Made by a program: the position numbers and the translations under genes
The notes under the pieces: model-generated
What the model was told of the DNA's origin: nothing
The model's database searches: none
What the model saw: the letters and a program-made list of their open reading frames with translations, nothing else
Source of the DNA: a virus
Lineage: Duplodnaviria; Caudoviricetes
DNA length: 64,000 nucleotides
Virus record (IMG/VR): IMGVR_UViG_3300043447_000068
Span: 1 to 64,000 of that record
Direction: 5' to 3' (one strand)
Shown here: one piece after another, positions 1 to 64,000 of the stretch
Numbering within the stretch: the first letter of the stretch is position 1
How the letters are laid out: the number at the start of each line of letters is the position of its first letter

Positions 1-3
1 TTG

Positions 4-74
4 CTTTCCCCCCTGGATTCGAACCAGGAATATCTGAGTCAAAGTCAGATGTGTTGCCGTTACACTAAGGGAAA
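4..74 (-). tRNA. tRNA-Gln(UUG)
   Basis: Cloverleaf folded by hand: acceptor TTTCCCT/GGGGAAA, anticodon loop CT-TTG-AC, T loop TTCGAAT; CCA not encoded. Confidence 0.93.
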
Positions 75-79
75 ATGTG

Positions 80-150
80 CTCCCAGATCTGGATTCGAAC
101 CAAAACAAACAGAGTCAGAGTCTGTTGTGCTACCGTTACACCATCTGGGA
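80..150 (-). tRNA. tRNA-Gln(CUG)
   Basis: Acceptor TCCCAGA/TCTGGGA, anticodon loop CT-CTG-AC, T loop TTCGAAT. Confidence 0.93.
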
Positions 151-151
151 A

Positions 152-238
152 TGGCGGAAACAGTAGGATTCGAACCTACGGGGCTGTTACACCCACGGTT
201 TAGCAAACCGCTGCAATGGACCACTCTGCCATATTTCC
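152..238 (-). tRNA. tRNA-Ser(GCU)
   Basis: Acceptor GGAAATA/TGTTTCC, G73, encoded CCA, loop TT-GCT-AA, long variable arm. Confidence 0.92.
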
Positions 239-325
239 AATTCCTAGCATATTGGCTACTAATACCTAGGACTGTTGGGTGTGCATTACTTTCGCAATTG
301 CACTCTTTTAAGAGTGTAGCCACCG
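239..325 (-). ncRNA. Candidate structured RNA A (tRNA spacer)
   Basis: Stems GGCTAC/GTAGCC, CACTCTT/AAGAGTG, ATTGC-GAAA-GTAAT, TCCTAG/CTAGGA; not a cloverleaf. Confidence 0.4.
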
Positions 326-398
326 TGCTTCCCGTGAGATTTGAACTCACACTTTGTAGCTTCTAAGACTACTGCCTCTACCGTTGGGCTAGAGAAGC
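326..398 (-). tRNA. tRNA-Leu(UAG), short variable loop
   Basis: Acceptor GCTTCTC/GGGAAGC, A73, loop CT-TAG-AA, 5-nt variable loop AAAGT. Confidence 0.88.
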
Positions 399-399
399 G

Positions 400-470
400 T
401 AGTCCATAAGAGAATCGAACTCCTGTCTACTGGATGTAAGCCAGCTGCTCTACCATTGAGCTAATGGACT
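400..470 (-). tRNA. tRNA-Val(UAC)
   Basis: Acceptor AGTCCAT/ATGGACT, loop CT-TAC-AT. Confidence 0.9.
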
Positions 471-474
471 GCTG

Positions 475-547
475 TGGATCTTAGGAGAATCGAACTCCTA
501 GCCTTCTGGATGCAAACCAGACGCTCTCCCAATTGAGCTAAAGACCC
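475..547 (-). tRNA. tRNA-Ala(UGC)
   Basis: Acceptor GGGTCTT/AAGATCC with the G3-U70 Ala determinant, loop TT-TGC-AT. Confidence 0.93.
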
Positions 548-621
548 TGGGGTGACACGAGGGAATTGAACCCTCATTCCTTGGACCACAACCAAGCGTT
601 CTACCATTGAACTAGTGCCAC
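548..621 (-). tRNA. tRNA-His(GUG)
   Basis: Acceptor GTGGCAC/GTGTCAC, C73, encoded CCA, loop TT-GTG-GT; genomic base at -1 is T, not G. Confidence 0.92.
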
Positions 622-623
622 AG

Positions 624-703
624 TCCCTGCTGTTGGAATCGAACCAACCATGCTAGCAAGCGAGAGATTTACAGTCTCCGTCCACACCTTGTGGATAGCA
701 GGG
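624..703 (-). tRNA. tRNA-Tyr(GUA), atypical (C1:G72, short D loop)
   Basis: Acceptor CCCTGCT/AGCAGGG, A73, loop CT-GTA-AA, variable arm present, T loop TTCGATT. Confidence 0.85.
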
Positions 704-708
704 TAACG

Positions 709-780
709 TACCAATAAAAGGATTCGAACCTTTGACCGATGGCTTCGTAGGCCATTGCTCTTCCGCTGAGCTATATTGGT
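709..780 (-). tRNA. tRNA-Arg(ACG)
   Basis: Acceptor ACCAATA/TATTGGT, loop CT-ACG-AA. Confidence 0.92.
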
Positions 781-784
781 AAAG

Positions 785-856
785 TCTAGATGGCAGGGTT
801 CGAACCTACGGTCTCCTGTTCCCAAAACAGGCGTGATACCACTTCACTACATCCAG
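785..856 (-). tRNA. tRNA-Pro(UGG)
   Basis: Acceptor CTGGATG/CATCTAG, A73, loop TT-TGG-GA. Confidence 0.92.
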
Positions 857-857
857 T

Positions 858-935
858 TGGTTGCGGAGGTGGGATTTGAACCCACGACCTTCAGCTTATG
901 AGGCTGCTGAGCTGTCCTAACTGCTCTACTCCGCA
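858..935 (-). tRNA. tRNA-Met(CAU), initiator-like body
   Basis: TGCGGAG-TA-GAGC start, loop CT-CAT-AA, encoded CCA; no GGG/CCC anticodon stem. Confidence 0.9.
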
Positions 936-941
936 ATGTAC

Positions 942-970
942 ATTATACTTCTTCTCTATTTAATTGTCAA
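942..970 (-). promoter_or_regulatory. Consensus sigma70/SigA promoter driving the distal tRNA block
   Basis: TTGACA (970-965), 17-nt spacer, TATAAT (947-942), immediately upstream of tRNA-Met. Confidence 0.9.
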
Positions 971-971
971 G

Positions 972-1044
972 TCCTAACACTTGGAATCGAACCAAGAACC
1001 TTCTGTGCTTCAAACAGACGCTCTACCAATTGAGCTATATCAGG
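972..1044 (-). tRNA. tRNA-Phe(GAA)
   Basis: Acceptor CCTGATA/TGTTAGG, loop TT-GAA-GC. Confidence 0.9.
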
Positions 1045-1118
1045 TGGCAAAGTATGTAGGAATCGAACCCACGCCAACAGGTTTGGAAGCTGTTGTGCTA
1101 CCACTACACCAATACGAT
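1045..1118 (-). tRNA. tRNA-Trp(CCA) with mismatched acceptor stem
   Basis: Loop TT-CCA-AA, G73, encoded CCA; acceptor ATCGTAT/ATACTTT has U2-U71 and C3-U70 mismatches. Confidence 0.8.
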
Positions 1119-1302
1119 ATGTTATGGAACTAACTGTTTGGTATTATATTAAATTATGATTGTTTGGATTGTTATTAGATAATCTATTTGTTTAAGCGAG
1201 TTAGATCAGATACTCGGCTGGAGGCTGGCAGGGTGCCAAGAGTACGCCAGACTAAATCGCACATGCGATTGCTGGTTTGAATACTTCATAGTTAGCTCCA
1301 TA
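1119..1302 (-). ncRNA. Candidate structured RNA or leader B, with a 27-codon mini-ORF
   Basis: 12-bp terminal stem (1290-1301 with 1124-1135), internal hairpins, own promoter. Confidence 0.4.
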
Positions 1303-1307
1303 GTTAT

Positions 1308-1316
1308 AGTATAGCA
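1308..1316 (-). promoter_or_regulatory. Extended -10 promoter overlapping an 8-bp inverted repeat (1311-1331)
   Basis: TGCTATACT; palindrome ATAGCATA-CTTTT-TATGCTAT. Confidence 0.6.
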
Positions 1317-1333
1317 TACTTTTTATGCTATAG

Positions 1334-1405
1334 TAGCCCCAACGGGAATCGAACCCGTCTTGCCAGATTGAAAATCTGGAGTCCTAACCGATAGACGATG
1401 GGGCC
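1334..1405 (-). tRNA. tRNA-Glu(UUC)
   Basis: Acceptor GGCCCCA/TGGGGCT, loop TT-TTC-AA. Confidence 0.92.
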
Positions 1406-1409
1406 AGAG

Positions 1410-1483
1410 AGCTACCTGTCGGATTCGAACCGACGACACCCTCATTACAAGTGAGGAACTCTGGCCAACTGAGCTAAGGTAGC
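1410..1483 (-). tRNA. tRNA-Thr(UGU)
   Basis: Acceptor GCTACCT/AGGTAGC, loop CT-TGT-AA. Confidence 0.92.
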
Positions 1484-1654
1484 ATTTGCCAATCGTGGTC
1501 ACCTTTTGGTTAAGGAACTATTCCCATTGGCTGTTATACCTAGTGGATTAGCAGAGCAATCTCCATCGGGCTGAACCCCTTCGTATGATGCGTCCACAGG
1601 GTAGGTTTCGGTATAACAATCTCCACATAAGTTGTTCAGACTTATGCTTCTGAG
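1484..1654 (-). ncRNA. Candidate structured RNA C
   Basis: Stems TGTTATACC/GGTATAACA, GTGGA/TCCAC, CATAAG/CTTATG, GCCAAT/ATTGGC. Confidence 0.45.
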
Positions 1655-1728
1655 CGATCCTGACCAGACTTGAACTGGCGACCCCTACCGTGACAGGGTA
1701 GTGCTCTAACCAACTGAGCTACAGGACC
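1655..1728 (-). tRNA. tRNA-Asp(GUC)
   Basis: Acceptor GGTCCTG/CAGGATC, G73, loop CT-GTC-AC. Confidence 0.93.
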
Positions 1729-1920
1729 AAAAGTGAGTAGGTGGATTGTCTATTACCACCAAGGAGAAGTCTAGATACCATTTATAGTACCGCCTTAATC
1801 CTACCAAAGCCTTGCTCCGCTAAGAGCAGGGACGCTAATCCCAGCCTTGTGCAATTCTCGCCCCATCTAGACAAGGGACTTCGTTCTGCCATACTCCAGG
1901 TTCTGATCAGGAACCTGTTT
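1729..1920 (-). ncRNA. Candidate structured RNA D
   Basis: Stems CAGGTTC/GAACCTG, GTCTAGAT/ATCTAGAC, GGTGG/CCACC and two hairpins with identical TTAGCG loops. Confidence 0.45.
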
Positions 1921-1921
1921 G

Positions 1922-1994
1922 CTGCCCCACCTGGGATCGAACCAGGGACCTGCCGATTAACAGTCGGACGCTCTGCCAGCTGAGCTATAGGGCA
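1922..1994 (-). tRNA. tRNA-Asn(GUU)
   Basis: Acceptor TGCCCTA/TGGGGCA, G73, loop CT-GTT-AA. Confidence 0.93.
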
Positions 1995-2034
1995 TTGTGT
2001 CCGTTAAGGATGGACTTCCTATTTGGTTATAATA

Positions 2035-2838
2035 CTATGGTATCACAAACACAATACCCTTGTCAAGTTTTTCTGACAAATATTTTGCTGCAACTCCTGC
2101 AGTAGCAGAAGAAGTTGTCTGCGGAATTTGTCCAAAAACATTTGACTTGTAAGAGAATTTGTTTGCTGGTAGTGAGCCAATGACATCAGTATAGCTGTCA
2201 CGACTTGATGCAGGAATATAAGATCCTCCAACGCCTGAGCCAACTGATACTGTATCTACAATACATGCTGGATATGATACTGGCTTAGACGGACCATTGT
2301 TTCCCGTTGCTGCAAAAAATGGAATACCAGCAGACTTCAGTGACGCAATGCTTGATCTAATTTGTGGATCAACAAGCGTAACATTTGTTAGTCCTGTTGC
2401 TGAAAGCTTACATTCACCCAACTTGGTCATGTTACCACTAAGGCTATATGAGAATGAAACTGCTCCAACTAGGGCATTGTTCTGCTCTACCCACTTAAGT
2501 GCAGATAGCAGGGTATTACCATTAACCCCTGAAATGCTTCCAAACTTTGAAACTTGTGATGCACGAATTACAATCAGGTTTAGCGATGGGTTTTGCTTCA
2601 AAGCAATCTCTGCCATAGCTGTACCATGATTAGCAGCATCTGAAACAGCCTTTGATGGTGTTGCATTGCTAACGCATCCATCAGCAACCACGCAGATCTG
2701 CTTTGCTGAAGTTGGCAATTTAGATAGATCAAAATAACTATCAATAATTACAAGCGACTTTGAATCAGCTGATGCCTGTGTTGGAATTGCTGTAAGTGAA
2801 ATGGCAGCAACGATTGCTGCATAAATAATTTTCTTCAT
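2035..2838 (-). CDS. Secreted subtilisin-like (S8) serine protease
   Basis: Signal peptide MKKIIYAA...AQA; triad motifs IIDS, NHGTAMA, TTSSAT; oxyanion ATGNNG; start moved to the MKK ATG. Confidence 0.75.
   Translation of the reverse strand: MKKIIYAAIVAAISLTAIPTQASADSKSLVIIDSYFDLSKLPTSAKQICVVADGCVSNATPSKAVSDAANHGTAMAEIALKQNPSLNLIVIRASQVSKFGSISGVNGNTLLSALKWVEQNNALVGAVSFSYSLSGNMTKLGECKLSATGLTNVTLVDPQIRSSIASLKSAGIPFFAATGNNGPSKPVSYPACIVDTVSVGSGVGGSYIPASSRDSYTDVIGSLPANKFSYKSNVFGQIPQTTSSATAGVAAKYLSEKLDKGIVFVIP
2037..2066 (-). promoter_or_regulatory. Sigma70-type promoter for the tRNA array
   Basis: TTGACA, 18-nt spacer, TACCAT with TG extension, upstream of tRNA-Asn. Confidence 0.6.
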
Positions 2839-2854
2839 ACCCTTGTTCTCTCTA

Positions 2855-3049
2855 TTATAGTATTTTAACAACTGGGGCACACGGGTCTCCGCCGTCTTCC
2901 CATTCTTTTTCTTCTTCTTCTGTCATGTACGGATCTCCGTCATGTGTAAAGCAAAAAGGCTCAGTTACCCAGCCCTTGTCAATACCAACCTGTAGCCATT
3001 GCCACATGTCTTCTTCATTTAGCACAATTGCATCTTTATTATCTTCCAT
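2855..3049 (-). CDS. Hypothetical protein
   Basis: 64-aa ORF with AGGA-type RBS. Confidence 0.6.
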   Translation of the reverse strand: MEDNKDAIVLNEEDMWQWLQVGIDKGWVTEPFCFTHDGDPYMTEEEEKEWEDGGDPCAPVVKIL

Positions 3050-3064
3050 ACCTATATCCTATCA

Positions 3065-3586
3065 TTAAATGCTGACAATGTCAACTGGGCCCTGACAAGA
3101 AGTTGAGAATTTTATTGCTGCACCTACAGCACCAGTAACTCTCTTGCGTGTGTCTTTTAGATTCTCAGTAGCGTGCATGTACCCATAAGCATACTCTGCC
3201 CCTGATCCCATAGCGATATAGTCGTGCATGTATTGGTTTAGTGACATGTCTACTGCATTGTGTTCGTATATCTTTCCACGAATTGCAATAACTAATCCAA
3301 AGTCAGATTCATTTGATACATCTACCCACCAATTTTCATAGAACACACGAAGTGCAATAAGAAAATCTGTATACATAAACTTATCCAAGTCACCCTTTGG
3401 TGTTGGTGGCTTGAAGTTATGCTTCATTCTGTCGCCATCCATAGAGCCACAATATCCAAATAGATATTCCCCATGCTTCCAAACCTTTGGACTGGTCAAT
3501 GATAGAATCATGTTATTTTCAGAAGCACCACGATCACCAGCCATAAACATTTTGTCTTCTTGGCGTGCTACAACAATACAGGTCAT
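3065..3586 (-). CDS. HslV/proteasome-beta-like Ntn hydrolase
   Basis: N-terminal MTCIV (Thr nucleophile), AGD and AMGSG motifs; start moved to ATG at 3586. Confidence 0.75.
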   Translation of the reverse strand: MTCIVVARQEDKMFMAGDRGASENNMILSLTSPKVWKHGEYLFGYCGSMDGDRMKHNFKPPTPKGDLDKFMYTDFLIALRVFYENWWVDVSNESDFGLVIAIRGKIYEHNAVDMSLNQYMHDYIAMGSGAEYAYGYMHATENLKDTRKRVTGAVGAAIKFSTSCQGPVDIVSI

Positions 3587-3617
3587 GAGAAATCCCCTAG
3601 CTCTAGATACTATACTA

Positions 3618-3646
3618 AGTATACACGAACTAGGGGACTTTGTCAA
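3618..3646 (-). promoter_or_regulatory. Sigma70 promoter
   Basis: TTGACA (3646-3641), 17-nt spacer, TATACT (3623-3618). Confidence 0.85.
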
Positions 3647-3663
3647 TTGACCCCAAATAATGA

Positions 3664-3954
3664 CTATTTAACTTGTTTTTTATCTACTGTAGCAAAAGCG
3701 TCATTAATTTCAGCGATTGTAAGCTTGCCATCATCAAGAAATGCTCTTGCGAGCTTCTCAACTACTGTGGCCACACCTAGCAAACCTGCAAGAAACACTG
3801 CCTGTGCGGTATCAATACCTACTACAGCTCCTGCACCAAGGACTCCAAGACCGTTTGCAGCAAATACTGCAACGATTCTCATGAGAACATTAGACAAGGC
3901 CTTCTGACCCTGGGGTTTTGCTGGCACTGTTCCTGCTTCTTTTTTAGTTGCCAT
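3664..3954 (-). CDS. Small membrane protein, possible holin
   Basis: Two hydrophobic segments, charged termini. Confidence 0.5.
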   Translation of the reverse strand: MATKKEAGTVPAKPQGQKALSNVLMRIVAVFAANGLGVLGAGAVVGIDTAQAVFLAGLLGVATVVEKLARAFLDDGKLTIAEINDAFATVDKKQVK

Positions 3955-4127
3955 TAGTCTTCCTCTTCTCTATTTCTAATCGGATAGGTAACAACCCATG
4001 CGAACAGGGTTCCTAATATCGCATACCCAACGATTGTCTTGGCACTACCATCAAGAACCACCCAAGCAATAAACATGCCTAGGAGTGTCCAGAGTTGGTC
4101 TACCATATCTTTAAAGAATTTAACCAT
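3954..4127 (-). CDS. 57-aa two-TM membrane protein (not in ORF track)
   Basis: Hand translation MVKFFKDMVDQLWTLLGMFIAWVVLDGSAKTIVGYAILGTLFAWVVTYPIRNREEED; TAATG coupling to the next gene. Confidence 0.75.
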   Translation of the reverse strand: MVKFFKDMVDQLWTLLGMFIAWVVLDGSAKTIVGYAILGTLFAWVVTYPIRNREEED

Positions 4128-4129
4128 TC

Positions 4130-6358
4130 TTATTGTCTCCTTGTATTGTTAGACCCACCTGTAGTACCACCTGATGAAGCAACAGAAACTGCATTCATAG
4201 CTGCACCTGCAGCCACTACTGTTGCTACTACCATGTGTTGAGCCTCTTCTCTCTCAGCTGGGCTCATATCTGCACCAATAGATCCAAGGGCAGCAATAGC
4301 TGCTCCTGGGTCAGACAGCAATTCTCCTACGAATGCTGCTGGGTCAGAAATCAATTCAATGTTTGCTGCTACTACAGCAGTGATAACTACGGCATTTCCA
4401 TTCTCATCAGTTCTAACATCAACTGGTGTTTGTGGTGGTAGATCAGAGTAGGATATACCTGCTGCCTGTATCTGTTCACTAGACAATGCCTCTCCTGGCT
4501 TAAGGTCTTCTACTAGAGATGAAACAATTGCTTCCTTCTCTGCTTCTGTAACTACCCCGTCTGCCTGAGCATCATCAACAATGTTTTCAGTTTTTGCTGC
4601 TTCTTCAGCAGCTTTTTCTTCAGCCTCTAGCCTTGCTTTTTCTTCAGCTAGTCTCTCTGCTTCTGCAAGTTTTTCTGCTTCTATTCTTTCTGCCTCAAGC
4701 TTTGCAGCCTCTTCTGCAGCCAATCTTTCTGCCTCTAGTCTTGCCTCTTCCTCAGCTTTAGCCAATGCTTCTGCTTCTGCTTTAGCTTTAGCCTCTGCTT
4801 CTGCAGCAAGCCTTGCCTCTTCTTCAAGTCTTAGTCGCTCTTCTTCTGCTGCTTTAGCTTCTGCTTCAAGTCTGAGTCTCTCTTCTTCTGCAGCTTTTGC
4901 TTCAGCAGCTAATCTTTCTGCTTCTGCCTTTGCAGCTGCTTCTGCAGCAGCTCTAGCTTCAGCTTCTAGCCTAAGTCTTTCTGCCTCTGCCCTTGCTGCA
5001 GCCTCTGCTGCCAATCTAGCTTGCTCTGCAGCTATGGCAGCTTGTCTAGCAGCCTCTTCTGCTGCTGACTGCTGTGCAATAACAGTAGACAAATTGCTAA
5101 CTGATCCACTTGCATTTTGAACTGCTGAAACTGCAATTGCTGACAAGTTAACGGCTGTTGCTATTGCCTGATTGGCATCTTGAATTGCAACCTCTTGTTC
5201 AGCCTGTGCTGATACAACTGCTTCTTCTGCAATAGCAACTTCAAATGTGGCTAAAGATACTTGGTCTAATGATTCATTTTCAATTTGAATTAGGCTATTC
5301 AACAATGTATTGCTAGACTGTAATTGATTATTTGCATCTGCCAAGCTTTGTACCTGTTGCTGTGTTGGGCTTGAGGTAGTTCTAGAAAAAGCTGTTGTAG
5401 GTACTATTGCCCAATTATTACCCTGAGTCCACAGAAGGTGAACATTAGCTCCCCCACCATTTTCATAGTAGTAAAGAGTCATTGGTATTGGCTGACCTGC
5501 CTGCACATTATATGTAACAGTTGATCCACCACCACCCTTGTCATACCAGTCATTGATAACTGTTTCTCCATTTAGCTTTAAGATAACGCCATCATCTGCT
5601 GGGGCAGACAAAGCAATTGTTCCAGTGTATTGAGATGTGATATTACCACTAAACTTAACAATGAAGTCTTCTGCAATTAAGTTAAATGCTGCACCACCAC
5701 CCCAATCAAAACTGATCTGTGTTACGGTGGTTGTGTATACTGGTGATCTACCAATCTGCTCTGGAAGTGGTGGAGCATTGTTGTATCCACCCATGTTGTA
5801 AATTTCTGCCTTAAGGCCAGATGACAACCCTATTGTTTGATCAATAGCAGTCTGAACTGATTGAACATTCTGAATGTCTGTTGCAACTACAACTTCTTGT
5901 GCATCAACATTTGAAGATGCTTCTGCTAGATCTGCTGTAGCATCTACCAAGTTATCTTGAGCATCATTCAAGTTAGACTCTGCCTGAGTTACCGTTACTG
6001 TGGCACCATCTGCCACGGAAATTTTAATATTAGCTTGCTCTACAGCTGTTTCTGCAGAATCCACAGCATTAGCAGCAACCTCAATTGCTTGTGTTGCCGT
6101 AGTGATTGCTGAGGAGATTGCCTCTGTTACTGATACTGAGCCTGATCTTTGTACTGCTGATTCCATATTTTGAGAAACAACTACTAGGTCAGCGTTGGCT
6201 GTTTGTACCTGGACAACTACTGTTGACAAACCCCCTTCTTGAACAACAGTTACGGTAGCAGAATTCACCACTTCATCAGCAGATGCAGCAGCGAGTGGCC
6301 AGAGTGTCATCACTCCAGTTAGCATAAGTAGGGCAAAGATTGCCCAGGACTTCTTCAA
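4130..6358 (-). CDS. Exported PA14-domain protein with long Glu/Ala coiled coil
   Basis: Signal peptide; PA14-like segment (WGGG...ADDG...VINDW...YYENGGGA); EAERLA-type repeats; hydrophobic C-terminal region. Confidence 0.75.
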   Translation of the reverse strand: MKKSWAIFALLMLTGVMTLWPLAAASADEVVNSATVTVVQEGGLSTVVVQVQTANADLVVVSQNMESAVQRSGSVSVTEAISSAITTATQAIEVAANAVDSAETAVEQANIKISVADGATVTVTQAESNLNDAQDNLVDATADLAEASSNVDAQEVVVATDIQNVQSVQTAIDQTIGLSSGLKAEIYNMGGYNNAPPLPEQIGRSPVYTTTVTQISFDWGGGAAFNLIAEDFIVKFSGNITSQYTGTIALSAPADDGVILKLNGETVINDWYDKGGGGSTVTYNVQAGQPIPMTLYYYENGGGANVHLLWTQGNNWAIVPTTAFSRTTSSPTQQQVQSLADANNQLQSSNTLLNSLIQIENESLDQVSLATFEVAIAEEAVVSAQAEQEVAIQDANQAIATAVNLSAIAVSAVQNASGSVSNLSTVIAQQSAAEEAARQAAIAAEQARLAAEAAARAEAERLRLEAEARAAAEAAAKAEAERLAAEAKAAEEERLRLEAEAKAAEEERLRLEEEARLAAEAEAKAKAEAEALAKAEEEARLEAERLAAEEAAKLEAERIEAEKLAEAERLAEEKARLEAEEKAAEEAAKTENIVDDAQADGVVTEAEKEAIVSSLVEDLKPGEALSSEQIQAAGISYSDLPPQTPVDVRTDENGNAVVITAVVAANIELISDPAAFVGELLSDPGAAIAALGSIGADMSPAEREEAQHMVVATVVAAGAAMNAVSVASSGGTTGGSNNTRRQ

Positions 6359-6414
6359 GGTGGGGTCTCCTTTGGGGCTAGAAGTTTGGTAATATAATTA
6401 TACACCATTTAAGT

Positions 6415-6441
6415 AAAAGAAAAGCCCCTCCGAAGAGGGGC
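6415..6441 (-). terminator. Rho-independent terminator after nrdF
   Basis: GCCCCTC-TTCG-GAGGGGC followed by TTTTCTTTT. Confidence 0.85.
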
Positions 6442-6455
6442 AATTCAAAATACAA

Positions 6456-9523
<3,068 letters not shown>

Positions 9524-9531
<8 letters not shown>

Positions 9532-9925
9532 TTATTTTCTCCAACCTATCTCTTACTCTTTGTACATCTTCTGATGTACCAAAAATTTCTACTTTTGCTA
9601 TAACTGGCTTACCAGTTTTTTGAGATATCATTTCTGCTGCTTTGCAAAAATGTTCTCCAAAATTTGTATTTCCTAGACCAATTATACCAACTAAATGATC
9701 TCTATTACTTTCTATATTTAAAAAATTTCTAACTTGGCGAGGGATAGCACTCTTGTCACTGCCCCCACCATATGTAGGAACACACAAGACATAGTCTTCA
9801 GTTACCACAATGGGGTTCTCGCTATCCCAGTTAATTGGAATGCGAATACTTTCTTGCTCAAGCTTCTCAACAAACCTTTTTGTATTACCAGAATGGTTGG
9901 AGAAATATACTACATTCATACCCAC
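9524..9925 (-). CDS. nrdI: Flavodoxin-like NrdI
   Basis: [28 protein letters not shown] motifs; directly upstream of nrdE. Confidence 0.95.
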
Positions 9926-9950
9926 GAGATCAAACTCCTCTAATTTTGAG

Positions 9951-9986
9951 ACAAGTAAGGGGAGAGATTTTACCCTCTCCCCCTAC
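9951..9986 (-). terminator. Hairpin, probable terminator after the surface-protein gene
   Basis: GGGGAGAG/CTCTCCCC stem; weak U tract. Confidence 0.55.
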
Positions 9987-10000
9987 CATTATACTGCCGA

Positions 10001-10999
10001 TTAAGGAAGTAGTGTTACCTTGCTCTTAGGGAACTTTGCGTTCCACTTCTTAGCAAGAGAGTTGTACTTAGCCTTTGCAGACTTAGTATTCTTTGCCTCA
10101 GCAATTGCCTTTGCCTTCTCAAGCTCAAGCTCTGCCTTTACCTTTGCTAGCTCTGCCTTGGTTGCATCGTGTGCAGCCTTCTCAGCAACAAGCTCTGCAG
10201 TCTTAGTAGCAACTTCTGACGCAAGGTCACGAACTGTAACATCAGCAATACGAACCGCAACAGGTGTTGCTAGTCCAGTTACAGCAGATGCTACAGTTGC
10301 AGTTGCAAGCAAACGAACAGTTCCTGAAGCAGGAAGTGTGATCTCCTTGGTCTTTGAACCAAGAGTTGCAGTTGCAGTGTCTGTAGTCAAAGCAAAAGTT
10401 TCGTTTGTAGTAGTTGTAGTAACCTGAAGGTTGATGGTTGCACCACCCTTAGCGTTACCGAATACATCCACACCACGAACGGTTGCAGTGTATACGGTAC
10501 CAGCAGCACCAGTTGCAGAGCCAGCAAGTTCAATTGCGTTCAATGCACCAGCAGTACCCTGGAAGTAGTAAGTAGTTGTATTTCCACCAACAGTTACTGC
10601 AACAGAACCAACTGCTGTAGTAGTAGTGAATACGTAAAGGTCAGCAGATGTACCAGTACCAGTTGAAATTGATACAGATGATGAACCTGCAGCAGCAGTT
10701 ACTGGAGCACCAGCAGCAGCAAGTGCAGTAACGATCTTACCGTTAGTTGCGACAGCAGAAACAGTAGTTCCAGTGTCAAGGCCTGTTAGGGCAATCTTTA
10801 GTGCGTCTGTAGCGTCTACAGAGTTATCTGCAGGAACTGGTAGAGCGACTGGTGCTGAAACAGCAGTACCGCCAGTAGCAGAAGTTCCGCCAACTGTTAG
10901 AGCAGTAGATACTGCAGCACTTGCAGGTGTTGCAATTACTGATGTTGCAAGGGCAGTAGCTGCAACTACTGCGAATGCGATCTTCTTAAATGAAGTCAT
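10001..10999 (-). CDS. Secreted Ala/Thr-rich beta-sandwich (Ig-like) protein with C-terminal coiled coil
   Basis: Signal peptide MTSFKKIAFAVV...ASA; beta-rich body; basic helical tail. Confidence 0.6.
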   Translation of the reverse strand: MTSFKKIAFAVVAATALATSVIATPASAAVSTALTVGGTSATGGTAVSAPVALPVPADNSVDATDALKIALTGLDTGTTVSAVATNGKIVTALAAAGAPVTAAAGSSSVSISTGTGTSADLYVFTTTTAVGSVAVTVGGNTTTYYFQGTAGALNAIELAGSATGAAGTVYTATVRGVDVFGNAKGGATINLQVTTTTTNETFALTTDTATATLGSKTKEITLPASGTVRLLATATVASAVTGLATPVAVRIADVTVRDLASEVATKTAELVAEKAAHDATKAELAKVKAELELEKAKAIAEAKNTKSAKAKYNSLAKKWNAKFPKSKVTLLP

Positions 11000-11019
11000 A
11001 TATATATTTCCTTTTCTGT

Positions 11020-12798
11020 TTATATTAGATTTAGCCTATCCAAATAATCTTTTACTTCCTTTGGCATAGGTTTATATTGTATCACACTGTCTTTTTGTTT
11101 GTCAAATTCGGTCTTGGGCCTATCCTTGAAAGTGTGAATCTCTACTTCAAGGTTCAGGTCTCTTGGAGTGTGACTTATAGCACCGAATATGGAACCACAC
11201 ACGGCATCAGCCAAGTCCTTGGACAACTTACGTGGGTGATCAACGTTCTTACCATTCTTGGTAATCTTTAGCTCTGTAAGCTCTTCAAAGAGGAGCTCCA
11301 CAGCAGGGATAGCAAGTCTATCTTCATATACTAGCATAGCCATGTCCTCATAATGTTTCTTTCCGACAGAAACAGTATCAGTTCTCATACCAATAGCCTT
11401 TAGCTCATTCTGGATGTCAAATGACTGCCAGCGGTCAAAGGTTACTAATCCTATGTTAAATCCTAATCTTCTTAGGTTCTGGATCCAGTGCTTTACCTCT
11501 GAAAGGTCAACTGGTCCCTCAATCCTTGGTTCCCACCATACTACAGCATCTACTACTACGATTGGTGCAACCTGGTCATAATCCTTAACTACCTGAACAT
11601 TTACCCACTTTTCTACGTGAGCAATTGCAACAGCACACTTGTCATGCTTCTGTGCAAGGTCAGCGTGTACGTAGTAGACCTTGTCTGGATCAGGCTCAAA
11701 TGATGGCTCAAATCTTCTAAAGCTATCAATAGGGTTCCTGATTGTCATTGCTGCACGAACCTTTTCACGTTGCTTGAAGAATGCATCAGACATGTATGTT
11801 GGAACACAGGCAAAGCGTTGCATTGCATCACCAAGGTCAGTAAAGAATGATACCTTAAAGTCATCAATTTTACGAGTTGGGTTAACTACCCATGTTGGTC
11901 TCTTTAATGCAAACATGCCTGGATACTTGTAGGAAATAATCTCATCTTCTTCCCACTCAATCTCTAGCGAGTTGCCTTCTGCATCTTCTGGCAAATCCTC
12001 ATTCATAATAAACTTGTGAGTCTTCTGAACAACATTCTTCTCTGCGATTACAGCATCATATCTAGTTGAGATAAAGTCTCCAGGAAAACGAGGGAACGAA
12101 AGCAGTGCTACTTTTCCGAGATCAGGAAAGCGAGAATCAACAGAGGCACGGAATGCTTTGTAAATATTATCCGCAGTTTTACCTTGATCATTACCAGTTC
12201 CAATTTCTGTAGCAAAGCCAGAGATCTCGTCAAGGACTGCAAGAATAAGATTGAGACCCTCGTGAGACTCTCGTTCCGAGTGACCTGAGTATACTGTGAT
12301 AGATTTATCAAACTCAATGGATTCTGCTTTTGGATTATATCGTCCAGCAAACCATGGCGATTTTTCAATCTTTGTCTTAAAGCCTTTAAAGAATACATTC
12401 TTCGCCTGCTGAGCGTTGATCGCAACGTTAATGATATCAATGGCATCGCCACTAGGTTTACCAAAATATCGTGCAGGATCTTTAAGACAAAGTAGCTTAT
12501 ATACAATGTACGCACAAGCAACAGTTGACGTGAAATCTTTACCCGAACCTTTGCCAAGCTGAAGAATAACTTCATTCTTGGTATACTTCTTGTAATATCT
12601 TCTTCCATTTTCTTCTCCCATGATATCTACCAAATCTTCCAACCTGTAGATCTGACTCATGGCCTCCACAATATCGTATTGGACCTGTGACAGTGGTGGC
12701 TGATTCAGGAAGTCTTCGCCCTCAACGAATGTTTTAGCATCTACAGGAATTTCTGCAAAGTTATCATTCTTAAGTGCATCTAAAAAATCATCAAACAT
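11020..12798 (-). CDS. terL: Terminase large subunit
   Basis: Walker A GKGSGKD, Walker B VLDE, nuclease motifs HADL and DHP...SKDLADA. Confidence 0.93.
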   Translation of the reverse strand: MFDDFLDALKNDNFAEIPVDAKTFVEGEDFLNQPPLSQVQYDIVEAMSQIYRLEDLVDIMGEENGRRYYKKYTKNEVILQLGKGSGKDFTSTVACAYIVYKLLCLKDPARYFGKPSGDAIDIINVAINAQQAKNVFFKGFKTKIEKSPWFAGRYNPKAESIEFDKSITVYSGHSERESHEGLNLILAVLDEISGFATEIGTGNDQGKTADNIYKAFRASVDSRFPDLGKVALLSFPRFPGDFISTRYDAVIAEKNVVQKTHKFIMNEDLPEDAEGNSLEIEWEEDEIISYKYPGMFALKRPTWVVNPTRKIDDFKVSFFTDLGDAMQRFACVPTYMSDAFFKQREKVRAAMTIRNPIDSFRRFEPSFEPDPDKVYYVHADLAQKHDKCAVAIAHVEKWVNVQVVKDYDQVAPIVVVDAVVWWEPRIEGPVDLSEVKHWIQNLRRLGFNIGLVTFDRWQSFDIQNELKAIGMRTDTVSVGKKHYEDMAMLVYEDRLAIPAVELLFEELTELKITKNGKNVDHPRKLSKDLADAVCGSIFGAISHTPRDLNLEVEIHTFKDRPKTEFDKQKDSVIQYKPMPKEVKDYLDRLNLI

Positions 12799-13321
12799 TG
12801 TTATTCACAATCACGACTGTTTCTTGATTCTTGCTCAGCTTAGACAATCTACGCATGATCTCATCACGGATGTCTGGATACTCTGATGCAATATCTTTTA
12901 GGATTTGAATAAGTGCTTGCTGCTTTTCTTCAATCTCAATCATCTCTTCAGCAAGCTCTTTATTCTCAAGGAGTCCTGCCTTCTGAAGCATATCAATACG
13001 TGTCTTCTCTAGATCCATAACAAGCTTAATACCCTGGGTCTTTGCAGCCAGGTTTGCTGTTGTCGTTGCCTCATCAATTACTTCGTAGGCTTTTGAGATT
13101 AGCTTGCTATAGTGAGTGTCAGCACCAACCAAAGCCTCTTTAGCACGTGCACGGATAGCAGCATTGTCTGCAGCCATCTGTCTCCATTCGCTAATGTATC
13201 CAACGACAGTCTGTCTTGGAATAGCCAATTCTTTAGAGATTTGTGTAGGATCATTTCCTGCAAGGTATTTCTCTACAACCTTGTTTACATTATCTAGATG
13301 CTCTACTAGCTTATCTTCCAT
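12791..13321 (-). CDS. Terminase small subunit
   Basis: N-terminal HTH, helical body, overlaps the terL start. Confidence 0.7.
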   Translation of the reverse strand: MEDKLVEHLDNVNKVVEKYLAGNDPTQISKELAIPRQTVVGYISEWRQMAADNAAIRARAKEALVGADTHYSKLISKAYEVIDEATTTANLAAKTQGIKLVMDLEKTRIDMLQKAGLLENKELAEEMIEIEEKQQALIQILKDIASEYPDIRDEIMRRLSKLSKNQETVVIVNNNV

Positions 13322-14051
13322 ATTTAAAAGCCGTTCTCATTCTTTCTTCATTCTTAGCAATGAGTTCTGGGTTAGCCTTCTGCTCATCAGTTAGTGCAAA
13401 TTTTGCTCTAGTTGGTAGATCTGCTTTATCAGTATCTTTAACGTAATAGAATACAGCGATGCTCTCTCTGTTCTCGCCATTTGGTGCTGCGATCATCTCA
13501 GGCAATCCATGCCAGAAGTTTCCATCTGTTTCAAATATTACTGCACGATTAAACTTTGGAGATACAGATACAAGCTTTTCTCCTGGCTGACCATCTACAT
13601 CATTCCAGAACTCTAGCTCCCCACCCCAGGAATCTTGCCAGTTCTTGTTTAAGTAAATAATTATATTTAGCTTTCTGACAAGCCCAAGCTTTGGATGCAG
13701 CTTTGCATCCTGATGCAGATTTAGTCTGCCATTGCTTGCGTGCAGGTGCATTCCACCAGCGTGCAACCCATAGTCTGCGATAAGACCATCAATGCCAGTT
13801 AGCTCTTCAAGTGTGTCTGTGAATTCTTTTGTTGTTAGGTCAAAAAATGTTTTATAGAAATCAGTTGGGTACCAGTCCCAGTGAGTAGATAAAAGCTTTT
13901 CCTCAAACTCTGAGTTGTTTCTTGTTAGCCATCTTTCATCGTCATACGAGTAGAACTGATCTGATAACCTATCTGCCAGCTCAGGCTGTAGGAAGTCGTC
14001 AAGAATCCAGATACGTGTTGGCTTTTCTATAAACTCAATGTGCTGTGACAC
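13311..14051 (-). CDS. 2OG-Fe(II) oxygenase (prolyl-hydroxylase-like)
   Basis: HQD, IYLNKNW...GGELEFW, PKFNRAVIF, HG motifs. Confidence 0.85.
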   Translation of the reverse strand: MSQHIEFIEKPTRIWILDDFLQPELADRLSDQFYSYDDERWLTRNNSEFEEKLLSTHWDWYPTDFYKTFFDLTTKEFTDTLEELTGIDGLIADYGLHAGGMHLHASNGRLNLHQDAKLHPKLGLVRKLNIIIYLNKNWQDSWGGELEFWNDVDGQPGEKLVSVSPKFNRAVIFETDGNFWHGLPEMIAAPNGENRESIAVFYYVKDTDKADLPTRAKFALTDEQKANPELIAKNEERMRTAFKYGR

Positions 14052-14328
14052 TCTTCTTACCTCTCTTGCCTTTCTGTGGAATTCTCTTTACCCTGTCAAC
14101 CTGAAATGACCTAAAGCTGTGGCTTTGTCCACGATATAGCTCAAAGCAGTCAACCCACACAGACCCGTTGTCAGTGTTTGTAACCAAAGCATCGAACTTG
14201 AACTTTAGTCCATATTCTCCGCTTACCTTAATTATATCACCACGAGCTATCTCAAAACCCCCAATATTCATAGAATACTCTCTTGAGAATTTGGTTTCAG
14301 CTACTGGTACAAGCTTCTTCTTTGCCAA
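14035..14328 (-). CDS. Hypothetical phage protein
   Basis: 97-aa ORF overlapping its neighbours. Confidence 0.65.
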   Translation of the reverse strand: MAKKKLVPVAETKFSREYSMNIGGFEIARGDIIKVSGEYGLKFKFDALVTNTDNGSVWVDCFELYRGQSHSFRSFQVDRVKRIPQKGKRGKKSVTAH

Positions 14329-14565
14329 TTAGACATCACCCTTGATCCTCTTGATTTCATCTTGGATATAGAAGATAGCCTTCTGAAGGTCTTCTATGTG
14401 CTTCTCTTCACTCTTAATCCCTGCCCTCCAGATATACTTCATGGCATTTCCCAGATTAAAGTTCATGTGTCTAGTAATTTGCAATGCCTCAATACCGCTT
14501 GGGTGGCTGGTGTAGTGTGTTGGGTGATTAACCTGGTCAACTGTTATCTTTAGTTTATCGCTCAT
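14329..14565 (-). CDS. DUF3310/SaV-like protein
   Basis: VNHPTHY...GNAMKYIWRAG.K...EDLQKA motif. Confidence 0.8.
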   Translation of the reverse strand: MSDKLKITVDQVNHPTHYTSHPSGIEALQITRHMNFNLGNAMKYIWRAGIKSEEKHIEDLQKAIFYIQDEIKRIKGDV

Positions 14566-14717
14566 CGCCTTGACTTTCTTAGTCCAAATTTAGCAAGATA
14601 CACATAGATAGTCTCAAGACTAACTCCGCATTCTTTTGCTATGTCCTCTGGGGACTTCTTGTCTACGTGGAAGCGTTTCCGCAACCACATCTCGTTTGTA
14701 TATAGTTTAGCAGCCAT
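14562..14717 (-). CDS. 51-aa HTH protein (not in ORF track)
   Basis: Hand translation MAAKLYTNEMWLRKRFHVDKKSPEDIAKECGVSLETIYVYLAKFGLRKSRR. Confidence 0.75.
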   Translation of the reverse strand: MAAKLYTNEMWLRKRFHVDKKSPEDIAKECGVSLETIYVYLAKFGLRKSRR

Positions 14718-14720
14718 CTT

Positions 14721-15299
14721 TTAATTTGTCAACCTATCCCAGTTATTTACTGCATAGTGTCCAATACCAATAGCGTCAGCAACGTCAGGATCGCTAACAC
14801 TCCTATCGTATTGAATGTTAATATAATTAATAGTTTTTTCTTTTCTGAGATTACGCTCATAAGTTTTAAGCCATGAATCAGACTTTTCAGGATACTGTTT
14901 ACGTATCGCAAGCTTTTCTTCCTTAGATAGTTTCTTATTACCTATATAGTTTTGCCATGTGATTGGTGCCACAGACTTAATGATAGATACCCCAGTCAAC
15001 CCAGCAGCACCAAGGAGTGCACCCTGAACCAGGGCAAGGTCTGCTGCGGTTTTTGGACTGTTCATGAATACCGTATGCTCAATAACAATGGCATCAAAAG
15101 GCTCATAGGCATCGAAGAATGCCTTTGTCTTTCGACATGCGTCTACGACTTTATCATACGTGGTAATTCCAGAATACTTAATCTTTCCAAAAGACACTAG
15201 ATCTTTTGAGTTAAATACAGAGAATGCAAGGCTGTTTGTGCTAGCATCAATTGCTAGTATCTTTGTCGGTTTCCCAATTATTGAGTTCAACTTTACCAT
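14721..15299 (-). CDS. RuvC-like Holliday junction resolvase
   Basis: ILAIDAS, IVIE, DVADAIGI acidic motifs. Confidence 0.8.
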   Translation of the reverse strand: MVKLNSIIGKPTKILAIDASTNSLAFSVFNSKDLVSFGKIKYSGITTYDKVVDACRKTKAFFDAYEPFDAIVIEHTVFMNSPKTAADLALVQGALLGAAGLTGVSIIKSVAPITWQNYIGNKKLSKEEKLAIRKQYPEKSDSWLKTYERNLRKEKTINYINIQYDRSVSDPDVADAIGIGHYAVNNWDRLTN

Positions 15300-15570
15300 T
15301 TGCTATTCCCTTTATTTGTCTCAAAATACGATTTATTTCTTTTGGATCTACTATGCATTTTTCGCATGTCTTGTCATCATTGTATATAGATAATGTGGTG
15401 TCACATATCTTACAACGCCTGTCTTTGTTTTTACGTCTTTCTCGTCTAGTCTTCTCATAGCGTAAAGCTATTTTTTCCTTAGTCGCTTGTTCACGACATA
15501 GGGCTGAGCAGTAAATCTGATAGGACGTATTTGGTGTAAATTGTGTGTCACACCATTGACAATGTTTCAT
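15247..15570 (-). CDS. Cys-rich (zinc-finger) hypothetical protein
   Basis: Several CxxC motifs. Confidence 0.65.
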   Translation of the reverse strand: MKHCQWCDTQFTPNTSYQIYCSALCREQATKEKIALRYEKTRRERRKNKDRRCKICDTTLSIYNDDKTCEKCIVDPKEINRILRQIKGIANGKVELNNWETDKDTSN

Positions 15571-16381
15571 CTATTGGCTCCAGAGATTTAATTTTGATCT
15601 CTCCCTTGCCAGCCTCTGCACACGCAGCCTGAATAGGACACGTCTTACAAATTTTTGAATTTGAACGGTAGTTCTTTTCTGGTAGGGTTCTGTCAACCCA
15701 GGCCTTACGAACTACTCTCATCCAATCAAAAGCTTGGTTTACCCACGATACTAAGTAACTTCCTGGCTTTACCTCAACTGGTAAAATCAGTAGGTCATGG
15801 TTGTTCTTATTCTCATATATAAGAACTCCCTTAGTTTTGCCAAGAATCTTCATATAAATAAGCAACTGAACTAGGTGGCCCTTCTTTGGCTTACCTGCTG
15901 CCTTTCTATACTCAAAACCTTCGCTTGGCATGGTCTTGATTTCACCAACGATATCTTCGCCTGCCCATTCCAACATGGCATCACCATATCCAAAGATAGG
16001 TGGGTCCTGGTTGGTAATTTTAAACTCAGTAGTTCTATTGCCTTCGTCATCAACAAAAGCCTTAGCAATACCAGAGTTAAGCATGGCAGTCTGTATTCTG
16101 TCGTGAGACAGGGTTCCAGCTGTCATGTTTGCTACACCATAGGCATCTGCATTGTCTTCGAATGTCTGACCATCGAATGCTAGATACCAATATCTTGGAC
16201 ATTCTCCATGTGAGAATGCAATAGTTGATGGAGCAAAAGTTTTCTTTTTTTGAAACTTTGAAACACGAGTAACAGTATACCCGTGGTGAATCTTTGCGAT
16301 CAGTTCGTCAGCGTCGATAAAAGAGTCAGCCTTTTCCTGGACTCTCTTCAACATTACCTGACTTAGTAAATTTTTAGCCAT
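15548..16381 (-). CDS. Cas4/RecB-like PD-(D/E)XK exonuclease
   Basis: CPRYW, GTLSH, GDA...EIKT, QLLIY and CKTCP (Fe-S-type) motifs. Confidence 0.8.
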   Translation of the reverse strand: MAKNLLSQVMLKRVQEKADSFIDADELIAKIHHGYTVTRVSKFQKKKTFAPSTIAFSHGECPRYWYLAFDGQTFEDNADAYGVANMTAGTLSHDRIQTAMLNSGIAKAFVDDEGNRTTEFKITNQDPPIFGYGDAMLEWAGEDIVGEIKTMPSEGFEYRKAAGKPKKGHLVQLLIYMKILGKTKGVLIYENKNNHDLLILPVEVKPGSYLVSWVNQAFDWMRVVRKAWVDRTLPEKNYRSNSKICKTCPIQAACAEAGKGEIKIKSLEPIDETLSMV

Positions 16382-16389
16382 AATACCAC

Positions 16390-16698
16390 TTAGCGAGTTA
16401 TGTACTTAAGTGCAGCAACCAAATTATTGATTGACTCTGCAGCAGTGAAGTACAAGTTCTTCTTCGCTCTATCTCCCTTATCTACGTTTGCCATCCAGGT
16501 TGCTTTAAAAGACATTTTTGCAGCAATTGCCTGTAGGCGTACTATTTCAATCGTTGCTAGTTGTAAAGGAATATCTGGCTTAACAATAAGCTTAGCAATA
16601 AAAGTTAATGCTGTTGTCAATTCCTCGTCTTGCATATAATCAGATATTTCTGCAAGACCGTTAATCATATCTAGAGTTGTTTGTCCTTCATTACTCAT
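16390..16698 (-). CDS. Hypothetical protein
   Basis: 102-aa helical ORF in operon context. Confidence 0.65.
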   Translation of the reverse strand: MSNEGQTTLDMINGLAEISDYMQDEELTTALTFIAKLIVKPDIPLQLATIEIVRLQAIAAKMSFKATWMANVDKGDRAKKNLYFTAAESINNLVAALKYITR

Positions 16699-17509
16699 TT
16701 ACAAACCCTGCAATCTGTGATTCATGAATTCCATCTTCGTTGCCCTGAGCATTATAGATCTCCCATGCTGCAATCATCTTTGGGTGCTGAGACACTTCTA
16801 GATTATATGCCTCACGCTTTTCATGGAAGAACATTGGATCAATTGGATTGTGCTGATTCATCCATCTGTAGTTTGTTACTGGGCAATAGTCAAAGCTTAC
16901 AATCTCGCAGAACTCTCCCTCTTTCCACTTACGCTTTGGTCGCCAGTGTACTTGATTGACAGCACTAAAGATAATGGCATCACCCTTCTTTAGCTCATAC
17001 TCCTTGTCATCAACCCAAAGAGTCCAGTCTTCAATATTCTGGTCAAGGCAGTAGTTGAATGTTACTAGGTTTTCATCTGCATCAAGGTGTGGTGGCAATG
17101 CTGATGCATACTTACCATCACCATAAGCCATGTTGTAATCAATATAGTTATAGTGTGTGAGCCTAATTGGATCCTTGTGAATTGGCTTGGCGTATGAATC
17201 CATTACCGCCTCAATTTCTGGAGGACACTCAAACTCAATTAGTAGTCTAGACATGTGAACAATCTTCTTTGGATGGAATCTAGTTTCACCGTAGTACTGC
17301 TCCTGAGTTCCCTGAAGACGGTCATACTGACCAGCAGTCATTAGGGCTCTATTCTTTTCAATAATGTCACGCAATTGCTTGACCTGATCATCGTTGAATG
17401 GTTTTTCTACATATATTGGCAATTCTTTATTGTATTTATCGAAATCTGTTAGCCACTTATGCATTGGAGCTGGGTTTAAAGGTACCCCAGTTCTTGGATC
17501 AATTTGCAT
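16691..17509 (-). CDS. 2OG-Fe(II) oxygenase-like, paralog 3 of a tandem triplet
   Basis: LPPHLD...TFNYCL...QVHWR. Confidence 0.7.
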   Translation of the reverse strand: MQIDPRTGVPLNPAPMHKWLTDFDKYNKELPIYVEKPFNDDQVKQLRDIIEKNRALMTAGQYDRLQGTQEQYYGETRFHPKKIVHMSRLLIEFECPPEIEAVMDSYAKPIHKDPIRLTHYNYIDYNMAYGDGKYASALPPHLDADENLVTFNYCLDQNIEDWTLWVDDKEYELKKGDAIIFSAVNQVHWRPKRKWKEGEFCEIVSFDYCPVTNYRWMNQHNPIDPMFFHEKREAYNLEVSQHPKMIAAWEIYNAQGNEDGIHESQIAGFVNE

Positions 17510-18077
17510 ATTTTTTCTCCTGTTCCCATTGTTTTTCGTATTTCTCTTTTTTTGCTTGCATTAAATCTTTGTGTTCAGCAGTTGTCTTCTCTGGATTCTT
17601 TCTGCTTAGGTGACAGAATATCATATCTACGTATTCTCCAGGGCCAAAATCCTTGTGAGTTCTCCAGTGAATCTGGTGGGTTCCGCTAAAGGTTAGTGCC
17701 TGATTATTTTCAAGAGTGAATTCTTTTTCCTCTACAACTATAGGCCAAGTTGTGTTACCGCCAAGCTGATAATCGAATGTAAATCTTTGTGATGGAAATG
17801 TATCGTCAAAATGTGGAGCAAGGTTTGGCAATGTAAAGTCACCATCTGCTACAGCATATCTTGCAAACTGATACTCAGTTAGCTCTAGGTCAGATTCTCC
17901 AATGCTGTCTTCGACTATCTTTACAATTTCCTGACAGATATCTTCTGGAAACATGAAGTTAGTTATTCTTTGATTATAAATAGCCTGGTAGTAGTACTGC
18001 TCTGAATCAGATATGATACCCCTGATTCTTTCAACAAGCTCATCACTAAATGGTTTGTCAATTATAACGTTTTTCAT
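17499..18077 (-). CDS. 2OG-Fe(II) oxygenase-like, paralog 2
   Basis: LAPHFD...TFDYQL..NTTWPI...QIHWR. Confidence 0.75.
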   Translation of the reverse strand: MKNVIIDKPFSDELVERIRGIISDSEQYYYQAIYNQRITNFMFPEDICQEIVKIVEDSIGESDLELTEYQFARYAVADGDFTLPNLAPHFDDTFPSQRFTFDYQLGGNTTWPIVVEEKEFTLENNQALTFSGTHQIHWRTHKDFGPGEYVDMIFCHLSRKNPEKTTAEHKDLMQAKKEKYEKQWEQEKKYAN

Positions 18078-18616
18078 TAATTATCCCTCAGCTTCATGTC
18101 AAAAAATATCATCTTTACGTATTCTTTATTTGTAAATTCTTTATCTATTCTACCATGAATCATTCTTCCTGGCAAGAACATTACTGCATCATTATTAGCA
18201 AGATCATATTCTGTGTCTTCTACGTATATTGGCCAGCTTGTATTTGCATCAATCTGATAATCAATAAGTAGAAAGTCCATATTATCTTTATGTGGAGTAA
18301 GAGATGGTGCTCCATATTCTCCAGAATATTCTGTATAGGTAGCACAGAAGAAATCTGCATCAATACCGTTTTCAGCAGCAACAGAATTAATCTTATTTAT
18401 AATGCTCTGAGGAAGCTCTAGATTATTAATCATAATCTTTCCAAGACTTACGTTCTGAATGTACATGCTCTTGTCATCTACGATGTCCTGTGGGAAAGGC
18501 TCCCCAGCAAACTCATTCCAAACAAATACCTTCTTGGTCAGCTTTTCGTGATTGATAATTTCCGATATCTGCTGAATCTCTAGTTCAGAGAACATGTCTA
18601 CAATATGCGTTTTCAT
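18077..18616 (-). CDS. 2OG-Fe(II) oxygenase-like, paralog 1
   Basis: LTPHKD...DYQI..NTSWPI...IHGR; start moved to MKTH, 7 nt below TATAAT (18623-18628). Confidence 0.75.
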   Translation of the reverse strand: MKTHIVDMFSELEIQQISEIINHEKLTKKVFVWNEFAGEPFPQDIVDDKSMYIQNVSLGKIMINNLELPQSIINKINSVAAENGIDADFFCATYTEYSGEYGAPSLTPHKDNMDFLLIDYQIDANTSWPIYVEDTEYDLANNDAVMFLPGRMIHGRIDKEFTNKEYVKMIFFDMKLRDN

Positions 18617-18623
18617 ATATCTA

Positions 18624-18908
18624 TTATACATCATCAATCAATTGCTCTAGAATCTCTAGCTCAATAATTGCCAATCTTACCTTCTGATTGCCCTCACCAA
18701 GAACAACGAAGATAGCTGGGTCTGAGTGGTTTTTTATGGCATCTGTAACTGCCTTAGCCCAGTTATCCTTATTGACTGTAAAACCTTTTGGATATTCCTT
18801 AAAGTCAACAGTAAAGTTATGCCATGTCGCATCACCCTTCTTAGTATTTCTACCAGAATTTTTGTGCTGCTTAGCACCAATGCGACTGCTCTCACCCCTC
18901 TCGCTCAT
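18624..18908 (-). CDS. Small PD-(D/E)XK nuclease, Hjc-like resolvase
   Basis: SG...KGDA...VDFK pattern. Confidence 0.55.
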   Translation of the reverse strand: MSERGESSRIGAKQHKNSGRNTKKGDATWHNFTVDFKEYPKGFTVNKDNWAKAVTDAIKNHSDPAIFVVLGEGNQKVRLAIIELEILEQLIDDV

Positions 18909-19068
18909 AGTCCCTCTTCTTCTTGGTGGCCATAGATACCTTGCTTATGTGTCCAGACTTACACATCCAAGTAAGCTCTTTGGTTTCTGGATATGAGCGT
19001 AGAGATGTAACCTCCACCTTGCATGTATGACATGGAAATTTTCCAGGATATACTGTGTACTTAGCCAT
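18892..19068 (-). CDS. 58-aa zinc-ribbon protein (not in ORF track)
   Basis: Hand translation MAKYTVYPGKFPCHTCKVEV...WMCKSGH... Confidence 0.65.
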   Translation of the reverse strand: MAKYTVYPGKFPCHTCKVEVTSLRSYPETKELTWMCKSGHISKVSMATKKKRDYEREG

Positions 19069-20074
19069 TTAGCTTTTCCCTAATAGAGTCTTGAAGGTCT
19101 AGGTCTTCCCTTACTCTTGCTACAAATGCATCTCTACCCTGGATCTTTGTTCCGTCTTCAAGCTGGTACCAAGCACCAGTTCTGCTGACTACTCCTAGCT
19201 GTTCTGCTGTGTCAACAAGATCACCAATACTGTCAATGCCCACATCGTCACCTCTAAAATAGAAGTCATACTCGCCACCTTGGAAAGCAGGAGAAGTCTT
19301 AGAGAACTGTAGGTCCCAACGAACTTTTCGGCCAATCTTTTCTTCAATGAGTTTATCTCCGACATGGATCTTTCCCTTCAATGCTTGGTTGTCTGATTCT
19401 GATGAAAATAGTTTAATTACTGTAGATGAATAGAACTTAATAGACATACCACCTGTTGGCTGCTGGCTTGTGTACATTGCATTAATGTTGTTTCTTGACT
19501 GGCTAATAAGAATAAGAAGCGTAGGCTTTACCTTATTGTTAGCATAGTTCAACATCTTAACTGCATTGCTGAAGTCTCTTGCTTCTGCACCAATTTGCTT
19601 TGTATTCTCAAGCTGCTTAAGCTCATCAGAATCCTTTTCAAAATAGATTGCTGGAAGTAGAGATGTAATTGAGTCAACTACAATTAGATCCACTCCAGCC
19701 TGCATTAGACTTGTACCAACATCTACCATCTCATTGATAGTACGTGCTTGAGATACAATCAGCTTTGAGGTATCTACTCCAAGACGCTCAGCCCATGAAC
19801 GATCATAGGACATCTCAGCATCAATCCATGCACAAACCTTACCCTCTTTTTGTGCCAGAGCAATTGTCTGCAAGCATAGAGATGATTTAGCAGATGACTT
19901 TGATCCCCAAATGAGAACCTGTCGTCCATATGGCAAACCACCATTTAGTGCACGATTGAGACCAAAGCTAGGAGTCTGAGCAAATTCAGTATCTGGCACA
20001 GAGTCTCCAATCATCAATCCCTTACGCAGCTTTGGATTAAGCTGTGCTAATACATCTTCAACTGTCATTGTCAT
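19061..20074 (-). CDS. recA: RecA/UvsX-like recombinase
   Basis: Divergent P-loop GSKSSAKS, WIDAE, LIVVDSI, GGMSIKFYSS. Confidence 0.9.
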   Translation of the reverse strand: MTMTVEDVLAQLNPKLRKGLMIGDSVPDTEFAQTPSFGLNRALNGGLPYGRQVLIWGSKSSAKSSLCLQTIALAQKEGKVCAWIDAEMSYDRSWAERLGVDTSKLIVSQARTINEMVDVGTSLMQAGVDLIVVDSITSLLPAIYFEKDSDELKQLENTKQIGAEARDFSNAVKMLNYANNKVKPTLLILISQSRNNINAMYTSQQPTGGMSIKFYSSTVIKLFSSESDNQALKGKIHVGDKLIEEKIGRKVRWDLQFSKTSPAFQGGEYDFYFRGDDVGIDSIGDLVDTAEQLGVVSRTGAWYQLEDGTKIQGRDAFVARVREDLDLQDSIREKLNG

Positions 20075-20400
20075 TAGAATCGTACTCCATGCTTCTCTGG
20101 TCTGCTCTTGTTAAAGCTTGTCTTCTTTTCCATAGCATAATCTAGCGATGTCTTGGTATATCCATTTTCAACTAGACCTGCATATAGGTCGAACGTGCGG
20201 ATAAGAATGTCTGCCATCTCATCTGCAATCTCTTCTTCGCCTTTGTCCTTGCGAATAGCCTCCATCACCTCTACAGCCTCTGACACAATCATCATTAGCT
20301 GCTTTGTGATAAAGATATCATCTACATCTTCAGGCCAAAAACCTTTTGCTACGGCAGTCTTGTGTAGCTCTTCTGCCCAATCATCAAATTGCATGTACAT
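20074..20400 (-). CDS. MazG-like NTP pyrophosphohydrolase
   Basis: SEAVEVMEA...DEMADILIR; RPEKHG tail. Confidence 0.8.
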   Translation of the reverse strand: MYMQFDDWAEELHKTAVAKGFWPEDVDDIFITKQLMMIVSEAVEVMEAIRKDKGEEEIADEMADILIRTFDLYAGLVENGYTKTSLDYAMEKKTSFNKSRPEKHGVRF

Positions 20401-23400
20401 CCTCCATAATTATTGTTCCATCCTTGGTTTTACCCAAATCAAATTTATACGCAGATCCTTCTTGAATCTTCATATATGCCTTAGCAAATGCTGTAGGGAA
20501 TACTGTTACTGGGTGTAACTCTCTAGAGGCATCTGCTAGGGTAAGTGTTGCCATCTTTTTGCCTGCCTTGGTAATGCGTGGCTTAAAAGATACAACAAAT
20601 AGTTCTTCATCCTTATACGGCAATTGCTTATAGTTAAGATACTTTATAAGTGCCGAATCAGCTTTACCAATCTCATCAATCTGGATGGCCTCAGTAATGC
20701 GATTATCGCTAGCCAAAATAAGATATGTCTTTCCAGTTTCGATTGTAGACTGCTCATCATCAAAGATACCTACACTTCCTGTTTTGTCAAGTATTTCTAC
20801 ACGTGACCAACCCTTACCACGCTTGATAGACTTAACCATTCCCATCAGAATGAATGAGCCCTTCTCTTCAAACTCTTCTACCTCGTTAATAAAGGCATGG
20901 TAGTGCTGTGGAACTGAGATATTAAACTCTGGCAAGTTTAGATACTCATAAAGGTTCTCACGAATCTCATCGTCATTTCTAGGCTGATCCTGGAAGGTTG
21001 CTGCACCTACAACTCTCATTGCCTGTAGTGCACGACTGTTTACGCCATTGCCCTTACCAAATGTAAACTCTTCCAACTCCTTATATGAGTTAAATGGACG
21101 AGCAGCCATATACTTAGATGCAATGTTATCTGAGATATACTTAATACCAGTAAGTCCAAATCGGATACCCTTGCCTTCAATCTTGAAATCAGCATCTGAG
21201 TCATTTACGTGTGGAAGCTTAATAGAGATACCCATACGCTTTGTCTCAATTAGATACTCAGTACGAGCATCCTTATCCTTTTCATTCTTTAGGATTGAAT
21301 ACATGAACTCTAGTGGGTAGTGATACTTTAGCCATGCTGTCCAGTACGACAGCGTTGAGTAGGCCACAGCGTGAGACTTGTTGAAAGAGTATCCAGCGTG
21401 TGCTTCAAAGTCTGTCCAGAGCTCTTCAGCAACGTTAGGGGATAGGAATCGTGATGCACCCTTAACGAACTTGTCCTTAAACTGGTCAAATTCCTTAGCA
21501 TCCTTCTTCTTACCAATGATCTTACGAACCTTGTCAGCCTCAGCCATTGTCATACCGCCAAGCTCTGTACAAGCCTGCATAACCTGTTCCTGATACAAGA
21601 TACATCCATAGGTCTCAGCCGTAAATGACTTCATTACCTGGTGCTTATAGTCAATATTTTGTCTACCCTGCTTGCGTGCAATGTAGTCTTTACCAATAGT
21701 ATTCGCAGCACCTGGACGAACTAGAGCGTTAGATGCAGACAATTCTGCAAGATTCTTCACACCCATCTTAACCAGAAGGTTTGTATATGGAGTAGCTTCA
21801 CACTGGAACACGCCCTTGGTATATCCATCAGATAGCATTCGATATACGTTGGCATCATCCATGTCAATTGACAGGAGATCAATCTGCTTATCGTGACGCT
21901 TTTCAATGATATCAAGTGTGTCACGCAATACAGAGAGTGTCTTTAGACCAAGTGCGTCAATCTTAATAAGACCAATACGCTCTGCTTCTTCCATGTCTAC
22001 CGCCACAACTGGGATACGCTCTTTGTTTCCTGGAGAGGTACGAGTTTCTAGTGGAGCAAATTTAAAGATAGGCTGCTTAGATGTGACAACACCTGCAGCG
22101 TGAATACCAGTACCACGGATACGACCACGAAGCAAATCTCCATAGGTTTCAATCTCTGGATACTTCTCACGGAACCATGCAGACTGCTTTGATGAGCAAT
22201 AGTCATCCCAGTCATCAACTACCTTTAGAACCTTGTTAACATCTGGCAGTGGAACGTTTAGTGTACGAGCAATGTCACGAACCATACCCTTGCCACGGAA
22301 CTGCAAGAATGTAGCAATAGATGCAACGTGCTTATACTGACGAACCAAGTAGTCCTTAACCTCTTCACGGCGTGAGTCCTGAATATCTGTATCGATATCT
22401 GGGAAGTCATTACGTTCTGGATTAATAAAACGGAAGAACAATAGTCCATGCTCAATAGGGTCGATGTCCGTAATACCTAGAGAGTAGCAAAGAAGAGATC
22501 CTGCAGCAGAACCACGACCTGGGCCTACCATAATGCCCTCTTTCTTCGCCCAAGCAATCATAGAGCGTACAACTAGGAAGTAAGGACCAAAGTTCTTAGC
22601 CTCAATTACCTCAAGTTCTTCTTCTAGTCTTGCAATGTATTCCTCTGTCTCAATACCTCGTTCCTTGAGTCCTGCCAGAGCAAGCTCACGAAGTTCTTTA
22701 TTAGGATTCTGATACTGTACAGGAAGCAAGTCCTGGTGGTCTTTAATCTTGTAGTCTTCTACCTTGTCAACAATCTCACGGGTAGCCTCATACATATCTT
22801 CACGATCAATGCCCTGTGCCTTCATGGCGTTGTGCATCTCTTCGTCAGATAGTAGGTGAATCTCAAATTTATTAAATGACATTTGACGGTCAGCACCATA
22901 CAAGTAATCTAGACGGTCCATCAGGTTATCATACTTCTTAGAACCCTCGTAGGTTGCACCCTTCTCAACCTTATTAGAATAAGAGTTAAGGATAAGCTTT
23001 AGCTCTTGAATTTCCTTTTGTGATGGATCAGAGTGGTGGCAGTCAGGAGTTACAACTGGCTTTACCCCAAATTCATCTGCTAGATCTAGGAGAGCCTTAT
23101 TAATCTCTGGTGGATTGTGTGGCATTACCTCAATGTAATAGTCATCTCCAAAGATTGCCTTACACTTCTGGATGTGCTCTTTTGCGTATGCAAATTCATT
23201 TGCTTCAATAGCCTTTGCCAGAACTCCAGAAAGACATCCAGATGTAATGATAAGGCCATCCTTATACTGCTCAAGAACATCCCAGTCAATTCGTGGCTTC
23301 TTGTAAAATCCTTCAGTCCAAGCAATCTCATTTAGCTTGTTTAGATTCTCAAGCCCCTTAGAGTTCTTGGCAATAATGATAAGGTGGTTATAGTTAAGAT

Positions 23401-23659
23401 CAAGTGGGTCATTGTTAGCCTTCTTGTCTTCATGGTGGAAGCGATCCTTTGTGATGTACCCTTCGATACCAAGGATTGGCTTGATGCCTGCCTCTTTGGC
23501 AGCACGATACATTTCACGGTGGCCAGACAGTGATCCATGGTCTGTGATTGCGATTGCTGGCATTCCCAGCTCTACGGCACGGTCCACATATTCCTGTGGT
23601 GTTGCAATTCCGTCAAATAGCGAGTAGTGTGTGTGGACGTGTAGACCAGCGTAACTCAT
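20384..23659 (-). CDS. dnaE: DNA polymerase III alpha subunit
   Basis: PHP domain HVHTHYS and TDHG, GRGSAAGS, FPDIDTD, HAAG, YSFNKSHA; no intein. Confidence 0.96.
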   Translation of the reverse strand: MSYAGLHVHTHYSLFDGIATPQEYVDRAVELGMPAIAITDHGSLSGHREMYRAAKEAGIKPILGIEGYITKDRFHHEDKKANNDPLDLNYNHLIIIAKNSKGLENLNKLNEIAWTEGFYKKPRIDWDVLEQYKDGLIITSGCLSGVLAKAIEANEFAYAKEHIQKCKAIFGDDYYIEVMPHNPPEINKALLDLADEFGVKPVVTPDCHHSDPSQKEIQELKLILNSYSNKVEKGATYEGSKKYDNLMDRLDYLYGADRQMSFNKFEIHLLSDEEMHNAMKAQGIDREDMYEATREIVDKVEDYKIKDHQDLLPVQYQNPNKELRELALAGLKERGIETEEYIARLEEELEVIEAKNFGPYFLVVRSMIAWAKKEGIMVGPGRGSAAGSLLCYSLGITDIDPIEHGLLFFRFINPERNDFPDIDTDIQDSRREEVKDYLVRQYKHVASIATFLQFRGKGMVRDIARTLNVPLPDVNKVLKVVDDWDDYCSSKQSAWFREKYPEIETYGDLLRGRIRGTGIHAAGVVTSKQPIFKFAPLETRTSPGNKERIPVVAVDMEEAERIGLIKIDALGLKTLSVLRDTLDIIEKRHDKQIDLLSIDMDDANVYRMLSDGYTKGVFQCEATPYTNLLVKMGVKNLAELSASNALVRPGAANTIGKDYIARKQGRQNIDYKHQVMKSFTAETYGCILYQEQVMQACTELGGMTMAEADKVRKIIGKKKDAKEFDQFKDKFVKGASRFLSPNVAEELWTDFEAHAGYSFNKSHAVAYSTLSYWTAWLKYHYPLEFMYSILKNEKDKDARTEYLIETKRMGISIKLPHVNDSDADFKIEGKGIRFGLTGIKYISDNIASKYMAARPFNSYKELEEFTFGKGNGVNSRALQAMRVVGAATFQDQPRNDDEIRENLYEYLNLPEFNISVPQHYHAFINEVEEFEEKGSFILMGMVKSIKRGKGWSRVEILDKTGSVGIFDDEQSTIETGKTYLILASDNRITEAIQIDEIGKADSALIKYLNYKQLPYKDEELFVVSFKPRITKAGKKMATLTLADASRELHPVTVFPTAFAKAYMKIQEGSAYKFDLGKTKDGTIIMEDVHAI

Positions 23660-23711
23660 AATTTCCTTTGTTAATAAAATAGATTTTGTTTAATAAATAT
23701 TGCTTAAAGGT

Positions 23712-23746
23712 AAGATGAAATGGGGGCAACCGAAGTTACCCCCAAA
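23712..23746 (-). terminator. Terminator after the SSB gene
   Basis: GGGGGTAAC-TTCG-GTTGCCCCC hairpin. Confidence 0.7.
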
Positions 23747-23756
23747 TCAAACTTAA

Positions 23757-24410
23757 TTACCAATCAATGTTGGTTGATGTGACAGACGGAGTGTCGAAGC
23801 CAAAGTAGAATGCTTCCTGCTCTGGGTAAGGAACTTCACGAACTACCTTCTCAAGGTTGTGGAATTCGAAGTCTCCCCAAGCAAATGGCTCTGAGTCTGG
23901 ACCAGTAGGGATAAGAGTGTAATTGGTTTCAGTTCCCTGACCATTACGCTTTAGCTTCCATACTAGGTTTGAAATGCTACCAGTCTCAAGTGCGTACTCA
24001 CGGATTGTGTTGAATGCAGACTGCTTAGTCACTCCCTGTGACCAAACTGCAATGTATGGTGCCTCAAGGCCATCGTCAACTAGGACGTTGCAGTAGAAGC
24101 GAAGCTTTGAACGCCATCCTGCCTTTGGCTCCTTGCGTGCCATCTCACATGCAAAGCAGCGACCTTCAGTTTCCATAGTACAAGCAGCCATACGCTTGTA
24201 GTCCTTTGGATTGGTGTGCTGTGCAATAACAACAGACAAGCCTCGCTCATCTGCGTAGTGTGCTGAATCCTGATCCAGTTCTTCAACGAAACGAATCTTT
24301 GCAGCCTGTCCGTCAGCTAGCTTTACCCAACGAACCTTTGTTCCTGTACCTTCATACTTTGGCTTATCAAGAATTGCATTGATATCTTTTAGCCCTTTAA
24401 TTACACCCAT
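23757..24410 (-). CDS. Single-stranded DNA-binding protein
   Basis: Cys-containing OB-type body, position between primase and DnaE, acidic/aromatic C-terminus. Confidence 0.65.
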   Translation of the reverse strand: MGVIKGLKDINAILDKPKYEGTGTKVRWVKLADGQAAKIRFVEELDQDSAHYADERGLSVVIAQHTNPKDYKRMAACTMETEGRCFACEMARKEPKAGWRSKLRFYCNVLVDDGLEAPYIAVWSQGVTKQSAFNTIREYALETGSISNLVWKLKRNGQGTETNYTLIPTGPDSEPFAWGDFEFHNLEKVVREVPYPEQEAFYFGFDTPSVTSTNIDW

Positions 24411-24438
24411 GGTGTTCTCCTTATTTTTTGTTGTTGTA

Positions 24439-25356
24439 TTATTGTAGCATGGCCATTATTGATTTGTCAAATGACATATCTAGCCTTTTTATATCTTCGT
24501 CCTGCATATCTCCGATATCCTTATAGTTAGAGTCTAACTTAACAGTAGTAACCATTGGGCCAAGACTTTTAATAATCTTATCCCTCATGTTACTTCCTGC
24601 CTCATCATTATCTGCTATAACGAAAACAGAATTAAAGTACTTACGAAGAAGCTCTATTTGTTTTGTAGAGACCATAGCCCCTAGTGTTGCAACTGCTGGA
24701 ATACCAACTTGGTCTAACCTAATTGCATCGAAAGACGATTCTACCACATAAACCCTGCTAGATGTCTTAACTCTGTGAAGATTAAATAATACCTTAGACT
24801 TTGGTAGCCCTGGAGTATTCTTAAAATCTTTACCCTCAATCGATCTGCCAACGAAGCCAACTTCCATACCGTCTGGTGCAGAGACAGGGATAGTAACCAT
24901 ATCCTGCTTTTCAGAAAAGCCAAGTTGAAACTTCTTGACAGATGCCTCAGTTATAAGTCTGCCAGCGTAGTATCTCATTGCTCTTGGCGACTCCAATGCT
25001 TGCTGATTTAATCTCTTGATTAGCAGCTGGTCATATTGAACATAGTCAGGAATAGCGATAAGCTTTTTCTCTATATCTCCAATGATTGAAGAAAGTCCTT
25101 CTTTTGACTTGATGTATCTTGCTGCTTCAAAATATGTTCTTGAAGTCGTATGCATTACTACCTCAACCAAATCCGCTACGTGGTGACAAGAAAAACAAAA
25201 GAACTTTCCAGTTACCTTGTCAACTTCTCCAGCAGGAGTTCTGTTATTTGCGTGAAATGGACAGAAAATAATATAATCAGAATCGATCTCTTTTTCAATT
25301 GTGAGACCTGCACCAATTAGTACTTTTTTGATTTGATCAGAAGTATAGTTGGCCAT
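24439..25356 (-). CDS. DNA primase (zinc finger + TOPRIM)
   Basis: CPFH...CFSC zinc finger, VVESSFD, DND. Confidence 0.88.
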   Translation of the reverse strand: MANYTSDQIKKVLIGAGLTIEKEIDSDYIIFCPFHANNRTPAGEVDKVTGKFFCFSCHHVADLVEVVMHTTSRTYFEAARYIKSKEGLSSIIGDIEKKLIAIPDYVQYDQLLIKRLNQQALESPRAMRYYAGRLITEASVKKFQLGFSEKQDMVTIPVSAPDGMEVGFVGRSIEGKDFKNTPGLPKSKVLFNLHRVKTSSRVYVVESSFDAIRLDQVGIPAVATLGAMVSTKQIELLRKYFNSVFVIADNDEAGSNMRDKIIKSLGPMVTTVKLDSNYKDIGDMQDEDIKRLDMSFDKSIMAMLQ

Positions 25357-26576
25357 TACTTATCCTCAAAGTCCTTGTACTTGTAGTAGCCCTTATCAAA
25401 GTCTGCCTGAACCAAGAACTCACCCATAAATCCATTACGGTTCTTGCGGAACACGCATTCAATGATATCAGAGTTTGTTCCACGACCAAGTGCCAACACC
25501 CAGTCAGCATCGTATGCAATCTGACGAGACCATGCAGTCTGTCCAAGAGTAGGCACAGTATCTAGCTTTGTAACGTCATCAGGAGTAGCAGATGAAATAG
25601 CAATAATAGGAACCTCTTCACTAATAGCCATAAGCTTTAGCTCACGAGATAGGTTCTTCATACGTACCGTCTCATTATCAGACTTTTGATTTGGAGACAT
25701 GAGCTGCAGATAGTCAACGACTACGAAGTCTGGCTTATACTGATCGATCTTTCCACGCAATACAGATGGAGTAACTTCTCCACCTGAGTCATTGGAAATA
25801 ATATGGAACTCTGGCTTACCCTGAAGTGCCTTCTGGTGCCACATCTTAAGATCCTCAATATCAATCTGACCAGCAGAAAGCTTTCTGTGTGACCAAAGAC
25901 CATCGCCCATGATTGCGAATACACGGTTACGAACTTCGGTCTCGCTCATTTCAAGGGAGACAATCATTGGTGACTTTCCAGACTTCCAAGCCTGAACAGC
26001 AAAGTAAAGCGACAGCCACGACTTTCCAATACCAGGATATGCTAGCATAACGCCAAGCTGTCCTGGCATAATTCCAGCAGGTAGATAATTGTCAAATCCT
26101 GGCAAGCCAGTTTTAATTCCTGACAAGCCTAGCTCAGACTGCTTCTTAACATTCTCATAGTATGCAATTGCAGACTCTAGGTCTGTAGCATCGATGTCAC
26201 GGATTGCTGCAGTGTTCTTTCGTAGTTCAGATGTCTTGGAGATTAGTGTCTCAAGTGCTTCAAGACCTTTGTCAGCCTGAACATCCGCTGCAGCATTTCT
26301 AATGATGTCCTTTAGGCTATCATTCATATACTCAGCTTGTAGTTCTTCTAGGTGATGCTTAGTTGCCCCTACCCCAGATTCTGGCTGAAAGTCACGAAAC
26401 TTCTCTACAACAAGTGCCTGTGGAGGAGTTGATCCATTCTGCTCAAAGTATAGTCTGATAAAGTTCCAGATATCTTTATGGGTCTTAAGAATGTTATCTA
26501 CGTTTGCCTGAAGCAATACGTGGATCTGCTTATCTTGCAAAACAGCAGAGATTAGTTTTGATTCTGAATTACTCAT
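25356..26576 (-). CDS. dnaB: Replicative DnaB-like helicase
   Basis: AYPGIGKS, SLEM, VVDYLQLM, DAD, KNRNG. Confidence 0.92.
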   Translation of the reverse strand: MSNSESKLISAVLQDKQIHVLLQANVDNILKTHKDIWNFIRLYFEQNGSTPPQALVVEKFRDFQPESGVGATKHHLEELQAEYMNDSLKDIIRNAAADVQADKGLEALETLISKTSELRKNTAAIRDIDATDLESAIAYYENVKKQSELGLSGIKTGLPGFDNYLPAGIMPGQLGVMLAYPGIGKSWLSLYFAVQAWKSGKSPMIVSLEMSETEVRNRVFAIMGDGLWSHRKLSAGQIDIEDLKMWHQKALQGKPEFHIISNDSGGEVTPSVLRGKIDQYKPDFVVVDYLQLMSPNQKSDNETVRMKNLSRELKLMAISEEVPIIAISSATPDDVTKLDTVPTLGQTAWSRQIAYDADWVLALGRGTNSDIIECVFRKNRNGFMGEFLVQADFDKGYYKYKDFEDK

Positions 26577-26877
26577 TTAGCCACCTCTTTGCCATTTGTC
26601 TTCTTATTTCCCTTTCTTTGATATCTTCTTGTAGTTGTGCTTTTTTATCAATTATATCTTGTGCATAGTTGGCAAAATACTTCCAGCCAGGATTTTGTGC
26701 TACATCAAAATAGTGTGCCAACAAATCGTAGCATTCTGATATACCATATGATTCAATTAGGGCATCTGCAGCCCACTGCTCAACGTTAATATTGATCTGT
26801 GGCTTCTGCCCATATTTCTGAGTGTAGAGCTTTGAGTAGCGACTAAGCAAAGCCATACGGTCTTTGCGTTCAGCCAT
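26569..26877 (-). CDS. Hypothetical protein (replication-associated position)
   Basis: ORF coupled to dnaB. Confidence 0.6.
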   Translation of the reverse strand: MAERKDRMALLSRYSKLYTQKYGQKPQININVEQWAADALIESYGISECYDLLAHYFDVAQNPGWKYFANYAQDIIDKKAQLQEDIKEREIRRQMAKRWLNE

Positions 26878-27080
26878 TATTCTACTTCTGACTTAGCTTC
26901 TGTAATTTTTTCAGCAAGCTTAGTTTCTACGAAAGAATAGACACGATCAAATGCCTCATTAATAGTTTCGCTCTCACGCTTGTTGTCAATGACATTAAGG
27001 TCAATTCTCAGTGACTGAAAGTTGCCTAGATTAAGAGTGTAACCAAGTGTTACACCAACTTTAGTGTTTTCGTTTTCCAT
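26877..27080 (-). CDS. Hypothetical phage protein
   Basis: TLNLGNFQSLRID; start moved to MENEN. Confidence 0.65.
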   Translation of the reverse strand: MENENTKVGVTLGYTLNLGNFQSLRIDLNVIDNKRESETINEAFDRVYSFVETKLAEKITEAKSEVE

Positions 27081-27093
27081 ACCCGTTTCCTTA

Positions 27094-27645
27094 CTATATT
27101 GATTCAGACCACACTGGAATGAATCTACCATCTTCTGTTTTCGTATAAGTTAGTATACCATCTCCCATACGCCTTGTCAACTCTTGGCGTGTTGGCGTTA
27201 TGTTATTTGTCACTAACTTGTCTTTTCTTGGTTGCCCAATGTGGTACGAAGCCAGTATATCACGAAGTTCAAAAACTTGCGACTCTGAGTAATAAGACCT
27301 TACCTGCCAACCAGTCTTACCGCCCTTCTGTGACCCCGTAGCAGGGGGAACAATCCCTCTGCGGACTAATGAAGGCATATACTTCTTATGACGATTAACT
27401 AGACTAGCAGTCTCGCCAACAGTAAATGCTCTTTCACGATTTCTTTTAAAATCATTAATAAGACAGCTTTCTATTCTATCTTCAATAATATTATAAACAG
27501 ACATTATTCCATTAGATCTGTTTAGGTGGTGAACCCTTACTAGGTCCCCATTTAGGAAATACACCTTTTTGCTACCAGGAATTATTGGTGCATTGTTATA
27601 GTCTTCACGGGACATGGCCCCAAGACGATGTGGCTTTTTTTCCAT
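27094..27645 (-). CDS. Putative DNA-binding (HTH-like) protein
   Basis: FTVGETASLVNR...R.YSESQV resembles a MerR-type HTH; start uncertain. Confidence 0.5.
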   Translation of the reverse strand: MEKKPHRLGAMSREDYNNAPIIPGSKKVYFLNGDLVRVHHLNRSNGIMSVYNIIEDRIESCLINDFKRNRERAFTVGETASLVNRHKKYMPSLVRRGIVPPATGSQKGGKTGWQVRSYYSESQVFELRDILASYHIGQPRKDKLVTNNITPTRQELTRRMGDGILTYTKTEDGRFIPVWSESI

Positions 27646-27652
27646 TATATCT

Positions 27653-28099
27653 TTAATTAGGAATGCCGATAACAATCAAGTTTAGCCCAACAGCAAGGTT
27701 TCCAGAAGTGGCAAAAGTAACAGTTCCACTAACTGAGTTTGGGCCTACTGACTTGATCATAACATTTACAGCTGATCCAGCATCTGCACCAGCTACGCTA
27801 ATAGGGGTTGCTGTTACAATTGGGATATGCTTAAAGTAGGATGGGAACTGATAGTCCCATTTTACTGGCGTTCCTGCTGTAACGTTACCGCTTGAAACTT
27901 CGACGTACCCACCAACAAAGCAGGCTTCTGATGTCTTGACTGTCTGCACTCCTGCAGACTGTGTGTGAATGCTTGTAAGCTTCATCGTTGGTGATGTAGA
28001 TATGTTGCTAGCTAGCTTGTTAATTCCATTTGCTAGCTCTAGTAAGTAGGTAGCATCGATTGGCTGACCTGCACTTGGTGTTCTAACTATATTTGCCAT
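27653..28099 (-). CDS. Tail-associated protein
   Basis: End of the tail cluster; beta-rich F..IP.VTAT segment. Confidence 0.5.
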   Translation of the reverse strand: MANIVRTPSAGQPIDATYLLELANGINKLASNISTSPTMKLTSIHTQSAGVQTVKTSEACFVGGYVEVSSGNVTAGTPVKWDYQFPSYFKHIPIVTATPISVAGADAGSAVNVMIKSVGPNSVSGTVTFATSGNLAVGLNLIVIGIPN

Positions 28100-28124
28100 A
28101 TTTTTCTCCTATACTAGTATAGCA

Positions 28125-28541
28125 CTACCAGCTGACATTGCCTTCAAATACTTTGAGTAGATTTGGTGTTGACACCATCTTTTGAACGGATGCTGACTGC
28201 ACAAGGACATATGCCTTTGTTTTTCCAGCTGCTGGGATAAATGAATAATTGATTGATTGAGTTTTGCCATGGTAAACATATGGATCCGAGCTTTCATACT
28301 TGACAAAAATATCATAAAGTGGTAGGTTGTTTGTATTGTCCCAAATAGCGTCAACAGTACCGCTAGAGTACTTGACAATTCCATTAACTGCTGATACTGG
28401 CTTTGCTGGAATTGCATAGATTTGAGACCAGTCAGATGCCTTAACCTTATCCTCAATAATACGATATCTAACAAGATACTTATTCTCAAAGTTTACCAGG
28501 GGCAGCGAAGCCTTATCTATCTTGCTCTTCTTATTTGACAC
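28125..28541 (-). CDS. Minor tail protein (beta-sandwich)
   Basis: Context and composition. Confidence 0.5.
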   Translation of the reverse strand: MSNKKSKIDKASLPLVNFENKYLVRYRIIEDKVKASDWSQIYAIPAKPVSAVNGIVKYSSGTVDAIWDNTNNLPLYDIFVKYESSDPYVYHGKTQSINYSFIPAAGKTKAYVLVQSASVQKMVSTPNLLKVFEGNVSW

Positions 28542-29917
28542 TATATATCTACTCCGAACCTGAATTCTATATAGTTATTGGTGTTTTCTAGCTTTTTAAT
28601 TGTTGTGGCAGCTGGTGTCTTAATTACTGAATACCCAGACATACCATACAGAGGATTTATTGTAGTTGTATTTTCAAGTCTAAGTGCGTCTAGGCATACG
28701 TAGAAAAGATCATTTACGTTTCCTGATGCATCCTTGACGGATGAAAAAACCTTAATACTAGTGACCTGATTCCATGAGAATCCAGAGGTGTAGAAAAGCT
28801 GACTGAGCTTTTTAGAGACAACAAAGTATCTATTATTTTCAAAGGCTACATCTGCACTCGTTAGATGAATCTCCATTTTTGCAGACTCAGATGAAGCTGA
28901 ATCAGAGAGAGCGAACTCAAGAATGATGTTTACTTCTGATGGGCTCTCTGTCTCTCCACCACGCTTATTGATTACTGAGAATGCTAGACGCAACTCGTCT
29001 GAAGGTGAATTCTTGTCAAAGTTAAGTCTAACGTTGTTGATGTGTATGTGATCTCCAGAGTTGTAGGCAAGTCTTCCAGTGCCAGAGTTGTACGATAGGT
29101 TTGTCATGTTTCCACGAATTGCAATAATGTTATTCAAATATCTACATGTTTCGTATCTTAGGATTCTTGACTCATTAGCAAATAGCGTATTGTCAGCATT
29201 TGTGTGTAAGACCTTGCAGTCCTTTTGTTGGCCATTAACTACGTAAGTGCCTTCTAGAACGTTAGCCTGATTTGGATCTAGTGGCTGGTAGACTACTGGG
29301 ATTGGCTCAACACTTGTTCCGTGGAATTGCCAGTTCTCATTTTGCGAGAATGAGTAGATAGTTCTACTATCATAAGATCCTGCGTCTGGATTTGCCTGTG
29401 CAGAGAATAGTCCAACTTCTGTGATCTCATATCTTTCTTCTGTTGGCAACTCTGCAGTCAAGACTATGTCTGTGTAATATGTCTTTGCAATACCACCAGA
29501 AACATATGTTCCAGTTACTGAATTATTGATTGCAAAGCTAGTTGGAGAAGAATCAATAATAATAGCATCAGCTATATTGAATTGTGATGGTGATACTCCA
29601 GAAACAGTTACACGATCACCAGTGACAAAAGAGTTGTTTGATGTGGTATATGTGACAACCCCATTAGATACAGAGACTCCAGAAATTGTTGCAGACCCAG
29701 ACTCTTCTGTAACATACCCTCTTGATGTTATTGGTACACGAAACATCTCAAAATCAAGGTTTTGCTTAAGTCTCTGTGTAGCTATCTCAGACTGGCTTGG
29801 GTTGGTTTGTGAAGAATATGGCAGCGGACCACAGCCAACAGCAATGTGAGAAGCATAAGAAGATGCTTGCCCAATCATGTACTTGGTTATAAGTTGCTGA
29901 CCTTTATTTGTAATCAT
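28541..29917 (-). CDS. Minor tail/tail-tip protein
   Basis: MITNKG start and ITEVGLF motif typical of tail-tip/fibre attachment proteins. Confidence 0.6.
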   Translation of the reverse strand: MITNKGQQLITKYMIGQASSYASHIAVGCGPLPYSSQTNPSQSEIATQRLKQNLDFEMFRVPITSRGYVTEESGSATISGVSVSNGVVTYTTSNNSFVTGDRVTVSGVSPSQFNIADAIIIDSSPTSFAINNSVTGTYVSGGIAKTYYTDIVLTAELPTEERYEITEVGLFSAQANPDAGSYDSRTIYSFSQNENWQFHGTSVEPIPVVYQPLDPNQANVLEGTYVVNGQQKDCKVLHTNADNTLFANESRILRYETCRYLNNIIAIRGNMTNLSYNSGTGRLAYNSGDHIHINNVRLNFDKNSPSDELRLAFSVINKRGGETESPSEVNIILEFALSDSASSESAKMEIHLTSADVAFENNRYFVVSKKLSQLFYTSGFSWNQVTSIKVFSSVKDASGNVNDLFYVCLDALRLENTTTINPLYGMSGYSVIKTPAATTIKKLENTNNYIEFRFGVDI

Positions 29918-29928
29918 AGTATTTTACC

Positions 29929-30852
29929 TCAATATATTATATCATTAGTATCTGCTGCCTGAAACTCAATCTCTATCTGGTGTGAGTTCCCCAGGTTTTG
30001 TAGCTCAAATACGATATTGCCATCTAGATCAAGGTAGGCTGAGCTATTGAATCCAGAAGGATCAGCTGTCACATCTGGAACATATTGGTATCTCTTTAGT
30101 GGATATTTGCTAAAAACTTGTTCTGATGTATTCTGAAGAGCAATCAGATTTGCACCGCCATAGATTGTTTCAATCTTATCCAAATTAGATATTTGATGAT
30201 ATCTAATATCAATTCCATCCACTAGGTCATGTCGTGCAAGGGTAAGGATTTCTGTTCCACCAATGTCCTCAAACAGAAGATCTGTCATCACCTCAACTGG
30301 TAACGACTCCTCATTCATCATGATTAAGTCTGGTGTGGCAGCCTTAGATGCCTTGTCTTCTCCTGTTGCTGGAGCCCCTGGGCTTGATGGCGTTGGTGAT
30401 ACGCCTCCACTACCTGAGTCATCCTCTTCTTCTACAGGTGGCTTTACAGGTGGCTTTACAGGTGGCTTTACAGGTGGCTTTACAGGTGGCTTTGGCGTAG
30501 GCTTGGGCTTTGCAGCAGGCTTAGCAGGTGGCTTAGCTGGAGCTGGCTTAATGTTTAGAATCTTTTTTTCTGCTGCAGTTAGAGTCTGCCCACCAGTTAG
30601 TTTTCTTAATGCTGCAGCTGCTTGATTAGCTTTTGCTAGGCTAGCTGCATTTGCTTTTCTTTCTGCTGCATCGGCACTGGTTGTGCTTGTGACTTTTGCA
30701 GGAGCTGCTGGCTTAGCTGGTGGTTTTAGTGACTGTGGCACTGATGGAGTCGCTGGCTTAAAGACTGGCAACAGTGGCTTTATTGGTGCTGCAGCCTTTG
30801 TAGCAGGTGCCTTTGGAGCAGGTCCAGCAGATGGATTTGGTTTTGCTGCCAT
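29929..30852 (-). CDS. Minor tail protein with Pro/Lys/Ala-rich N-terminal extension
   Basis: Low-complexity N half, globular C half. Confidence 0.6.
   Translation of the reverse strand: MAAKPNPSAGPAPKAPATKAAAPIKPLLPVFKPATPSVPQSLKPPAKPAAPAKVTSTTSADAAERKANAASLAKANQAAAALRKLTGGQTLTAAEKKILNIKPAPAKPPAKPAAKPKPTPKPPVKPPVKPPVKPPVKPPVEEEDDSGSGGVSPTPSSPGAPATGEDKASKAATPDLIMMNEESLPVEVMTDLLFEDIGGTEILTLARHDLVDGIDIRYHQISNLDKIETIYGGANLIALQNTSEQVFSKYPLKRYQYVPDVTADPSGFNSSAYLDLDGNIVFELQNLGNSHQIEIEFQAADTNDIIY
30433..30492. repeat. 12-bp tandem repeat x5 (encodes KPPV x5)
   Basis: TACAGGTGGCTT repeated five times exactly. Confidence 0.95.
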
Positions 30853-33800
30853 TATATTACCTCACTCAGATAGACTTTTGTTGATGGTCCAGACGATGAA
30901 ACCTCATACTCAATATTATATACAACAAACTTTTTATTTCTATCAACAATCTGGTCAACTCCAAGATCGTCTGTCCAAAAAATCTGTACTATGTCGCCAA
31001 GCTGTAGGACTGATCCACCAAAGATTGATAGACCAACTGATTTCCTAGGCTTAATAGTTTTAGAAATTATCCAACCCATCATCTCTCTAGCAGCGTCCTC
31101 ATTCTGTATATACTTTGCATCTAGAGAGAACTCATTTGTTCCATATGTAGACCTACTAGCACGAATATCAAAGTATTCTTTTTCGGCTTTGTATGGGGAG
31201 TTAGTTCCAGCAGTTACGAAGTCAACGTTTGAAAGATCACTGTTGTACTTATAGTAGTCGTCTAGTGTTAGTTTTCTATCTGAATTCTGAGTGAATGTTA
31301 CCCCCTGAATTCTTAGATAATTTCCAGTTGTTTCATCCAAGCTTATAACAGTATCTGTATGATTAAATACCAAGAACTCTGCACCATAAGCATTTGGCAT
31401 AAAGCCAGATACAGTATAGCCCTTGACGTTATTGAATGTTGGAGATATCTTTGCACTCAATGCTGGGTATGCCTTATCATACTTAATGTTAAAGTATGCA
31501 GCTTCACGCATAATTGTTCCAAATTCTTCAAAGTACATGTCGTACCCTGGGCCTTGCTGATTGTTAATGTCTGATAAATACGTTTTCTGGACAGCACCGC
31601 TCATAGAGTATTTTCTTAGTGACTCTGATATGCTTAGTGACTCATCTCCAAAGACTGAGTTAAGAGGTGTCGAAAGACTTCCAGATGTGTCAACAGATGA
31701 CTTCTTCGTGATGGCGTAAATGTTTTCAAACATCAATCTTGAAGTTCCACGAATAAATGGTGCCATGCCAGTATATGCTGGTAGAGGGTCTGTATCGTCA
31801 ACTACAGCCACACACTGATTATTAATGTATAGGTAGAATCTTCTAGTAGATCTCTTGTCGATCTCTTCATACTCTATGGCTATATCATATACTGTAGGAT
31901 TCTGCTGTGCTGTCATTCTGGACTGCCCTGCGAAATTACCCTGATCCACAATTATGTTTGCCATTCCAGACCAGAGTCTTACAGGCACTGCATTGCCAGA
32001 TCCATCACGCTTAATCTTGTAAAACATGACGTTGTTTAGTATGGCTTCGCTGTCGTATGCTACTGTATCGTCAGTTAGTGCCATGATTTCAAAGTAGTAT
32101 CCGTTATTTGTTTCTGGATTTAGTAATACTGAAAGACCACCAGATGCTCCACCAATTTGGCCATCCTCGTAGTATCCCATTGAACCATGTGGAGTTTGTG
32201 TCTTGTTAGTGCCATTCTCTGACCTTCCGATAATTCTTAGTCTTGTTCCAAAGTGAGAGTATGGTCTATTGAGTGATACTGGAGCATAGCTAACATAGTC
32301 TACTGGCTTTAGGTCAGTTGGGAATGTTGGTCCATTAAAAACTAATGCAGATGACTGTACAGTTCCAACCTCTGAAATCTTTAGTTGGCTTATCTGTGCA
32401 TCTGTCTTGTAGTTTCCGCTTAGAGAATTTCTAATTATCCCATTTCTAGTTGCACTAGCAACTGAAGACGATGCAGCTCCTGCTACGCCAACAGTAAGAG
32501 CCTTGCTCTTTTCTTTTGCTGTTTCATTGTCAAATGCTATTAGATCGCTAAATGACATTTTGCATCCACGTGTTGGGTTAGTTCCAGTAGAGTTATCCCA
32601 TACTGGCGATAGGCTTGCATTGTGCTGATCAATCTTTGTTCCAAACTGTCCACGCCCGTGCTTGTTAACTTCGCCATTCTTAAATCTTGTTATGCCATTA
32701 ACTGTTTCATACTTTGGCTCACAGTATATTCTTACTCGTCCTGTAGGGAACATGGTTCCACCAAACTTAAGCTCTTGGAAGTAGTTTGAATATTCTTGAG
32801 TGCTCTGAATCCATACAGGAGATGTCTTGCCAGTAATGCTATACTCAACTGCATCGAATCTAATGATTTCTCCATTTGCATAGAAGTATCCATTGTATCT
32901 TGTTATAAAGTAGACACCCTCGCCAAAATCAACTATATTATTTACGATAGAACCATTTACGACCTTTGGAATGTCAGCAGTAAGAGTTGAGTTGAGTGGT
33001 ATTGCTGCCAAAGAGTATGCTGACTGATTTGCAATCTGACCATTCTGAGCCTTAGTATTCAGCGATCCAGATACTTCCCAAAGCAGTGCTGGCTTGTATA
33101 CCCAGGTCTTGTTTCTATCGATCATAGAAGCTTGCTTTATTGAGCCATAAGATCTCTGAATATACTTTTCCTCAAAGTTGATAGTTCCGCCATTAAATAC
33201 CTTTGAATCCTGTGTTGCAATACTTTCAATGTTTGCAGATATCTCTGATGTCTTTTCTCCACTAAGAATCATTGAAGTTTCTCTTGGAAGTGTTGCTGTA
33301 GGCAATAGGTAGTTCTTGGACATTACAATAAAATTGTTGTCTTCATCAAAGAACATTGCTGTTTGTGAGGAAACTGCTATGTCTTGAAGAACTTGCATTA
33401 CTGACTGTTCACTGTTTGTATAAAAGTATGGGATTACTAGGTCGTTATCATTTTCCATTCTATAAAATTTATAGTTTGAAAAGCCTATTGAATCAAGAAG
33501 TGTGGAGACTGCAACGCTAACAGATACGTCAACCATTAGTAGCTCTGGGGCCATAGTCTGCTCAAATAGGAATGATAGGTCTCTAAGCTCAATGTCTACT
33601 GATCTATCAGAACCATCTGTGGATGGCTTGTTTGCAGAATACATTGTCTTTATAGGAACTAGATATTGATTTCCGTCCATATCAGACATCTTTTCATATA
33701 TCATAAACTTAATCAGCTGATCAAGATATTTTGCAATAACGCTGCTCTTGTTGTTTTCATTAAAAGCTTGGTTATAGTCAAACAAGCTTATTGATCCAAC

Positions 33801-35114
33801 TGATGCTAGCAACTGACCAACGGGGAGTCCAGCATTTCCAAGATCTGACATGCTCTTTGTTATGTTTAAAGACTCTGTCATATTTACAAAATCAAGAACT
33901 AGTCTTGGTGAAATCTCAATAAGGTCAAGGGAGGCTGTGCTAGTTTTCATCTGCTCAGCAACTACACGAATACCCTTGATGCTTTGATACTTAGTATATT
34001 GCTTTCTATTTGTTAGAGGATCAATAATAAAGTCTGCTGGCTCTGTAACGTCAACAGTATTTCTAAAGTCTATGACTTCTGTGTCTGACAGTGCCCAGCC
34101 ATATTTTGCAGGGAAAGTCTGGTATCCAGTTTTAGTATATACATAAAATGTTCCAGCGTCAGTTGCTGAAGTTTTTACTAGGTATGCAGATCCCAGATCA
34201 GCTGTAAGCGGAACCATTCCTGCAGAGATAAACGATCTCTTATAGTTAAACAATGTAGAGTATGTTTTTGGAACTATTAGACCATAGTACAGTTCAACAT
34301 ATCCATCAGGACCGACTATTGGAGATCCATCAAAACGCTTGTCTGTTGGCAAGAATGATACTGCATCTGACCAAGTATCATCTTCATTTAGATACTGAAT
34401 CTTCCACTTACTTGGTGTCTTTGAGTTCTCTTCCCCGTAGAATGGGTCTGCAAGAGTTGTGCCAGTAGGAGATGTAAATGGTCCCTTGTTAATTGAACCA
34501 ATGTGTGTTTGCATCTTTACAACGATTCTATTTGCTGGAATCGCTTCATTATAAACAATGAATGGAGCTGCGTCATCGATAAAGTTTACGGTGGTATTTC
34601 CAACCTTTACTGGATAAGAGATACCTCTCTCCCCACCCTCAGTCCTGTCTGATGTCCAATACTTGAATGCATCATTTTTTGTTGCTATGTAATAACGTGG
34701 TCGCTTGGCCATGTCCTTATCACTGTAGTGAAAATATCTTCCAGCAAAATACTTTGCCTTATTAATGCCTGATCTTGGTCTAAACTTTCCAAAGCAGTCT
34801 TCTAGAGAGAAGAGCAGCTTTACCTGATCTTTTGGCTCTGTAAATGCTAGTGGCAAGTCAGAATTATCAATACCACCATCAATAGTTATGTCAGCATCGG
34901 TAGCACCAGTGTAATATGAACCTGCATCATACTTGTCATACCTAGAGGCAATTGTGTTATAAATAGATGATGGTGTATTTGGTCTGTATCTATAGTTTCC
35001 AATTTTAGCAAAATTTTGCTGAATATTCATATTTATTTCTGCAAAAACTGCAGACGATGTGCTGATAGTCGAAGACTTTTCAAGATGAGATATTAGACTT
35101 TTATTTCCAAACAC
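30852..35114 (-). CDS. Large minor tail (hub/central fibre) protein
   Basis: 1420 aa, two genes after the tape measure. Confidence 0.7.
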   Translation of the reverse strand: MFGNKSLISHLEKSSTISTSSAVFAEINMNIQQNFAKIGNYRYRPNTPSSIYNTIASRYDKYDAGSYYTGATDADITIDGGIDNSDLPLAFTEPKDQVKLLFSLEDCFGKFRPRSGINKAKYFAGRYFHYSDKDMAKRPRYYIATKNDAFKYWTSDRTEGGERGISYPVKVGNTTVNFIDDAAPFIVYNEAIPANRIVVKMQTHIGSINKGPFTSPTGTTLADPFYGEENSKTPSKWKIQYLNEDDTWSDAVSFLPTDKRFDGSPIVGPDGYVELYYGLIVPKTYSTLFNYKRSFISAGMVPLTADLGSAYLVKTSATDAGTFYVYTKTGYQTFPAKYGWALSDTEVIDFRNTVDVTEPADFIIDPLTNRKQYTKYQSIKGIRVVAEQMKTSTASLDLIEISPRLVLDFVNMTESLNITKSMSDLGNAGLPVGQLLASVGSISLFDYNQAFNENNKSSVIAKYLDQLIKFMIYEKMSDMDGNQYLVPIKTMYSANKPSTDGSDRSVDIELRDLSFLFEQTMAPELLMVDVSVSVAVSTLLDSIGFSNYKFYRMENDNDLVIPYFYTNSEQSVMQVLQDIAVSSQTAMFFDEDNNFIVMSKNYLLPTATLPRETSMILSGEKTSEISANIESIATQDSKVFNGGTINFEEKYIQRSYGSIKQASMIDRNKTWVYKPALLWEVSGSLNTKAQNGQIANQSAYSLAAIPLNSTLTADIPKVVNGSIVNNIVDFGEGVYFITRYNGYFYANGEIIRFDAVEYSITGKTSPVWIQSTQEYSNYFQELKFGGTMFPTGRVRIYCEPKYETVNGITRFKNGEVNKHGRGQFGTKIDQHNASLSPVWDNSTGTNPTRGCKMSFSDLIAFDNETAKEKSKALTVGVAGAASSSVASATRNGIIRNSLSGNYKTDAQISQLKISEVGTVQSSALVFNGPTFPTDLKPVDYVSYAPVSLNRPYSHFGTRLRIIGRSENGTNKTQTPHGSMGYYEDGQIGGASGGLSVLLNPETNNGYYFEIMALTDDTVAYDSEAILNNVMFYKIKRDGSGNAVPVRLWSGMANIIVDQGNFAGQSRMTAQQNPTVYDIAIEYEEIDKRSTRRFYLYINNQCVAVVDDTDPLPAYTGMAPFIRGTSRLMFENIYAITKKSSVDTSGSLSTPLNSVFGDESLSISESLRKYSMSGAVQKTYLSDINNQQGPGYDMYFEEFGTIMREAAYFNIKYDKAYPALSAKISPTFNNVKGYTVSGFMPNAYGAEFLVFNHTDTVISLDETTGNYLRIQGVTFTQNSDRKLTLDDYYKYNSDLSNVDFVTAGTNSPYKAEKEYFDIRASRSTYGTNEFSLDAKYIQNEDAAREMMGWIISKTIKPRKSVGLSIFGGSVLQLGDIVQIFWTDDLGVDQIVDRNKKFVVYNIEYEVSSSGPSTKVYLSEVI

Positions 35115-35115
35115 G

Positions 35116-35754
35116 CTATACCTCTTCTAGCGATACTGATATATTCCATAGATCATGAGTACCGCCACGCTTAATTACCTCATAGTCAAATGATGAAATG
35201 TACATCTCTATTGCTTGTGGGTACTCTCCAAGTCTTTCAAATCTAAACTGATCCTTAGCAAATTCGTTATACTTATCGTAGGATAGATATACCCAGAATG
35301 ATCCCTTGTTGTTCTCATACCAGTTCAAGATCTCTACCCCACCTGCACCGCCATCAGATGTTATTATCTGTGATGCAACAAGACCTGGATCTATCTCTCC
35401 AGTAGAAGTGTTAAAATTTGGGTATGTGCTAAAGCCACGAGATGGCAACAAGTCCCAAGATGTAGAGATATTTAGTTTATCTGCCACATGGTATGCACGC
35501 ATTTGACCATTGACCATACGCTTTCTGGTCTGAATTCTGTCTGTCTTGAAGGCAAGAGGCTGTCTGTTATCATCTGAAAGAATTAGGAATTGCTCTTGCA
35601 AAGAAGATGTTGTTCCAGACTCAACGTAGTCCTGTGTCTCCAAACCATAAGGAACATACTTTCCATTGATAATTACTGGAGGCTGCTGAGACCACATCAT
35701 TCCATGTGGACGTGCATACTTCTTTCGTCCATCCATATACGTTTGTGTAGCCAT
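35116..35754 (-). CDS. Distal-tail-like protein
   Basis: Directly after the tape measure; ends WNISVSLEEV. Confidence 0.65.
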   Translation of the reverse strand: MATQTYMDGRKKYARPHGMMWSQQPPVIINGKYVPYGLETQDYVESGTTSSLQEQFLILSDDNRQPLAFKTDRIQTRKRMVNGQMRAYHVADKLNISTSWDLLPSRGFSTYPNFNTSTGEIDPGLVASQIITSDGGAGGVEILNWYENNKGSFWVYLSYDKYNEFAKDQFRFERLGEYPQAIEMYISSFDYEVIKRGGTHDLWNISVSLEEV

Positions 35755-38700
35755 TAAACTCTAACTCCTCTAACTCTTTGTGAATCAACAGACTTAATCT
35801 TATTCATTACTGCATTGGCAATTTCCTGTGCCCCTGAGTTTGAAGATCCAACATTAACGCTTAGGTTATAATTATACACTGAAGAGTTGTTTGTTGCAGA
35901 AGAATTTGAGCCACCTATAACTGCTGGAGCGGAAGAGCTTCCTCCTGGCATAGATATAGCTGGTGCTGACATATTTGGTACAAAACTTCCACTATTCATT
36001 GCTCTCATTGTGCCAACGCCATACTTGTTAACGGCACTCTTACGCATTACAAACTCTCCAGGAGTTAGCATGGCAGGAACAGTGTCTGTACCTCTTGGCT
36101 GTCCACCATTTCCAAAATATTGTGGAACCATTCCGCCACCAGACTTCCAAATATATTCATACTTTGCAGGCACAAATTGTGATCCGTTATAAACTCCAGT
36201 TCCCTTTACCAACTGCTTGGTGTATGTTGCCAACTGACTTCCAATATACTTTTTATCTCCAACAGCAGGTGCTGTATTTGTATTAGCAGAACCACCAGAT
36301 CCACCACTACCTCCAGAACCACCTGTGCCACCAGAGCCAGTAGAAGATCCATTAGTTATTGTGTTGATGACGTGAGTAGTAGTAACTACCTTTCCATCAA
36401 GGCTGTCCCACTTCTTTACTAGTTCTACAGCAAGTCCCAAAGCTTTGTCAATTTCCTTTTTATATTTGTCGCTATTGACTCTAGCCATGTCTACCTTGCT
36501 TTGAATAGCATCCCACTCATCTCTATTCTTACCAAGAACAACAATGCTATCAATTGCAGCCTGCTTCTTTAGCTCAGCCTGTCTTCTAGCTTCTGTAGCT
36601 GGCTCAAGAGTTGTCTCTTCAATTGTAAATATTTGCTTTTTGAGATCAAGGATAGATGCTTCAAGCTGAGCTCTGGTTCTTCCCTGTGCGTCTGTGAGTT
36701 CTGCAATCTCTTGCTGCTTAGCAAGATCAAGTGCTTCTCTTTGTGATGTAATGGCTGCTTCTGCTGTTTGAGCTCTGCCATCTTCTATAGCCTTTGCAGC
36801 AGCTGCAATGTCACCTTGAGATAGTGCGTCAGCAATTGTAAGCTGAGCCTTATTCTGTCTAGTGATGGCATCATTAGCTTTCTGAATTCGATCAAGTGCC
36901 TTAGTTCTATCTTCATACTTCTTATTGATCTCTTCTTCTTGCCACTGAATCTGCTGTAGTCCTGCATCATAGTCATCTACCTGATAAGCTAGCTTTGCAA
37001 GCTGATCTTCTGCGTCAGTAATAGTCTTATCAATTGCATCCATATTGATAAGATCAGCATTCTCTCCACTAAGGTTGGTTCCAAGCTTGAAGTCAAGCTC
37101 AATCTGAGTTTCCTTTGCGTCAAAGGCTTCTTGAACCATGCTCATTGCATCATCAAATAGCTCCTGCATACCTTCTGCAGTTTGCATCTTAATCTTAATT
37201 TCAATTTCTTTGTTTGCACGGATTTTTGCAAGTGCTGATTCTAGTTGCTGAGCACTTACAGTACCTGCCTTGAATCCTGCTGCTAGGTTCTCATCAGAAA
37301 GAAGTTCGTCTACCTCTTCTGCTGAAGCACCAACTGCACCAAGTGCTGTTGACATCTTTAGCTGATTATTTAGAGTTTCCTTTGCTGCAGCATTTTCCTT
37401 TGACCAGTTGCCAAAAGCGTTCTTTAGGTTTTCTTTTTCAAGTGCCTTAATAGCATCTGTAATAGCCTTAATCTGTTTTGCAGTTTTTGCAGTAGCCAAT
37501 CCAGCAGCGATGGTTGCATCATTTGCATATTTCCAAGCAGCACCTGCAGAAATGTTAGCCTTAGTCATAAGACCATAAGCCCTTACAGTTTGCTGCATTT
37601 CTTTTCTTTGGTTCTTTAGAGCTTCGATTGCAAGTTGGTAAGGAGACTTTTGTCCTCCAGTACCCTTTGAGCTAATCTTTTCCCACTGTCTGTCTGCAGT
37701 CACTAGGTTAGTCAGTGCACCCTTAAGGTTTGCCAATGCTGTTGCATATTGGTCAGTACCCTTTGCTGCTTCGACCTTAGCCATTGCATCCTGAATTGCA
37801 GCATTGCTAGCGTATCGAATTGCTTCTGCTGTAGTTAGTGTTACACCTTCAAGCTGGGTAAGCGAGTTGTATGTATCAATATTCTTTTGAACGTTATCTG
37901 CTTGCTCTTGAACAGCTAGGGATGTGTTAAGAGCTTCTTGTGCCTTATTCTGATTTTCAGTTGCGACAGCTGCAGTATTGATTGCGTTAGTAATTGTAGC
38001 AAGAGTCTTTGTATACTTCGCTCCTGCTGCCTTACCCTGCTTAAGAACAGAAAGTTGTTCGTCAGTTATTGTTACTCCAGCTGCAGTTGCTTGAAGGATT
38101 AGGAACTGGTCATTTAGGTCATTTACTCCAGCGATAGCATCTGTCATACCCATTGCTTCTGCAATCTTAGGAAGTGCAAGAAGCTTAGCTTCGTCTGTCA
38201 TAGATGCAAAGCCAGCACCAACTTCTGATATTTTAGCTACTAGCGTTTCAGCATCAATCATGCCTGTTTCAAATCCATTTGCAAGTGCCTGGAGAGATGT
38301 TCCAATCTGTCCACCAGCTACCTCAACTGATTTCTTTTCATCAGTTGTCAAAGTGTTTTGTGCATAATTGCTATACTTAGCTCCATTTTGTGCCAATGCA
38401 CCTAGGGTTGGCTTCTTTGCAGCAATTGCATTTAGCTGAGTAGTTGCTGCATTAAATTGCTTGTCTAGCTGAGCCATACCTTCTGGAGTGTCAAGACCCA
38501 TATTTACACTAGCAAACTTAAGGTCTAGATCTTTTCTTCCAGCAGCTGTAGCAATAGCACGAATAATTCCATCAACTGTTTCTGGACCAAATCCAGAGTT
38601 GCCAAGCTGTAGAGCTAGAGACTCTAGAGATGCTGTAGCGTCTCCCTTAGTTGCATTCTTTACCGCCGTAATATTGTCGCCAAAGTAATCTGTGAAGCTC

Positions 38701-41700
38701 TTACCTTCTGATCCGTATGTAGATGTCTCTACCTTTTCCTGCATTGTCTGCTGTTCACCAGTTGTTCCAGATGCAACACCAACACGATTAGCCAAATCAA
38801 TGTTAGTTACGGTTACGCCAAGAGCCTCTCCAAGAGCTGCAACCTTTTCTGCTGCCATAGCTGCAGTGTCGCCAAGGCCAGTGACCTGAGCCTTCTGATC
38901 TCCAAACCAATCAAACAGTGCCTTTAGTCCAAATCCAAGTGCTGCAATTGCAGCTACCACGGCTGCTATAGGCCAGATTAGTGACCAAAGAGATACTGCT
39001 GCTGCACCTGCACCAACTGCAAGTCCAGTAGTAGATGCTGTGGCAGCTGTCTGAGCTACATTTGTTCCAAGTAGGCCAAGGACAAACATACGAGCAACTG
39101 CAACTGATCTACCAAGTCCAGTGTTAAATGCTTGCTGTGCAACATATGATGCTGCCTTAATTGCAAGCTGAAGTCTTTCAGCATTAATAAGCATGTTTGA
39201 CATCATTGCTAGAGTAAACATTACTGTTGAAAGTCCAGTGATTGCTGAGCCTAAGCCACCAAGATCATTTCCAAACATTCCAGCAACCATTGATACAGAG
39301 CCAAGGACGCTTGAGATTCCCATCATCTTTGAGTTGAACGATGCAAACGAATCAGAAGTTTTCTTTATACTTGCATTAAATGCTTCTATATTTCTCTTCT
39401 GTTGCTTTTCGGCAGCAGCACCAACGACTGACTTTCTTTGCTGGTTTCTTCTAATAGACTTATCTGTTGAGGTTGGCATTTGGCCACCATAAAGCTGTTG
39501 TCTGCTTGCTTCCGCTTTTGCAGTTTGGCTACTTGCTGCAGCTACCTTTACATCATCCTTACCCTCGTTGATTGCCTCAACTACACCATCAACAAGGTTC
39601 TTTGCAGCTCTTCTGGTCTTCTTAGATGGTGATGCAGACTCAGATTCTGCGTTGATTCCATCTGCAAAATTCTGAACTGCTCTCGTTCCTGCAGCTCTAA
39701 CCTGATCTTTAGCTGCATCAATACCAGAGGCAAAAGATGCTGCTTCTCCTGAAGTTGCCACACCAACGCTAGGGTTTGTAGATAGTCCTCCAGAAACTCT
39801 TGCACCTGCAACAGCACGCTTTGAATCGTTATATGCATTCTGCATAGCCTTAGAGCTTTCCCAGGTCTTCTTGTCTTCTGCAGTAATTGCTTCAAGAACA
39901 TCTGCCTGGGTTGCAAGCTCTACTTCGGAAAGGGCTAAGTTTGAATTAATCTTATTCTTAATAGAGATGTACTGGTCTTCTGAAACCTTGCCATCAGCAC
40001 GCATCTTCTCTAGTTGTGCCATGTACTTGTCGTAGAAAGCCTTTACCTTTTGCTCTCCTGCCAAGTAATTTGAAATCTGATTTTCAGTGTGTGTCTGAGG
40101 GTTTACACCCTTCATGTCCCATGCTTCTGGCAAAGACTTTGCAGCACCACCAACTGGCAATCTATGTGCTCTGTCAATCTGGTACTGTCCGCCTGGAAGA
40201 CCTAGGGACTCTTCTTCAGCAAGACGCATTCTTGCTCTCTGAAGCTCATCCCCTCTTCCTGCCTTGTCTGCCTGTTGCTGAATGGTTCCAACTCCAGTAG
40301 CAGAATACTTCATTGGCTTACCCTTTACGCCAAGGTTTTCTGCATAGAATTTGTTTACCTGATTAGAAACATTTTGACCGCTAACATCTTCTGCTGCTAC
40401 CGCAAATGCCTGGAAGAACTTCTTAAGACTTACCTTACCCTCTTCTGACATGGTAGCCAAAGAACCGAAAAGCTTTTCAATTACATCACCCTTTTGGTCT
40501 ACCTTAATAAAGTCATCAGTTATACCATTAAGGATTGTCTGAATTCTATCTATTGCTGCCTGTGAAGCATTGATATCCACAGATGAGTCGCCAAATGATA
40601 CAGAACCCTTTGGAGATCCTGGACCACCACCCTTCTTAAATCCTGGAATCTTTACCTTGCCACCTGCTAGAAGTGCTGCAACAACATTTGGATTTTCCTG
40701 CACTGTCTCTGCAGATAGGACAACTTCTCCGTCTGAAAGGTTTGCAGGAATCTTATCTCCCTTTGGACCACCAGGTCCAGAGACAACCATTCCACCGTTT
40801 GCAAAGTTCTTTGGCTTAGTGCCTCTAGCTACGCTTACTCCACCAAACTTAGCTTGAGCAGCTCCTGCTCTTTCCATTGCAACTCTTAGCTTATCAATTG
40901 CACCTGCTTCAGAAGTAAATGTCTGAGTAAGCTTTCCGTGCACCTGATCAAGCGAAGCTGCAACTGCAGAAGCTTCTAGCTGCTCCTGAGTCATGTACTG
41001 TGTTTGTTCGCCTAGATCGTAAGTCTCTTTTAGTGTTCCCTGTAGGGCATTCTTAAGGAATAGGAATCCCTTCATACCGTTTGCAATTGCGTTAGCTATT
41101 AGACCAAATGCCATAATAAATACTGGAGCAACTACACCTGCTAGTGCTACGATAGTTGTAATAAATCCCTTTGCACCATCAGTCATGTTGTTAAACATGT
41201 TTAGAATCTTTGTTCCAAATTCAACAAATGGAGTTACCATCTTCATGAACTGCTCTCCAACTGGAGCCATTGCAGCCTGGAACTTTTCTAGTGCTGCCTG
41301 GAATTTGTAGAGTGGAGAATCTTCTACAGTTGCAAGCTCTTTTGCAGACAATGCAGCAAGATCAGATGCTGTCATGTTGCTCAATTCAAGTACACGCTGA
41401 GCCTGTGTTCCCTCTGCAACTACGTTCTTAAACAATGCAGATAGACGTGCAAACTGGAACTTACCGAATAGCTGCTCAATTGCCTGTGCTCTTGTTGTTG
41501 GGTCTAGCTTGTCAAGTGCCTGTGCAAATTCTACTACGACTCCAGAAACATTTCCTTCGTTGTCGCTAAGGATTTGCTTCATGTCAATACCCATTCCAAG
41601 AAGCATTGTTCGTGCTTTTTCAGTTGGGTTAATCAAAGATGCAAGACCAGACTTAAGTGCGTTAGCACCTTCTGATGCGTTAATTCCACCTTCCTTCATA

Positions 41701-42791
41701 GCTGTCATGAAGAATGATAGGTCTTCTACGTCACCACCAAGCTGCTTGATAACTGGACCAGCCTTTGGAATTGCTGTAGTCAAATCTTGGATAGAAAGAA
41801 CTGTCTGGTTTTCAACTGCGTTCAAGAAGTTTGTTTTATCTGCAAGCTCTTTTGTTGAGTATCCAAATGCGTCTGTCAAGGAGATGGTTGTTGCAAGTGC
41901 ATCCTGCGTTGCAGTCTGTCCAAGAACAGCAAGCTTGGTAGATTGCTCAACCTGGGCTACTAGTTGCTGCCCTGTGCTACCCATAGCAGCAGCATCTGCA
42001 GCAAGACCAAGTGTTTGATCAAGGCTTACACCATACTTAGTTAGCTCAAGACCAACCTTCTTGATTTGCTCAAGCATGGCATCTGTTTGCTCTGTTGGAG
42101 TGAATGCATCTCCATATACTCTCTTAAACTTAATAGAAGCTTCTTCAATTTTCTTAAACTCTTGTGCAGCAGCTGATCCAAAGATAGATAGCGGAATAGT
42201 AAAACCAACCATAAGCTGGCGACCTGCCCACTGAGTATTCTTACCAAAGTTAAGAAGATTTGTAGAACCCTGCTTAAGGATTTGGTTAAAGATTTGAGTA
42301 CGCTGTGCTGCAATCTGTGCCTTTGTTCCAAGGTCTTCCATGTCAAGAGCGAGTGGTCTTACAGAGATTGCCTTGAGTGCACCGCTAGCATCTCTACCCA
42401 AAGATATGTACTGTGTTTGAAGATCTTTTACACGCTCACGTGCGACTTTGTTTACTGTGTCAAATTCACTTTGGAACATACGAGAAAAGCTCTTGCTTGA
42501 TGCCATTCCATATTTGAAATATTGGCCAAGCGAGAGCTTATTCTTCTCAAGTGCTTTTGTAAAAGTATCTGTTGTTGAGCTGATTGTCTTTAGGCTTGCA
42601 GAGAACTTGCCAGTAGCGTTAATATCATCTATTAACGATCTTTGCAGATTCTTTGCAGCTAGAGCATTTGCAGCTGAAGATGCGGACATCTCCTTTTGAA
42701 AAGCTGAGATTTGTTTTTGGAGTGCCTTAATCGATGCCAGAGCAGAGGCGGTATCTATATTGACACGGATATTTGATTGGATATCAGCCAT
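35754..42791 (-). CDS. Tape measure protein
   Basis: 2345 aa, helical, TP901-type core (GINASEGANALKSGL), GPG..D.IPA.LS.GE.V motifs. Confidence 0.95.
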   Translation of the reverse strand: MADIQSNIRVNIDTASALASIKALQKQISAFQKEMSASSAANALAAKNLQRSLIDDINATGKFSASLKTISSTTDTFTKALEKNKLSLGQYFKYGMASSKSFSRMFQSEFDTVNKVARERVKDLQTQYISLGRDASGALKAISVRPLALDMEDLGTKAQIAAQRTQIFNQILKQGSTNLLNFGKNTQWAGRQLMVGFTIPLSIFGSAAAQEFKKIEEASIKFKRVYGDAFTPTEQTDAMLEQIKKVGLELTKYGVSLDQTLGLAADAAAMGSTGQQLVAQVEQSTKLAVLGQTATQDALATTISLTDAFGYSTKELADKTNFLNAVENQTVLSIQDLTTAIPKAGPVIKQLGGDVEDLSFFMTAMKEGGINASEGANALKSGLASLINPTEKARTMLLGMGIDMKQILSDNEGNVSGVVVEFAQALDKLDPTTRAQAIEQLFGKFQFARLSALFKNVVAEGTQAQRVLELSNMTASDLAALSAKELATVEDSPLYKFQAALEKFQAAMAPVGEQFMKMVTPFVEFGTKILNMFNNMTDGAKGFITTIVALAGVVAPVFIMAFGLIANAIANGMKGFLFLKNALQGTLKETYDLGEQTQYMTQEQLEASAVAASLDQVHGKLTQTFTSEAGAIDKLRVAMERAGAAQAKFGGVSVARGTKPKNFANGGMVVSGPGGPKGDKIPANLSDGEVVLSAETVQENPNVVAALLAGGKVKIPGFKKGGGPGSPKGSVSFGDSSVDINASQAAIDRIQTILNGITDDFIKVDQKGDVIEKLFGSLATMSEEGKVSLKKFFQAFAVAAEDVSGQNVSNQVNKFYAENLGVKGKPMKYSATGVGTIQQQADKAGRGDELQRARMRLAEEESLGLPGGQYQIDRAHRLPVGGAAKSLPEAWDMKGVNPQTHTENQISNYLAGEQKVKAFYDKYMAQLEKMRADGKVSEDQYISIKNKINSNLALSEVELATQADVLEAITAEDKKTWESSKAMQNAYNDSKRAVAGARVSGGLSTNPSVGVATSGEAASFASGIDAAKDQVRAAGTRAVQNFADGINAESESASPSKKTRRAAKNLVDGVVEAINEGKDDVKVAAASSQTAKAEASRQQLYGGQMPTSTDKSIRRNQQRKSVVGAAAEKQQKRNIEAFNASIKKTSDSFASFNSKMMGISSVLGSVSMVAGMFGNDLGGLGSAITGLSTVMFTLAMMSNMLINAERLQLAIKAASYVAQQAFNTGLGRSVAVARMFVLGLLGTNVAQTAATASTTGLAVGAGAAAVSLWSLIWPIAAVVAAIAALGFGLKALFDWFGDQKAQVTGLGDTAAMAAEKVAALGEALGVTVTNIDLANRVGVASGTTGEQQTMQEKVETSTYGSEGKSFTDYFGDNITAVKNATKGDATASLESLALQLGNSGFGPETVDGIIRAIATAAGRKDLDLKFASVNMGLDTPEGMAQLDKQFNAATTQLNAIAAKKPTLGALAQNGAKYSNYAQNTLTTDEKKSVEVAGGQIGTSLQALANGFETGMIDAETLVAKISEVGAGFASMTDEAKLLALPKIAEAMGMTDAIAGVNDLNDQFLILQATAAGVTITDEQLSVLKQGKAAGAKYTKTLATITNAINTAAVATENQNKAQEALNTSLAVQEQADNVQKNIDTYNSLTQLEGVTLTTAEAIRYASNAAIQDAMAKVEAAKGTDQYATALANLKGALTNLVTADRQWEKISSKGTGGQKSPYQLAIEALKNQRKEMQQTVRAYGLMTKANISAGAAWKYANDATIAAGLATAKTAKQIKAITDAIKALEKENLKNAFGNWSKENAAAKETLNNQLKMSTALGAVGASAEEVDELLSDENLAAGFKAGTVSAQQLESALAKIRANKEIEIKIKMQTAEGMQELFDDAMSMVQEAFDAKETQIELDFKLGTNLSGENADLINMDAIDKTITDAEDQLAKLAYQVDDYDAGLQQIQWQEEEINKKYEDRTKALDRIQKANDAITRQNKAQLTIADALSQGDIAAAAKAIEDGRAQTAEAAITSQREALDLAKQQEIAELTDAQGRTRAQLEASILDLKKQIFTIEETTLEPATEARRQAELKKQAAIDSIVVLGKNRDEWDAIQSKVDMARVNSDKYKKEIDKALGLAVELVKKWDSLDGKVVTTTHVINTITNGSSTGSGGTGGSGGSGGSGGSANTNTAPAVGDKKYIGSQLATYTKQLVKGTGVYNGSQFVPAKYEYIWKSGGGMVPQYFGNGGQPRGTDTVPAMLTPGEFVMRKSAVNKYGVGTMRAMNSGSFVPNMSAPAISMPGGSSSAPAVIGGSNSSATNNSSVYNYNLSVNVGSSNSGAQEIANAVMNKIKSVDSQRVRGVRV

Positions 42792-42809
42792 TAATTAGCA
42801 CTCCCATTT

Positions 42810-43121
42810 TTAGTTCTTTAGTGCTGCAAGTCCCTCTCCAAGGTTCGAACCTGAAGCCTCTTCGATAATCTTGTACACTGTAGGTAGATCCAAAGCTTCT
42901 TCTAGAGCCTTGATATCTTCTGCCAATTCTGGCTTGTATTGCTGCATTGCAATCTGAACGCACTCCATGAGCAAGTCCATAGACTTATCATTGTTATCTG
43001 CAACCTTTGCGATTCCCTCAAACTTCTTCAAGAATGGGCGAAGCAAGGAAACCTTTAGTGGTCTGATTGCGATTTCTGTTCCATCAATAAGGGTTATTTT
43101 CTTTTCTTCGTTTGCTGTCAT
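42810..43121 (-). CDS. Tail assembly chaperone (short form)
   Basis: Directly upstream of the tape measure; paralogous to the N half of 43180-43878. Confidence 0.75.
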   Translation of the reverse strand: MTANEEKKITLIDGTEIAIRPLKVSLLRPFLKKFEGIAKVADNNDKSMDLLMECVQIAMQQYKPELAEDIKALEEALDLPTVYKIIEEASGSNLGEGLAALKN

Positions 43122-43179
43122 TGACGTTGTTCCTCCTTATGAACATATATACGTGGTGATATTATTATAGCATAGCCAA

Positions 43180-43878
43180 CTATGATTTTTGCCTTAAATC
43201 TTCATAGCCAAGGCCCATACCAATTCCAAATCCTGCCTTGTTTGCATTCACTCCCTGGTATGCTAATATGTCGTTTGAGTCGTTAGCTTTACCGCCACTA
43301 AATACTCTTGCCTTCATAGCTTCCCAAGGATCTTCTTCTTTCTTGCCTGACTGCTCATCAAGATCTACTCCCTGTAGTGCAGCAGCAAATTTCTTATCTT
43401 CATAGTCCTTGTCTCTTTTAGCCTCAAGAATGGCTGTTAGCTCTTGCAAAGATAGCGACTGCTCTAGATCATCAAAGTCCTTCCAGATGCCAAGAGAGAA
43501 TACTTCTGCTTCTAGAGATACCAAATCAAACTTATCCCATGACAGGCCTTCTTCGTCTTTTCTAGCTTGCTTAGGGATATCCTCTTCTTCTGGATCTACG
43601 TTAATACCAGCAGATATCTGCAATACTGTTCTCATTGTTGCTAAATCAAAAGATTCCTCTACTTGAGATACTGACTTAATCTCTGGATAGAATTGCTGCA
43701 TTGCTACCCTGACGCATTCAGACATGAATGTCAAAGCTATATCGTCATCTGGAGCATCTTTCATAAATGCAAAAGATTCCATAAACTGACGAAGGTATTT
43801 GATTTTTAATGGAGCAACTAGTATGGATGTGCCATCCATAGTCTCTATAATTGCTGTCTTGTGTACACTAGTTGCCAT
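43180..43878 (-). CDS. Tail assembly chaperone (long form)
   Basis: Between major tail protein and tape measure; chaperone-like N domain plus C extension. Confidence 0.7.
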   Translation of the reverse strand: MATSVHKTAIIETMDGTSILVAPLKIKYLRQFMESFAFMKDAPDDDIALTFMSECVRVAMQQFYPEIKSVSQVEESFDLATMRTVLQISAGINVDPEEEDIPKQARKDEEGLSWDKFDLVSLEAEVFSLGIWKDFDDLEQSLSLQELTAILEAKRDKDYEDKKFAAALQGVDLDEQSGKKEEDPWEAMKARVFSGGKANDSNDILAYQGVNANKAGFGIGMGLGYEDLRQKS

Positions 43879-43893
43879 GTATATAGTATAGCA

Positions 43894-43930
43894 AAAATAA
43901 AACTGCCCCAGGATATTTCCCAGGGCAGCC
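43894..43930 (-). terminator. Terminator after the major tail gene
   Basis: CTGCCCTGGG/CCTGGGGCAG stem followed by TTTTATTTTT. Confidence 0.8.
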
Positions 43931-43949
43931 TTATCTATATTAAGTTATT

Positions 43950-44588
43950 TTAGTATGTACGATCAACGATCTTGCCGTAAGATGCTGAGTCGTTTGGTAG
44001 CAGACGGAAAGATACCTCAAATTGGGTAGCTTCGTCACGCTTTGCTGCTACTGTAACATTCTCAATTGAGAGTGCACGGTATGCAACATAGATTCTTTGC
44101 TCGTCCGCTGCACAGTCACCTGTACCTGGACCAACTGCAACTAGACCACGCTCTACTGGACACTCACCAAGCTCACCTGCTGAAAGATTCAGAGTTTGGA
44201 TACCAGAACCTGAAGTCAGGTTGGTGTCCTTGCTTGCGAGAGCGAATAGAAGGTTTTCTAGTGTAGCTTCAGCAAATGTAGTGTTCATGTTAACCTGCAT
44301 GCCTTGCTTGTATAGCTTGGCAACGTCAAGAACCTGGTCAACGCTAACTTCACCGAAGTCAGGTTGGAACTGGAGTTCAAGACCATTGCTGGTGTAACCA
44401 ACGTTGCGGAATCCATCAGTAGATGTCCAGCCGTTTTCTGCTGTTGCACCCTCTTGTAGAGTCTCTACATAGGATGTGTTAGCTTCGTACGCTGGAAGAT
44501 CTGCATCAGTAAGCACGCCATCTTCATATGTGAAGAGGGCAGCTGCACCAACGATGATGTTCGCACTTGTACCACGTGTATATGCCAT
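43950..44588 (-). CDS. Major tail protein
   Basis: NVGYTSNGLELQFQP, TTFAEATLENL; strong RBS GAGGTG before MAYTRG. Confidence 0.85.
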   Translation of the reverse strand: MAYTRGTSANIIVGAAALFTYEDGVLTDADLPAYEANTSYVETLQEGATAENGWTSTDGFRNVGYTSNGLELQFQPDFGEVSVDQVLDVAKLYKQGMQVNMNTTFAEATLENLLFALASKDTNLTSGSGIQTLNLSAGELGECPVERGLVAVGPGTGDCAADEQRIYVAYRALSIENVTVAAKRDEATQFEVSFRLLPNDSASYGKIVDRTY

Positions 44589-44669
44589 AGTTTTCACCTC
44601 TTATTTCGTTATGGAATAAGTGGGGATTTCGTTTCCTCACTTATAGTATACAACCTTTTTATGATATAA

Positions 44670-45206
44670 TTACGATTTATGCCAGTCGTAATCAATAATT
44701 ATTTTATTACCTGCATAGGTTCTGGCAGTGCCAAAATCAATTAGGTCTCTTGTTTCTTCTAGTTGATAAATGCGTATCTTGTGGAAAAATGGCATAGGAA
44801 GCGTGTTTCCTGCATCATCCGTTATTGGGCTATTTGATGCCTGCTTTGCCTTTATCCAAGAGTTTAGCTCTTGTGCTGACTCATCTTCTCTGTCTAGTAG
44901 GTCCTGAACAACCTGAGTGGTTTCAATGAGATCGACTGGGTCCCCAGCCATTTTGTAGAAATAGTATAGAAGTTGCTCTGACTTCACGTGTGGGAATGGG
45001 CTTCTTCTCATCTTTAGCATTCTGTCAAATACGGCAAACACGTTTGCTGATGCATCTGGGAATGTCTCTGTAAGAGCCTCTATGTCTGTTGGGCTTGCTG
45101 GGAAAAACTTCATAAGTCCGTTGCTAAAGCGTTCTGAGCCTAACTCTGCAGGAATTCTTTCTGCCAAATATGCATTAATAAACGCTGGTGGGTAATAAAT
45201 TTCCAT
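44670..45206 (-). CDS. Tail terminator/completion protein
   Basis: Position before the major tail gene; start moved to MEIYY (TAATG coupling). Confidence 0.55.
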   Translation of the reverse strand: MEIYYPPAFINAYLAERIPAELGSERFSNGLMKFFPASPTDIEALTETFPDASANVFAVFDRMLKMRRSPFPHVKSEQLLYYFYKMAGDPVDLIETTQVVQDLLDREDESAQELNSWIKAKQASNSPITDDAGNTLPMPFFHKIRIYQLEETRDLIDFGTARTYAGNKIIIDYDWHKS

Positions 45207-45886
45207 TAGTCTGCAACTCCTGCTTCTGCCATCCATCTGTATCCAGTAGATACGCCTGTTGACCTACCGCCACCACGGACACCTCTATCAAGGTACTTGT
45301 GATATAGAGATGGTGTCTTTAGGTATTTGTTTATACCGCTGTTCTCAAGAAATGACTGTGAGAAGTAGCTGTTGAAGAATGTGTCCATAGTTTGCTCAAA
45401 GCCACCTTGGACCTCAGCACCACCTGGGTTGTTAATCGTTATTGGCTTCTTTGTAAAGATAGTTTCTCCATTGGCTTCAAATCTCAACGCATTCTTACGT
45501 GGCTTAATGGTTACTGGGATACCCATTTCCATGATCTTAGCCTTGTTGTAGAATGGCTCTTTTGAGCCGTTTGCAGCCACTTTGGACTGAGTTAGGGATG
45601 ACCCTATAGATAATCCACCATTAGATAGTGAATATGTTAAATTAAATAATCTAGCTGAGGGGTTCCCTACCTGGTTCCACTCATATACGTGGTGTAGCAT
45701 CTGACGATCTACCCTAGCCATGGAATCAATAAAGCCCTTCAGTGCATCTATAGTTGACTTTCCGAGGTTGGACAAAAATACATTTTTTCCACTCTGAACA
45801 CCATCTAAGAATCCAAGAGAATATGCGACTAGATCATCCATCTCTTTATTAAAGATCTTATCATCCCAAATTACAGGAAGTACCAT
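45206..45886 (-). CDS. Neck/tail completion protein
   Basis: Synteny. Confidence 0.5.
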   Translation of the reverse strand: MVLPVIWDDKIFNKEMDDLVAYSLGFLDGVQSGKNVFLSNLGKSTIDALKGFIDSMARVDRQMLHHVYEWNQVGNPSARLFNLTYSLSNGGLSIGSSLTQSKVAANGSKEPFYNKAKIMEMGIPVTIKPRKNALRFEANGETIFTKKPITINNPGGAEVQGGFEQTMDTFFNSYFSQSFLENSGINKYLKTPSLYHKYLDRGVRGGGRSTGVSTGYRWMAEAGVAD

Positions 45887-46335
45887 TATACGTCTACCCC
45901 CTGATTCTCAGATCTACGGATTACTAGCTTGTAGTACTCAACATTGCCAAATGGGCCAACGATTGGCTCCTGTGATGCTATCTCAAAAATTGTAGCCTTG
46001 CCATCACGTACGCCAGATGTTTCTGTATAAATTCTATTTCCAAGGTTATCTTTTATGTTGCTGATAACTATGTTTGTGATGGCCTGACCATCATCTTGTG
46101 AGTTAACTCTAATATCAGTTTTTACACGGCCAACGAGAACAAGCTCTTTTGTGATATTGACATTAGGGATAACCTCTTCTTTGGATGCCCCAGCAGCTGA
46201 AGCAAAGTAGCAAGCAATAGTCTTATTGTGAATCCAGTTTTTCTTGACATTGCCGTATGCTCCTTGCTCAACAGTAGGATAAAACACCTCTGCTGTCATC
46301 GGGAATATGAAATCAGTCTTTTCACAGACTACCAT
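45886..46335 (-). CDS. Head-tail stopper
   Basis: Synteny and size. Confidence 0.55.
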   Translation of the reverse strand: MVVCEKTDFIFPMTAEVFYPTVEQGAYGNVKKNWIHNKTIACYFASAAGASKEEVIPNVNITKELVLVGRVKTDIRVNSQDDGQAITNIVISNIKDNLGNRIYTETSGVRDGKATIFEIASQEPIVGPFGNVEYYKLVIRRSENQGVDV

Positions 46336-47214
46336 TTACAACACTCCAAGTTTAAGAATAGACTTAGAATACTTTGAAAGTATCTTGTCTACTATAATAT
46401 TTCCAGTTCCCTCAAAACTTGACTTATCAAATTGAATTCTAAATTGGTCTGTATTGTATGAAGTAACAAATCTCTTGTAATATTCTAGCTTTCCACAGGT
46501 AAGGTCTTCAACTAGCAATTCTGTTGCTCTTACGATATCAGATGGAATATTCTTGTGGCCTATTTCTAGGACAATCTTGTAGTCTGAATTCTTGATGAAT
46601 CCACCAGTAAAGTATATGACAGATCCATTATCTGATGCAGCTAGTGGCAAAATTACATTTGCACCCTCTGATCTATTTACCATGCTAGGGTATTCTTCAA
46701 CTACTGCTGTCTTGTCTTCAGTTATCTTGAAAGATCTTGCGTAGTCATCTGCATTGTCAGCATCGTATATGCATACGTTGTTCTCATAAACCTTGATCAC
46801 CTTTTTTGCATCCACCCAGAGAGGGATGTAGTCAGCACCATTGCCAACTGTATCTAAAACATATTTCTTATAGTAAAAGCCAGCAGGAATAACAGAATCA
46901 ATTATTGCACGTGCAATCTCTTCATTCTTAGTGTATTCTTCTATTTCTGAGGCTATACTTCCCTTAGTGTTTGGATCTACATATGGTCTTACTACAGACA
47001 CGTCATATGTTTCTCCATCAATTGTAATTTCATAGTCCCCGTCAATATGTGACGGTAGGGCTATTGATAGCGAACCATTGCTATCTGATGTTGTTGTTGC
47101 AGAAGTTGTTGAGTGATCCGCCAAGGTTAGGACAGTGTAAGAATACGCTGAACTTGGATTTAATCCAATAACCTTATAGGCAATAACACTTGACGGAACT
47201 CTCAATACTTCCAT
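46336..47214 (-). CDS. Head-tail adaptor
   Basis: IARAIID and IPSDIVRAT adaptor-like motifs. Confidence 0.65.
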   Translation of the reverse strand: MEVLRVPSSVIAYKVIGLNPSSAYSYTVLTLADHSTTSATTTSDSNGSLSIALPSHIDGDYEITIDGETYDVSVVRPYVDPNTKGSIASEIEEYTKNEEIARAIIDSVIPAGFYYKKYVLDTVGNGADYIPLWVDAKKVIKVYENNVCIYDADNADDYARSFKITEDKTAVVEEYPSMVNRSEGANVILPLAASDNGSVIYFTGGFIKNSDYKIVLEIGHKNIPSDIVRATELLVEDLTCGKLEYYKRFVTSYNTDQFRIQFDKSSFEGTGNIIVDKILSKYSKSILKLGVL

Positions 47215-47666
47215 TATAGGCCGTATCCCTTTGCAACTTCCTTTGGATCTGCAATGCGGATGTTACCCTTAGTAAGCCACTTGTCAGCAGCTTCCTTTGA
47301 TACGATGTTGAATCCCTTAGAGATCTTTCCAACGCCTTCCCAGTGCATGTTGCGTGTTGAGTGAATTGCTACAGTATCTGTAGCTGGCTTTTCAACCTTT
47401 GGAGCAGTAGGCTTCTTTGCAGGAGCCTTTCCTGTACCAATAACACCATCAGCAACTGAACCAAGAGCCTGTGCCTCTGAATTAGCTGATCCCTTTGGAC
47501 CAGAAATTACATCTTCTGCTGGCTTTGGAGCTTCTTCAATCTTAGCTTCTTCCTTGACCTCTGCTACAACCTCTTCTGCCTTTTCAGCAACTTCTGGTGT
47601 AACAACTGGCTCTTCGACTACGATTGGATCTAGGACTACATCTTCGTTCTTAATATCTTCAGACAT
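47214..47666 (-). CDS. Hypothetical protein (acidic N-terminus)
   Basis: ORF with RBS GGAGG, after capsid. Confidence 0.6.
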   Translation of the reverse strand: MSEDIKNEDVVLDPIVVEEPVVTPEVAEKAEEVVAEVKEEAKIEEAPKPAEDVISGPKGSANSEAQALGSVADGVIGTGKAPAKKPTAPKVEKPATDTVAIHSTRNMHWEGVGKISKGFNIVSKEAADKWLTKGNIRIADPKEVAKGYGL

Positions 47667-47710
47667 AATGCCTCCTTAATTGTCTAGTAATATTATACAT
47701 TAATATATGA

Positions 47711-47745
47711 GATAAGGGGCAGGAGCTTGGATGCCCCTGCCCCCT
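47711..47745 (-). terminator. Terminator after the capsid gene
   Basis: GGGGCAGG/CCTGCCCC stem. Confidence 0.7.
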
Positions 47746-47765
47746 AAAAAGGTACTGTTTACAGA

Positions 47766-48902
47766 TTATGCATCTGCAGCAGCGTCAGCAAACGCAATTG
47801 CGTCCTGCTCTTCCCACTGGATACCAAAGCGGACGAATACTGTGTATTCAATTGTGTCCTTCTTTGGCTTGTATTCACGGTTTACAGTGATGTCTCTCTG
47901 TAGACCCCAAACACGGTTCTGAGGGAATGTAAGGTCAACGTAGCCTGCTGGGTAGTATGGAACTTCCTGAACATCTACGCCAAGAACACGAGTAGAGCGA
48001 GCTCCACCGAATGTCTGACCAGTACCGTCTAGGTATGCCTGACGGTTTGCAGGGGTACCTGCTGGAGTTCCAGCAAATGCTTCAGCGATTGCGTCAGCAA
48101 GAGTACCGTTGTGCTTGATGATTCCCTGGAATGCGTCAGTACCAGCGTAGAACTTAAGGTTGTTCTTAAGTGCACGGTACTTACGTGGCATAGCAAGGAT
48201 GATCTTCTGCATGACATCTGGTGTCCACGCATTGTCAGCTACAGTAACTACTGCTTCGTGTGCATCGCCATCGTTCTTAGCCTTGTTCACGAAACCATTC
48301 ATGATTCCGAGGAACGCACCATCGTCACTGTCGCCAGTTCCGTTGATAGCAAGATCTTCGATGTCGTTTGCAAAAGCATTAGTCATAAGACGTACCAAGT
48401 GATCCTCAAGAGCACCACCTTCAATACCATCTTCTAGAGCTTCAGCTGAGACTTCCCAGTCAAGACGAATCTTCTTTGTAGTCAATTCAACCTTTGAGAA
48501 TGTTGCACCAGCGTTTGTGTAGTCACCGTTTGCCTGAGTAGCTGCACGAATAACACGCTCACCAACGTTAACCTTTTCAAGTTCCATTGTGTTAGCTCTC
48601 ATTGTTACACGACGACCATCGTTAGCAAGAACAGTCGCATCCCAAACATAGTCGATAAAACGACGTGCTTGTTCAGGACGCAGGATACCACTGCCAGCAT
48701 CACCTGAAGGATTTACTGCGTTAGGTCCTGTGGTCGATCCAAAACGAGCAGTTGGGATGTTCCCAATTGCACCTTCAGTACCATAGTTACCAGGTACAGC
48801 AGCACCAGCTGCTGAACCAGATGCGAATGCACCTTCACCGTTGTAAAGACCGCTGTCAGCACCTGCTGCATCTGGATTATTTTTCTTAATTTCTTCCGAC
48901 AT
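47766..48902 (-). CDS. Major capsid protein (HK97 fold)
   Basis: Follows the protease; GILRPEQARRFID, EALED, DLAING. Confidence 0.9.
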   Translation of the reverse strand: MSEEIKKNNPDAAGADSGLYNGEGAFASGSAAGAAVPGNYGTEGAIGNIPTARFGSTTGPNAVNPSGDAGSGILRPEQARRFIDYVWDATVLANDGRRVTMRANTMELEKVNVGERVIRAATQANGDYTNAGATFSKVELTTKKIRLDWEVSAEALEDGIEGGALEDHLVRLMTNAFANDIEDLAINGTGDSDDGAFLGIMNGFVNKAKNDGDAHEAVVTVADNAWTPDVMQKIILAMPRKYRALKNNLKFYAGTDAFQGIIKHNGTLADAIAEAFAGTPAGTPANRQAYLDGTGQTFGGARSTRVLGVDVQEVPYYPAGYVDLTFPQNRVWGLQRDITVNREYKPKKDTIEYTVFVRFGIQWEEQDAIAFADAAADA

Positions 48903-48925
48903 ATTGTCACCTCCTAAGTGATGTA

Positions 48926-50257
48926 TTACTTAAATAGATCGGCAGTTTTGAGGAAACGTCCGCCCCATATTGATTTTTCAACCTGTATCTCAGGCTGTTC
49001 CTGCACGATATCACCGATATCGCCAGACTTGCGGAAAGCAGTATCAGCTTCTACAGCGTCTACTCTCTTTCCAAACTCATTAAAGTTGTTCTTCGATTCA
49101 GTTACCTCATTTTTTACTGAATCTAGAGACTTAGTCAATACTGAAATTTCTTCTTGCATTGACTTAATTGTTGATACAAGATCGCTAAAGGCTGATGTAA
49201 CAGATTCCTTCATTTCGGCAACTGCCTTTGAAATGTCTGCTGCATCATCTGACTTCTTAGCCTCTTCCTTGTCATCCTCTTCACCAGACATGTCGTCTGC
49301 TTCTTCGGTGACTTCGGTACCTGGCTTGTCATCTTCATCTTTGTCATCGCTCTTCTCAACAGCTTCAGACTTTTCAACGTCTGCTGCTGGAGCCTCTGCG
49401 ACAACTTCTGCCTCTGGAGCGACCTCTGCATTTTCAACAACCACATCTGCAGCATCAGACTTTTCGACTGTTGCTTCTGTTGTTGTTTCTTCTGTCATAG
49501 GACTTACCTCCTTTGTCATCTTAGAAAGATTAATGCCTTTAGCACTATCAACTAAGAACTTTATCATGTCTACTTTTTCACTATCATCTTTTTCAACAAA
49601 TCCAATGTTTTGCATTAGTTCGCCAGACACTGGGCTTGCAATTGACTCTTCTTCTGATAGAAGAACAATTCCAGCTTCCTTGTCATAGAACACATTCTCA
49701 ATTACTGTGTCAGCTACGATTCCAGACATACCGCTTGTGCCATCTGCCTTTTGTACAGACAGGATGTTAGCAAATTGATTTGCAGGGTTGTCAACTAGTG
49801 ATAGTTCAATTAGGTCGTAGTCCTTAATAATTCTAATTGTAGAATCTACCTTCTCATCGTAGGCATCATCCCACTTATTCATTCTACCGCCAATTGAAAA
49901 ACCAGAAAGAGTGCCATCAAGAACCTTTTCCCAAGTATCTTGTGCACCCTTTGAAATATAAGCAGAAACGTAGATGCCGTTATACATCTTCTTTGTTTCT
50001 GGATCAAAAAACTTTTCTTCCTTAAAAGCAACCATCTTTCCAACTGAAATTGGCTGGTGCATTTCACGGATGTTTCCACGGAAACGCTTGAAAGCATCTA
50101 GGCTAGCTTCTGGAGTAACAATGTCTGCCTGCTTGTCAACGTTATCAAGTGTGGCAAAACCAGAAACTATACGCTTCTCTTGGTCAACTTTGGAGAGTGG
50201 CATTGACAGGCGGATGTCATTTCCGTCTGTGGTCCACTGTGCTTTAGAAATAGTCAT
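48926..50257 (-). CDS. Prohead protease fused to an acidic scaffold region
   Basis: VSGFAT...REMH...GFSIGG...ELSLVDNPAN; acidic C half. Confidence 0.88.
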   Translation of the reverse strand: MTISKAQWTTDGNDIRLSMPLSKVDQEKRIVSGFATLDNVDKQADIVTPEASLDAFKRFRGNIREMHQPISVGKMVAFKEEKFFDPETKKMYNGIYVSAYISKGAQDTWEKVLDGTLSGFSIGGRMNKWDDAYDEKVDSTIRIIKDYDLIELSLVDNPANQFANILSVQKADGTSGMSGIVADTVIENVFYDKEAGIVLLSEEESIASPVSGELMQNIGFVEKDDSEKVDMIKFLVDSAKGINLSKMTKEVSPMTEETTTEATVEKSDAADVVVENAEVAPEAEVVAEAPAADVEKSEAVEKSDDKDEDDKPGTEVTEEADDMSGEEDDKEEAKKSDDAADISKAVAEMKESVTSAFSDLVSTIKSMQEEISVLTKSLDSVKNEVTESKNNFNEFGKRVDAVEADTAFRKSGDIGDIVQEQPEIQVEKSIWGGRFLKTADLFK

Positions 50258-50319
50258 TGTAGTATAATTATAGAGCCTTTTTTTGCAATATTACATTTTT
50301 ATAACATTATAGCATATTT

Positions 50320-51954
50320 TTATTGGCTAGCTCTTCCTTCACCTTTTGGATTTCTTCCTGCAATAGTTGCAGTGTTGTCTGAAGCATTATTTGTTCTCTC
50401 TGCGTCTCTAGCATCATTTCCAGAACTATTTGGTGCCTCTGGCTTTGTCTCAAGTGGCTTGCCACCGTCGCCATCTGGTCTTGCACCAAATCCAAGTATC
50501 TCACGAGCTTCATCAGGAACAATAATCATGTTCTTTACATAACGCTCAAGGATCTGTGACTGAGCGATTTCATCTGTCAGAGTTAGCTCATTAAACTTGA
50601 ATTCAAGGATGTCTGTCTTTTCACGGATGATCTTGTTGATAATCTTCTGCATAGCATCTTGTCTTGGACGAGCTACCTGCTCTTTAAATGTACGATCTTG
50701 TGCAAGGGCTGCTGCAATTGCTGCAGAGTCTCCTCCACCAATCTTAGAAAGTGGTACTTGGTGAGCAACAAGAATGTCGTCACGATTACGGATACGATAC
50801 TCATTGAATGATGCTTCTTGAACACCATTCTCAACAGCCTCCATCTTAAACTCAACCTTGTTTGTGTCAGAGTCTCCAGGAAGTGGGATGTAAAGGGTTC
50901 TGTGGTTTGACCCCTTAAGGCTTGTCTGCAAGAATCTAAACATCTTATCTTCAGCATCTTCTGAAAGCTTTGCACCCTTTAGGGTAACTACATAACGTGG
51001 AACACCCTTGTTTGTAAAGTAGTCAATGTTGTATTGTGATGCTAGCTGGTCTCCATGTAGAGATGAAATAGCTGACATGATGTCTGGGACACCATAAAAA
51101 GTATTTAGTGGAGAGTATGACTTGAAGTGAATAATCTCATTTGGACGTGGGTCAGCTGTTACAGGGTTTTGGTTCTTTGCCTGGAAGTTTCTAAAGTATA
51201 CAACTCTATTTCCAATGATTTGCAAGTATCCATCACGAAGTCTACGAACACGCATTGTAGTTGATGGAATATGTCCTACATATCCAATCTCACCCTTAAC
51301 TGTTCTACCGATTTCAAGATATCCATTACCAGTAGCCTCATAGTCTGTCATTACCTTTGACATAACCTCAGTAAAAGATTCATCAAGATTTAGGCCTTCT
51401 AGCCAATCTCTCATCTCTACCTTCATACGTTCAATACGCTTTTGTGCCTTTTCTTTTGCACTGTCATTTGTCTGTGCTTCAATAGACATCATCGTTCTCT
51501 TTGAAATCTCAAAGTCATAGCCTAGGCCAACAATGTTTTCTACCTTGGCATCAATAGCTGCGTGATTAGCAAATGATGTGTCGTAGTAGTTTGCAAGTTC
51601 ATAGAGGTTCCATGGTGGAGTGATAACATCAAACATTCCATATCCATTGCGGTATACACGACCTGGATTAATTTCCTTAGAGTATGCCCCGTCTTTACCA
51701 CGATTTACTGCCAAAGCACTATCTTGGTATCCAAGGTTATTAACATCTACTCCAGTATTGACAACTCTGTTCTCAACTAGGTTGTCTGCTGATTTTGCAA
51801 GACGATCAGTTCTACGTCTAAAATTCTTTTCAATGCCTGAATATGTCTTTAGCTCATCCCAAGTCTTCATGAACGGATCATGATCTTTAAAAGGATCTTG
51901 CCCTGCATCTAGCTCTGGGATAGAGGCATTAACATATCTAATTTCATCTGACAT
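50320..51954 (-). CDS. Portal protein
   Basis: TGNGYLEI, EIIHF, YGVP, F.NKGVP, HQVP. Confidence 0.92.
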   Translation of the reverse strand: MSDEIRYVNASIPELDAGQDPFKDHDPFMKTWDELKTYSGIEKNFRRRTDRLAKSADNLVENRVVNTGVDVNNLGYQDSALAVNRGKDGAYSKEINPGRVYRNGYGMFDVITPPWNLYELANYYDTSFANHAAIDAKVENIVGLGYDFEISKRTMMSIEAQTNDSAKEKAQKRIERMKVEMRDWLEGLNLDESFTEVMSKVMTDYEATGNGYLEIGRTVKGEIGYVGHIPSTTMRVRRLRDGYLQIIGNRVVYFRNFQAKNQNPVTADPRPNEIIHFKSYSPLNTFYGVPDIMSAISSLHGDQLASQYNIDYFTNKGVPRYVVTLKGAKLSEDAEDKMFRFLQTSLKGSNHRTLYIPLPGDSDTNKVEFKMEAVENGVQEASFNEYRIRNRDDILVAHQVPLSKIGGGDSAAIAAALAQDRTFKEQVARPRQDAMQKIINKIIREKTDILEFKFNELTLTDEIAQSQILERYVKNMIIVPDEAREILGFGARPDGDGGKPLETKPEAPNSSGNDARDAERTNNASDNTATIAGRNPKGEGRASQ

Positions 51955-52340
51955 TATTCTGAATCTCCGTAAAGCTCTAGGGTTTTCTTTGCAGCAATAA
52001 CAGCACCAAGGTCGTTCATGCTTGGAATAAGCCCCTGGTTCATTCTGTCTACCTGCTCAGAGTGCTCTTCGTCTGAAATCTTACGCATGTTTGGGTAAAA
52101 TACTGCTCTACCCTCTTCTTGGCCCCAGTACTTAGCAGCATCTGCTAGCTCTTTAATCTTGGCCTTGTCATCCTTCATACCTTCAATGGATAGAGCATTG
52201 TTGCTACCGTCAGTGAATGGCTTGCCGTTTGGCTTCATCCATACATAGGTTCCATATAGCGAAAAGTTTTCTTCTATAACCTGTACTTTGGTTTCCCCAA
52301 CTTGACCAGGAAATCGTGGTTTTTGTTTTCTCATAACCAT
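51954..52340 (-). CDS. Hypothetical protein upstream of portal
   Basis: 128-aa ORF; likely start at the second Met (52334). Confidence 0.6.
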   Translation of the reverse strand: MVMRKQKPRFPGQVGETKVQVIEENFSLYGTYVWMKPNGKPFTDGSNNALSIEGMKDDKAKIKELADAAKYWGQEEGRAVFYPNMRKISDEEHSEQVDRMNQGLIPSMNDLGAVIAAKKTLELYGDSE

Positions 52341-52352
52341 TAGTATACCATA

Positions 52353-55300
52353 TTAAACAGAATTAATGGTGAAAAGGTTCGTTGATGAGTTAGAGATAAC
52401 CCTATATTTAGTTCTAAATAACCTTAATATTGATTTATCATCAACGACAAGTCTGGTTGTTCCAACGTATGCCTTATATATGTCTGATGGGTCTACTCCA
52501 TAGAAGTTTCTAGTTGATAGAACCAAGACCTCGTACCACTTAAAAATGCCATCCCAATATTCCCAGTCGTACTTGACTCTACCAGACTCTCGCACTCCAA
52601 ACCACGGTCTAACAGAGATGCTTTGAACTTGCTGGATTCTTGAAGAGTTGTAATGTGACAAGTTGTTAATAGTCAGTGGGCCAGTAATTCTGATAGATCC
52701 ACCATTAAGGCTGAAATCTAGATAGTTTGAGAATCCAATGCCAATTGCTGCCCACTGCTTAATTGTTAGGACTGGATCCTTAACAATGTTTCCATTTATG
52801 TAATAGCCAACACCGTTTTCAATCTGACCAGTCTTAACGTTGATAGCGTAAAGCTTTGCTCTGATTCCTTCTGGGTGTGTTGCCTCAATATAGAACTTTA
52901 GGTGTGTATCATTTGAAATAATCTCAAATACTTCCATTGGGCTGTATGGGAAAAAGTCATCATCAAACATTGCAAAGAACTGCATAGCAATCATCTTATA
53001 GGTAGCAACCTTTTCTTTATTTACTGGGATCTCAATGCCACGAGAGTTCTTTCCGTTGAAGAGGCCTCTTAGTCTGATACCGCTAGTTTTTGTGAGGTAT
53101 AAATAAGGTGTGCTGCCTTTATAGATGCTAAATGGGTTTTTGCTCTTGTAGTCGTAGTAGAATCCATTCTCAGTAAATGGGTACATGTCTGTTCCATATC
53201 TTGTACCTATAGCTGTTGGATGTTCGTTATTTAGAACTACTGATGACAACTCAAGACTTCCAATTGCTAATGGCTTATCTGATATCTTGTCAACTGAGAC
53301 CACGATCTCTGTAAACATGTTGGTATTCTTAAAATCAATTCCAGATGGAGGATAGATTATTACGTTATCCACAACCTCATATTTAGTGTTTATCCACTCT
53401 GATCCTGGAAGGATCATTCCGTCTCGTGGAGCCTCTACAATATTCGTATAGTATGCTGATGAGTAATCTGACTCTTCTGATATATCTTTAAAGTAAACAT
53501 AAGTTTTAATAAGCGACTTTGAAGTGTCATACTTGTAAGTCTGTCTTGCATTGTACATTAGGTCTGAATAGTCTGTGTATCCAGTATACAAATGATTGTC
53601 TAAATCACTATACTTCTTCTGTGATGGTATCGCAAACTTAGAGGATAATTCCTGATATGTCCACTCAGTGTCTGTCTCTAGCACTGCCACAGATTTTCCT
53701 GGTGATGGATATCCAATGTTAAACTGGATAAAGTCTAGGTCATAGTTTGTGTCTCCAGAAGCAGTTTTTACATACTGTCCAAAATAAGATAGAGGGATTG
53801 CAGATGCCCAAGATCCATTCATGGATCCATCAAAGTACATTGTTGATGAGTTTGAGTATGGCTTAATCGTGTAGCTAGCCTTGGTATTGTTTATTAGTCC
53901 TGCACCAGCGTGCTCAGCAACATTACCACCATCATAAATCATTTGCCAAAATGTTGTACTGTAGAGTCCACCATCAGCATCATCCAAAAGACTGTCAACA
54001 AGCTCTGCATCCCAAACTAGTCCATTTGGTGCAAAGTAGTCTGACAAAGATTCTGAGGCTTTTTGGTTTGAGAAAGATACTGAGTATATCTTTCCTACAA
54101 ATGTATCATTCTCAGATGTACCTCCGATGTATAGAGACAAAGAACTCTTCTTAGAGAAGAAAGATGAAACCCTGTTTCCAAAGTATTTAGATAGTCTTTC
54201 AATATCAAGCCCAACAGCAAATTGCTCTCCTGGGAAGTATGATAGCGTTTCAGCAAAAGTCTCTGTTGTTCCTGAGAATGACAATGTATAGGTAATTCCA
54301 GAGCTTGTAAGCTTGATAGAAAGGTTATCTCCAGAAAGCTTTTCTCTTAGCTCAAACAGGGTTTGTGGTGCTTGTGGAGTAGCTGTTGATTTAAAGACAC
54401 CATAAAAACTTGAAAGATCATCTGGCAAAATATTAATGCTCTCAAGATACATATAAGAGTTTTGTGGCAAAACTACAAACTTTGAAGACTCATTCTGTAG
54501 AGCTAGGTTATTTTGAAGTATCTCTGCCTGTGTCTGTGTTGGAGACACTATTGATATAGAGCTATAGTTTGGGATTCTAAGATAGTCTGTGTCACTCAGC
54601 AAATTATTTTTAATGCCCTTAGACCAGCTACCAATCTTTGGATATGAGTAATTGCTTGAATACTTTGAGAACTGATAGTCAACGGAGATATTCTTTCCTC
54701 CGTAAGCAACGTTTAGAGTCTCTGGATTTTCAACTCCCTGGCCATAAACCCAACGTCTTTTTGCAATGATTGGAGATATTGGATATGTGTATATAGAAAC
54801 TGGTCCAACTTCAAAAAGATCTATAGAGTCATATGAATATATTCCAATCCAGTCTTGCTCAAGGTTTCCACTCTTTTCTTCGGGTAGGGTTAGTGTTGAC
54901 CTATCTACAATGATTTCCCCTACCTGTTCTCCATTAACCAATAGAGCGATTCTGTCATGGGATATAGAGACATGTACAAGCATTGGCCTATTCCATTCAG
55001 ACACGTAGTGTGAGCAAGACCTATCCCCAATCTTTAGCTTTAGGAACGGTCCAGAGACATATAGTCCATCTAATGATGCAATTGGGCCAATTATCTTTTG
55101 ATCATTTTCTGATGATGGATCAATCTTAATCCAAGACTCTAGGGTGTAGTTCTTATTTTTGCCAAGCTGATTTAGGAATCCTAGTCCTGGAATTAGTATT
55201 GATGGCTTGCCAGAAGCATTTGGGGAGACAGACATTGATGATCCTGCTCCATACACCATCGGAATTCCTGCATTTCTACCAAGCAAACGATTGTTTAGGC

Positions 55301-56012
55301 ATATCGCATATCCATCCTTAGTTGATTCTGCTACAGCTAGCAACTTAACTGCCTGTGTGCCTGAAGCTATGCCATAGATATTCTCAATGATTGTTTCTGG
55401 ATGTACTCCAGATGATGATGAGTTAAACTCTTCTGACCATTGACCTAGAGATATGCCATTTGCCAAAAAGAATACTGGGTCTGTAGTTGCATCTGACAAA
55501 AACTCAACCTCAACAAATAGGTTAAAGCTTGAGTCTAGATTGTATGGTCTGTCGAAAGTTTCAGACAGAAACATCCACTTTCCGCTAACTGCTGTTGAAA
55601 ATCTTTTTGCGACACGATATTCTCCATATGTTGGATCGTTATACAAGAATCCAATAGTTACAGCCATAATTCTTTCTGTTGATGAATAGAAAAATGTTGA
55701 AATGGTGAATGTTGACAAGAAATCGTTTAAGAAGTTAAAGTCTGAGAATTCTGGGCTTACTGCTGTAACCGTTTTAACGTTATTGGCATTTCCAGTATTT
55801 GATGTATTTATCTTAAATACAGCATCTTCTTGCATTGGAGTTGATAGGGTTGATGTGGTTTCAACAGTACCATTCGTCAACTCCCAGTTGGATATATTCT
55901 TCTGGGTATCAGAAAGTATGGAGATGTAGTCTGCCTTATCCTGCAAAGGCCAAAGCCCCAGGGGGTGTTCCTTTAAAATTTTTGAAGCATATAGGCTAAG
56001 AGAGGCTGTCAT
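52353..56012 (-). CDS. Large virion protein with concanavalin-A/LamG-like domain
   Basis: YTLESWIKI...LLVNGEQVG pattern; 1219 aa. Confidence 0.6.
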   Translation of the reverse strand: MTASLSLYASKILKEHPLGLWPLQDKADYISILSDTQKNISNWELTNGTVETTSTLSTPMQEDAVFKINTSNTGNANNVKTVTAVSPEFSDFNFLNDFLSTFTISTFFYSSTERIMAVTIGFLYNDPTYGEYRVAKRFSTAVSGKWMFLSETFDRPYNLDSSFNLFVEVEFLSDATTDPVFFLANGISLGQWSEEFNSSSSGVHPETIIENIYGIASGTQAVKLLAVAESTKDGYAICLNNRLLGRNAGIPMVYGAGSSMSVSPNASGKPSILIPGLGFLNQLGKNKNYTLESWIKIDPSSENDQKIIGPIASLDGLYVSGPFLKLKIGDRSCSHYVSEWNRPMLVHVSISHDRIALLVNGEQVGEIIVDRSTLTLPEEKSGNLEQDWIGIYSYDSIDLFEVGPVSIYTYPISPIIAKRRWVYGQGVENPETLNVAYGGKNISVDYQFSKYSSNYSYPKIGSWSKGIKNNLLSDTDYLRIPNYSSISIVSPTQTQAEILQNNLALQNESSKFVVLPQNSYMYLESINILPDDLSSFYGVFKSTATPQAPQTLFELREKLSGDNLSIKLTSSGITYTLSFSGTTETFAETLSYFPGEQFAVGLDIERLSKYFGNRVSSFFSKKSSLSLYIGGTSENDTFVGKIYSVSFSNQKASESLSDYFAPNGLVWDAELVDSLLDDADGGLYSTTFWQMIYDGGNVAEHAGAGLINNTKASYTIKPYSNSSTMYFDGSMNGSWASAIPLSYFGQYVKTASGDTNYDLDFIQFNIGYPSPGKSVAVLETDTEWTYQELSSKFAIPSQKKYSDLDNHLYTGYTDYSDLMYNARQTYKYDTSKSLIKTYVYFKDISEESDYSSAYYTNIVEAPRDGMILPGSEWINTKYEVVDNVIIYPPSGIDFKNTNMFTEIVVSVDKISDKPLAIGSLELSSVVLNNEHPTAIGTRYGTDMYPFTENGFYYDYKSKNPFSIYKGSTPYLYLTKTSGIRLRGLFNGKNSRGIEIPVNKEKVATYKMIAMQFFAMFDDDFFPYSPMEVFEIISNDTHLKFYIEATHPEGIRAKLYAINVKTGQIENGVGYYINGNIVKDPVLTIKQWAAIGIGFSNYLDFSLNGGSIRITGPLTINNLSHYNSSRIQQVQSISVRPWFGVRESGRVKYDWEYWDGIFKWYEVLVLSTRNFYGVDPSDIYKAYVGTTRLVVDDKSILRLFRTKYRVISNSSTNLFTINSV

Positions 56013-56027
56013 TGTATATATATTTTA

Positions 56028-56555
56028 TCATACTATACGTGTAAACCAGCGAGGTGTTGTGTATCTGATGCCACTAGAGATAGCTTTTACGCCATGAACA
56101 TAATCTGGATTATCTGGAAATGTTAGCAAGTCTCCTGGCTTTGGCTTATAGCTAATGTCATACTCTGGGAAGTATATCTCCCCTCCGTCATAATCATTAT
56201 TTATGTATATGAGTGTTGCTATATCATTTGGCTTGCTAGCATCAAAGTGCTCATGCATACCCCAGCCTGGTTCAAATCTAGCTATGTGTGTCATTTCTGG
56301 CTTAAAGCCTTGGAAGTCTCCCTCATAGGAATGTGTGACAAATCTATAGACTCTCATGCCCCACTCTGTAGCTAGTTGGCGAATCTCATGAGTTCTCTCA
56401 TCACTGTTTTTAAATGTATTTACTGTGAACTCTTTTTCGCCATTACCAAATTCATTGAATTCTTGATCGTAGTCAACTGAGTACTCATGTAGCTTCTGTG
56501 CCACGTCCTTTGGCATAAAGCCCTTAACATAGTGTATCTGTGATTCTTTACTCAT
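56028..56555 (-). CDS. 2OG-Fe(II) oxygenase, prolyl 4-hydroxylase (P4Hc)-like
   Basis: HFD, YINNDYDGGEIYF, KPKPGDLLTFP, HGV...G.RY. Confidence 0.88.
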   Translation of the reverse strand: MSKESQIHYVKGFMPKDVAQKLHEYSVDYDQEFNEFGNGEKEFTVNTFKNSDERTHEIRQLATEWGMRVYRFVTHSYEGDFQGFKPEMTHIARFEPGWGMHEHFDASKPNDIATLIYINNDYDGGEIYFPEYDISYKPKPGDLLTFPDNPDYVHGVKAISSGIRYTTPRWFTRIV

Positions 56556-56710
56556 CTAAAACTCATTCCATTATTTTCGTGTCTTGGCATATTGCTTGCA
56601 TCGCAGTCTTGGCAATCCAATCGTACTATGCCAGTAACTGGACAAGCTGCACCCTTTGTCACCTTGTGACCTACAAAGAAACACTTTGCTCTGAGCATCC
56701 AGTTTTTCAT
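56552..56710 (-). CDS. 52-aa Cys/His-rich protein (not in ORF track)
   Basis: Hand translation MKNWMLRAKCFFVGHKVTKGAACPVTGIVRLDCQDCDASNMPRHENNGMSFR; overlaps both neighbours. Confidence 0.7.
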   Translation of the reverse strand: MKNWMLRAKCFFVGHKVTKGAACPVTGIVRLDCQDCDASNMPRHENNGMSFR

Positions 56711-57354
56711 TAGTTAAGCCTTGTCCATGTTTGAGCATCTTCATCGCTGATAAATGTTCTTGGAGCTATGTCATAAGCAATTGTTATTCTTTGCCCATCT
56801 ACTCTCCAGTTACCCATTCCATGTGGATGGCCAACCTCTGAAACAACAAGTCTATTGTTCTTATTAACATTTATCTTTATGTTGTTTGGATCCTTAAATA
56901 TCTTGTAAGCAGTTATAGAAGGTTCTGCGTTAACGCAATAATATCCATGGAACACTGGTGAGCCCACACCATTCATGTGTTCGTGCCACTTGTCATCGTT
57001 ATCAAGTGGTGATACATCCCACATATCTTCTTTTGCATTTCTGTTATACCAACCATGAAGGAACCATTCCTGAGAATCATAATCAATCTCGTAATAGTCG
57101 CATGCTTCATGTAGGACATCATTAAGAGCCTGCTTTAGCTTTTCGATCTGGGGATTACCAAACTCAAACAGATTGTATTCTGACAATAGTGCTGTACCAG
57201 CACCTGATGGCCTATTGCCATATATTTTTGCCATGTCATCTGTTAGCTCAATAATCTCACCAGATCTAAGCTTATCGTCAAAATCTATAATCCAATCAGA
57301 CAACAACTCAAGGTCGTTATCTAAATCTCTGATAAAGAATTTTTGATCTTTCAT
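56710..57354 (-). CDS. 2OG-Fe(II) oxygenase-like (HxH...H), paralog C
   Basis: WHEH...FHGYY...AEPS...GHPH...RITIAYD. Confidence 0.75.
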   Translation of the reverse strand: MKDQKFFIRDLDNDLELLSDWIIDFDDKLRSGEIIELTDDMAKIYGNRPSGAGTALLSEYNLFEFGNPQIEKLKQALNDVLHEACDYYEIDYDSQEWFLHGWYNRNAKEDMWDVSPLDNDDKWHEHMNGVGSPVFHGYYCVNAEPSITAYKIFKDPNNIKINVNKNNRLVVSEVGHPHGMGNWRVDGQRITIAYDIAPRTFISDEDAQTWTRLN

Positions 57355-58031
57355 TATACTAGTGGAATCCAGTGCTGCTCTAGACCTGCGTCCTGACTTC
57401 CAATATCATTAATACTTCTAGTATCATATGCTATTGTAATTCTACGCTTGTCCTTGTTACCCCACCAGCCACGGGTATGTGGATGCCCAGTTTCAGATAG
57501 AACAGCTCTGAAGTTTTTGTTAATATTTTCAAATGGCTCAGTCTTATCTATTCTGTAGTGTGTAACAGATGGCTCTGCAAAAACAGAGAAGTATCCATGT
57601 AGGTCTGGAATACCAAGACCACCACAGTGCTCATGAAGATTTGGTTCAATCATTGTTTCTGCGTAATGCTCTTCATCTCCATGATCAGCTGGCTCAATAT
57701 TAATCCATCCCTGGATATAGTATGCCTGCTCTTCAAAGTTCTTGTCATAGTATTCGCATGCTTCTTTTGTCATAGAACTAACTGCTGCAAAAAGCTTTCT
57801 AATTACTGGGTGGTGAAGTTGAAACACATTGTACTTGCCAAGTGTTCGTGTTGTCATACCGCCCTTTTCATAGTATGCTTGTGCCTCTTCTGCAGATATG
57901 CCTGGAAACTTGCCATCAAGCATGTCCTTTTCACGAGCCTCGCAGAATGAATAAAGGTCGTCTAGTTCACTTTGTGAGATATCCAGATATCTTTCAAAAA
58001 ATTTCTGTGGTGGCTTTGTCATGGCTATCAT
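57354..58031 (-). CDS. 2OG-Fe(II) oxygenase-like, paralog B
   Basis: LHEH...HGYF...AEPS...GHPH...RITIAYD. Confidence 0.75.
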   Translation of the reverse strand: MIAMTKPPQKFFERYLDISQSELDDLYSFCEAREKDMLDGKFPGISAEEAQAYYEKGGMTTRTLGKYNVFQLHHPVIRKLFAAVSSMTKEACEYYDKNFEEQAYYIQGWINIEPADHGDEEHYAETMIEPNLHEHCGGLGIPDLHGYFSVFAEPSVTHYRIDKTEPFENINKNFRAVLSETGHPHTRGWWGNKDKRRITIAYDTRSINDIGSQDAGLEQHWIPLV

Positions 58032-58693
58032 CTCAGAGGAATCCAGTGCTGCTCTGCAGTATATCCACCACGCTGCAAGTATGCCATAGGTGTAACGTCA
58101 TAGGCTACGGTGATTCTTGGACCATCCCAAGACCAATCTCCCATTGCGTGTGGGTGTCCCATTTCTGACAGTATTGCACGATTGTTCTTGTTTATATTTT
58201 CAACCTCATTGTCAAAAACAATGTAGTGTGTTGATGAAGGCTCTGCTGCTACTGAGTAATATCCATGGAAGTCTGGAGCTCCAGGGCCACCATGCTCGTG
58301 CCAGTTTAGCTTACCATTACCAGAGTGGTTAATATTAAACCAACCTTGAATCATAAACTTCTGTTCGTCAAAATCTATTTCGTAGTGGTCGCAAGCTTCT
58401 CTCACCATATCGCCAACAGCCTTGTACAATTCATAAATTCCATCGATGTGGAATTGGAAAACGTTGTACTGTCTCCACTTCATGGTGGAAATGCTATTGG
58501 AGTCTTTCCATGCTTCGAATGGCGAAACTGGAGTTACCCCAGGAATCTTGGCCTCTTCGATCAATGCGTATCTATCTTGTAACTCTTTTGTAAGTTTATC
58601 TAGATCATTATCTAGGAATCTCTCAAAGAATTTGTGCCCCTGTGTCGTAGTGCTTATGCTACGAAGAGGTGTCTGGTCTTTATACATGCCCAT
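58028..58693 (-). CDS. 2OG-Fe(II) oxygenase-like, paralog A
   Basis: WHEH...FHGYY...AEPS...GHPH...RITVAYD. Confidence 0.75.
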   Translation of the reverse strand: MGMYKDQTPLRSISTTTQGHKFFERFLDNDLDKLTKELQDRYALIEEAKIPGVTPVSPFEAWKDSNSISTMKWRQYNVFQFHIDGIYELYKAVGDMVREACDHYEIDFDEQKFMIQGWFNINHSGNGKLNWHEHGGPGAPDFHGYYSVAAEPSSTHYIVFDNEVENINKNNRAILSEMGHPHAMGDWSWDGPRITVAYDVTPMAYLQRGGYTAEQHWIPLR

Positions 58694-58742
58694 ACTCCGT
58701 TCTATGTATAATATTATTATACACTATACCAGAGTCTGGTGT

Positions 58743-59540
58743 CTATCTGAAGGCAAATACGCTAAATCTAGGTGTGAATCCAAACACACCGAAGAAGCTG
58801 AACACACCAAATACTGGTGTAAATCCGAAAACACCGAATGTTGGGACAAATCCAAATACTGAGAATGGCACAAAGCCAAACACACCAAAAGTAGGAACAA
58901 ACCCAAACACGCCAAAGAAGCTGAAGACAGAAAATGGTACGAACGAGAATGTCGTTACGCTTCCAGATGCTGCAGAAGCTACAGATCTACCATTTGCATT
59001 ATCTGCATATACCGTATATGTCTGTGCTGTTCCCTGCTCCTGAGTAATATTTACAGAGGTAGAAGAGGTGTTAGCTGCTTTTCCGTCATTAGAAGTAATG
59101 TAGTAGTTAGTAATTGACTTACCACCATTAGCTGGTGCATTCCAAGATACTGTATCGTAGTCAGCACCGTATGGTGATGAAGCACCAACTCCGCCTGGAG
59201 CAGCTGGAACTGTTGTGATTGTTATTCCAGATGATGCATCTGATGAGGGTGAATCTCCATAGCTGTTAGTTGCCTTGACTGTAAAAGTTGGAGTTGTACC
59301 AGTAGCAATTCCAGTAACTACAATTGGAGAAGATGATCCAGTTGCTGATTGACCAGTTGATGCTGTAATCGTATATGAAGTTGCTGGTTGTGAGTTTCCT
59401 GGAAGAGAGAATGACACTGAGGCAGCACCATCATCATAAGCCCTATTGGTACCAACGTCAGTTGCTGTAACACCAGTTGGTGCTAGTGGCTGCAAGAAGT
59501 CATTTGACTGCTGCGAGTGTCTACCTGCTCTTTTGCTCAT
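58743..59540 (-). CDS. Fibre/accessory virion protein: two FN3 domains and a Phe-rich repeat tail
   Basis: FN3 signatures (PTGVTAT...FTVKATNSYGDS; VSWNAPANGG...ITNYYI) and a 68-aa C-terminal repeat. Confidence 0.8.
   Translation of the reverse strand: MSKRAGRHSQQSNDFLQPLAPTGVTATDVGTNRAYDDGAASVSFSLPGNSQPATSYTITASTGQSATGSSSPIVVTGIATGTTPTFTVKATNSYGDSPSSDASSGITITTVPAAPGGVGASSPYGADYDTVSWNAPANGGKSITNYYITSNDGKAANTSSTSVNITQEQGTAQTYTVYADNANGRSVASAASGSVTTFSFVPFSVFSFFGVFGFVPTFGVFGFVPFSVFGFVPTFGVFGFTPVFGVFSFFGVFGFTPRFSVFAFR
58746..58949 (-). repeat. Coding repeat F[GS]VF[GSA]F x8 with Pro-containing linkers
   Basis: 26 Phe in 68 residues; synonymous codons vary between units. Confidence 0.9.
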
Positions 59541-59563
59541 CTATTATCCTTTTCTAAAGTATC

Positions 59564-61192
59564 TTACGCTGAAAGGTCTCCGTAGACAACCCATGTGTTT
59601 GCTGCTCTCTTCATAAGAGTTGCAGAAGACCATTGAGTTCTCAACTTTAGACCTGGTGTTGCGTTTACAGTAACTCCACCTGCACCTGCAATTGTAACCT
59701 GTCCAGTAGAAGTCTGGAGGATATCAAGAGTGGTTCCGACTGGGTAGTTTACTGTTGAATCTGCTGGGATTGTTAGAGTTGTTGCTGAAGAGCTTCCAAC
59801 TTCAATAAGAGTATCTCTTTCATTAAGGTTTGACAATGTGTATGACGCTGTCTTCTGAGAGATTGTAGTGATAGATGGAACACCCTGCTTTGTCTGAATA
59901 CCATCTGAGAATTCTACGCCACCGAGCTTTAGTGTATCGAAATTAGCTGTAGCGAAGTCAACCTCAGAGTCAGTAGGCTCTGCACCATTAGAGATAAGCT
60001 TCCACTTACCATCAGATGCGTCACGAACAAGACCAGCGTGAGGGTGGTTTCCACCATTATTGTCAGATGCTCCATAAGCACCATAGATACCAATGTCAAG
60101 AACGTCAGTAGAATACTGGTTCTTAGCTAGGTAGATAAGAGAGTCTGTTACTGCAAGATTCTGAGAATTAACAGTTGTAGTTGTTCCAGTAACGTTTAGA
60201 TTACCTGTTATCTCAACATCAGCAGCAGTTAGTGTTCCAGTAAAAGTTGGATTAGCCTTTGGAGCGTATGTAGCTGCTGCTGTGGCTTCTGCTGCTTCCT
60301 GTGCGTTGTCTGCCTTTGCCTGAGCACCCGTCTGTGTCTCTAGCTCTGCTGTATCAGCAATGCCATGCACGTTAGTTGTGTCAGAGTTATGTGTTGAAAC
60401 AGCACCTGAAACATCTGTAGCGGTTGCTAGAACTGAAGTGTCTGCAATACCGTGGACATTTGTAGTATCTGAGTTGTGGTCAGATACTGCTGTTGAAAGA
60501 TCTGTTGCTGTTGCAATTGTAGCATCTACACCAATTGTCAATGAGTTTGTGCTGTCATTGTATGTTGTGACAATACCATCTACACCAGAAAGCATAGTAG
60601 CAACTACATCCTGAGCCTTCTCATTTGTGAAATATTGGTTAGTTCCTTCTGCAACAGAGGTTGTTGTAAGAGTTTCTAGGAATGTGTCAATTCCGTCAAC
60701 TCTTGTGTCTAGGGTGTTTGCTCTTCCTGTAAGGGTTGTGCTAAGGTCTCCAATTGACTCAACTGCTGACTGTAGGTCTGTATTTAGTGTTGAGACTGAT
60801 GTCTGTAGTGGTGTCACTGCATCAGAAATAGCAGTATTAACAATACCATTGCTGTCATTAATAGCAGCAGCTATTTCGCTAAGTGTGTCAAGGGTGTTTG
60901 GAGCATTCTGAATAAGGTTTGCAAGCTGAGTGATTGGAATCTGTGCGTCTCCATCAAGTGTTGCAACACCGTTCTCTGCACCCTTCTCTGTTAGCTGAAT
61001 GTAGTCATCAAGGCTTCCACCAAGATCTTCAAGGTTCTTAAAGTATGACAAAGCAGACCAGGTAGTTAGGCCATCACCCATTTTGAACTGGTTGGTGTCT
61101 GTTTCAAAACCAATTTCTCCAGCTGCAAGCACTGGGTTTACTGAGGTCCACTGTTCCGCAGTACCTCTACGCTGTTGCATTCTTGTTGCCAT
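59564..61192 (-). CDS. Tail fibre protein (Mtd/hyaluronidase-type N-terminal anchor)
   Basis: QQRRGTAEQW...NPVLAAGEIGFETDT..FK.GDG; internal HNSDTTNVHGIADT x2. Confidence 0.8.
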   Translation of the reverse strand: MATRMQQRRGTAEQWTSVNPVLAAGEIGFETDTNQFKMGDGLTTWSALSYFKNLEDLGGSLDDYIQLTEKGAENGVATLDGDAQIPITQLANLIQNAPNTLDTLSEIAAAINDSNGIVNTAISDAVTPLQTSVSTLNTDLQSAVESIGDLSTTLTGRANTLDTRVDGIDTFLETLTTTSVAEGTNQYFTNEKAQDVVATMLSGVDGIVTTYNDSTNSLTIGVDATIATATDLSTAVSDHNSDTTNVHGIADTSVLATATDVSGAVSTHNSDTTNVHGIADTAELETQTGAQAKADNAQEAAEATAAATYAPKANPTFTGTLTAADVEITGNLNVTGTTTTVNSQNLAVTDSLIYLAKNQYSTDVLDIGIYGAYGASDNNGGNHPHAGLVRDASDGKWKLISNGAEPTDSEVDFATANFDTLKLGGVEFSDGIQTKQGVPSITTISQKTASYTLSNLNERDTLIEVGSSSATTLTIPADSTVNYPVGTTLDILQTSTGQVTIAGAGGVTVNATPGLKLRTQWSSATLMKRAANTWVVYGDLSA

Positions 61193-61249
61193 AGTTTAGC
61201 TCCTCCATATGGTATTTTTAGTACCAAATACTTATATTATATCCTACTT

Positions 61250-61711
61250 TTAGTTAAAATTATCTGAAACGGTTCCGCCATCGAAGAGTAGTGAGAACTC
61301 TGTTGATGATGGACTACCGCCATCTATTCCACTTGACATAGGGCTTTGTGGGATTGATCCACCTTCACGGAAAGTGGTTGTAATAAGACCATTTCCGCCA
61401 ATAGATGTATCGTGAATGTGCTGTGCAACGTTTAATGTGTCATCGATAGTTGCAATTGTTGTCCAACCAGTTTCTGTGTGGTAGACATTAAGTCTTTGTG
61501 TTACGGTATCATACCAAAATGCACCATTAGATGGTGAAGAAGGGGCAGTAGAGGCAACAGCAGCTCCTCCAGCATTAGCATCTACGTAAGCCTTAGTAGC
61601 TACGTGAGTTGCATCAGTTGGGTCGCTAGCAACGATGGGTCCACCAAAGACTCCACCCTCTGCTACTTGAATTCCATTTTTTACCTTGAAATCCTTATTT
61701 ACTGTTGCCAT
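61250..61711 (-). CDS. Short fibre-associated protein
   Basis: MATVNKDFKVK start, HVATKAYVD, DGG motifs. Confidence 0.65.
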   Translation of the reverse strand: MATVNKDFKVKNGIQVAEGGVFGGPIVASDPTDATHVATKAYVDANAGGAAVASTAPSSPSNGAFWYDTVTQRLNVYHTETGWTTIATIDDTLNVAQHIHDTSIGGNGLITTTFREGGSIPQSPMSSGIDGGSPSSTEFSLLFDGGTVSDNFN

Positions 61712-61728
61712 CTACTTACTCCTTTTAA

Positions 61729-63333
61729 TTACTTAATGATTGTTCCAAATACAGTTACAATAGAATTGTTGTTAGCTGTAGTGACACGAAGTCTTACGTT
61801 ACCGCCATTAACATCTGCTGTAATTGTTGATGCAGAACCGTTGGTTCCTACAACAGCATATTCTGTAATTGCAATGTTGTCTGCAGAGTCAAGAGTAATA
61901 ATTACCTTTGAAAGCTCTGTGTGTGAGCCATAAGCAACCTTAACTGTGTATTCTGCTGAACGGTATACAGCTGAGTCGAACTCGTGTGCTGTTACCTGGC
62001 TAGCTGTAGCAACTGTAGCCTGAGTAGCGACATTAGTAACAATGTTATTAAGGTCAATCTCAGTAAAGTTAGGAACTACAGCCTCAAGTGCTGATACTGC
62101 ACGTGCATCTGTGAAGTATAGGTTGCTTGAACCTTCTTCAAGATCATCAGTGTCAGAATCTGCAACACCATTTTCAGCAACAAAGTCAAACTTCTGTGTA
62201 CCAGTATTGTAAGATACCGAAATGTTTGTCTGAGTTCCACCATTGATTGTTGCTGCGATAGCATCAACTGCACGGGCATCTGTGAAGTATAGTCCTCCAC
62301 CAGGTGTTCCTTCTGGAATATCTACAGTTGTAAGAGCACCAATTTCTGAGTCTGCGTAAGACTTAGCATTATTCTCTGCTGTAGTTGCGTATCCTTGAGC
62401 ATTTTGGTCAGCTTGTGCAAGTGCATCATTGTATGTGTCTGTTCCTACTGCATCTACATACTGCTTTGTTGCTGCTGCTAGAGCCTGTGTTGGGTCTGCT
62501 GCAAGAACAAGCTCGCCAGTCATTGTGTCGCCAGACTTCTGAACCTTTTCACCAATAGATGTTGTAAGGTTTGTAATTGTGTCTGGTGAATCACCAAGTG
62601 CTGCAGCCAATTCATTTAGTGTATCAAGAAGTGCTGGTGCTGAATCAACTAGGCCTGAAACCGCAAGACCAATCTCTGTATTTGTCTTGTATGCTGACCA
62701 AGCCTTATCTGTAGCATTTGAAGAATCGTCAATCTTGTTATCTGCATATAGATTAGCATTTGATTCTGCAGTTGCTGCAGCTCCATATGCATCATATGTT
62801 GTAGATAGGTTAAGGTTTGTAATTGCGTTATCTGTGTATGTAGCTGCATTCTGTTCTGCTTGTGCTGCAGAGCCTACTGCGTCATAGTTTACTGCAAGTC
62901 CATCAGCATACGCTTGAGTTGCTACTGCTTGACCCCAAATCTTTGTGGTGCCATCTGCGTTTAGATTGATATCTCCACTGCCAGTAGAAATAGTTACATT
63001 CTGATCAGCTGTAACTTCTGTGCTTCCACCCTGTGCAGATGATAGAGCAAGTACTCCTTCGTCTGAAAGGAATCCAGCATCACCAATGATTACTCCTGGT
63101 GCAATAAGCTGATTGCTTAGCTCAATTTGAGCTGCTACAAAGTTACCATTACCGTCACGCTTTACGACAGTGTTTGGTGTGTTCTCAGGGGTTGCTGTAC
63201 CACCAATGAGATCAACGATGTAGTCTTGGTCTTCTTGCTTCTTGGTTAGAACGTCGTAGTTATTGACGGTAGCTGTAGCACCTTCAACAACGAGTCCACT
63301 CTTAACCTTAAAGTCTTTAGTGACTGTTGCCAT
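61729..63333 (-). CDS. Tail fibre-like protein
   Basis: MATVTKDFKVK start, AATKQYVD, LYFTDARAV repeats. Confidence 0.7.
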   Translation of the reverse strand: MATVTKDFKVKSGLVVEGATATVNNYDVLTKKQEDQDYIVDLIGGTATPENTPNTVVKRDGNGNFVAAQIELSNQLIAPGVIIGDAGFLSDEGVLALSSAQGGSTEVTADQNVTISTGSGDINLNADGTTKIWGQAVATQAYADGLAVNYDAVGSAAQAEQNAATYTDNAITNLNLSTTYDAYGAAATAESNANLYADNKIDDSSNATDKAWSAYKTNTEIGLAVSGLVDSAPALLDTLNELAAALGDSPDTITNLTTSIGEKVQKSGDTMTGELVLAADPTQALAAATKQYVDAVGTDTYNDALAQADQNAQGYATTAENNAKSYADSEIGALTTVDIPEGTPGGGLYFTDARAVDAIAATINGGTQTNISVSYNTGTQKFDFVAENGVADSDTDDLEEGSSNLYFTDARAVSALEAVVPNFTEIDLNNIVTNVATQATVATASQVTAHEFDSAVYRSAEYTVKVAYGSHTELSKVIITLDSADNIAITEYAVVGTNGSASTITADVNGGNVRLRVTTANNNSIVTVFGTIIK

Positions 63334-63351
63334 GTTGTTATCTCCTAGTTA

Positions 63352-63798
63352 TTATGCCTTAAGTCCCATACGTGCAAAACGTACGGTCACAGGTCTAATT
63401 ATTGCATCTGGGGTTACAACCAAACTGACTGTATCTCCAGTGCGAGAGACGCTAACGGTGCCCATATTCCCATCATTGTCAATTGTTCCGTACTCTGTTA
63501 CGCTGATATCGTCTGCGTCACAGAGAACAGTTAATTCTGTTGCATAGAACTTGTTGTCTCCTGATGTAATCTTGGATATAGAAACAAGATACTTGATCAT
63601 TCTCCACTCTGTTGCATTAAAAGTATCAACAATAGTTGAGCTTTCAATGCCAGTGATTGTGTTCTCGTTGTTACCAAATGTGCCCAGGTCTGTAGCTTGA
63701 GCAGTTGCGGTATCAATTAAAGACGTATAGTCGCTTTGTGAAGGTCTGTCGCCAGTTTCAAAAAGTGTTTTTACGTTAGGGATTGTAGTTCTAGCCAT
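63352..63798 (-). CDS. Virion accessory protein, paralogous to the C domain of 61729-63333
   Basis: Shared F....R..Y...ITEY pattern. Confidence 0.6.
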   Translation of the reverse strand: MARTTIPNVKTLFETGDRPSQSDYTSLIDTATAQATDLGTFGNNENTITGIESSTIVDTFNATEWRMIKYLVSISKITSGDNKFYATELTVLCDADDISVTEYGTIDNDGNMGTVSVSRTGDTVSLVVTPDAIIRPVTVRFARMGLKA

Positions 63799-63827
63799 GA
63801 TTATATTATACAGGATATTTATATATA

Positions 63828-63998
63828 TTAGAGAATATAGTTACTGTAGCCAATTACAGCAATGCCAATTGCAGCTGGATTTGAGCGATCATATGTATCC
63901 AAGCCTATAGCTGAAAATCTAACCCTGAATGGTAGCTGTTCTACCACATCAATCCTTGAAACATATCTGGTGTTTCTTGCAGAAATCAAGTTTGATGG
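63828..63998 (-). CDS. Partial CDS (C-terminus, cut by window edge)
   Basis: Open frame ...LPFRVRFSAIGLDTYDRSNPAAIGIAVIGYSNYIL-stop. Confidence 0.65.
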   Translation of the reverse strand, partial: PSNLISARNTRYVSRIDVVEQLPFRVRFSAIGLDTYDRSNPAAIGIAVIGYSNYIL

Positions 63999-64000
63999 AA

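Follow-up and report, generated by a model that had tools for sequence, protein, structure and literature searches.

The window analyzed here is a stretch of 64,000 nucleotides from a virus of the Caudoviricetes (IMG/VR record IMGVR_UViG_3300043447_000068, positions 1 to 64,000). Its minus strand carries an array of 17 tRNA genes in which most spacers are 0-4 nt long. One spacer of 192 nt lies between tRNA-Asn and tRNA-Asp and abuts both genes exactly, with the end of tRNA-Asn at 1921 and the start of tRNA-Asp at 1728 (ARAGORN and Rfam tRNA). The features at this locus are the following.

2037 to 2066, minus strand: site resembling a promoter (TTGACA-18-TACCAT with TG) a short way upstream of tRNA-Asn, found by consensus match only.

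1921 to 1994, minus strand: tRNA-Asn(GUU), upstream of the manA-type RNA, called by ARAGORN and Rfam tRNA.

1729 to 1920, minus strand: manA-type RNA of 192 nt, probably of a tRNA-array subclass, detected by Rfam RF01745 and by the subclass model R1.

1654 to 1728, minus strand: tRNA-Asp(GUC), downstream of the manA-type RNA, called by ARAGORN and Rfam tRNA.

Neither ARAGORN nor Rfam found a tRNA or a cloverleaf inside 1729-1920. The minus-strand ORFs across the spacer are all ≤36 aa, and the sole 80-aa ORF on the plus strand runs antisense through tRNA-Asn, so that no ORF here is credible. The first-pass annotation, made from the sequence alone, had described the spacer in this way, without cloverleaf or credible ORF and among spacers of a few nucleotides, and the gene calls and the ORF list bear this out. 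The gene for tRNA-Asn lacks a CCA end; CAAACA comes directly after the discriminator G. tRNA-Asp begins immediately 3' of the tail ...CACUUUU of the spacer RNA, and the last 1.7 kb of the contig downstream of this RNA has no ORF. The promoter-like site at 2037-2066 is a candidate start of a transcript with tRNA-Asn, the spacer RNA, and tRNA-Asp, and no minus-strand terminator-like sites were found between it and the array.

The spacer RNA is a member of the manA family. Rfam RF01745 (manA RNA) matches 1730-1916 on the minus strand with 61.5 bits, which is above its gathering score (55.2). The match covers model positions 1-192 and has E = 3e-13 for the 64-kb window. In the RF01745 consensus alignment, the conserved manA core is present, namely P1, P2, a CUGAAUAA-type junction, and P9 with GGUA...AAUCC. 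For the reciprocal comparison, we used R1, a covariance model built from alignment A1 (74 distinct homologues) with the pseudoknot left out. R1 scores the window RNA with 161 bits at 1729-1920 as a single copy in the window, and it picks up 51/51 cyanophage-type manA RNAs with 35-58 bits over its full length. The first-pass annotation had named the manA motif among the known RNAs of phage tRNA arrays, had called the spacer an unexplained and distinct RNA, had proposed a comparison with Rfam, and had held that a match to a known family would remove the novelty. Such a match was found. As it is full-length, lies above the gathering score, and is accompanied by reciprocal detection with R1, both descriptions had to be given up. 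For this window, one "unknown RNA" is struck off the list, and the interest of the RNA lies mainly in what the manA family gains from it.

Relatives were sought in IMG/VR contigs with the P9 23-mer and three degenerate patterns. We obtained about 118 elements of the type found in the window, here called class T, plus 85 cyanophage-type (canonical) manA elements. R1 gives 82-192 bits for class T and 35-58 bits for canonical manA. With RF01745, the class T scores are about 52 to 73 bits, and roughly half of the ~31 class T loci tested reach the gathering score; the current Rfam model therefore misses about half of class T. In the part of the 2010 seed alignment that was available, the subclass-specific strings are absent and UUAGCG occurs four times.

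Among cultured phages, Rhodococcus phage Francesca carries a class T RNA (L012:2478-2664, corresponding to PP978770.1 ~76479-76665) with 72.9 bits. It lies exactly between tRNA-Met and tRNA-Lys and is unannotated in the record. BLAST with two further class T members returned Francesca only. A divergent manA-like RNA with an R1 score of 39.6 bits was seen in Microbacterium phage A3Wally (L013:2482-2727, MZ150783.1 83301-83546), where it fills an unannotated 246-nt gap between two tRNA-Val genes. This RNA is longer and has an insertion; it has three UUAGCG hairpins, and its P9 is capped by GCGA. The phages Zooman and Big4 give the same BLAST match as A3Wally, and Big4 annotates a 'hypothetical protein' over it. 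The Streptomyces phages BillNye and Daubenski and the Arthrobacter phage Mimi have no manA. Cyanophage ACG-2014g was considered as a carrier and rejected, as it has no manA and its BLAST match is a chance match inside a CDS. A search of 185,579 prokaryotic species genomes with the twin-loop pattern gave 6 matches, none of them manA-like.

The RNA folds as listed below, with all elements on the minus strand. The stems described in the first-pass annotation were all found where it had placed them.

P1 (1897 to 1917): This is the hairpin CAGGUUC/GAACCUG (1917-1911 with 1903-1897). Its loop is CUGAUCA, for which most relatives have YGACGR. P1 (helices 1-2) is 85-93% paired, with changes on both sides in 7/7 pairs.

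P2 (1892 to 1896 and 1735 to 1739): The closing helix pairs the 5' strand GAGUA (1892-1896) with the 3' strand UACUC (1739-1735). P2 (helix 3) is 98.4% paired, and double changes occur in 5/5 pairs.

P2a, P3, and L3 (1851 to 1889): P2a is GCA/UGC (1889-1887 with 1853-1851) and encloses the P3 hairpin and its loop. P2a is lengthened by one more pair, formed by RNA positions 34 and 68; this pair is 100% paired and shows 5 pair types. P3 is GUCCC/GGGGC (1879-1875 with 1864-1860), and the loop L3 is UUGUCUAGAU (1874-1865). P3 is 74% paired, and its register varies by clade. The P3 register that Rfam gives for the window (CUUGUC/GGCGAG) was rejected because it clashes with the pseudoknot and because GUCCC/GGGGC suits the relatives better.

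L3 strand of the pseudoknot or kissing helix (1865 to 1872): The strand is GUCUAGAU, and its partner is 1776-1769.

P8-interior partner strand (1769 to 1776): The strand is AUCUAGAC, and its partner is 1872-1865.

P4 (1806 to 1848): The stem AAGGCU/GGCUUU encloses P5 and P6, and there is no P7. RF01745 model positions 99-115, which form the third P4 hairpin with an ACCA loop (P7), are deleted in the window RNA.

P5 (1842-1829): The hairpin is GGGA-UUAGCG-UCCC with the loop L5 at 1838-1833.

P6 (1828-1813): The hairpin is UGCUC-UUAGCG-GAGCA with the loop L6 at 1823-1818.

P8 domain (1762 to 1802): The outer stem is AGGA/UCCU (1802-1799 with 1765-1762). This stem (helix 11) is 85% paired, with double changes in 4/4 pairs. 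A possible inner hairpin GGUAC/GUAUC (1791-1787 with 1778-1774) overlaps the pseudoknot strand, and its register, as read from the sequences, is not conserved between clades.

P9 (1740 to 1760): This is the hairpin GGUGG/CCACC (1760-1756 with 1744-1740), whose loop of 11 nt is UAAUAGACAAU. Pairing in the helix is complete (100%), and GGUA...AAUCC is invariant in 74 sequences, as are U30, G31, C33, G35, and A36.

The folding energy alone is not above chance (z = -1.64; 13/200 shuffles fold equally well), and the support for the structure comes from covariation. In alignment A1 (74 distinct homologues), 82.3% of the cells pair, versus 60.9% after shuffling and 37-48% with the partners shifted by 1-3 columns, and the covariation scores are 0.48 versus 0.16 in the controls. 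In alignment A2 (77 sequences, re-aligned with R1), 84.9% pair versus 60.4% shuffled. Over both alignments, the slid pairing is 34-48% and the covariation score 0.48-0.58 versus 0.16-0.18. P1, P2, P4, P5, P6, the P8 outer stem, and P9 all change on both sides. The earlier proposal of a structured non-coding RNA with a long-range stem and two UUAGCG hairpins thus agrees with the covariation among 74-77 homologues, by which evolution is seen to maintain these elements.

Compared with RF01745, class T has the same order of helices (P1, P2, P3, P4, P8, P9), the same C-W-GAAYRA junction (CWGAAYRA), and P9 with GGUA...AAUCC. L3 pairs with the 3' side of P8 in both, both are of viral origin, and each model detects the other group. 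Canonical manA has three P4 hairpins with GUGGUG in L5, a GNRA-like L6, and ACCA in L7, whereas class T has two hairpins, lacks P7, and has UUAGCG in L5 and L6. The L3-P8 pairing is 5-9 bp long and variable in class T, whereas in canonical manA, it is an invariant GGCA/UGCC. Finally, class T lies within tRNA arrays or makes up a small gene by itself, whereas canonical manA occurs in 5' UTRs, which is the basis of its 'Cis-reg' label.

In the window, GUCUAGAU/AUCUAGAC joins L3 to the interior of P8, and double changes are seen in 8/8 pairs. Class T members have 36 distinct sequences of this helix, including GCCAGCAA/UUGCUGGC, GUUUAGGUG/UACCUAAAC, GCAUGU/ACAUGC, and GUUAGA/UCUAAC. The RNA's own partners score 6.2 on average, and swapped partners score 4.2. 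In cyanophage-type manA, the same two places hold an almost invariant GGCA(U)/(A)UGCC. In the available part of Weinberg et al. 2010 (PMC2864571), a pairing of manA is labelled 'pseudoknot?', and we infer that this is the pairing between L3 and P8. The near-invariance in canonical manA probably explains the question mark in that part of the paper. Class T gives this doubtful pseudoknot the strong covariation support that is wanting in the canonical set. The helix may form within one molecule or between molecules, as the covariation fits both.

In L175:11864-12054 (minus strand), a third UUAGCG lies in L3 and is perfectly paired with UCGCUAAC in P8 (GUUAGCGA/UCGCUAAC); a UUAGCG loop is therefore capable of Watson–Crick kissing. 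In the window clade, UAGACAA in L9 (1745-1755) is complementary over 7 bp to UUGUCUA in L3 (1868-1874), both on the minus strand. This complementarity overlaps the pseudoknot strand and could be an alternative pairing in this clade.

UUAGCG in L5 and L6 is invariant or nearly so among the 74-77 relatives, with CUAGCG, GUAGCG, and UUAGCA as rare variants, and the P5 and P6 stems that carry it covary freely. Inside the RNA, UUAGCG has no conserved Watson–Crick partner. In the 800-nt flanks, YGCUAA occurs 42 times versus 28 ± 10 in permuted controls, which is not significant, and a literature search on UUAGCG gave nothing relevant. Near-invariant identical hexaloops on covarying stems, with no conserved RNA partner found for them, speak for a protein-binding small RNA. 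It would be a scaffold, sponge, or decoy comparable to 6S or Y RNA, and its twin loops would be bound by a dimeric protein of the phage or the host, a dimeric protein site having been suggested in the first-pass annotation as well. The occurrence of the module two or three times per RNA (three times in A3Wally and in L175) points the same way. The gene neighborhoods speak against it. No protein family is consistently adjacent; the most widespread one is found in 12/43 sequence clusters and has no Pfam match, and among 10 neighbor proteins scanned against Pfam, 0 matched an RNA-binding or RNA-processing family. Likewise, no RNA-related protein family recurs beside class T RNAs in the 43 clusters. 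We consider protein binding as the main role unlikely. It is, however, compatible with our main explanation, a free-standing class T manA RNA.

The genomic context separates class T from canonical manA. tRNA genes are present at 103/118 class T loci versus 3/85 canonical loci (Fisher p = 8e-37), and the RNA abuts a tRNA on the same strand at 82/118 versus 1/85 loci (Fisher p = 1e-26). The loci compared are similar in size; class T loci average ~9.0 kb and canonical ones 7.1 kb. Upstream, class T is flanked by tRNAs of 12 kinds, and on the downstream side, 10 kinds occur; therefore, the link is to tRNA arrays generally and to no single tRNA. tRNA arrays are not mentioned for manA in the cyanophage S-CREM1 paper, in the cage preprint (bioRxiv 10.64898/2026.07.01.735769), or in the available part of the 2010 paper. 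From this context, together with the detection and the fold, we consider it likely that the window RNA belongs to a distinct viral manA subclass, class T, which is associated with tRNA arrays and is free-standing and not a 5'-UTR switch.

A regulatory role was the first proposal for the family. In the available part of Weinberg et al. 2010 (PMC2864571), manA was rated a riboswitch candidate from its complexity and its position in cyanophage 5' UTRs. Applied to the window, the RNA would be a cis-regulatory element that senses a metabolite and controls the downstream genes, here the remaining tRNA genes of the array. In a few class T members (e.g., L194, L202, and L183), a ribosome-binding site and an ATG do come directly after the RNA, and these members may have a cis-acting role. 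The window RNA, however, lies between two tRNAs with no ORF in the remaining 1.7 kb downstream, and its tail offers no alternative of terminator and anti-terminator; tails are not conserved among the relatives either. Moreover, the flanking tRNAs vary between phages, and five relatives are units with their own promoter and terminator and have nothing to regulate. A riboswitch is thus quite improbable here, and we return to the free-standing RNA.

The ends of class T RNAs are defined in more than one way. The 5' start (A/U/C)AACA follows a tRNA in 44/77 elements, a tRNA-like T arm in 10, and a -10 box in 12. In these 12 elements, the -10-like box, often with TGTG, sits 6-9 nt upstream of the start. 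A terminator-like hairpin follows the RNA in 9 class T members, and promoter and terminator are both present in five (L191, L027, L219, L231, and L033). As the same RNA ends are made in two ways, by flanking tRNAs or by promoter and terminator, we regard the RNA as a discrete, free-standing molecule. Production of class T as a discrete piece, cut from tRNA precursors or made with a promoter and terminator of its own, speaks for a free-standing mode of action of manA-type RNAs.

In tRNA processing, an RNase Z-type enzyme trims the 3' trailer of a tRNA that has no encoded CCA, and RNase P cuts at the 5' end of a tRNA. Judging by strand, spacing, and the promoter-like site, the window RNA would be co-transcribed with the tRNA array. 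Its 5' end would then come from an RNase Z-type cut at the 3' trailer of tRNA-Asn, which is expected because no CCA is encoded, and its 3' end would come from the RNase P cut at the first base of tRNA-Asp. The RNA at 1729-1920 is thus probably cut out by tRNA-processing enzymes. The released RNA of ~190 nt would act as a free-standing structured RNA, in line with the relatives that are promoter-to-terminator units with the same ends. The earlier description as a distinct processed non-coding RNA therefore stands in part: the RNA is structured and most likely released from the tRNA precursor, and it is not distinct from manA.

Another way to such ends is self-cleavage. HDV-like ribozymes occur directly behind some phage tRNAs, and the window RNA, which starts right after a CCA-less tRNA with the conserved (A/U/C)AACA, could in the same way be a self-cleaving ribozyme or a processing aid that frees the neighboring tRNA ends. 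Scans of 1700-1950 and 1-2100 with ribozyme covariance models, however, gave no match at E up to 1. The promoter-driven members, which have no tRNA ahead of them, share this start nucleotide, and cyanophage manA RNAs are almost never found beside tRNAs. In addition, intact RNAs were used in the cryo-EM work (bioRxiv 10.64898/2026.07.01.735769). We therefore regard a ribozyme as highly improbable and keep to excision of a free-standing manA RNA by tRNA-processing enzymes.

Upstream of some manA RNAs, T-arm-like sequences such as GGGAGTTCGACTCTCCC...CCAC directly precede the start (L044, L024, L195, L032, L022, L236, L171, L172, and L008). ARAGORN and Rfam call no tRNA in the T-arm-like 30 nt upstream of these manA starts. 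The sequences may belong to unusual tRNAs or serve as tRNA-like signals for processing. In L173 and 38 similar contigs (e.g., L178:3563-3761), the manA RNA follows tRNA-Ser(GCU); ~133 nt of unassigned sequence separate manA from tRNA-Tyr in most of them, and tRNA-Tyr abuts in five contigs. Phage-encoded tmRNA genes were seen ~0.2-1.5 kb from class T manA in three contigs, at L171:3393-3690, L022:5911-6245, and L170:6175-6257.

How the released RNA might act is suggested by work on its relatives. A cryo-EM study reports that manA RNAs assemble into decamers built from pentamers and into a shell of 60 copies (60-mer; bioRxiv 10.64898/2026.07.01.735769). The contacts named are the kissing loops L5-L7', L8-L9', and L3-L8' and a GNRA contact L6-P6', with L5-L7' present in both pentamer types described. 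This preprint reports in vitro work at high RNA and Mg2+ concentrations (bioRxiv 10.64898/2026.07.01.735769). The RF01745 consensus loops fit the reported L5-L7' and L8-L9' kissing, with GUGGUG/ACCA and CUGUA/UACAG, respectively. Class T belongs to the same family, and the contact loops L3 and L5-L9 of the preprint are the positions that define it. The L3-L8' kissing was reported there, and L3 and the P8 interior covary in class T. On the other hand, class T is not among the RNAs of the preprint, in which 'tRNA' occurs 0 times. GOLLD and ROOL are large structured phage non-coding RNAs close to tRNA genes. They resemble class T in being structured phage non-coding RNAs near tRNA genes, whereas they are much larger and have a different fold, and the window spacer matches no such Rfam family.

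In class T, the L5-L7' contact is impossible because P7 is absent, and assembly, if any, needs other contacts. L8-L9 complementarity gives no signal in class T, and neither L3-L9, L9-P8, nor L1 contacts give a family-wide one. The covarying L3-P8 helix is the strongest candidate for the L3-L8' contact of the preprint and may be that contact. By homology with the manA RNAs studied by cryo-EM, the window RNA would probably self-assemble through loop contacts, and the UUAGCG hairpins would be a second module, contacting either RNA or protein. On this analogy, multimers built of RNA only and held by loop-loop contacts are likely for the window RNA. That the identical loops make tertiary contacts, as the first-pass annotation suggested, or quaternary ones is reasonable, as manA RNAs are reported to assemble via loops (bioRxiv 10.64898/2026.07.01.735769). 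That class T RNAs are excised by tRNA-processing enzymes of the host and then form RNA-only multimers or shells in the infected cell, with L3-P8 and UUAGCG as intersubunit contacts, is a further proposal, which we put forward tentatively and consider rather doubtful. If true, a physiological RNA particle would be made alongside the phage tRNAs and might hold or shield tRNAs or host factors. For sixteen years, manA was listed as a probable cyanophage gene switch, and in 2026, RNA-only cages were reported from the test tube. L3/P8 and the UUAGCG hairpins are the loops worth mutating, and Rhodococcus phage Francesca on Rhodococcus equi offers a culturable test system.

WhiB-family genes occur near class T RNAs in 8/43 sequence clusters (e.g., L209:115-597), and actinobacterial hosts are therefore indicated for many carriers; in the window contig, no WhiB gene was found. 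The DnaE of the window phage, whose G+C content is 41%, is 55% identical to that of Streptomyces phages (Stanwilliamsviridae). From Francesca, the WhiB neighbors, and this DnaE, the class T carriers look like actinophages.

The array holds further long spacers on its minus strand. The 170-nt spacer between tRNA-Asp and tRNA-Thr (1484-1653) has no Rfam match, and seven other contigs share it with 89-98% identity (L026, L232, L188, L185, L174, L010, and L007). These relatives sit at the same place behind manA and tRNA-Asp, even where the manA copy clearly differs. The spacer is probably a second array-borne RNA. The 6-mer UGCUAA, which is complementary to the twin loops, occurs in it but is not significant. 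The 213-nt spacer between tRNA-Glu and tRNA-Trp (1119-1332) likewise has no Rfam match; L174 and L185 share it with ~96% identity. Within the array, upstream of tRNA-Met, positions 942-970 of the minus strand form a perfect consensus promoter, TTGACA-17-TATAAT.

Follow-up and report, generated by a model that had tools for sequence, protein, structure and literature searches.

A Phe-Rich Tail Gene and Its Neighboring Oxygenase Genes as a Candidate Hydroxylation Cassette in Uncultured Long-Tailed Phages

In a large group of uncultured, roughly 110-kb long-tailed phages, whose closest cultured kin are Streptomyces phages, a gene for a small protein ending in a repetitive Phe-rich tail (hereafter the tail gene) and the oxygenase genes directly behind it are present together or absent together. 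Because the two are gained and lost jointly, the tail is a testable candidate substrate for the oxygenases of aquatic phages. Few unexplained genes are as common in such phages as those for Fe(II)/2OG oxygenases, and we know of no substrate behind the published proposals for their role, which are DNA repair and 2OG handling. Here, we analyze a stretch of 64,000 nucleotides (the window; positions 1 to 64,000 of the IMG/VR record IMGVR_UViG_3300043447_000068) together with its relatives, and favor, at a little under an even chance, the explanation that it encodes an accessory tail protein with a dedicated oxygenase unit that hydroxylates the tail.

Results

The Tail Gene and Its Neighborhood

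The features of the locus are collected in table 1. The protein encoded by the tail gene has an fn3 match in Pfam (E 4.3e-7; 30.5 bits, cut-off 25), and AlphaFold2 models its residues 20–195 as two seven-strand beta-sandwiches with pLDDT >90. Its last 68 residues contain 26 Phe (38.2%) and 6 Pro; the linkers between the units are VP, VPT, TPV, and TPR, and the final residues are FR. The reading frame, the Pfam match, and the residue count thus bear out the initial annotation, which had described an FN3 protein ending in eight Phe-rich units. The repeat is maintained at the protein level, as had also been proposed, and not at the DNA level: codon use is mixed (TTT 14, TTC 12; four Gly codons and four Val codons), and Tandem Repeats Finder detected no DNA-level tandem repeat over the Phe-rich tail. 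In the AlphaFold2 monomer model residues 200–265 have a pLDDT <50 and no secondary structure, which predicts a disordered (“floppy”) tail and leaves the earlier suggestion of a beta-solenoid or amyloid-like tip unsupported. Nor does the window's tail suit a collagen-like triple helix; unlike bacterial collagen-like surface proteins, it has no G-X-Y run, and its units are 6–8 residues long.

The location in a “tail-fiber cluster” is putative. The neighbors are indeed fiber-like (Mtd_N and PHROG tail-fiber families), but their cluster is found on the upstream side of the portal gene, outside the tail module; the product itself is a small two-Ig-domain protein for which the label “fiber” is only putative. 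The C-terminal part of the 542-aa fiber-like protein is conserved beside the tail gene in all the relatives, and big1219, on the portal side, is retained in sister phages that have no cassette.

Table 1. Features of the Window Discussed in the Text
Feature	Position	Strand	Basis
307-aa tail-module protein with (PAKP)n/(KPPV)n stretches, alternative substrate	29929..30852	(-)	Composition, 47% Pro over 30 aa
big1219, 1219-aa protein, family unassigned, between cassette and portal gene	52353..56012	(-)	Pfam, PHROG
Prolyl-hydroxylase-type Fe(II)/2OG oxygenase (predicted), 175 aa (HFD103-105, H154, R164)	56028..56555	(-)	PF13640, PDB sequence matches
Cys4/His micro-protein, 52 aa (C10, H15, C23, C33, C36, H44)	56552..56710	(-)	Motif conservation
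oxC, 214 aa, oxA paralogue (42% identity), same motifs	56710..57354	(-)	Alignment
oxB, 225 aa, oxA paralogue (46% identity), same motifs	57354..58031	(-)	Alignment
oxA, 221 aa, HxH-type double-stranded beta-helix oxygenase (predicted; H132, H134, H182, R193, T195)	58028..58693	(-)	AlphaFold2, Foldseek, alignment, phrog_2696
Promoter-like TAGACA-18-TATAAT, in 49-nt gap between tail gene and first oxygenase gene	58716..58745	(-)	11/12 matches
Tail gene, 265 aa: conserved N-terminal peptide, two FN3/Ig-like domains, Phe-rich tail	58743..59540	(-)	ORF, Pfam fn3, AlphaFold2, homologues
Repeat tail, C-terminal 68 aa, eight F[GS]VF[GSA]F units	58746..58949	(-)	Sequence count
542-aa fiber-like protein, Mtd_N head, directly upstream of tail gene	59564..61192	(-)	Pfam, PHROG

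Homologues of the tail gene fall into 647 clusters, with repeats of the types FGVFGFxP, FSFxP, FFPP, xFFAPP, (GAF)n, and YSFTP; composition is conserved across them, whereas period, codons, and unit number vary. The (GAF)n triplets, which occur only in some relatives (loci L128 and L135), give a weak match to the Collagen Pfam model. In 34 of the 65 tail-anchored loci, about half of the sampled relatives, the repeat is followed in the same frame by a counterpart of the BIL/Hedgehog-type Hint domains, 150–165 aa long, with an invariant first Cys and often ending in HN. Its profile matches PDB 2lwy at 1.3e-5 and also inteins, its Pfam scores stay below the gathering thresholds, and the domain is predicted to be self-cleaving. 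The window's own tail gene has no Hint domain: it ends in ...FSVFAFR with no further domain, stopping at about the predicted Hint cleavage point.

The Oxygenase Cassette

Five genes follow (oxA, oxB, oxC, the micro-protein gene, and the PF13640 enzyme gene), with overlapping start and stop codons; they are translationally coupled. The first three are the paralogous HxH...HPH oxygenases that had been noticed downstream, and HEH...HGY, GHPH, and RITxAYD are retained in all of them. The AlphaFold2 model of oxA (pLDDT 92.4) has the double-stranded beta-helix of the Fe(II)/2OG superfamily, and almost all of the 138 PDB matches returned by Foldseek at E<=0.001 are 2OG oxygenases. The best are 3bvc (E 2e-6) and 2rg4 (E 5e-6), putative 2OG oxygenases of the PF13759/TIGR02466 type with no assigned function; the third is ThoJ, and AsqJ, PHD2, and the Pseudomonas putida P4H are also among the matches. 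Model and matches agree with the earlier assignment of these proteins to the Fe/2OG-type oxygenases, their activity being predicted.

The putative iron-site residues of oxA, H132-x-H134 and H182, are invariant in sequence, with His and not Asp/Glu at the second ligand position; a three-His metal site is known in other cupins. The H134–H182 region has a spacing of 48 residues, which is typical of such iron-binding triads. 2OG oxygenases bind the C5 carboxylate of 2OG with the basic residue of an RxS/T motif some 10 residues past the distal His, and the oxA sequence has R193-I-T195, invariant in 46 sequences, 11 residues after H182. No Pfam match was found for oxA, and none of the three paralogues matches PF13759 even at E 10, whereas 7 of 10 distant members of the oxA family have sub-threshold matches to it (14–24 bits, cut-off 27). 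Unlike the PF13759 proteins, to which we take 3bvc and 2rg4 to belong, the oxA-type proteins form a family of their own (415 clusters at 50% identity) that is a divergent sister of PF13759.

The 52-aa micro-protein is probably a metal-binding ribbon, predicted to hold Zn/Fe; its motif C..GH..CPVT..CxxC..H directly follows the oxA genes in all class-I relatives. The last enzyme scores 36.6 bits against PF13640 (cut-off 27; E 9e-9) with HxD...H...R intact, and its PDB sequence matches include P3H1 (2.6e-6) and the Bacillus anthracis P4H (2e-3); it is of the prolyl-hydroxylase type, with predicted activity. The four Cys of the one protein and the motifs of the other agree with the small Cys-rich protein and the P4Hc-like HxD...H oxygenase of the initial annotation.

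The separate TATAAT reported behind the tail gene (58716-58721, minus strand) is there as well and belongs to TAGACA-18-TATAAT, the region's best promoter-like site, although the total of such sites in the region is no higher than in shuffles. GTGTATAAT was found in the equivalent gap in seven of the nine relatives checked, and there is no terminator-like site between the tail gene and the first oxygenase gene.

Co-Occurrence of the Tail Gene and the Oxygenases

One to eight oxygenase-type genes lie directly behind the tail gene in all 64 of the FN3-tail loci with downstream sequence. Counted over the clade, tail gene and enzymes are found together at about 80 loci and are both missing from 10, with no discordant locus; within the clade, the comparison of relatives that had been put forward as a check was thus positive. 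The 10 double-negative sister phages came from a search with the portal gene, independent of the tail, and they also have no oxygenase between the fiber gene and big1219. The joint state has changed at least four times (about four to five) on the portal tree. A sign test on independent tail/enzyme pairs gives 4/4 (p 0.125), the events being too few for significance, and since the two are adjacent, one deletion or insertion event is enough to move them together.

The type of enzyme goes with that of the repeat, a correspondence that comprises one independent pair only: FxxFxF/FxFxP tails pair with oxA-type enzymes and the micro-protein, and FFPP/xFFAPP tails with four to seven PF13640 enzymes and DUF6065. 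In the FFPP class, where the tails are rich in Pro-Pro, the partner PF13640 enzymes match the prolyl 4-hydroxylase of B. anthracis (3e-7). There are departures from the simple layout. Two tail-bearing loci (L116 and L135) have no oxA or PF13640 gene in 34–58 kb, only a DUF6065-like neighbor of unassigned fold, and at L128 the PF13640 genes lie 7.6 kb from the tail gene.

Discussion

The explanation that we favor has two parts. The first would be a small accessory protein made with the fiber genes, in which a conserved N-terminal peptide and two FN3 domains are followed by a disordered tail of hypervariable sequence that abounds in aromatic, Pro, and small residues. The second would be a separate transcription unit that begins 25 nt behind the tail gene and encodes, besides the three HxH-type Fe(II) oxygenases, the Zn/Fe micro-protein that partners them and a single 2OG oxygenase of the prolyl-hydroxylase type. 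Late in infection, certain residues of the tail would be hydroxylated by these enzymes. The six Pro, in their F-[VT]-P contexts, may be the targets of the P4H-type enzyme, and the HxH-type enzymes may act at a different site, which could be the beta-carbon of Phe or of an adjacent residue. We infer that the protein is carried on the virion, where such hydroxylation would alter the solubility, stiffness, or stickiness of the exposed tail and so aid adsorption. For the tail as the substrate speak the coupling of the five genes, the invariance of the catalytic residues across all the paralogues, and the appearance at the cassette position in some relatives of Asp/Asn beta-hydroxylase-like, sulfotransferase-like, and glycosyltransferase genes. 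Fusions elsewhere, of PF13640 with an oxA-like domain (P0332) and of a Zn finger with an oxA-like domain (P0319), are counted in its support as well. Against it count the mere six Pro in the window's tail, the cassette's own promoter-like site, and at least one further PF13640 gene in the window (13311-14051).

It is also quite possible, if somewhat less so, that the oxygenases are accessory genes of a hotspot beside the tail gene that act elsewhere, on host proteins, nucleic acids, small molecules, or the 2OG pool, and are linked to the tail by synteny only; the P. putida P4H, for example, acts on a translation factor, EF-Tu. The island between the tail gene and big1219 does act as an accessory-gene hotspot, because in relatives nrdJ, SDR, and epimerase genes are found there, and GT2 genes occupy the same slot; these other island genes lie further on, however, whereas the enzymes are immediately behind the tail gene. 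Other oxygenases of the window are in the replication block, and the separate promoter-like site also counts for this reading. In five of the 10 sister records, one of them 85% complete, there is neither a tail gene nor a PF13640 gene anywhere, an absence that a lineage or host trait would explain no less well than a link to a substrate. Among 80 loci with distant oxA-like genes only one has an aromatic low-complexity ORF within 6 kb, and the four-oxygenase cluster of the cyanophage ACG-2014b has no such repeat protein nearby. For cyanophage 2OG oxygenases the published proposals are DNA repair and 2OG handling (PMC3037559), which also favors action elsewhere. What speaks for the tail instead is the absence of discordant loci through at least four joint changes, the switch of enzyme family along with repeat chemistry, and the fact that, among solved structures, peptidyl-prolyl hydroxylases stand closest to the PF13640 members.

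Less probable by a good deal is that the target of the P4H-type enzyme, and perhaps of the others, is another protein of the virion, with the 307-aa tail-module protein or the neighboring fibers as the leading candidates, the Phe-rich tail being an unmodified hydrophobic or cohesive adhesin. The PAKP/KPPV units of the 307-aa protein are similar to (Pro-Ala-Pro-Lys)n, on which the prolyl 4-hydroxylase of PBCV-1 acts, and the Phe-rich tail offers few Pro; but the gene lies 25 kb from the cassette, and in the FFPP-class relatives the tail itself is the Pro-rich sequence. Finally, a tail that is nonfunctional, whether slippage-prone low-complexity read-through or a mis-called ORF, is scarcely credible, for although the opposite strand is also open over the repeat and AlphaFold2 gives the tail no structure, it shares its frame with two FN3 domains that are well folded, its composition persists over all the homologue clusters, and the Hint domain of relatives continues its frame.

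If the tail is the substrate, the closest viral precedent is the P4H of the chlorovirus PBCV-1 (PDB 5c5t), a virus whose genome likewise carries a P4H-type Fe/2OG enzyme together with candidate substrates of repetitive sequence, its Pro-rich (Pro-Ala-Pro-Lys)n repeat ORFs; one relative's PF13640 enzyme has 5c5t among its sequence matches, and the PBCV-1 enzyme is reportedly active on peptides. Here, by contrast, the virus is a bacteriophage, the enzymes and candidate substrate are adjacent and are gained and lost together, Phe and not Pro/Lys dominates the repeat, and the unit includes three further predicted HxH-type oxygenases and a putative metal micro-protein. The closest solved sequence relative of the module's PF13640 enzymes is the B. 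anthracis P4H (PDB 3itq, 5hv0), a prokaryotic enzyme proposed to act on a repetitive surface filament. RiPP pathways (e.g., ThoJ of thioholgamide, PDB 6zyk) likewise have a repetitive peptide followed by several tailoring oxygenases, and here too the candidate precursor gene is adjacent to the enzyme genes and co-inherited with them. Unlike in a RiPP pathway, the part playing the “precursor” is a tail, attached to a folded two-domain protein that is produced along with structural genes, and its product would not be detached. Neither Pfam nor PHROG revealed a leader, a recognition element or domain, or a release protease in the cassette, and the Hint domain of the relatives would remove a C-terminal domain, not release the repeat as a core. 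By analogy only, and not by homology, the tail resembles FG-repeat nucleoporins, extensins, and mussel foot proteins, which are disordered, aromatic-rich, and of low complexity and in which composition, and not register, is conserved; in extensins and mussel foot proteins hydroxylation tunes adhesion.

A tail that adjoins the enzymes, comes and goes along with them, and differs in chemistry according to the enzyme family provides a concrete hypothesis that can be tested without a cultured host. Even if it is false, the cassette still clearly marks a hypervariable island in the genomes of this large, uncultured clade of actinophage-like viruses. In its broadest form, in which we place rather limited confidence, the virions of this clade would bear a disordered “sticky tail” of aromatic/Pro character, which dedicated, co-evolving oxygenases would hydroxylate post-translationally (at Pro and possibly the Phe beta-carbon), substrate and enzymes being swapped as one cassette that would retune adsorption. 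If this is true, the many orphan 2OG oxygenases of aquatic phages would gain a first substrate in the tail, and the HxH-type oxygenase with its micro-protein would define a new enzyme family. The tail would also be a phage counterpart of the hydroxylated structural proteins (collagen, extensins, and mussel adhesives), and enzymatic post-translational hydroxylation would join the known routes by which phages diversify their surfaces.

A Fiber-Region Protein and Its Phenylalanine-Rich Tail

Every gene of the window lies on the minus strand, and PHROG matches were obtained for a portal, a protease, a major capsid protein, a 2345-aa tape measure, DnaB, a DNA polymerase and a terminase; this set, with portal, capsid and tape measure among its members, identifies a long-tailed phage. 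The IMG/VR record is 79 kb in length, with an estimated completeness of 73%, and by portal sequence its nearest deposited relatives are Streptomyces phages of ~131 kb (46% identity). Transcription upstream of the portal proceeds from a group of fiber-like genes through the tail gene and five coupled genes to those of a 1219-aa and a 128-aa protein.

Features of the window and of relatives' loci (L-numbers, from IMG/VR)
Feature	Coordinates	Strand	Remark
Fiber-like gene	61729-63333	-	Pfam/PHROG context upstream of portal
Fiber-like gene	61250-61711	-	Upstream of portal
Fiber-like gene, Mtd_N head	59564-61192	-	Directly upstream of tail gene
Tail gene	58743-59540	-	ORF, 265 aa
Candidate promoter	58745-58716	-	TAGACA-18-TATAAT
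Five tightly coupled genes	58693 down to 56028	-	Behind tail gene
1219-aa protein, family unknown	After the five coupled genes	-	Gene order
128-aa protein	After 1219-aa gene	-	Gene order
Portal	50320-51954	-	PHROG
Pro-rich tail-module protein	29929-30852	-	307 aa
Candidate oxygenase triplet	16691-18637	-	Weak Cupin_2 match in one member
PF13640 gene away from cassette	13311-14051	-	246 aa; PF13640/PF13661, E 5e-16
Slot between tail gene and 1219-aa gene, extra genes	L116:3803-5836, L102:1600-3727, L132:1024-1722, L131:1254-1820
Gly-Ala-Phe tail variants	L128:1348-2961, L135:542-2056		Weak Collagen Pfam matches
Second Cys-rich protein	L032:423-3851		Also L036, L048, L037, L018, L020

The 265-aa tail protein matches fn3 above the Pfam cut-off, and AlphaFold2 models its residues 20-195 as two confident beta-sandwich domains (pLDDT above 90). 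The initial annotation had counted eight F[GS]VF[GSA]F units behind them; exactly eight are present in the last 68 residues, which include 26 Phe (38.2%) and 6 Pro. Tandem Repeats Finder revealed no DNA repeat across this tail, Phe is encoded by 14 TTT and 12 TTC codons, and Gly and Val each draw on all four of their codons; hence the repeat is kept at the level of the protein, as had been proposed. The beta-solenoid that had also been envisaged is unsupported by the AlphaFold2 model, which is of a single chain and in which the tail is disordered and has no structure.

Homologues of the tail protein form 647 clusters, and an Atlas search retrieved only viral FN3 clusters; neither the protein nor its region had a blastn or tblastn match among 50,697 deposited phage genomes. 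Among the homologues, conservation is confined to the FN3 part, and the tail is hypervariable in both unit and period, with a constant make-up of aromatic, Pro and small residues. Close relatives have units such as FGVFGFxP, FSFxP and PFGFS, the distant ones FFPP and [GSVA]FFAPP; still others carry (GAF)n, YSFTP or a PQPVP stretch with a Cys knot. Two of these variants consist of about 25 Gly-Ala-Phe triplets, and in L135 a Cys-rich knot and a stretch of (PQPVPV)n precede the repeat.

About half of the tail-anchored loci (34/65) encode a further domain of 150-165 residues behind the repeat, with an invariant first Cys and frequently an HN end; its profile matches the bacterial intein-like domain 2lwy (1.3e-5) as well as inteins. 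The short forms, the window's included, end close to where cleavage is predicted. Some phages have, in addition, a second, larger Cys-rich protein that terminates in the repeat-plus-Hint module. For example, in six loci of the FFPP class, such a protein of 725-1142 aa has PTPPA linkers and ends in an FFPP repeat and a Hint domain; a PF13640 gene follows it, after two small ORFs, in three of the six.

The Oxygenases and Their Small Partner

The three paralogous proteins oxA, oxB and oxC (46% and 42% identity) head the cassette behind the tail gene. Neither they nor the 52-aa micro-protein that follows had a meaningful Pfam match at E 10, and a profile of the oxA alignment had no match among PDB sequences. 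The AlphaFold2 model of oxA (pLDDT 92.4) was placed by Foldseek among the Fe/2OG oxygenases, the top matches being 3bvc and 2rg4, uncharacterised proteins of the Roseobacter group, with ThoJ, AsqJ, FtmOx1, PHD2 and P. putida P4H lower in rank. In the 46-member family alignment H132, H134, H143, E151, H182, R193 and T195 are invariant, and its motifs are intact in oxA, oxB and oxC alike. The family accounts for 415 clusters in a search across 1.84 billion representative proteins; among the deposited phage genomes, the only match of oxA is 31% identical (Synechococcus phage ACG-2014b). The sub-threshold matches to PF13759 in 7 of 10 distant members argue, at the level of sequence, that the oxA family is a divergent sister of PF13759, with a predicted site of HxH...H...RxT instead of HxD...H.

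The last enzyme of the cassette, of 175 aa, matches PF13640 above cut-off and has the residues HFD103-105, H154 and R164; among proteins of solved structure, it is related in sequence to prolyl 3-hydroxylase 1 and to the B. anthracis prolyl 4-hydroxylase, the latter being the nearest such relative of the PF13640 enzymes of this module. The micro-protein, with the motif C..GH..CPVT..CxxC..H, is kept right behind the oxA genes in all relatives of the same class. No relation among the oxA, PF13640-type and DUF6065-type alignments was found by hhalign, and DUF6065 had no match among PDB sequences. Two natural fusions occur among the distant oxA relatives: in P0332 a PF13640 domain is joined to an oxA-like domain, and in P0319 an N-terminal CxxC...CxxC zinc finger is. 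These argue that the PF13640, zinc-finger and oxA-like parts work together. With another PF13640 gene elsewhere and a candidate tandem triplet, of which a single member has a weak Pfam match to Cupin_2, this genome may contain eight oxygenases in all.

Joint Presence and Absence of Tail Gene and Oxygenases

Sixty-five IMG/VR loci were collected via the tail protein and 79 more via the portal, a search independent of the tail; their genes were called and then classified by profiles of the three enzyme families. Between one and eight oxygenase-type genes lie immediately behind the tail gene in every tail locus with downstream sequence. The FxxFxF/FxFxP tails are followed by 1-4 oxA-type genes and the micro-protein, then mostly by one PF13640 gene; the FFPP/xFFAPP tails by 4-7 PF13640 genes and DUF6065, without oxA. 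Ten sister phages have neither the tail gene nor any oxygenase there and retain the portal, fiber and 1219-aa genes; five of these records (one 85% complete) lack the tail gene and PF13640 genes genome-wide. There were no discordant loci, with tail gene and no enzymes or the reverse, in the sample. Since the tail gene adjoins the enzymes, one deletion takes out both.

On the portal tree the joint state has changed at least 4-5 times. The four independent pairs are all concordant (sign test p 0.125), and for repeat class against enzyme class there is one such pair only; they are too few for a significant test. L081 and L142 were dropped as proof that the cassette is swapped en bloc, a single change of repeat class being sufficient on a second tree.

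The interval from the tail gene to the 1219-aa gene is occupied, in various relatives, by class II ribonucleotide reductase, SDR, epimerase, GT2, sulfotransferase-like and Asp/Asn beta-hydroxylase-like genes, and thus behaves as an accessory-gene island. In the tail-bearing L116 and L135, 34-58 kb of sequence contains neither an oxA nor a PF13640 gene, the sole candidate neighbor being DUF6065-like; in L128 the PF13640 genes are 7.6 kb away from the tail gene.

Among 80 loci with distant oxA-like genes, in other phage backgrounds, an aromatic low-complexity ORF was present within 6 kb in one and a Pro-rich ORF in two; cyanophage ACG-2014b has four oxygenases in a row and no repeat-protein neighbor. 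Hence the expected co-occurrence of repeat protein and cassette is real within this clade, to which it is specific, and does not extend to the superfamily of the enzymes.

Expression, Substrate and Precedent

The 23-nt gap to the upstream fiber gene leaves no room for a promoter, so the tail protein would be made together with the fibers. The last ~120 aa of the adjacent fiber-like protein are 60-80% identical beside the tail gene, even where the relatives' tail proteins are only 40-50% identical, and could be a docking site for the tail protein. The oxygenase unit would be transcribed separately from its own promoter: the region's best site, matching at 11/12 positions, lies within the 49-nt gap behind the tail gene, and no terminator-like site was seen between that gene and the first oxygenase gene. 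The same gap contains GTGTATAAT in 7 of 9 relatives checked. This motif, seen at 58716-58745 of the window and in the corresponding gap of L004-L014, is kept ahead of the leading oxygenase gene by most close relatives and hints at a type of phage promoter that has TG immediately before the -10 element.

The best-supported reading is that such a separately expressed unit would hydroxylate the disordered tail, the Pro residues being the putative targets of the P4H-type enzyme. That enzyme could have another substrate in the same genome, judging from the composition of the Pro-rich tail-module protein: encoded right after a 1420-aa minor tail protein, it has (PAKP)n and five KPPV units and reaches 47% Pro over 30 aa.

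For the proposed hydroxylation of the tail by the adjoining cassette, the nearest precedent is reportedly the prolyl 4-hydroxylase of PBCV-1 together with that virus's Pro-rich repeats. PBCV-1, however, is a virus of eukaryotes and not a phage; here, the candidate substrate adjoins its enzymes and is co-inherited with them, the repeat is dominated by Phe, a second oxygenase family and a micro-protein partner are present, and in relatives the tail bears a Hint cap. No paper on this module came up in literature searches on phage Phe-rich repeats, Hint with FN3, and phage hydroxyproline; the module makes a long-standing question testable.
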